From Basidiobolus meristosporus CBS 931.73 (lineage: Eukaryota; Fungi; Basidiobolomycota), in contig MCFE01000825.1 in assembly GCA_002104905.1 (NCBI GenBank), positions 1 to 33,046 on the forward strand: DNA of 33,046 nt, in the 5' to 3' direction. Below are positions 1 through 33,046 of the stretch, piece by piece. The notes under the pieces were generated by a model that saw only the letters and a list, made by a program, of their open reading frames with translations, did no database searches and was not told the DNA's origin. Position 1 is the stretch's first letter. Each line of letters begins with the position of its first letter. The translations under genes and the position numbers were made by a program.

Positions 1-600
1 GTACACCAAACCACTGCAAGATGGCCTATTCAAACCCCAGTTCTGCAGGTGGATCATTCCCACTTAATAGGCAATATAGGACCAGGTTGTAAGCATACCA
101 GGCACTCACCCACTCACCATGGACTGGTTTGGGGAATCTGGGCCTTCAGATGGATCCTGCTGGTATGCCAACTTCCACTTGAAGTTTCTTGTGTCAATCA
201 TGAATATGCAATTCTGGAAGGATCAAAGTTTTTGGGCAATTGCTCACACAGTGAATGTAATGCAAAGTTAATATTCTGCGGGTGCTCAAATCAAACATTC
301 ACACAGCACCTGCAACAGTATCACATGATCTGTTGGGTTTTATAAAAAGTGATGTGTGATCAAAGTTCCCATGGTATTCTCAACAACACTGAGCCAATGT
401 ATTTTCTATGATACTTTATTGATATCAAATCCCTAAATTTTGCTCCAAATGCAATGTAAACTAGAGCATATACTGGTCACTGAGTGCTCTACCTAGTGCA
501 ATGTTACTGCCTAGATCAAGCGCCCAGATCTTAAGCTTTGTGCTGCAAGCTCTGAAGCCTGGAACTTCATTTTTGATCCCAACAGTAGCAAGAGGAAGAA
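1..600 (-). pseudogene. Degenerate coding relic, possibly non-LTR retrotransposon ORF1-like
   Basis: The minus strand reads as long protein-like stretches broken by TGA/TAG (e.g. V*FEHPQNINFALHSLCEQL...CRTGV*IGHLAVVWC, a possible decayed zinc knuckle). No diagnostic motif is intact. Confidence 0.2.
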
Positions 601-1699
601 TGTAGAAACAAGTGCAATACTTCTCTTGAGATTCTGAGCTGAGAGGATACCTCCTGTAGATATGGATGCAACAACTCTTATAAGGGTCACAACACTTACC
701 TATTTACCCTGGGCTTATTGAACCAATAGCACCAGCACCAGAACTATCAACATTGTGCTCTTCAACATGAGTTTCTTTACTTGGTCAGACTTTTGATATT
801 CTGAAATCTTCCACTAATAGGACTTTTGAAAACACTAGCCTTGGTTAGCTAAACTAAACCCTGTTATATTACATAGAGCTTGTCAAAATTCTTCCTGCCA
901 AATTCTCTTCTTTGGTAATGGATGGTGCTCCATTCCCAACATACCAGTTAGCCAATCAAACTTACCAAAAGAATGGTTGGGTTGTTCAGTTCTTGCTAAA
1001 TATACTTCTGAGGCCCTGCTATTATGGATTGCAGCTTGATGTGTTGAGTGCTTTGCAAGAGGTAATGCTGGTGCATGTAGCTATAACAAGGATCCCCATC
1101 TTTAGTTCTATGCAGTCTACCAACTGTAATCATTAGTTATATACTGTAATAATTCAAGCTCTATCAAAAGTAACTTGGTTATGCAGGTGTATCTGCTTGG
1201 AATCAATAGTCCTGTCAAATATTATCAAAAAATGCACATATGTACCATATGTCAGCCTTGTGGTAGAAATGTGGGAGGACTTTTAAGCTACCATGCCAGC
1301 TGACACTCCTAGGCTTGATTCTGAATAAGAAACTAGATGGTGCTTTTTTTGTTGTAAATTCTGAAAATACACCTGAACACTCATCTAACTGGCTCACTTA
1401 GATCAGTCTACAAATCTTAGAGAGTTCTGACTAAATACCATACTGGAATTTACATGAATATTTCCACCATAGTATCAGTTACTCAGCACATTAGAAGTGA
1501 ATAAGATGTCTAAGCAGCCCCAAGCTCTGCACACATGTTTGTTTTACCCAGAACCATTTTGTCATGAATCTGTCAACAGCTGTCACAAGATATAAATCCC
1601 ACAACAAAGAGGTATTGGTACCCTAAGGATACTGTGCAAAGACTACTAGAATAATTGCACCGCAGATTTCACAAAAAACTTGGTCAAAAATTTCATCAC

Positions 1700-3650
1700 A
1701 ATAATACATAAGTGGCCTTGACTGGTTCTCTGCTAATTCTCTCACTTTCTGATCCCAGACATTCAATCACCTCCTACACTTATGTACATTAACAGGCTAT
1801 TGCTTCTTTTTCACACTCCTTACTTCCTGACTTAGCCAATGCCCTTACTTTTCATGCATACTAATTGGTGCATTTCTGTTGAATCCTCAGTTGTAACTTG
1901 ATGGCCTATTATACTGACCTAAAAAAGTCCCCACACCCAACACTAACATTAAACCCAGCCTCACACTCAACAAGTACCTCCATTTAAATGCACTATTCAA
2001 TAAGTGCTTCTGCTGTAACACCCTTTTTGCATGACTTTGGCAGGAACCCCACAGCATTATGTCATTGCTAATTAACTACCTCTCATGCATCCTGGTCTTC
2101 AGCTAGCACTGCAAGTTCTAGAGTATCATCTGTCGGTCATTGCAATAAATCCTTGCAATATAAAAGTGCATTTTCTTGAGCACTGTTATTGGAGAAGTGT
2201 TTAACCTCTTGGTATGCCTATTGACATTCTAAAATTTTGCTGTAGAAAATGTGATAGTCAGCTGATTCCTTGACATTGATACTTTGTCTGTCTGTAGAAC
2301 TGAACTCTGTCTACAATAGAAAATGCTGAGGCTGTGGTAGACAAATTGCCTTTCTTTGAAAACTCATATACCTCACTGGAGTGCAGCCCAACTGGCTGTG
2401 CATTCAACTCTTGAGAAAACAACTGCTGACTTGTTACTAATTTTTCTTGACTATTATGAAATTTGACCTGCTCTTTTCTGATGCCATTAGTTTATGAGAA
2501 CTGCAGCTTTCTTCTCATGCTTCACTGTCTCTGGCTTGGGTAGAATTTTTTCCCTTTACCTTAACCTTTACCACTGCCTAGTCTTTTGTTGCTGCATTGA
2601 CTGAGTGCTTCTTGTATTTTGTCACATTTCCTCCTTGCTAAACACTGCACTGGCATATCCATTGCTGCCTGCTTGTCCCTTTCTGGCACTCTTCCAGCTA
2701 CCTGATGCCTCTCTGCCAATTATTTTGAGCTTTCATCTGTGTTTGCAACAGGCTCTTGAGGAAGCCACCAGCATTTAACCATGTCACCATTGTTCTTCTG
2801 CCTTTGATAGTTTCTGCTATTCCTGATATATTTTTGTAGTATACCAATACAGGCCTAAAGTCTGCTTGCATTTTAAATTCAGGATTATATACACAGAGTA
2901 GGTCTAATACATTCTACTTGGCCTTGAGCTCCTGATGGTCCTAAGGTAAGCTGGCCTTAAGGTAAAGGCATGCTAGACTTCTTATGGCCTCTTGGATATC
3001 AGCCTACTCTTCATCATTGCACCAAGCAGCTTCACAGATCTTGAATGTCTTTCAATATTTAGGCTTTGGTATAAGTATCACAGAGCCTCCCACACATTCT
3101 CTGAAAGGTTCTTTATTAGGCCTTATCTTTGAGCACTGCAGTTATGCTTCAAAGACTGAACAGTGTTCAACTGCCATTACAGTAGGAAATGGCTCAATTC
3201 TAGTTTGTGACATTGAGCTACTTGAGTACCTTCTTTGCAGCAAAGATACTGCAATCTCCTCCTGGGATATTGATGGCTCTTAATTTATTTTTCACTCATC
3301 TTGTCCCTAGACTATGTCCTGATTTCTCTGGGCTATTGCATCTATCCTATTAGCCACTGCACCTAACTGCTTCTTTAATGCTATTGCATATGCTAACAAT
3401 ATACTTGCTATTGCTGGTAGTGGTGATGGCATGATGGTCAATTGCTGGTCTTCCACTGAAAGTACTGTGCTTGCTGCATTCTCCTCTGTCTGAGCATTAT
3501 GGCCTGCTTACAGCTCCACTCATAATCTCAATTGCCTGTCTGACCAAGAGCCTGAGCAGTCCACATTATTACCTTTAATGGACAAACTGTCAGCATCATC
3601 CTTTTGGGATGTAGCCTTGTGATTAGCACCAAATACCAAAGCAAGCTGTT
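1700..3650 (-). pseudogene. Accessory gene of the CMC element (copy A), unknown function
   Basis: Largely single-frame degenerate translation, e.g. FKICEAAWCNDEE*ADIQEAIRSLACLYLKASLP*DHQELKAK and VLAEDQDA*EVVN...GFLPKSCKK. The same peptides recur in copies E and B. Confidence 0.6.
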
Positions 3651-4319
3651 ATCCAACTGTTTTTCTGCTATTTTTTGTAGTAGGGTCTGGTTGGGAACCA
3701 GACACTTTGCTTTATTTTTTGATGGCAGATATGTGCAAGTGAGTCATACCAAAGGGAAAGTAGTGTTGCATATACATGTGTATGGGGTGCCGCAGATATT
3801 CATATAGTGCTTACTATGGTGGGTCATCATGGAATCTTATACTCAGGTAGCTGCCATGTCTCAAATTCAAGTCAATCTTAAACTCACATGAGTATTGACA
3901 AAATAGTGATATAATAGTGTTGCATTGTTGAGTGTCAAACTGTTTTCCCCATGGAGAAGACTATTAGGAATCAATGCTGTACAAGAAGAGAAAAAGGTAC
4001 ATGTAGCTATTGTAACAAGCCTCTTAGTCATAAGCATGCAGACAGCATAGGAGGTATTACAAGAATCATGGACAGTATTTTGCCACAAAAGTCATAATTA
4101 AGTACTCATCAGTCACTGACATACCAGCAATATTTTGCCAGCCACTTGATACTTCTATAATGGCACCAAGCTGCACCTGTCACCTTATATAAGCGTAGTC
4201 AGGTGAGTTTTTGATGCCTTTTGGTCCACCTTGGCCTTCTGCATATGACCTGCAGAGTCATAGCTCTGAGGAAGAAGACCTACCCATGAATTGCAAGCTT
4301 ATGACCCCTTGCAACTGCA

Positions 4320-5405
4320 CCCTTTACAACAACAGCAAAACCCTAGTTTGCAATGAAACAACACCCATGAAAAAATGCCCAGGATACTTTGTAAAGTCAA
4401 GTGAGCCCAATAATTCTTCTGCTGGTCAAATAAGTTATGTTGTAGCTAGAGAAGTGATATGTTTCCTGCAACATCAATGATGTGGGCTTTAACAATTTAC
4501 TGCTACATCTTGCCAAAATCATTCTAGCATGCAGCTTACCATACACTTGGTACAGTTCACCCTAAGAGGAAAACATTGTTCACACTTTGGAAAGATTGCA
4601 GTAATACCCCTTCTAAAGAAGCTAATACAGTCTGGCAAATACAGTGAAGCTATAAAGTACTGCACTTGGTAGCAACCAAGTACTTAAAATTTTGATATAT
4701 TTGATGGCAAACATTAAAAAGAATTAAGAAGCAAGTGCTACTTTGAAGGTATGTATGACCATGTATTTGCCTTGCCACTTGATGGATTATCATTGAATCA
4801 GTACTCTACCAGCAAATCTTGTTTGCTACTGACTCCCATTAATCCAAGTCTCCTGCCAAGGCTATGGTATCAGAGCAGAAATTAGATTGCAGTCCCACTG
4901 ACATTTGGGTCTAAATCACCATATAACCTGGATAGTTACCTGTATCCATTGCTAGATGAATTTGACTTGCTATCTAGTAGAATACAAGTAAATGGCCATC
5001 ATGGCAAGGCACATATTAGTATCTATACTGGTGATTCCTCAACACTTGGCAGATAGCTGGCTTCTCTGGGCACAATTTACCACTGCCAAATGTGTGGGAT
5101 CCAGGGCATTTACGCCATAACTCACACACATTTTTATTATCCAAGCATCAACACTAAGAACATCATCTTTTGACAGAGATAATGTGAAGAAGTCTGCATG
5201 CAATTGCAGCAAAGCTAGCAAGCTATAAACCATTGAACAGCATATGGATTTATCAAAAGCTGGGGATAGATAAGATAGAGGTAATCTATTTGAGCAAATA
5301 CTTTCCTCTGGGAGCAAAGCATTTGCTCTTCAGCAATGTCCCTGTACTAATGGCCAGCTTTTAGATGAAATATTTGGAGCTGAATGAGCCCTTTGAGATA
5401 CCAGA
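4320..5405 (+). pseudogene. Tnp2-family (Transposase_21-like) CMC transposase relic, copy A
   Basis: Translates as FDIFDGKH..RSKCYFEGMYDHVFALPLDGLSLNQYSTSKSC...GSKSPYNLDSYLYPLLDEFDLLSSRIQVNGHHGKAHISIYTGD. Stops are present, with deletions relative to copies B and C. Confidence 0.8.
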
Positions 5406-5567
5406 GAGGTAACTTTATTTGGTAGTAAATTAGCCAATACTGTTATGATCCTATCATAAGATTGTGTAGAGGGTCACTAACTCCAAGCTGCTGGTATCAA
5501 AATAAAGTTAAAAAACATTATGGTGCTTGGGCAGTATTTTGCCAAGGGTGGCATGGTATTGTTGCAG

Positions 5568-6337
5568 TGTGGTAGGGTAAACATACCTCCCACAGACAAG
5601 TTTATTCATATAGCCATTATGATATACTTATCCATATTTTATCTTATCAGTATTATCCCCATATGATGTTTACCCTGATTAGTTATTAGCATTAGTTGTC
5701 CCAGATGTTATTCAGCTTTGTGATCAGTATATGTATCTACATAAGGCAAGTATCTGTGTCAGTACCCGTGACACATGACCTAGGTCTTTGTTACCATCCC
5801 TACCATTTCAATACCATATATGGTATTTCTATGTTGCACAAGTTTCAGACTACTGATTCCTGATTGGTTGGATGTGCTGTGCCTTTTAGAACCTTCCAGG
5901 ACATTCTTGGCATATTTTTAGCTCATAGTGATGTCATCAAGAATTCCACTGATGCCTAGAATCTTCTAGAACCTTGTCATTAGTAATCACTTGGCAATCA
6001 AGAAAAGTACTTAAGGGAAAGCAATCCCTCATCAATAAATCATCCCTTCTAACAGTAACACTTCTACCTTATTGATTAGCAGTTGATCATTGTACCTGCC
6101 TTCAACAGTACATCTCAGACCTGCCCTCAAGGAGCTTTTCAGGGTAGTGCTCAAGACACACAGAGGCCTTTGGAGACACTTGGAGCACCTAGGAAGCTAG
6201 AGAAGCAGGAGCTTTTACCATAGTGACATATTGACAAAGACACCAGCAGTTTAGACACAGAGGTTATTGCACCCATCAGACACCTCACACACCTTGTGTT
6301 GTATAGCTTCTCCCAGGAGTACCTCTACACCACCACA
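5568..6337 (+). repeat. 5' LTR of gypsy-2 (770 bp)
   Basis: TGTGGT...ACCACA termini; ~95% identical to 13213-13959; followed by TATT and the PBS. Confidence 0.9.
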
Positions 6338-6341
6338 TATT

Positions 6342-6360
6342 TGGCACCCAATGTGGGGGC
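6342..6360 (+). other. Primer binding site, tRNA-Lys(CUU) type
   Basis: TGGCACCCAATGTGGGGGC versus canonical TGGCGCCCAACGTGGGGC. Two of the mismatches are CpG transitions. Lies 4 nt after the LTR. Confidence 0.85.
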
Positions 6361-6411
6361 TTTGACTGAACTGCCCCTAGACAACTTAAGAAAGAATAAA
6401 TTATCAAGACT

Positions 6412-6964
6412 ATGAATCTACCTTTACCAGGATTGCAAGGAACCCCTTTCTTTGATGGAGCTACAGTTAAAGCTTTCATCAAGAGGTGGGAGCTTTTCTG
6501 CAGAGCCCACAAACTACCTGAGACCATTATGGCTGAAGAGATCCCCCCTTACAGCACAGATAAGATCATGCTCTCATCATATGAAAGAAATGATCTGCTG
6601 ACAAATTGGACCCTCTTGAAGAGCTACTTGATTGATGAATATGGAGAGAGACAAGTTGACTACACACTTAAAGACTTGGAGAACTTTGCTTATAGCAAGC
6701 ATAAGCTGCCACCATTGAAAGAATACTCGAGTGGCCTTGAGAAAATTGGAGAGTCACTGAAAGCCCAAGGAGTTATTACTGATCTCCCTTTATCTGCCCA
6801 CCTTCTCAGAGCACTACCAGAAGACCTGGTGAGAAGGATTGAAAACAATCCTACTGTGAAAGCTATGAGTTCACTGCCTGGATTTCAGTTAGCTAAGCAG
6901 ATTCTACTTTCCCCTGAAGAAGCCTCACCAATCAGAAAGCTTCTTTCAAGCTCAGCACAAAACC
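6412..6964 (+). pseudogene. gag: gypsy-2 Gag, N-terminal part (split by copia-1)
   Basis: ORF 6412 (GTPFFDGATVKAFIKRWE...) runs into the copia LTR at 6965 and rejoins 11841 in frame. Confidence 0.8.
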
Positions 6965-7493
6965 TGTTGTAAGAGTCTTGAAGATATTGGAAGTGATTGG
7001 GAGAACAAGTAGATTATGTGGTTTTCACTTAATGTTTTACTGAATGTAAAAGTAGTATTTATACTTTAGACTTGTTCCATTGTGCCATTGATCATAGTGC
7101 CAGAGAGAGCTGTATATCTTGTAATTTGATATTTTAGGGTCATATGCATGTCAATTTTGATCTCAAATTGGCACTGTATGGCACCATCTGGCATGCTATG
7201 GCACTATTGGGCACTATGATCAGCTGGAATGATGGAACAAGTCTTTTTACCTGGTCTTGGCATTACAAGCACGTAGAATAGGTTAAGGAAGGTCCCAAGA
7301 ACATGTGTGCAAAGTTTGGGGCTATTTGGAGAACTTAGAATATTTTTACCAAAATACCGGGTACCCAAAACATGAAAATTCTCACAGTAAATCCCAACAA
7401 GGAATTTGGTCAGTATTCTCTAGGACTTGAAGGTAATGATCTAAGTGACTATGTTAGGTGAATATTTAGGTGGAAATACAAATTTTTACAACA
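6965..7493 (-). repeat. 3' LTR of copia-1 (contains a MITE and an inverted block)
   Basis: Matches 11489-11835 once 7068-7247 is removed. A PPT-like TTGAGTGGTAG lies on the minus strand at 7494-7504. Confidence 0.9.
7068..7244. mobile_element. MITE, 177 bp, 13-bp TIR, 3-bp TSD
   Basis: AGACTTGTTCCAT (7068-7080) and ATGGAACAAGTCT (7232-7244), flanked by TTT on both sides. The empty site TATACTTTTACC is present in the LTR copy at 18072. Confidence 0.9.
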
Positions 7494-7504
7494 CTACCAC
7501 TCAA

Positions 7505-10500
7505 CTAAATGCTCATACTGACTAGTCCTAATTTTGACCTATGATATTCAAACTTGTCTCTAGCTAATGGTTTGGTAAATATGTCTGCAATCATTTCATC
7601 TGTAGGACAGTAAACTAAGCTAATTAAATTATTCTCTATAGCTTCACATATGAAATGATATCTAATATCTATGTGCTTGGTTCTAGGTTGAAAAGTTGGA
7701 TTTCTACCTAATTGTATACATCCTAGATTATCTTAAAATAAAGTAATAGGCATTTTTTGACATAGCCTAAATCTGTAAAACATTTTCTTAGCCACATTGC
7801 TACATTGGTAGCTCCACAGGCTGCCATATACTCTGCCTCTGTGGAAGAAAGTGCTACAGTTGGTTGCTTTCTTGAATTCCATGAAATTGCTCCTTTGGAG
7901 TAAAGAAAGGTGTATCCTGTGGAGGATCTACTGTCTTCTAAATTTTGTCCCCAATCTGCATCAGAGTATCCCACAAGATCCTGTTCTGAATCCTTATAAG
8001 TGTATCTTAAGCAGATATCCGCAGTTCCTTTTAGGCATCTAAAAATCTGCTTAACTGCTGCAATAGGACCAGATCCATAGTTCAGATTATGTTGGCTGAC
8101 AGCTCCCACTGAATATGAGATATCTGTACATGCTCCACGCATGATATAAATCAGACTGCCAGCCATAGATTAATAAGGAAAGTCAGGGCTTTCAGATGGC
8201 ACCAAGCTCTCTTGATTTGGTTGAGTTTTGACCAAGTTAAGGCTTGTCTCCATTGGGGTAGCTGCTGGTTTACAGTCTTCCATTTTGTACTTCTTTTGTA
8301 TATCTTGAATATACTTTGATTGGCTAAGGGTGATAGTTTGGGTACTTCTGTCTATGGAGAACTTAATCCTTAAGTAGTAATTAAGTTCTCCTAGATTGGA
8401 CATCTTGAACTCCTTAGATAGGCTGGATTTAGTCACTTCCAATGTTTCAAGGTTATTGGTGGCTATAATAAGATTATCCACATATAGAGCTAATAGAACT
8501 GGATTTGCTCTATCTGGCTTAGAGTATATACTATAGTCAGCATTACTCCTTTTGAAACTCAAAGACTCCAAATAAGAATCTATCTTGCAATTCCAGGCTC
8601 TTGGTGACTGTTTGAGACCATACAGTGACTTTTTAAGCTTGCAGACCAAATGGGGGTTATCTTAGTCAACAAACCCATCTGGCTGGTCCATATACACATC
8701 CTCATCAAGTTCTCCATTCAAAAATGCAGTTTTTCTAACCATTTGATGAATAAGAAACTTATATTTGGCTGCAATGGCCAATATTAATCTGATGGAATTA
8801 AACTTGGCTACTGGTGCAAAGGTCTCAGTATAGTCAAGTCCTTTTGTTTCAGAGTATCCTTTGGCCACAAGTCTTGCTTTGTATCTTTCAATTGCAACAT
8901 CAGCCTTGTATTTTGTCTTGAAGACCCATCTGCATCCAATTGATTTTTGGTTGATTGGTAATTTGACTAAGTCCCAGGTCTGATTTTCCATCAGGGCCCA
9001 ATCTTTCTCAGTCAGGGCAGATCTCCAAAACTTTGTCTGAGGGCTATTTAGGGCCACTTTTACAGTCTGGGGCTCATCAATATGGACTGAATAGGCATAG
9101 GCTAAGTTTGTACCCTCATTGATATAGTAATCTGGGCTATTTCTTGTCCAATTGGATCTCCAGGCATTTGATACTGGGATGATCACTTCTGGGATATTCC
9201 TGGGCACAGATTCTGGCTGAACCAAGGTTATATAGTCCTCCGGAGTCAAAAAATTCTCATTGTTTTGCTCTGATTCAATCCTGACAATGGGTGGACTTGA
9301 GATCAAATTTTTGTCATCATCTGATGTCATCTTTTGTGAAAATTTTGAATTTTCATGAAACAGCACATCCCTGAACTTGATCAGCTTCCTTGCTTTGGTA
9401 TTGTAGAGTCTGTATGCCTTACTCTCATTGCAGTAGCCCAAAATATGCATTTTACACTTTTGCCTCAAATTTTGACTGATTACCGGCCAGTTTTTTGGCA
9501 TATGCTCTACACCCAAATATTCTTAGATGTTCTGCACTTGGTCTGTATTCATACCATGCTTCAAATGGAGTAGAATCACGAAGTATTCTGTTCTAGCTCC
9601 TATTTTTAAGGTATACAGCAGTGGCAACTGATTCCTCCCAAAAATCATAGGATAATTTTTGATCATGGATCATAGATCTTGCCATATCAGTTATTGATCT
9701 GTTAGCACATTCTGCTACATCATTTTGCTGTGCGGTAATGGTACAGTAGTCTCCTGCTTTATCCAATGAATTTTGCAGAAGTGGATGAAGAGTTTTGAGG
9801 TATATTCTCCACCACTGTCAGAGCATATTTTCTTGATTTTTTCACCAGTTTCTCTCTCCACCATGGTTTTAAACTCCCTGAACTTAGACAGAGCTTCTTC
9901 CTTTCTCTCCATGAAGTAGACCCATGTGTATCTTTTATAATCATCAATAAAAGTGATTAAACACTTCATCCCACCTAAGGATAAATTTTGCATAGGTCCA
10001 CACAGATCTGTGTGAATTAGATCTAATTTTTCTTAGTTTTGATCTACACAGAGCTCCTGAACAATTGTCTGGCTTGTTTCCCATATATGCAGGCTTCACA
10101 GTGCTCCAAATTAGCTGGGGGATCAATTTCACTCCAGAAATTAGCTGATCTTTTATCATTTTACGCAAATAATCAAAATTGATGTGTCCAAATATTCTGT
10201 GCCAAAGCATTGGTGTTTATTCATTGAAGTTATTTATATAAGCTTCCAAATATGATGGAATATAAGTCAGCTTGTATAGATTCTGATCTCTGATGCCTGA
10301 AGCAATATGGGCACCATTTGATCAGTGATCCTGCATCCCAAATTGTCAAAACTGAGGCTGAGTCCTTCTGCTGTGGCCTTGCTTACTGAGAGTAGGTGCT
10401 TGGCTATTTCAGGCACATAGAGTACTTCCTTAAAGGTCAGTGTATGGCTTCCTTCACTGCTTCTAAGATTTACTTGGATAGTTCCTTCTCCCACTGCATC

Positions 10501-11457
10501 AAGTGTTCTATTGTCACCCATGAAAACCTTCTTAATTGGAATTTCTTAATATTGGGTGAAAAGTTCTTTTTGGTGTGTAAGGTGTTGAGAAGCTCCAGAG
10601 TCAATATACCACATCTGACAATCCTTATTTGTGGTCAAACATAGTGAAGATATGAATATTCTATCTTCAGTTGTTGCAGCATTTCCATATTCAGGCTTCT
10701 TTTGCTGATAATCTCTCTTTTTGAGACACCAGTCTGATGTGTGTCTTTTCCTTTTGCAGTAGTTGCAAAAAAGGTTGCTGTTGCCTTTGTAGGGTCTTGG
10801 GTACCTACTTTGTTAGCTATTGTTGCTTATTAAAGCATTTTCTTCTTCCTTCTTTTTGGTGCTTAATTTTCTTAATTCTTCATCCAGGAGCCTTCCATAT
10901 ACATAGTTTAAGGTCAAATCTTCAGTTCTGGACTCCAGGGCTGATACAAGGCCCTGAAACTTGTCTGTCAGGCTATTCAGGATGGTAACTATCACATCCT
11001 CATCAGTAGTTGGTATGCCCACAGATTCCATCTCATCTACCAGCAGGGTAATTCTGTTAGTTGGATTTTCCATTTCTTCTCCTGGCAACATCTTTGTAGT
11101 AAAGGATTTTTGTCTCAGATACATTTTTTGTCTCAGATATATTTTCTTTGCAGCTGAACATGACTGGTAGGTGTCTTCTAATGCCTTCCAGGCATTCTTT
11201 GTTGTTTTGCTCTTGAGCATTAAATTAGCAATTTGTCTTTAACATTAAGGCAAATGCAGTTAAAGGCACTTTGTTCTTTCTTCTGGTACTTCATGGCTTC
11301 CTCTCCCATGTTTTAGGAGGGCATTCTTCTCCCATGACAATATCCCAAAGGCCTCTTTCTTGTAGCAGCATCTTCATCTTCACCTTCCACACTTGGTAGT
11401 TAGAGCCATCCAACTTTTCAGCAGGGGGAAAATTCCAGTAATAGCAGTAGTAGACAT
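7505..11457 (-). pseudogene. pol: copia-1 Gag-Pol polyprotein, frameshifted and with stops
   Basis: EKLDGSNYQVWKVKM (gag), LWHRIFGH, TFIDDYKRYTW and SDSGGEYTS (IN), KARLVAKGY, FAPVAK and LYVDN (RT, YVDD decayed), YSDADWG, TEAEYMA and KHIDIRYHF (RNase H). Confidence 0.95.
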
Positions 11458-11475
11458 TGTAGAGAGTGACAGCTT

Positions 11476-11488
11476 GGGGCTTATAATT
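11476..11488 (-). other. copia-1 primer binding site (internal tRNA-iMet half-molecule type, decayed)
   Basis: Minus-strand AATTATAAGCCCC directly abuts the LTR. Compare GGCTATGAGCCCC in copia-2 and the GGTTATGGGCCC type of Drosophila copia. Confidence 0.65.
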
Positions 11489-11835
11489 TGTTGTAAGAGT
11501 CTTGGAGATATTGGAAGTGATTGGGAGAACAAGTAGATTATGTGGTTTTCACTTAATGATTTATTGAATGTAAAAGTAGTATTTATATTTTACCTGGTCT
11601 TGGCACTACAAACACATAGAATAGGCTAAGAAAGGTCCCAAGAGCAGGTGTGCAAAGTTTGGGGCTGTTTGGACAACTTTGAGAATTTTCATGTGCTGAG
11701 TACCTGGTATTTTAGTGAAAATATTCTAAGTAAATCCTGACAAGGAATTTGGTTGGTATTCTCTAGGATTTGAAGGTAATGATCTAATGACTAAGTTAGG
11801 TGAATATTTGGGTGGAAATACAAATTTTTACAACA
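11489..11835 (-). repeat. 5' LTR of copia-1 (347 bp)
   Basis: 8-bp terminal inverted repeats; adjacent to the PBS and the TSD. Confidence 0.92.
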
Positions 11836-11840
11836 AAACC

Positions 11841-12565
11841 AAGTTAGCCAAGACTTATTTAATCCCAGTAATCAAAGCACTCAAATTCAGGTGCTGACAC
11901 AGCAACTAGAAAAACTCTCTTTGCTACTTGCCAGCAAAGCATATGGGCAGAAGCCAGTAGAGAAAGAAGTCAAATATACATGCATGTGGTGTGACTCTGC
12001 CAACCATTCCAAGAGAAATTGCCAAGAGCTTCAGTCATTACTATCCACAGGTGATGTCCTATATAGTCCTAAGGGAGATATAGTCAGTAAGCATAGTGAC
12101 AAATTATCCACAGCATTTGGACAAGGAGGAATGAGAGTCCAATACAAGCAAGTCACCTCTCATACAAGAAAGGTGCACCTCCATGGAGAAGAAGATCCTG
12201 ACTACTTTGATCCAGCTGAAGTTCTGAACTTTGACTATGAGGATCCCAGAGAGGCCCAAGATCATATAGCTTCAATTTATGCTTCAAAGAGATACCATCA
12301 TGAGAAAATGGCTAATCCAGGCCCAGCAACAAAAGTACCAAGATGTGAGCCAGAAGTTGTGATTGAGAAGAAAGCAGCACCCCCATTAATTTTACAAGAG
12401 TCTGCCAAGGCCATCAACTACCACATGCAGCCTAGAGTCAAGCAAAATGGAACCCCTGAGGCTCTGACAAGTCATATACTAGGAAGCAGCATATCAGTCA
12501 AGGTTGGAGAGCTACTCAGTGTATCACCATCTGTAGAAAAACTCTGGATGAGCACATCAGAATAA
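11841..12565 (+). pseudogene. gag: gypsy-2 Gag, C-terminal part with CCHC zinc knuckle
   Basis: CMWCDSANHSKRNC (C-X2-C-X4-H-X4-C); in frame with 6412-6964 after removing copia-1 and one TSD copy. Confidence 0.8.
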
Positions 12566-13068
12566 GAAAGCATTCAATTGAAGCAACCCAAGGCAACCAG
12601 GTCAGGACAGTTCAAGGAAGCAAAGATATCAGTAAGCTGCATTAAAGCCAGAAACACTACTTATCAGTGGCAACTGCAACAACTACAGGAACTGTGCATA
12701 ATTGAGAAATCCTATGTCATATAGACAGTGGTCCTGAGATATGTGTGATGCCTTTGGAGGCTTGGAACCAACTACCATGCAAAGACCTATTCCCCATAGA
12801 CACCAATATCAATTGGAGCATGAAGGATGCCAACTCAGGGCAATCAAAGCGTTTAGGAATTATTCACAGCTTCCCTCTCATCATTGAAGGAATACCCCAT
12901 GAGATCCTAGTATTCATTTGTGCAAAGGCTAACTTTGAATTACTTCTTGGAAGACCATGGGAGGTGAATGTAAGAGCAACTGCAGTGAACTACCCAGATG
13001 GTTCAGCATGGTATACTACATACTTAGAGAGCTCAGGACTAACAGCAACCTTCTGTGATGTGGAATAA
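12566..13068 (+). pseudogene. gypsy-2 aspartic protease relic
   Basis: LCHIDSGPEICVMPLE (DSG at 12724-12732) followed by FELLLGRPW; stops and a frameshift lie upstream. Confidence 0.8.
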
Positions 13069-13212
13069 ACAGTATCTGATCAATGACTTCATGTAGATTT
13101 CTATACCAAGAGAAGACAGGTGGCTTCATTGGGGATGACTGAGAGAGCACTTTGTTCTCCATACTTACAGTGGTTAGCTAAAAGGTTTCAGGGAACTTTT
13201 TACCACAAGTGG

Positions 13213-13959
13213 CCCACAGACAAGTTTATTCATATAGCCATTATGATATATTATCCATATTTTATCTTATCAGTATAATCCCCATATGATGTTTACTCTG
13301 ATTAGTTATTAGCATTAGTTATCCCAGATGTTATTCAGTTTTGTGATCAGTGTATGTATCCACATAAGGCAAGTACCTGTGTCAGTACCCATGACACATG
13401 ACCTAGGTCTGTGTTACCATCCCTACCATTTCAATACCATATATGGTATTTCTATGTTGCACAGGTTTCAGACTACTGATTCCTGATTGGTAGGATGTGC
13501 TGTGCCTTTTAGAACCTTCCAGGACATTCTTGGCATATTTTTAGCTCATAGTGATGTCATCAAGAATTCCACTGATATCTAGAATCTTCTAGAACCTTGT
13601 CATTAGTAGTCACTTGGCAATCAGGAAAGTATTTAAGGGAAAGCAATCCCTCATCAATAAATCATCCTTTCTATCAGTAACACTTCTACATTATTGATTA
13701 GCAGTTGAACACTGCACCTGCCTTCAACAGTACATCTCAGACCTGCCCTCAAGGAGCTTTTCAGGGTAGTGCTCAAGACACACAGAGGCCTTTGGAGACA
13801 CTTGGAGCACCTAGGAAGCTAGAGAAGCAAGAGCTTTTACCATAGTGACATATTGACAAAGACAGCAGCAGTTTAGACACAGAAGTTATTGCACCCAACA
13901 GACACCTCATGCACCTTAAGTTATGTAGCTTCTCCCAGGAGTACCTCTATGCCACCACT
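13213..13959 (+). repeat. 3' LTR of gypsy-2, lacking the first 21 bp
   Basis: Aligns to 5589-6337; ends CCACCACT instead of CCACCACA. Confidence 0.9.
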
Positions 13960-14098
13960 GAGGTCATAGTGTACTCTAAACTATTTAAGTGGATCTCACT
14001 GGCCAGTACAATTGATTGCCTTAAATGGTAAAGAACTTGAAGGTATTTTGATGGCCTTATTACAAGCCTTCAATGCTGTTGTAACACCAGTATGGCAG

Positions 14099-15136
14099 TG
14101 TGGTGGTGTATAGGTCCAAGGGAGAGATACATCCAACACTTCTCAAGTATTTTCTGTGTGGGGTGTTCACTGGGTGCAATAACCTCTGGCAAAGCTTGCT
14201 AGGAGTACTTGGGTTCTGTCCCTAATCTAATGAGATAGGGAATAAAGCTACAAGCTTGTCAAGGGAAAACTATTGATCAACAATCCCCAAGTTGGTTGGC
14301 GTCTTAACAAAAGTATGCGCTAGGTTCAGCATCCTTTGAGATGACAATGTACTAAAGCTTCCAAAGTCAAAGCAACTCTAAGCTCCCCCAGCAGGGACTG
14401 GATAAGAATGCAGCTGTGGTCAATAGTTACAAAGACAGAAAAGTATCTTTGCCTGTACAAGAACAAACTTGGGAAAGAATCAAATATAATAAAAGATACT
14501 TACTCTGAGTATTCCTCACAAGTAGTGCCTCCAAGGTCAGTTGGCTGTTAGCGCTGTTTCCTGGGAGTGTCCTGTGGTCTGGGGTTGGAAGTTCAGGTAG
14601 CAGCAGGTAGCAGTGATCACACTAATCAACAAGTTGGTATATTGATAAAAGGGATGATGATTTATTGTTGAGGGATAGCCTCCCTTGTATACATTTGTAC
14701 TGGCTAAGTGATTACTAATCATGGTGTTCCAGAAGGTTCCAGATATCAGTAGATATCTTAATGACATCAGAATGACATAAGAATGTTCCAAGTAGGTGCT
14801 GGAAGGTTCTAAGAGGCACAGCACATCCACCAATCAGGAATCAGTACTCTGAAACTGGTGTAACAAAGGGATACCAAATATGGCATGGAAATAGTAGAGA
14901 TGGTGACACAGGTACTTGCCTAATACAGAAGCACTTATAGCTAGTAATCTTACATAAAGTGAGGGATAACTTATGCAATAAGGTAAGCAGGTGTGATAGT
15001 CAACCAGCTTATGGGATAGTACTGATCAGGTAAGACAAATGGGATAAAAACAAAATAAGTGTAGTAGAGATATACGGAGGTAGAAAACATGGGAATGAGC
15101 ACATCTGTCAGTGGGTGTTACTATCACCCCACTACA
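14099..15136 (-). mobile_element. Solo LTR related to gypsy-2 (1038 bp)
   Basis: Minus strand TGTAGT...ACCACA; shares blocks such as CTGATTCCTGATTGG..GGATGTGCTGTGCC and AGAGGTTATTGCACCCA with the gypsy-2 LTRs. TSD GCAG (14095-14098 and 15137-15140); the reconstructed empty site matches 28581-28600 in length. Confidence 0.88.
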
Positions 15137-16167
15137 GCAGCCTACAGCTAGTTCTGTATAATGCTACCATACCAATTAACCAAATTATATTTCCTTTACT
15201 TACCTCCCCTTGTGCAATTCATATATCCCACTGCAAAATTGCCCCTCTTTATTTGCATACCCACTACTACCTTGGGTATTCCACATGTAGTTCAAAACAA
15301 AAAAAAGTATGGCCTCCTGCTCACTAATCTCTACATATATGCACACCTGCCACTTGACATACTTCTGTCTCATCAACTTTATGGCTTTTTAGTGTGCTAC
15401 TTGCAGAGTTCCCATATATTTTGTATTGCTGGTAATGTATACATCTTGCAAATATATGCTTGGTTACCACCACTTTTTCCATGAATACCTCCTGAGTATG
15501 CACAAAAAACTTCTCAGTATTTAGCCAATGTATCTCTTCTCCCTACCAGATTCTAGTCCCCATTATAGGTGCACTCTGGCTCTTGTTTGTGTGAATTACA
15601 TATTGAATAATGCAGCTGGCTTGCAACAAAGAGAAGCCTGGCATACTTTGGTAAAGTTGTTCAAATAAAATTCACTTGCTTGTTGTGCCAGATCCAACTT
15701 TTTATTACTCAACAGAATACTCATTCATTGGGCTGCTTAGCTTCTTGATGCCAAAGGCATAGGTGCCTCCATGCCCACATCTGTCCTCAGTATTTTCCAA
15801 CTCTTCCTGGCTGTCCTCCATATACAAACTCATCTCATCCATGACATACTCAGAGGTAATATTCTTGATGAGATAGGAAAATAGCAATATCTGCTACTTG
15901 ACTTGTCTTCCTATCTCCCCACATATTTGCTCCATTGGAAAATCACAAAAGGTAAAGCAAGGCCCAATACTCTCTGTACACCTAGTAAGATGGATTAGAG
16001 CATGGTTAAGGTAGTAGTAGAGATCTATGCATTTAGCTTTATGCATGTAGTATAGCTGCTCAAATCCTATCACAAACCCCTTGCATAAAACCAGCAGAGG
16101 GGTCAAGTTAGCATTGGGATCTATTTCTGGATAAATACCCCTACAATGTCAGCACAAGAGTCCCAAT

Positions 16168-16498
16168 CCCTATGAGAAATCTCCAACTTGGAGTTCATCT
16201 GATTTTCCTCTGGTATTATGCTGGTATTATACTGGTGTTCTGCTAGTATTCAATTGGTACTTTGCTGGCATTTGACAGGTGTTTTTGGTGCACAATATCA
16301 AATGAAATTTCTGATGGATGTAATGGGCAGCTAATTAACAAACTTGGCATGGATGCTAGTTGGGCTAGTCTCCTCCTGGTGAGTTTGTTTGCTTGCCAGC
16401 CCATCAGCTAACCACAAAGATATTGAGAGAGAAACTTGTAATTAAGCTAATATTATGAAGGTATTTTACTGGCCTTTTTTTAATTTTTTTTCTTAGGG
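16168..16498. mobile_element. Non-autonomous CMC/EnSpm MITE, 331 bp
   Basis: Termini CCCTATGAGAAA...TTTTTCTTAGGG; TSD AAT (16165-16167 and 16499-16501); absent at the homologous site of copy C (~29620). Confidence 0.88.
16210..16286 (+). repeat. Subterminal 11-bp tandem array of the MITE
   Basis: Seven units starting at 16210, 16221, 16232, 16243, 16254, 16265 and 16276; consensus CTGGTATTATG. Confidence 0.8.
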
Positions 16499-18071
16499 AA
16501 TGCTTCCAGTGTGCTCTTGGTATATATGTCTTCAGAGGGCAACTTGAGTAAATACATATCCAGCTCATCAGTCCTTACACTTATATTGTTGCATATGTGC
16601 ATGAATATTGATTGGAGCCTGTGAGAAGTTGTTTAGATAGCAGATATTCTGAAATATTTTGCAAATTCCAATAAATTTCTCCAGTATCCTGAAGGGCTCA
16701 TTCAGTGCAAAATGCCACATGTACAGCTTAGCTATCAGTATAGGTATATTGTTGAAATGCAAATACATCTCCAGTTAGCAATTAATTCTATACTCTGGTC
16801 AATGGCTTATTGCTTGCCAACTTTGCTGCAATTGCATGCACACTTCTGTATGTTCTCTCTGTAGGAAGATAATGTTCTTAGTATAAGTGCTTGGATAATG
16901 TGAGTGTGTATGAGTTATGGAGTAAATCCCCTGGATGTCACACATATGACAGCAGTACCATCTATTGTGCCCAGAAACGTTGGCTATCTTGCTAATAGCT
17001 GGGGTATCACCAATGCAATGATTATGTGTGCTTTGATATGATAGCCTTTTAGTAGTATACTGCTTGAATGCATGCATAATTCATCCAGCAGTGGATACAG
17101 GCAGCTATCCAGGTTAAACAGTGATTGAAGCCCAGATACCAGTGAGACTACCATCAGATTTCTGCTTGGATACCATTGGATAGATGGCAGATTCAGGCTA
17201 ATAAGAATTAGCAGCCAGCAGGATTTGCTGGTAGAGTACCTGTTTGATGAGAATTCATAAAGTGCTAAGCCAAAGGTATGGTCACATATACCATCAAAGC
17301 AGTCCTAGCATCTTAGTGGTTTGCAATGTTTGGCATAAAATATATTGGAGATATTTGCACTTGATTGATACTAAGTGCAGTACATTATAGTTTCATCATA
17401 TTTGCCAGACTGCATGAGCTTCTTCAGGTGGGGTATTACTGCAATATATCCAGAGTGTGAATAATGTTTTCACTTACGGTTGTGGTTTTCTGAAACATTG
17501 GACACCTTGCAATGGCAGCATTTTCTGATGTGAATGGTATGCCACTGTTGATACATACAGGTATCTAGATGGTCTCTGGGCCATTTGTAGCCAGCTGCAT
17601 GACATTTTCCATTGGTACCATGTACATGTTAACTTGAATATTGTAATGATTTTGGCAAGAAGTAGTAGTAAGCCCTCTAAGCACAACTACTGATATCCAT
17701 GGAAACACATCACTTCTCTAGCCACAATATTGCATTATTCACCAGTAGAAGGATTACTGGGCACATTTGGCACAACAGAGTATCCTTGGCATTTTTCCAC
17801 AGGTGTTGTTTTGTCACATATTGGGATTTTGCCATGCTCATGAAGGGGACTATTGTTAGGGGAGATGTTGTGTTGTATGATGAGTAGTTTAGGACTTGTT
17901 CTGCAATGTAGAGGCTAATCAATAATAAACAACAACTTCCAGTATGCTAATACTGAAATAGTTTATTGGGAGTTTGATATACCAATAGAAGATATAGCTC
18001 CCACTAATCTCCTCGGTCTTGGGCTTAAAATATACTATAAGCAGTGATTCTCACTTCTACAGCAGTGTTCT

Positions 18072-18272
18072 TGTTGTAAGAGTCTTGGAGATATTGGAAG
18101 TGATTGGGAGAACAAGTAGATTATGTGGTTTTCATTTAATGATATATTGAATGTAAAAGTAGTATTTATACTTTTACCTAGTCTTGCATTACAAACACAT
18201 AAATAGGCTAAAGAATATTCCAAGAACATGGGTGCAAAGTTGGGGGCTGTTTGGACAACTTTAAGAATTTTC
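18072..18272 (-). repeat. Truncated copia-1-family LTR
   Basis: Matches 11489-11690 from TGTTGTAAG and breaks off after GAATTTTC. Confidence 0.88.
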
Positions 18273-18336
18273 CACGCAACAGTTACCACTATACCAACCT
18301 TATCTTGCTGACTGCTTGATACTTTGACAATGGTAC

Positions 18337-18706
18337 TGTTGAAATATTGGACTATTTGGTATCATTCTGCAGCTAAAAATTTACTTAACTATCCTGGACT
18401 AGTCTTGGTTACTGTGAGACTAATTTACAGCTCTAACTTTGCCACTTTCTTCAGATCTATGATCTTATGATTTTTCCCCTATAGCCAGGATCAAAATAGC
18501 ACTAATACTAACTATTATGTACTAACCCTGAAACTGTTACAGAATGCTCCTGAATATTGAGAAACCCTCCTAACTTAGTGTTACAGCTGTGTTACTTCTA
18601 CAAAGATAGAAATACTGAGCTTCTTTATTAATTTACAACAGTTCAACAATTATCACTATTTGTTGATAAGTTCCTTATATCCAAATCACTTCTTAAATTG
18701 CAACAT
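18337..18706 (+). repeat. Solo LTR of the copia-2 family (370 bp)
   Basis: TGTTGAAATA...TTGCAACA; aligns along its whole length to 30951-31319. The flanks GGTAC and TAATC are not a TSD. Confidence 0.9.
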
Positions 18707-19464
18707 AATCCTAGCAATAGAGGCCTTGTATGCCTGATAATTGGAATCTTTTGATTGTACCTCTGCAAGTACTGCTTCAAATGAGCTGTAATTTGAAATA
18801 TGTGTTTACTACTGAGTGTTCTGCATGACATAATATCTTTAGGTGGATTTCTTTCAGGGTCTACAGCAATTGTTTTTCAAAGTTGGAAATTCTAGATCTT
18901 TCACTTGTGCATTACAATAGCAAAAAGCCAAATAATGAAATGAGTGCAATCTTGGTTTTGAGATATGTAGTATTGGAATACTTTCCATTACCACAGAGAT
19001 AGTAGCAAAATCCATTTGTGAGCCAACTTCTTCAGAGCTATTGCTCTACATGCCATATTCAGAAACTGTGGCAAGCCTAAAGGCACAGCAAACTCACCTG
19101 TCTCAGTCTGTGTAAGGTGACAAATACTGTAAGATACTGTGATAGAAGTATAATGTGGCTGGCAAGATATTGTTGGTGCAGTAGACACGGATGAATGGTC
19201 AAATAAGACTTGAGTTGCAAAACACCAGCTGTGATGCTTGTAATACTTCCTATGCTGTCTGCATGTTAAATGGCTGTGAGGCTTGTCACAATATACACCT
19301 ATGCTTTTTTCACTTCTCCTACAGCATTGCATCCCAGTAGTCTTCTCTATGGGGCAAACAGCCTGACACTCAACAATGCAGCACTATTGTATCACTGTTT
19401 TGCCATTACTCATCTGAGCTTAAGACAGTCTTGTATCTGAGACATGACAGATACACAAGTACAA

Positions 19465-19563
19465 TAATGAAGAGTGAGCTTATATTAGAGAGGCTTTAAA
19501 AGTATATCACACCATCACCTCAAGGCCAGAATACTATGAGACCATTAGGAACTCAAGGCCAAG
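19465..19563 (+). pseudogene. Accessory-gene fragment of CMC copy B
   Basis: NNEE*AYIREAL/SISHHHLKARIL*DH*ELKAK is homologous to copies A and E; cut by the copy E terminus at 19564. Confidence 0.6.
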
Positions 19564-19918
19564 CCCTACGAAGAATAACCATGATGATTCTATTAAAAGA
19601 CTCCCACTAAATTGAAGTCCTGTGACTAAGAGGTATTAATACTATCAGAACACTCTACAACAACTGTGGCTAAATAATTGCACCTTGTATTTCTCAAAAA
19701 ACTTAGTCAACACTTTTCATGACAACAATATATGAGTGGCTGTTGATTTATCTGCTGCCAGCTCTCTCACTTTCTGATTTCAGGCACTCAATCACCTCCT
19801 ATGTTTGTGTACAATGATTGGCTAATGCCTCTTTTTCACATTCCTTACTTCCTGACTTAACCAGCTCTCTTACATCTCATTCATTCAAATTAATTTATTT
19901 CTGTTGAGATTTTGATTG

Positions 19919-20304
19919 TGTGAGTACTCAATGTAGTACCCACTCTTTGCCCAAGAGTTCTCCCAAGAGTTCCCTCCAGAGTCCTACCCGAAGTCCTCCA
20001 GTACCCTCCCTATGATTCCCCCACGCGTCCTCCCCTCCTATCCCTGCCCTTATCTAGTTAGAACACTTACCATAACAGGAAGGTGTTCACACCCCTATTT
20101 TATAACACATTGTCTATTGTCTAAGCCCCCCAAGTGATATATATATCTACCCAATTGAACCAGGAAGAACAACGAGATTTGGACGAAATAAACAGAAGTC
20201 TTTATTACCTTGCTACCTTCTATCGGAAGCTATTCTGAACCAAGTGGTACTGACTTGACCTACAAGCTCTCCCACTCACCAAGTACAGTCAGTAATAACC
20301 CACA
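19919..20304 (+). repeat. 5' LTR of gypsy-1
   Basis: TGTGAG...CCCACA; direct repeat of 26299-26684. Confidence 0.97.
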
Positions 20305-20308
20305 TATT

Positions 20309-20326
20309 TGGTGCCGTCTCTGCGGA
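20309..20326 (+). other. Primer binding site, tRNA-His-like
   Basis: TGGTGCCGT 4 nt after the LTR is complementary to an ...ACGGCACCA 3' end, as in metazoan-type tRNA-His. The host tRNA is not available to confirm. Confidence 0.6.
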
Positions 20327-20345
20327 AATAAGCACAAGTGAGGTA

Positions 20346-21218
20346 ATGACTACTACAATCAAACTAAAGACATACAAGGGAAAGAGAGAGAAAGCCCTTG
20401 AGTGGTTCAATAAGTTTGAGAGAGTTGCGGTTGATGCAGGATGGGACGACAATAAGAAAGTAAGAGAGTTTGCAAGACATATGGAAGGGTCAGCATGGCA
20501 ATGGCATTATGGGTTGGAAGACGCAGTCAAAGACAACTGGGATGCACTAGAAGAAGCCTACAAGACACGCTTTCTATATGCCAAAGGATACCACTACGAA
20601 GCCCTTCTACTGTCCTCACGGAAGAGAAGCAGTGAAAGCTATGAAGCCTACACTGAACTGTTTCTCCAACAAGTTTGATGTCTCCCGAAGGACAAAATTG
20701 GCAAACAACAGCTCATGAGGTATTACATCATGGGCTTAGACGACAAAATAAGACGTAGGGCGTCCAAAGAACAACAGGGATGTAAAACGTTGCAAGAGTT
20801 GGTCAAACAAGTACGAGGGGTCATCTTGCTATGGGGGCTACCCTATAGTGATACAAATGATCAAAGGACAGGGATCCCCCATAAGAAAGGAAAAATTGCC
20901 TCCCCAAACAACTGTGAGTTAGAGGAATTACGGCAAAAGGTCCAAGAACTCTCAATTAACAATGTCCAAGAAGTCCCCAAAGAAGGTGATAAACTCTGGG
21001 AAGCTGTTGTAGATCTAAAGGCCCAGGTTCAAGTCCTGACCCAACAGATGGAACAACCGCAACAACAGTATCCATGTTATGTGTGTGGAGAAGTAGGTCA
21101 CCGGGCCCATGAATGTGAAAAACGGTATGGAAGAGAAGCCCTACCGGACACAAAAGAGAAGAAGGCGTCAAAAGACAGGGTCCCTTGCCAGGAGGCCAAC
21201 GGGACTCAGTCAATCTAA
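20346..21218 (+). pseudogene. gag: gypsy-1 Gag (290 codons, one in-frame TGA at 20676)
   Basis: ORFs 20346 and 20715 are in the same frame. LKTYKGKREKALEWFNKFE retrotransposon gag N-terminus; CYVCGEVGHRAHEC zinc knuckle at 21075-21116. Confidence 0.93.
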
Positions 21219-24200
21219 GCCCTCCGGTCAGGACAATCAAAGTGCGGAAGAAGAAGCGTCAACATGATGCTTCTAGAGAGGAGGCAAAGGAACCTGTAGT
21301 AGAGGTTCCGTCAAAAGGAAAGAGCGCAGAATTAGGTGAAGAAGTACGGAATGAACCTTGGGAAGAAGTGTTAAAGCAAACAAAGAACACTAGCACGTCT
21401 TCCCATGGCCTATTCCCCATAATGAAGGTACTAGAGCAAACCAAGGCAACCCTCCCAATAACCAATTTACTGGGACTGGCCCCGGCTCTAGTCAAGGAAC
21501 TGATAGAGGGATTGAAGGAGATAACAACCCTCCATGTCAACCAGACAGTCCTGCAAAAACCGAATAAAGGTACATACGTAAAGGTACGTATAGAGAATAA
21601 GGAGATTCTCGCCCTTATCGACACAGGATCCTCTATGTTGATCATGTCAGAGTCATTAGCAAAACGTCTAAAACTAAATATAGTCCCCAACGACACCATT
21701 CGAGTACGGCTAGCGAATGACCAACTGGATACAATGGTAGGTGTGGTGCCTAATTGCCCCATTTGGCTAGGCAACTTGATAATACGCCAAGATGTTGTGG
21801 TCCTACCCGTTGCAGCCAACGACTTACTCATTGGCAAGAGTTGGTTTATCCAACATAAGATGGATATACTTTACAGTGCATCTGAACTCAGGTGGGATAC
21901 CAAGAGTATCCCACTGATTCATATCACCGATGAGAGCAAGGCGCGTAGCAACAGTGTGACGATCAGAGAGGTGAAACCGTCGCAGTCTCCGATCATCACA
22001 CAAAAGGTGATAAAAATACCACCCGCCAGTGAGACGGTGATCTCATTAGAAACACCAATAGCTTATTCAACGAGCATAAGAATGATAACAGCAGCAAAAG
22101 CATCCGAGCAACTGGAAGGAATCTCAATCCCTAAAGTATGGATACCACCAAAATTTGAAACGCAAAGCCTGAAATGCTTAGTGGTTAACAATGGGCAACA
22201 CACGGTGACATTGCCTAGAGGAGTGCCATTGTTAAACTGAGAGGAAGTTGACGGAAACAACCAAGGACCACCTCCAAACGAAGAACCAGAAGAAGAACTC
22301 CCCAAACTAGATGTGGACCCCGGTCTACCGCCTACGTTACAAGACAAATTCCTAGAAGGAATACGTCCACTTGCCCAAGTATTCTCTAAGAACCAAGTAA
22401 TTGGTCATATACCTGGGGTATATCACCAAATCCACCTTGCCGACAAATACCCCATCAAGCAAAAAGCCTATAGGAATTCAAAAATTGACACAGACTATAT
22501 CAAAGAGACAATTGAAACTTTATTAAAAGACATCATTACAGAGAGCCAGTCTCCGTGGGCCTCCCCCGTAGTGATAGTCCCGAAGAAAGACGGAAAGCGA
22601 CGCTTTTGCATTGACTACCGGAAATTGAACGCCGTCACCCGGAAGGACGTGTATCCGCTACCGCAAATAGACAACCTCTTGGACAGATTAATTGGAGCTA
22701 AATATTTTAGCTCTCTTGACTTAATCTCCGGGTATTGGCAAGTAGAAGTAGCCCCGGAAGATTGACCCAAAACCGCTTTTGTAACATTGTTTGGATTATA
22801 CAAATGGAACCGACTACCCTTTGGCTTGTGCAATGCCCCCACTACGTTCCAAAGGATGATTGACAAGGTGCTAGGAAATCTACGATGGGAATGCGCCCTT
22901 GTGTATCTGGACGACATCATGATATATTCCCCCGATGTAGAAGAACATATACACAACGTGCAATGTATCCTGACATCCCTCCTTGAGAACCAACTCAAAC
23001 TACATCCCAAGAAGTGCCATTTCCTGTATACAAAATTGTTGTTCCTGGGCCACGAGATCTCGGCAGATGGAATATACCCATCTACGTCACTCCTGAAAGC
23101 CATTCAAAATGCACCTGCACCAAAGGACATTAATGCAGTGTTGGGATTCCTAGGATTAGCCGGCTACTATTGCCGCTATGTCAAAAACTTCGCAACAATA
23201 GCAGCCCCCCTATACAAATTGACGCAAAAGGGCCAGTGTTTTGTATGGTTGGAGCCTCAAAAGAGAGCATTCAATCAGCTGAAACATTCCCTGACGTCAC
23301 CGCCAGTGTTACAATTTCCCAATTGGGATGCGAGATTTTTTATTAACTGTGATGGAAGCCTCACCGGTATAGGCGCCATACTGGGACAATATCACCAACC
23401 CGGCAAATTCCACCCAATCAGATACATGAGCTGTTTGCTAAACAAACACAAACGCCACTACCCCGTTGCCGAGATAGAATGTCTGGCTGTTGTTTATTCA
23501 ATTAAACAATTCCATACATACATACATGGTCGCCAATTCACAATAGCAACGGACCACAGCGCACTGGTCTGGCTGATGAAAACTAAAGACTTTACCGGCC
23601 AACTAGCACGTTGGGCCCTACAACTACAGCAATACGACTTTGAAATAATTCACCGCGCTGGCAAGAAACACCAGGACGCAGACTTTCTCAGTCGCTATCC
23701 CATTTGCCAAATACGTGTCAGTGATGAGTACGAGGACGTAATCTGCTTTAAAAAAGGGAGGTATCCCAAACACGTCATTACAAACAAACAGAAGAGAGAA
23801 TTTCAAAGGAAATGGTGTCAGTACAAAGTACAAGAAAATTGACTATGGTTCCTCCAAGGACAGTCCAGAGCCGAGGTACCCCCACTAGCAGCCCGTGAAG
23901 AAATCATACAAGAAAGACATATGTCATTAGGACACGCTAACCCCCTAACAACATATAACATGTTAAGAAAAACGTTTTATTGGCAAAAAATGATGACCAA
24001 CGTTATGAATACATTACAAAGATGCACCACTTGCAAAAGATTCAACCGGAGTCAGAAGATAGGGACAACCGCACCAATACCGGTTGACCTGCCCTTCCAC
24101 CAAGTAGGGATTGACTTCGTTGGCCCCTTTATGAAAACAAAGAAAGGAGAACGATACATAATAATTGCTACCGATTATTTCTCAAAGTGGGTAGAAGCCC

Positions 24201-24955
24201 AAGCCGTCTGCAATAAAGATCAGAAGACAACCGCCCAATTCATTCTAGAACACCTCATCTGCCAACAGGGATATCCTCAGATACTCCTGTCCAACAATGG
24301 TGGTTCCTTCCTGAACGACACCGTGGCCCACCTGTGCGAAATGATGGGCTTGAAACAAGTCTTCACGGCCACGTATCACCCCCAGACTAACGGATTAACC
24401 GAGAGGATGAACCAGACGTGTTGCCGCATACTGGAGAAGCTTCACTGGGAACTTCCCCAATCATGGGCCGAGCTGCTCCCACTGACACTCCTAGCAATGC
24501 GCACCACACCGAATAAAACGACAGGTTTCTCCCCATATGAAATCCTATATGGACAAAGACCCAAGTGGCGGGAGGAAGCTGGATTGACGATGGAAGGTGT
24601 CCCCCTGACGACACATAACAACTATATAGAAAGGTTGATACACCATATTGCCCACCTATACATAAAAGTATTTGAAAATGTTGACAAGCACCTTCCCCCT
24701 CCACCCAAAAATGAGAAACTAACGAGACAAAAGTGGAAACCAGGCAATAAGGTGTGGTACAACCAAACCGTTGAAGGCCTCAAGTTCCGCCCACGATTTA
24801 CACCCCAATGGATTGGCCCATGCACCGTTATCAGTTTGGACCACGGACCAAAGTACACCATCACCCTGAATAATAAGACAATCAGCAACATAGCGCCAGC
24901 CCATCTGAAACCGTTTCATGATGATCCACTAATCATCACTGAGACCAAAGTGTGA
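21185..24955 (+). pseudogene. pol: gypsy-1 Pol (PR-RT-RNase H-IN), single frame with three in-frame TGA (22238, 22763, 23840)
   Basis: LIDTGSS (21620), RFCIDYRKLN, LPFGL, YLDD (22904), CDGS/EIE/TDH RNase H, HHCC, GIDFVGP, SNNG (catalytic D>N at 24293), NGLTERMN, GPY/F-like C-terminus, no chromodomain. In the -1 frame relative to gag. Confidence 0.96.
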
Positions 24956-25084
24956 TTAAACGATTATCAGGACAAGGATAGAGGAAGACACGGGATACAT
25001 TTGATGTTTATTAGAGGAGATTTTAGTCGATATAGGTACAAATAATATGCGTGAGGGAGTTCGCCCAAAGGGGAGAACAAAAGA

Positions 25085-26254
25085 ATGCATATGGAAAGCG
25101 CCAAAGGAAACAGTTCACCCAAAACTGGCAATACCCCTCCCACTAGCGAGAACCAAGATGATATCAAAAACAAAACCGACCTGCAAATGTTAAGAGATAT
25201 GGTACAAGCGTTACGTACGACAAGAGCCACCTATGAAGAGTTGTTTGCCGGAGTAGTCATGCTAATACAAGACACAATCAGAGAGTGACGAGACAAGTTA
25301 CCCACGCCAATACAAAGCATGGAGATACTACCCAAGAAGACCATGTACCACCTAAGAGGAGGTTCCTTGATCATTAAGGAGAAGGACACCGTGCTGATTC
25401 CTGTATCCATACTGGACACAGTCAGACAAAAGACACAAGGAATCAACTGTTGCGCCCTCACAAGACCTCAAGAGCCCCCCTGTTTTGTTGCATACTTGCC
25501 ATTAATAGGTACCACGGTTGTTGAGGTATACGCAGACCTGGTACAAGCTGCAAGAGCACCACAAGTAGAACTCCCGATTGAAGGACTCCTCCGAGAAATT
25601 CGGGAACATCTCGAACCACATTTCCAAGAAGGAACCATCTTAGAGAAGATACGCAAACGGATTAAATACACCGGCCAGTTAACCCATGCAATCCACCAAG
25701 TTGCTGTGTTACAACTATTACAGTGGTTTACCATAGGACAACTCAGGAATCAGTACAAAGTCCAACTCCAAGAAGCCAAAGAAACCGCCGCGGATTCTGT
25801 AGAAACCATGAGGCAAGTACAAAAGCGCCTCAATCGCGCCACAGTTTCTACGGAAGAACTACAATACGTCTTGGAAGAAGCAAAAACTCGTTATCAACAA
25901 CGGGTGACTGCCGACCAAGTGTATGCCCTCTTCAAAAGGTCCCCCGCCGTCATATTGAACACAAAAAGGACAAGCCCCAATAACGTTTGCAAGATAAAGA
26001 AGCAAGACTTTATTGCGCTATTGCACCTTTTCTTGTTCTCCAACCCTCCCGAGGAACTTACCCAGAACCCTATGGTTTGCCAACTATTTGGCTCGGTGGA
26101 AAACATCCCTCGAGCAACACAGGCCGCACCCCACTCTGCCGCCAAATGGTATCAGGTACTTGCCCGCAATCCCCTTGTGAGTGACAACCAGCAATGGTAC
26201 TACGGTGACTCCCCATGCTCCGTAAACGAAATCAATCCTGGAGAAGCAAGTTAG
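25085..26254 (+). pseudogene. gypsy-1 ORF3, ~389 codons, unknown function (one in-frame TGA at 25286)
   Basis: ORFs 25085 and 25319 are in the same frame. Lies between the pol stop and the 3' LTR. No signal peptide or transmembrane segment is visible; the centre looks helical/coiled-coil. Confidence 0.75.
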
Positions 26255-26298
26255 TCAAAGAACTTCGAGGACGAAGCTCCCACTTAACCCCCGGGATA

Positions 26299-26684
26299 TG
26301 TGAGTACTCAATGTAGTACCCACTCTTTGCCCAAGAGTTCTCCCAAGAGTTCCCTCCAGAGTCCTACCCAAAGTCCTCCAGTACCCTCCCTATGATTCCC
26401 CCACGCGTCCTCCCCTCCTATCCCTGCCCTTATCTAGTTAGAACACTTACCATAACAGGAAGGTGTTCACACCCCTATTTTATAACACATTGTCTATTGT
26501 CTAAGCCCCCCTAGTGATATATATATCTACCCAATTGAACCAGGAAGAACAACAAGATTTGGATGAAATAAACAGAAGTCTTTATTACCTTGCTACCTTC
26601 TATTGGAAGCTATTCTGAACCAAGTGGTACTGACTTGACCTACAAGCTCTCCCACTCACCAAGTACAGTCAGTAATAACCCACA
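26299..26684 (+). repeat. 3' LTR of gypsy-1
   Basis: Differs from the 5' LTR at 26370, 26512, 26554, 26564 and 26604. Confidence 0.97.
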
Positions 26685-26689
26685 GATTG

Positions 26690-28219
26690 TACATTCATTG
26701 TCAGTTGTAGTAACCAATATAAGTCCCTGTACCCATCACTAAAACTAAGCCCAGCCCCACACTCAATACATAACTCCATAAAAACTACCATTCAATGAGT
26801 AAATCTACTGCAATGTCCTTTTTACATGTCTTTGGCAGCCATCCTGCAGCTTTTGCCACTGCTCATTCTCAGGTTCCTATGTGTCCTGGTCTTCAGCCAG
26901 CACTACAGGGTCTAGCACCACATCAGCCAGTCTCTGCAATATATTCTTGCAATAGTCAGGTGCATTTTCCCAATCACTGTTCTTGAAGAAGAGCTGCAAC
27001 CTCTATGTATGCCTATTAATGTTAAAAAGCTCCACTGTAGGAGTTGTGATAGTCTTTTAGGTTCTTTATGATGTTGCTTTGTCAGTCATCTGGATATCTA
27101 CTTTGACTACAATGGTGGACATGAAGGCAGTGGTAGACAAATTGCCTTTCTCTGCAAACTCATCTACCTCACTTGAGGGTAGCTCAGCTTACTGCACTTC
27201 CAACTCTTGAAAAGTCAGCTGCTTTCTTGGTGGCAATTCTCCTTGACTATGTTGGGGTTCAGCCAGCTCTGAGCTAACAGCTTAAATTGGTGAGAACTGC
27301 AGCTTTTCTTCTGACACTTTCCTCTCTCTGGCATGAGAAGACCTTTTTTCCATACCTCTACCTTTTTCCCTGCCAAATCTTTCACTGCTACTTTGATTGA
27401 GTACATTTTCTCTTTGGTTAATGCTGCACTGGTGTATCCATTGCTGCCTGCTTGCCCTTGTTAGCATTCTCCTGGTAACCTGACATTTCTTTGCTGCATG
27501 CTTGAGCTATCAGCCCTGATTGTGATGTGCTCCAGAGAAAGCAGTAGGTTTTTATCACTGTGAGATCCTTCACTGCTATTGTGACTAAATGGTTCTTGTA
27601 TTGTACATTGTTTTCTCCTAGATGAATGCTGCACTAGTGCATCCATTTTTGCCTGCTTCTCCCTAGCCATCACTCTGACAGGAACCTGACATCTTTTTGC
27701 TGATTGCTTGGAGCTATCAGCCCAGCTGGTGATGGGCTCCTGAAAAGCTACAGGCTTTTGTCACTATCAGGTCCTTGCCTACTAATGAGACTTAGTGCTT
27801 CTTGTATCAAACTACATCTTCTACTTAATATGTACTTCACTGGTGCATCTGTTCAAGCCTGACTGTCCCTCATTAGCACTCTTCTGGCTACCTGATGTTT
27901 CTTTGCTGCTTGTTTGGAGTATTCACCCCAGCTTGTAACACCTTATTGAGGAAGCTGCTGAGTCTTAGCCATTGCATCATTGTTCATTGACCTTTGATAG
28001 CTTCTGCTATTATTGAGATACTTTCTTAGTGCTCCCATTCTGGCCCAAAATACATTGGCACACTTGAATACAGGATAATGCTCCTAGAACAGGCTAAGTG
28101 CATTCTGCTTTGCCTTGAGTTCTTGATGGTCCCAGGTGTGCTTACCTTCAGGTGTTGCAGTGCTAGACTTCTAACTGCTTCTGGAGTATTTGTCCACTCT
28201 TCATCATTGCATGCAATGG
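26690..28219 (-). pseudogene. Accessory gene of CMC copy E (continues at 19730-19918)
   Basis: LEAIACNDEEWTNTPEAVRSLALQHLK/WDHQELKAKQNALSLF*EHYPVFKCANVFWARMGALRKYLNNSRSYQR and DWENAPDYCKNILQRL..VLAEDQD..GWLPKTCKK are homologous to copy A. Confidence 0.65.
27421..27920. repeat. Diverged tandem repeat, ~205-bp period, inside the accessory gene
   Basis: CACT(G/A)GTG.ATC..T...GCCTG anchors at 27427, 27632 and 27838 (the third unit is partial). Confidence 0.75.
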
Positions 28220-30807
28220 CTTCAAGGATCCCTATGAAATATAATTTGGTCCAATAAGTGGATCTGATCTGGATCAGCCATCAGGATCCCATTCAGAGAC
28301 CATCATAGTACTGGCAGCTTGGAGCTAGTGACCCTCTTAACAATCTTATGATGGGATCACAACAGCATTTTGCTAATCTCACTACCAAATAAAGTGATAA
28401 AACTTGACAAAATTTCATTGGTGCTGTGACAATAGTAGCATGGTATTATTGAGGTCTTCTTGCACTTTGCAACTACTTTAAGTGGATCCAGCCAGCCAGG
28501 ACATCCAATTGCCTTATATGGCAGAAACTTGATGGTATCTCAACAGCCTTACAGCAAGACTTTGATAGCATTATTATGGAAGTATGGTGGCCTACAGTTG
28601 GTTTTGTATAATGCTGCCATACCAATTTACCAGATGGCATTTCCTTTTTCTACCTCCCCTTGTACAAATCATATATTCAGCTGTAGAATTGCCCCTCTTT
28701 ATTTGCTTACACACTACTACCTTGTGTATTCCACATATAGCTTGAATAAAAAAACTATGGTCTCCTGCTTACTAACCTCCACAAACACAAACACCTGCTG
28801 CAATTGACATACTTCTATCACCTCAACTTTACGGCTTTTGAGTGTGATACTTGCAAAGTTGACGTATACCTTGTATTGCTGGTAACATTTACTTCTTGCA
28901 AACATATGCTTGGTTGTTGCCACTTCTGCCATGAATACCTCCTGAATATCTGAAAAGAACTTCTTGGTATTTAGCCAATATATTCCTTCTCCCTGCTGGA
29001 TTCTAGTCCCCCTTGTAGGTGCACTCTGGCTTGTGTTTGTGTGAATTCTGTCTTGAAAGGTGTATAAGTTGGCTTGTGACCAAGAGAAATCTAGCATATA
29101 TTGGTAGAGTTTTCCTAATAGAAATCAGTTGCTTGTTGCACCCAACTCAACTTTGCATTACCTAACTGATTACCTATGCATTGGGGCTGCTTAGCTTCTT
29201 ACAGCCATAGGCATAGGTGTCTCCATGTCCACATTTGTCCTCAGTATTTTCCAACACTTCCTGGCAGTTGTCCATATACCAACCCATCACATCCATGATT
29301 GACTTAGAGGTAATATTCTTGATGAGATTGGGATATGGTAGTACCTGCCACTTGACTTGTATTCCTATCTCCCCACATATCTACTCCATAGGAAACTCCC
29401 AAAAGGTGAAGCAAGGCCCAACATTCTGCACACACCATGCAAGATGGAGTAGAGAATGGATATAGAAGGGGCAGAGATCTACATGTTCAGCATTATGTTT
29501 GTAGTATGGCCGCTCAAATTCCGTCACAAACTCCTTGCACAACAGCTGTAAATGCGGCTAGTTTGCATTGGTGATCCTCTTCTAGAAAAATACTCCTACA
29601 ATGTCCACATAAGACTCCCAATACTTCCAATGTACACTTGGTGGGAATGGCTTTAGAATACCACTTGAATAAGCACATATTCAGCTCATCCAGTCTTTGC
29701 ATCTGTATTGTTGCATATGCATATGAATACCAATTGGAGCTGCTGAGAAGTACTTAGGGTAGTAGATACTTGGTAGTATCTTGCCAATTCTTTAAGGTTT
29801 CTCTGGTATCTCAAAGGCCGCATTTAGCTTGAAATGACCCATGTACAACTTGGTCATCAGCATAGGGACATTGTTGAAAAGCAAATGCATTGCTCACAGT
29901 GGAAAGCTTTTGCTCCAACAGACACCCACTCTCTTAAATATCTCTGGTTAACATTTGATCTCATATTCCAGCCAATGGCTTATTGCTTGCCAACTTTGCT
30001 GAAATTGTATGCTGACTGCTCTATGTTCTCTCTGTGGGAAGGTGATTTTCTTAGTGCAGGTGTTTGGGTAATACTAATGTATGTGAGTTATGGAATAAAT
30101 CCCCTGGATCTTGCACGTTTGACAACAATACCATTCATTGTGCTCAGAAAACCTGCTATCTTGCTGATGGCTGGGGTATCTCCAATGCAGAGAATAATAT
30201 GAGCTTTGACATGATGGCCATTTACTGCTATCCTGCTGGAAAGCATAGAAAATACATCCAGCAATGGATACAGGTAGTTATCCCGGTTGGACAATGATTT
30301 AGGCCCAGATACCAGTGAGACTACCATCAGATTATTGCTCTGATACTCTAAGATGGGTGGCAGATTCAGATTGTTGGGAATCAGTGGCCAGCAGGATTTG
30401 CTGGTAGAGTAATTGTTTAATGAGAATCTATCAAGTGCTAAGGCAAAGGCATGGGCATGCATACCTTCAAAGTAGCCCTTGCTTCTTAGCTGTTGGTAAT
30501 ATTTGTCATCAAATATATTAGATGTGATTGCACCTGATTGATACTGAGTGTAGTACTGTATAGCTTTGCAATATTTGTTGGACGGTATTGGCTTCCTCAT
30601 ATGGGGTGTTACCGGAATATATCCAGAGTATGAACAAAGTTTCTCCTGAATGGTAGTGAATACCAGACAATTTGGACTTGTTGCAATGGTAGCATTTTTT
30701 GATGTGAATACCATGCAACAGATAACACATGCTGGAATCAATACAGTCTCTAATCATATGTTGCCAGCCACATTACTGTTGTTCATTTGAACCATGTATG
30801 TGGTAAG
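28220..30807 (-). mobile_element. CMC/EnSpm transposon, copy C (truncated by copia LTR)
   Basis: Begins CCCTATGAAAT exactly where homology of E to A ends; GGATC-core subterminal motifs at 28260, 28271 and 28284; transposase on the minus strand. Confidence 0.8.
28450..30800 (-). pseudogene. Tnp2-family CMC transposase relic, copy C
   Basis: Cys-rich N-terminal DCIDSSMCY..CYHC; NIFDDKYY..FALALDRF..SCWPLIPNNLNLPP..GPKSLSNRDNYLYPLLD..LCIGDTPAISK. Confidence 0.88.
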
Positions 30808-30950
30808 TGTTGCAATTTAGAAGTGATTTGAAAATGAGGAGCTTATCAAGAAATAGTGATAATAGCTGAACCATTGATTATTAATAACAAAGCTCAGTAT
30901 TTATACCTTTGTAGAGGTAATACAGCTGTAACACTAAGTAAGGAGGGTTT
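30808..30950 (-). repeat. Inverted copia-2-family LTR fragment (143 bp)
   Basis: Reverse complement of 31176-31319 (roughly 85% identical); ends abruptly where the + strand LTR starts. Confidence 0.88.
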
Positions 30951-31319
30951 TGTTGAAATATTGGACTATTTGGTATCATTCAGCAGCTAAAAATTTACTT
31001 AACAATTCTAGGCTAGTCTTAGTCACTGTAGGACTCATTTACTGCCTTAACTTTGCCACTTTCTCCAGATATATGATCTTATGATTATTCCCTTATAGTC
31101 AGGATCAAATAAGCACTATTACCAAACATTATGTACTAACCCTGAAACTGTTACAGAATGCTCCTGAATATTGAGAAACCCTCCCTGCTTAGTGTTGCAG
31201 CTGTATTACTTATACAAAGGTATAAATACTGAGCCTCTTTATGAATAAGCAACAGTTCAACTATTATCACTATTTCTTGATAAGTTCCTTATATCCAAAT
31301 CACTTCTTAAATTGCAACA
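30951..31319 (+). repeat. 5' LTR of copia-2 (369 bp)
   Basis: TGTTG...CAACA termini; homolog at 18337-18706; the PBS follows directly. Confidence 0.93.
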
Positions 31320-31355
31320 GGCTATGAGCCCCAATTGCCTTAATCTATTCTAAAG

Positions 31356-33046
31356 ATGACTTCTACCAGCAAACAAAGCAATACCAACATCGTCCCTGTA
31401 AAGGAGAGGTTTGATGGGAAGAACTACAGACTTTGGAGAATCAAGATGCCAATCCACCTTGAGGAAAGAAAGCTTTGGAACATAGTAAAAGGAAAGGAAG
31501 TTGAGCCTAAAGGAACAGCAGAAGATGTGGAGAAGTTTCAAGAGAAGGAGAGAAAGGCCTTCAATGCAATATGCATCAATGTGCAAGACTCCTTCATTGG
31601 ACATATCCATGCCTCAAATACTGCCAAAGCAGAATGGGAATCCTTAGAGAAGATCTTTAGAGCAAAGTCAGTATCAAGCAAGCTTTATTTGAAACAAAAG
31701 TTCTTCAACATGAGAAAAAAGCCAGATGATGACATGCTACAACTCATTACCAGAATGGAGACACTTGCAGAAGAACTTTACAGCATTAATGCTGGTGTAG
31801 ATGATGAAGAAAAGATACTCTGTCTGCTTTGCAGCCTACCAGACAAGTATGAGCTACTCATACTTTCTTTTGAAAGCAGAGAAGACAACTTGACTTTAGA
31901 CTATGTCAAAGGAAGACTTCTCCATGAAGAACTCAGACGTAATGATCAAGCAGAGAAAATTGAAGATAATGCTTTATTCAGTTCAGAAAGGCATACAGAA
32001 AAGAAGGGAAAGCAACAAAACCAAAGAAAACCTGGCTGCTGTAACTACTGTAAGAAGCCAGGACACCAGGCAAGAGAATGCAAGAAGAAACAAGCAGACA
32101 AAAAACAGAAACTAGAGCAGGCAAACCATATAACTACTGATGAACAGTTATTTGTAACTGTACAAGAGAGTGCAAGTAACCAAAGTAATGAATGGTATAT
32201 TGACTCTGGAGCATCACAGCATATTTGTGGCATAAAGGACTGGTTCAGCAACTTAAAGACTATTCCCGTAAGAAAGGTTTATCTGGGAGATAACTCTGCA
32301 TTGGAAGCTACCGCCAGTGGGTCTATACAACTAAATATGAGTGATAACTCAGTGGCAACAACAGCAAAACTGACTGATGTACTCAATGTACCTGGAATAG
32401 CTAAGAACCTACTCTCAGTCAGTAAAGCAACTACTCAGGGACTGAAATTTGTTTTTACTAAGCTGAGCTGCTGAATATTGAGTGAAAATGGACAAAAATT
32501 AGCTTTGGGAATCAGTGATCACAATATATACAAGTTACAATGCAAGATAATTGTACCTGATTATGTCAACATTGCTGAAACTGATGAAACCAACTGGGAG
32601 ACATGGCATAGGAGGCTAGGACACATAGGGGAACAGAAAATGAGCAAATTGGTGAAAAATCAGCTTGTTTTGGGCCTAAAATACTCAATTCCAATCAAAT
32701 TGAATGTTTGTAAGGGATGTTCATATGGCAAACAAGCTAGGCAATGTTTTAAGAGCTCAGAAGGCATCAATACCACCAAAATATTGGCTATTGTACACTC
32801 AGACATATGTGGCCCCATGAGAACACTGTCCTTTGGAGCCAAGAGATACTTTATGACGTTTACTGATGACAAGACAAGATATACATGGGTGTACATCCTC
32901 AAAACAAAGGATGAAGCTTTAGAGACGTTGAAGCAATTCAAGAACATGGCAGAAACTCAAACTGGGTGTAAATTGAAGGTACTACAAAGTGACAATGGAG
33001 GAGAATACTGCTCAAAGGAGTTTGCAAGATACTGCTTGTCTACTGG
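31356..33046 (+). pseudogene. pol: copia-2 Gag-Pol (gag, CCHC, protease, integrase N-half), one in-frame TGA at 32472
   Basis: RFDGKNYRLW, CNYCKKPGHQAREC, WYIDSGASQH; after the TGA the same frame gives WHRRLGH, CKGC, HSDICGP and SDNGGEY up to the window end. Confidence 0.94.

What the first reader, a model, noticed from the sequence alone, without database searches (positions are those of the whole stretch)
25085..26254. Unknown ~389-aa third ORF at the env position of a gypsy element
A sense-strand ORF starts 130 nt after pol and ends 44 nt before the 3' LTR, with one CpG-type TGA. A frame this long is very unlikely by chance (about (61/64)^389, below 1e-6 even allowing one stop), so it was probably under selection in the active lineage. 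It lacks a signal peptide, furin-type site or transmembrane anchor, so it does not look like Env. It has a predicted coiled-coil core (QLRNQYKVQLQEAKETAADSVETMRQVQKRLNRATVSTEELQYVLEEAKTRYQQ) and a basic helical C-terminus. Extra ORFs are known in plant Tat/Athila/Ogre elements, and transposon-encoded anti-silencing factors exist (VANC of VANDAL). In a genome that destroys CpG-rich repeats, a counter-silencing or targeting factor is a testable hypothesis. This is the best candidate for an undescribed system here.
Basis: partly seen in the sequence, partly recalled or inferred. Interest (0 to 1): 0.8.

Follow-up and report, generated by a model that had tools for sequence, protein, structure and literature searches.

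The report
Orphan third gene in gypsy retrotransposon
A young, many-copy gypsy-type jumping gene carries a real third gene after its polymerase gene; its protein matches no known family, has no membrane anchor, so it is not a working envelope protein, and it likely serves as an internal helper for the element's own RNA or particle.

Summary
A complete 6,766-nt Ty3/gypsy element (19919-26684; LTRs differ at 5 of 386 bases; GATTG target duplication) has a 389-codon sense ORF between integrase and 3' LTR, with one internal TGA. Its codon-position composition matches pol. Public DNA runs show it is a regular part of a many-copy family. Differences from a diverged copy lean synonymous (12 of 21, 7.0 expected, p=0.02; small sample). 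No credible homolog was found in 1.84 billion representative proteins, Pfam, NCBIfam, PHROGs or PDB, and no fold match. It has no signal peptide or transmembrane segment in any frame, so it cannot be a working Env. Nothing supports anti-silencing. Best reading: a soluble coiled-coil accessory protein, function inferred only. Extra ORFs at this position are in print for plants, rotifers and fungi, and this scan noted six such genes on other DNA, none a sequence look-alike.

The parts
19914..19918 (+). target-site duplication GATTG, left copy (right copy 26685-26689)
19919..20304 (+). 5' LTR, 386 nt, TG...CA
   Evidence: 5 differences from the 3' LTR; ends confirmed by loose ends of contigs at 26299 and 26684
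20309..20326 (+). primer-binding site starting TGG, 4 nt behind the LTR; resembles the complement of a tRNA-His 3' end (identity recalled, not tested)
   Evidence: sequence
20349..21218 (+). gag (Retrotrans_gag, CCHC knuckle), one internal TGA at 20676
21119..24955 (+). pol in the -1 frame relative to gag: protease, RT, RNase H, integrase; no chromodomain matched; internal TGA at 22238, 22763 and 23840
24956..25084 (+). 129-nt spacer; holds 5 of the 12 listed small indels among related contigs
   Evidence: table 4
25085..26254 (+). ORF3, 389 codons, one internal TGA at 25286-25288; orphan protein
25346..25492 (+). ORF3 residues 88-136: beta-type, cysteine-bearing stretch with weak, non-significant likeness to a stretch of an F-type Env
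25748..25900 (+). ORF3 residues about 222-272: predicted coiled coil
   Evidence: HCR, E 0.0008, under cut-off; low confidence
25895..26251 (+). ORF3 residues 271-389: predicted small alpha/beta domain (pLDDT 63, pTM 0.54), no fold match
26255..26298 (+). 44 nt before the 3' LTR: a short inverted repeat and a C-rich stretch in place of a plain purine tract
   Evidence: sequence
26299..26684 (+). 3' LTR

Best explanation
ORF3 is a long-resident third gene of this gypsy family, and it likely encodes a soluble accessory protein that is predicted to self-associate through its central coiled coil and would help the element's own RNA or virus-like particle inside the cell (export, transport or assembly), as retroviral accessory factors or the Cer1 CERV protein do. 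Shown: the frame, its place, its presence across the family, pol-like composition, no signal peptide and no membrane anchor. Supported on a small sample: purifying selection. Inferred: translation from a subgenomic RNA (a third cistron cannot be reached by ordinary scanning), oligomerisation, and the RNA or particle target. This particular copy is dead (five in-frame TGA stops across gag, pol and ORF3).
For: Open frame far beyond chance. Base composition by codon position almost identical to pol (A/C/G/T at position 2: 0.34/0.24/0.14/0.28 against 0.36/0.21/0.15/0.28), and codon usage trained on gag and pol scores this frame best of the three plus frames (0.104, 0.022, -0.082). Summed contig depth over ORF3 bins (19,500-42,400) is like that over integrase bins (22,000-53,100) in run X1, and ORF3 sequence is also laid from runs X3 and X4 with other organism labels. 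None of the 12 listed small indels (of 17) lies in ORF3 or integrase; 5 are in the spacer and 7 in the LTR. Differences private to the diverged X4 copy: 12 synonymous of 21, 7.0 expected, p=0.022; 5 and 4 of 21 in the other two frames; 12 of 18 and omega about 0.25 after dropping three CpG-decay rows. No hydrophobic segment over 1.52 in any plus frame from 25900 to 26700 or over 0.67 from 24950 to 25300. Precedent: CERV (PMC10309623, abstract read); accessory-factor role proposed for plant extra ORFs (PMC7264820, main text read).
Against: No direct evidence on function at all. The selection test rests on 40 of 51 rows in one 250-nt stretch, one diverged contig, and a subset chosen after seeing the data. 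The best-covered X4 contig lacks the middle of ORF3 (joins 25273 to 26097; net 777 nt, in frame) and X1/X2 hold several deletion contigs, so copies exist without it. The C-terminal part is not basic overall, which weakens an RNA-binding role. No clear splice acceptor or internal promoter was found by eye. The only database lead points to Env-type fusogens, not to RNA-binding proteins.
Confidence: 0.42

Rival explanations
1. ORF3 descends in part from an F-type envelope gene. It lost the signal peptide and membrane anchor, kept a piece of the beta/cysteine region, gained or rebuilt helical parts, and now has an intracellular job. This concerns origin and can hold together with the best explanation.
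For: Env position. ESM Atlas first hits are gypsy Env (PF07253 44%, PF12259 36% of members; score 0.90, 176 shared features) and other class I fusogen clusters for residues 69-389, and again fusion glycoprotein clusters (0.84) for residues 69-218, which leave out the main coiled coil. The single F-type Env found behind a related integrase (L025, PF12259 E 1.5e-8) ranked 2 of 132 targets by shuffle z-score against ORF3 (z 2.7-3.0); the aligned stretch is ORF3 88-136 with Env 343-396, 17 of 58 identical.
Against: Atlas recognition value is low (1377; 2300 is typical of known families), and shuffled proteins reach 0.9 in 4-10 of 100. BLASTP E=0.15 for the single pair; shuffle tests gave 74, 12, 61, 20, 2 and 13 of 300 at or above the score in six settings, and 123 of 500 for a global alignment. 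Two incompatible registers align about equally badly. A non-Env protein ranked first in both rankings, and the 132 targets are partly redundant. No match to PF07253, PF12259 or PF00523 in whole or in pieces. Six cysteines against 12; no fusion peptide behind a basic site; domain order differs.
Confidence: 0.22
2. ORF3 is a counter-silencing or chromatin-targeting factor, working like VANC of VANDAL transposons: it would bind element DNA or chromatin and keep the LTR unmethylated.
For: The host destroys CpG in old repeats (o/e 0.04-0.06), the family reached many copies, and the protein is predicted soluble with a coiled coil; VANC and the Athila domain were modelled as coiled-coil oligomers (PMC13547354, passages).
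Against: No VANC, plant-mobile-domain or chromatin-reader match. The family shows heavy transition decay. Residual CpG in this copy fits its young age. No tandem target motif was looked for or seen. A transient suppressor is not excluded by any of this.
Confidence: 0.15
3. ORF3 is a captured host or mobile-element gene fragment that rides along and is of little use to the element.
For: Deletion variants exist, among them the best-covered contig of run X4. Gene capture by LTR elements is known (PMC7264820).
Against: Composition is fully element-like; it is present family-wide and in other organism labels; synonymous excess; no cellular homolog among 1.84 billion representatives. Captured passengers are usually in one or a few copies (PMC7264820, abstract and text).
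Confidence: 0.1
4. The frame is open by chance or is the shadow of a gene on the other strand.
For: None found.
Against: The three minus frames hold 16, 8 and 20 stops; 0 of 20,000 shuffles were as open; the synonymous excess is in this frame only.
Confidence: 0.02

Closest known systems
Conserved sense additional ORFs between pol and the 3' LTR (aORF-3S) of plant LTR retrotransposons such as Athila and Bagy2 (Vicient and Casacuberta 2020, PMC7264820; main text read)
   Same: Same place and strand, present across the family, function unknown.
   Different: Those reviewed are called env-like and some have transmembrane domains; this one has none and shows no sequence match to any Pfam family.
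'add. ORF' of unknown function in some fungal Gypsy elements (Novikova et al. 2010, PMC2864245; section 5 and figure legend read, figure and supplements not seen)
   Same: Extra ORF of unknown function in Gypsy elements of fungi, the probable host group here.
ORF3 types of bdelloid rotifer LTR elements (Rodriguez et al. 2017, PMC5408684; passages read)
   Same: Shows that the env slot takes up many unrelated genes, and warns that coiled coils and RXXR motifs do not make an Env.
   Different: Those ORF3s are F-type Env, small TM proteins, GDSL esterase or DEDDy exonuclease; none is matched here.
F-type Env of errantiviruses (eLife RP108449, PMC13524379; passages and part 1 of section 6 read)
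   Same: Env position; weak language-model and pairwise likeness of the N-terminal half.
   Different: No signal peptide, no transmembrane anchor, no fusion peptide behind a basic site, 389 aa against 649 in the control; that survey concerns animals.
CERV of C. elegans Cer1 (PMC10309623; abstract read)
   Same: A novel, non-Env accessory protein of an LTR retrotransposon; the functional model for the best explanation.
   Different: No sequence comparison was possible; CERV comes from a spliced mRNA, and splicing is not shown here.
VANC anti-silencing proteins of VANDAL DNA transposons (recalled; mentioned in PMC13547354, passages read)
   Same: Transposon-encoded extra protein in a methylating host.
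   Different: DNA transposon of dicots, related to MAIN; no such domain is matched here.

Membership tests
Ty3/gypsy LTR retrotransposon (Metaviridae) | two LTRs, TG...CA, short target duplication | tested here: met
   386-nt LTRs, 5-nt GATTG duplication
Ty3/gypsy LTR retrotransposon (Metaviridae) | gag, then pol in the order protease, RT, RNase H, integrase | tested here: met
   Pfam matches in that order
Conserved sense additional ORF (aORF-3S) | long sense ORF between pol and 3' LTR | tested here: met
Conserved sense additional ORF (aORF-3S) | present in most copies of the family | tested here: met
   depth over ORF3 like that over integrase in X1 and X2; depth is a rough measure, and deletion variants exist
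Conserved sense additional ORF (aORF-3S) | own transcript | not testable with these tools
   no RNA run was offered
F-type Env (errantivirus, baculovirus F) | N-terminal signal peptide | tested here: not met
   highest hydropathy in windows starting in the first 25 residues is -0.62; none upstream in any plus frame; a spliced leader from far upstream is not excluded; SignalP not run
F-type Env (errantivirus, baculovirus F) | C-terminal transmembrane anchor | tested here: not met
   0.97 in the last 150 aa against 2.95 in the Env control; no such segment in the other plus frames
F-type Env (errantivirus, baculovirus F) | furin site followed by a hydrophobic fusion peptide | tested here: not met
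   four minimal R-X-X-R motifs, one across the break; none is followed by a hydrophobic peptide
F-type Env (errantivirus, baculovirus F) | homology of the ectodomain | tested here: inconclusive
   Atlas 0.90 and 0.84; rank 2 of 132 but not significant; no Pfam match; full model too poor to search
VANC-type anti-silencing factor | VANC or MAIN-like domain | tested here: inconclusive
   no Pfam or fold match listed; only the C-terminal domain gave a usable model
VANC-type anti-silencing factor | sequence-specific loss of methylation on the family | not testable with these tools
   needs expression and methylation data
Chromovirus | chromodomain at the integrase C-terminus | tested here: not met
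   no chromodomain match at E up to 1 for 23843-24952

The most novel reading that the evidence does not exclude
A gypsy element of a probably fungal genome carries a gene descended from an F-type envelope fusogen that has shed its signal peptide and membrane anchor and been kept by selection as an intracellular coiled-coil factor: an env gene turned accessory gene, in a host group where env-bearing gypsy elements did not turn up in my paper searches.
Probability: 0.2. Interest if true: 0.78.

Novelty: new variant of a known kind. Interest (0 to 1): 0.46.

Why it matters
What the non-Env third genes of LTR retrotransposons do is an open question. This one is useful because it sits in a young family with many copies, so natural variation can give a deep alignment, a selection map and a fold. 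If the weak link to F-type Env is real, it would show an envelope gene being reused inside the cell and would extend env ancestry beyond the animals surveyed so far. If not, it is one more orphan accessory gene of a known kind.

Full report
The element. The window is a pile of nested repeats with no host gene recognised among the ORFs that I scanned. A complete Ty3/gypsy element spans 19919-26684. Its 386-nt LTRs run TG...CA, differ at 5 places (1.3%) and are flanked by a GATTG duplication. Pfam finds gag with a CCHC knuckle, then protease, RT, RNase H and integrase, and no chromodomain. This copy is dead: gag has one in-frame TGA, pol three and ORF3 one. CpG observed/expected is 0.04-0.06 in the flanks and 0.35-0.70 in the parts of the element, as expected for a young insertion in a genome that methylates and erodes repeats (inference). 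The host is probably a fungus, from a weak DUF4100 match (E 0.032) and CACTA tnp2 remnants nearby; this is an inference, and an RT tree did not settle it.

The observation. ORF3 runs from ATG 25085 to TAG 26254, 389 codons with one TGA at codon 68, 129 nt behind the pol stop and 44 nt before the 3' LTR. The other five frames have 8-20 stops, and 0 of 20,000 shuffles were as open. Base composition at the three codon positions is nearly that of pol, and gag-pol codon usage scores this frame best, so the gene has been in the element a long time (inference).

The family. Two DNA runs of one sample lay 2,960 and 2,837 contigs on the 2,201 bases from 24500 to 26700; summed depth over ORF3 is like that over integrase, while the single contigs listed have depths of about 50-240. 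Depth is no copy number, but this points to a family of the order of a hundred copies that normally carries ORF3 (inference). The best run may be the sample that the window came from, so it is not independent. Runs X3 and X4, with other organism labels and X4 from a second study, also hold ORF3 sequence: one 1,161-nt contig with 53 differences, and a 379-nt piece with 55 differences and no gap. Of 17 small-indel rows 12 were shown: 5 in the spacer, 7 in the LTR, none in ORF3 or integrase; some single contigs do have gaps in ORF3. Against necessity: the best-covered X4 contig joins 25273 to 26097, a net in-frame loss of 777 nt, and X1/X2 have several deletion contigs, two of the four that I checked in frame.

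Selection. One search showed 40 of 51 difference rows for 25270-25830; 20 of the 40 fall on third positions (p=0.021). Of the 21 that are private to the X4 copy (under 5% of depth in X1), 12 are synonymous against 7.0 expected from the same substitution types (p=0.022); the other two plus frames give 5 and 4. Dropping three rows that are CpG decay gives 12 of 18 (p=0.004, omega about 0.25). The sample is small, covers 250 nt, and the subsets were chosen after seeing the rows. Whether most copies lack the stop at codon 68 was not seen directly: that place was not among the rows shown.

The protein. A polar leader (1-30), a helix (about 31-66), a beta-type stretch with three cysteines (about 80-150), helices with a heptad pattern at about 222-272, and a C-terminal domain that folds alone with moderate confidence (pLDDT 63, pTM 0.54). 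No signal peptide or transmembrane segment by hydropathy: 1.45 at most, 0.97 in the last 150 residues, against 2.95 for an Env control, and nothing hidden in other plus frames. The C-terminal part is neutral overall. Sequence searches found no credible homolog, and the C-terminal model matched no fold. Close relatives of the element itself are missing from these databases too (integrase at best about 40% identical, RT/RNase H 48%), so the blank partly reflects sampling.

The Env lead. The ESM Atlas put residues 69-389 nearest to gypsy Env and baculovirus-F clusters (0.90, 176 shared features, low recognition), and residues 69-218 nearest to fusion glycoprotein clusters (0.84). Among 40 integrase loci with enough downstream DNA, one of the 32 downstream ORFs scanned was an F-type Env (L025). 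Against ORF3 it gives BLASTP E=0.15, shuffle counts from 2 to 74 of 300 in six settings, and rank 2 of 132 partly redundant targets. That is a hint, not homology. The defining membrane features of Env (PMC13524379, passages and part 1 of section 6) are absent in any case, so ORF3 is not a working Env; a partial Env ancestry stays open at about one in five.

Mechanism. I commit to a soluble accessory protein, made from a subgenomic RNA, that oligomerises by its coiled coil and helps the element's RNA or particle (confidence 0.42). Gene reality and lack of membrane features are shown; selection is supported on few sites; expression, oligomerisation and target are inferred by analogy with CERV (PMC10309623, abstract) and with the accessory-factor proposal for plant extra ORFs (PMC7264820, main text). 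Anti-silencing (0.15) has no positive evidence: the family is heavily marked by transitions (262 against 16 transversion places in X1), and no chromatin domain was matched.

Novelty. Extra ORFs in the env slot are in print for plants (PMC7264820), rotifers (PMC5408684, passages) and fungi (PMC2864245, section 5; figure and supplements not seen). A survey of fungal LTR elements (PMC3248453, 12 of 15 passages shown) did not mention env-like genes in what I saw. Seven paper searches found no description of this family. This scan noted six similar third genes on other DNA (unchecked AI notes, which led me to PMC2864245), and none is a sequence look-alike. Verdict: a real orphan gene, a new variant of a known kind, interest 0.46.

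Noticed in passing
window 1730-2760, 19755-19907 and 26851-27460: The gypsy element is inserted into an older repeat; an uninterrupted diverged copy (72-84%) of that repeat lies at 1730-2760, and the spacing shift matches the element's length (D12, D14-D16).
   Followed up: partly
window 5628-13922: A second LTR-like pair (5628-6300 and 13251-13922, 95-96%) encloses a gypsy-like remnant with a weak DUF4100 match and a nested copia-like element on the minus strand at about 7700-11240.
   Followed up: no
window 4569-5407 (inverted), 15140-17471, 28590-30753: Three decayed copies of a CACTA-type transposon (Transposase_21 matched in two), 72-83% alike.
   Followed up: no
window 27403-27916: Degenerate tandem repeat with a period of about 206 nt (D15, D17, D19).
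   Followed up: no
window 30816-33046: A 135-nt inverted repeat (30816-31310, 87%) next to a fairly intact copia gag-protease ORF at 31344-32474 that runs off the window.
   Followed up: no
window 20305-20326 and 26255-26298: The primer-binding site starts 4 nt behind the LTR, also in contigs of X3 and X4; the plus-strand primer region is C-rich and is preceded by a short hairpin-like inverted repeat instead of a plain purine tract.
   Followed up: no
window 25047-25193: An out-of-frame ATG at 25047 opens a short upstream ORF that overlaps the ORF3 start; whether other copies have it was not seen.
   Followed up: no
L025:2867-4813; L043:9055-10868; L075:4278-5528; L067:4429-5100: Genes behind related integrases in metagenome contigs: an F-type Env (L025), two deoxynucleoside kinases (L043), and Transposase_32-type ORFs (L075, L067); 19 of the 32 downstream ORFs scanned had no Pfam match.
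   Followed up: partly
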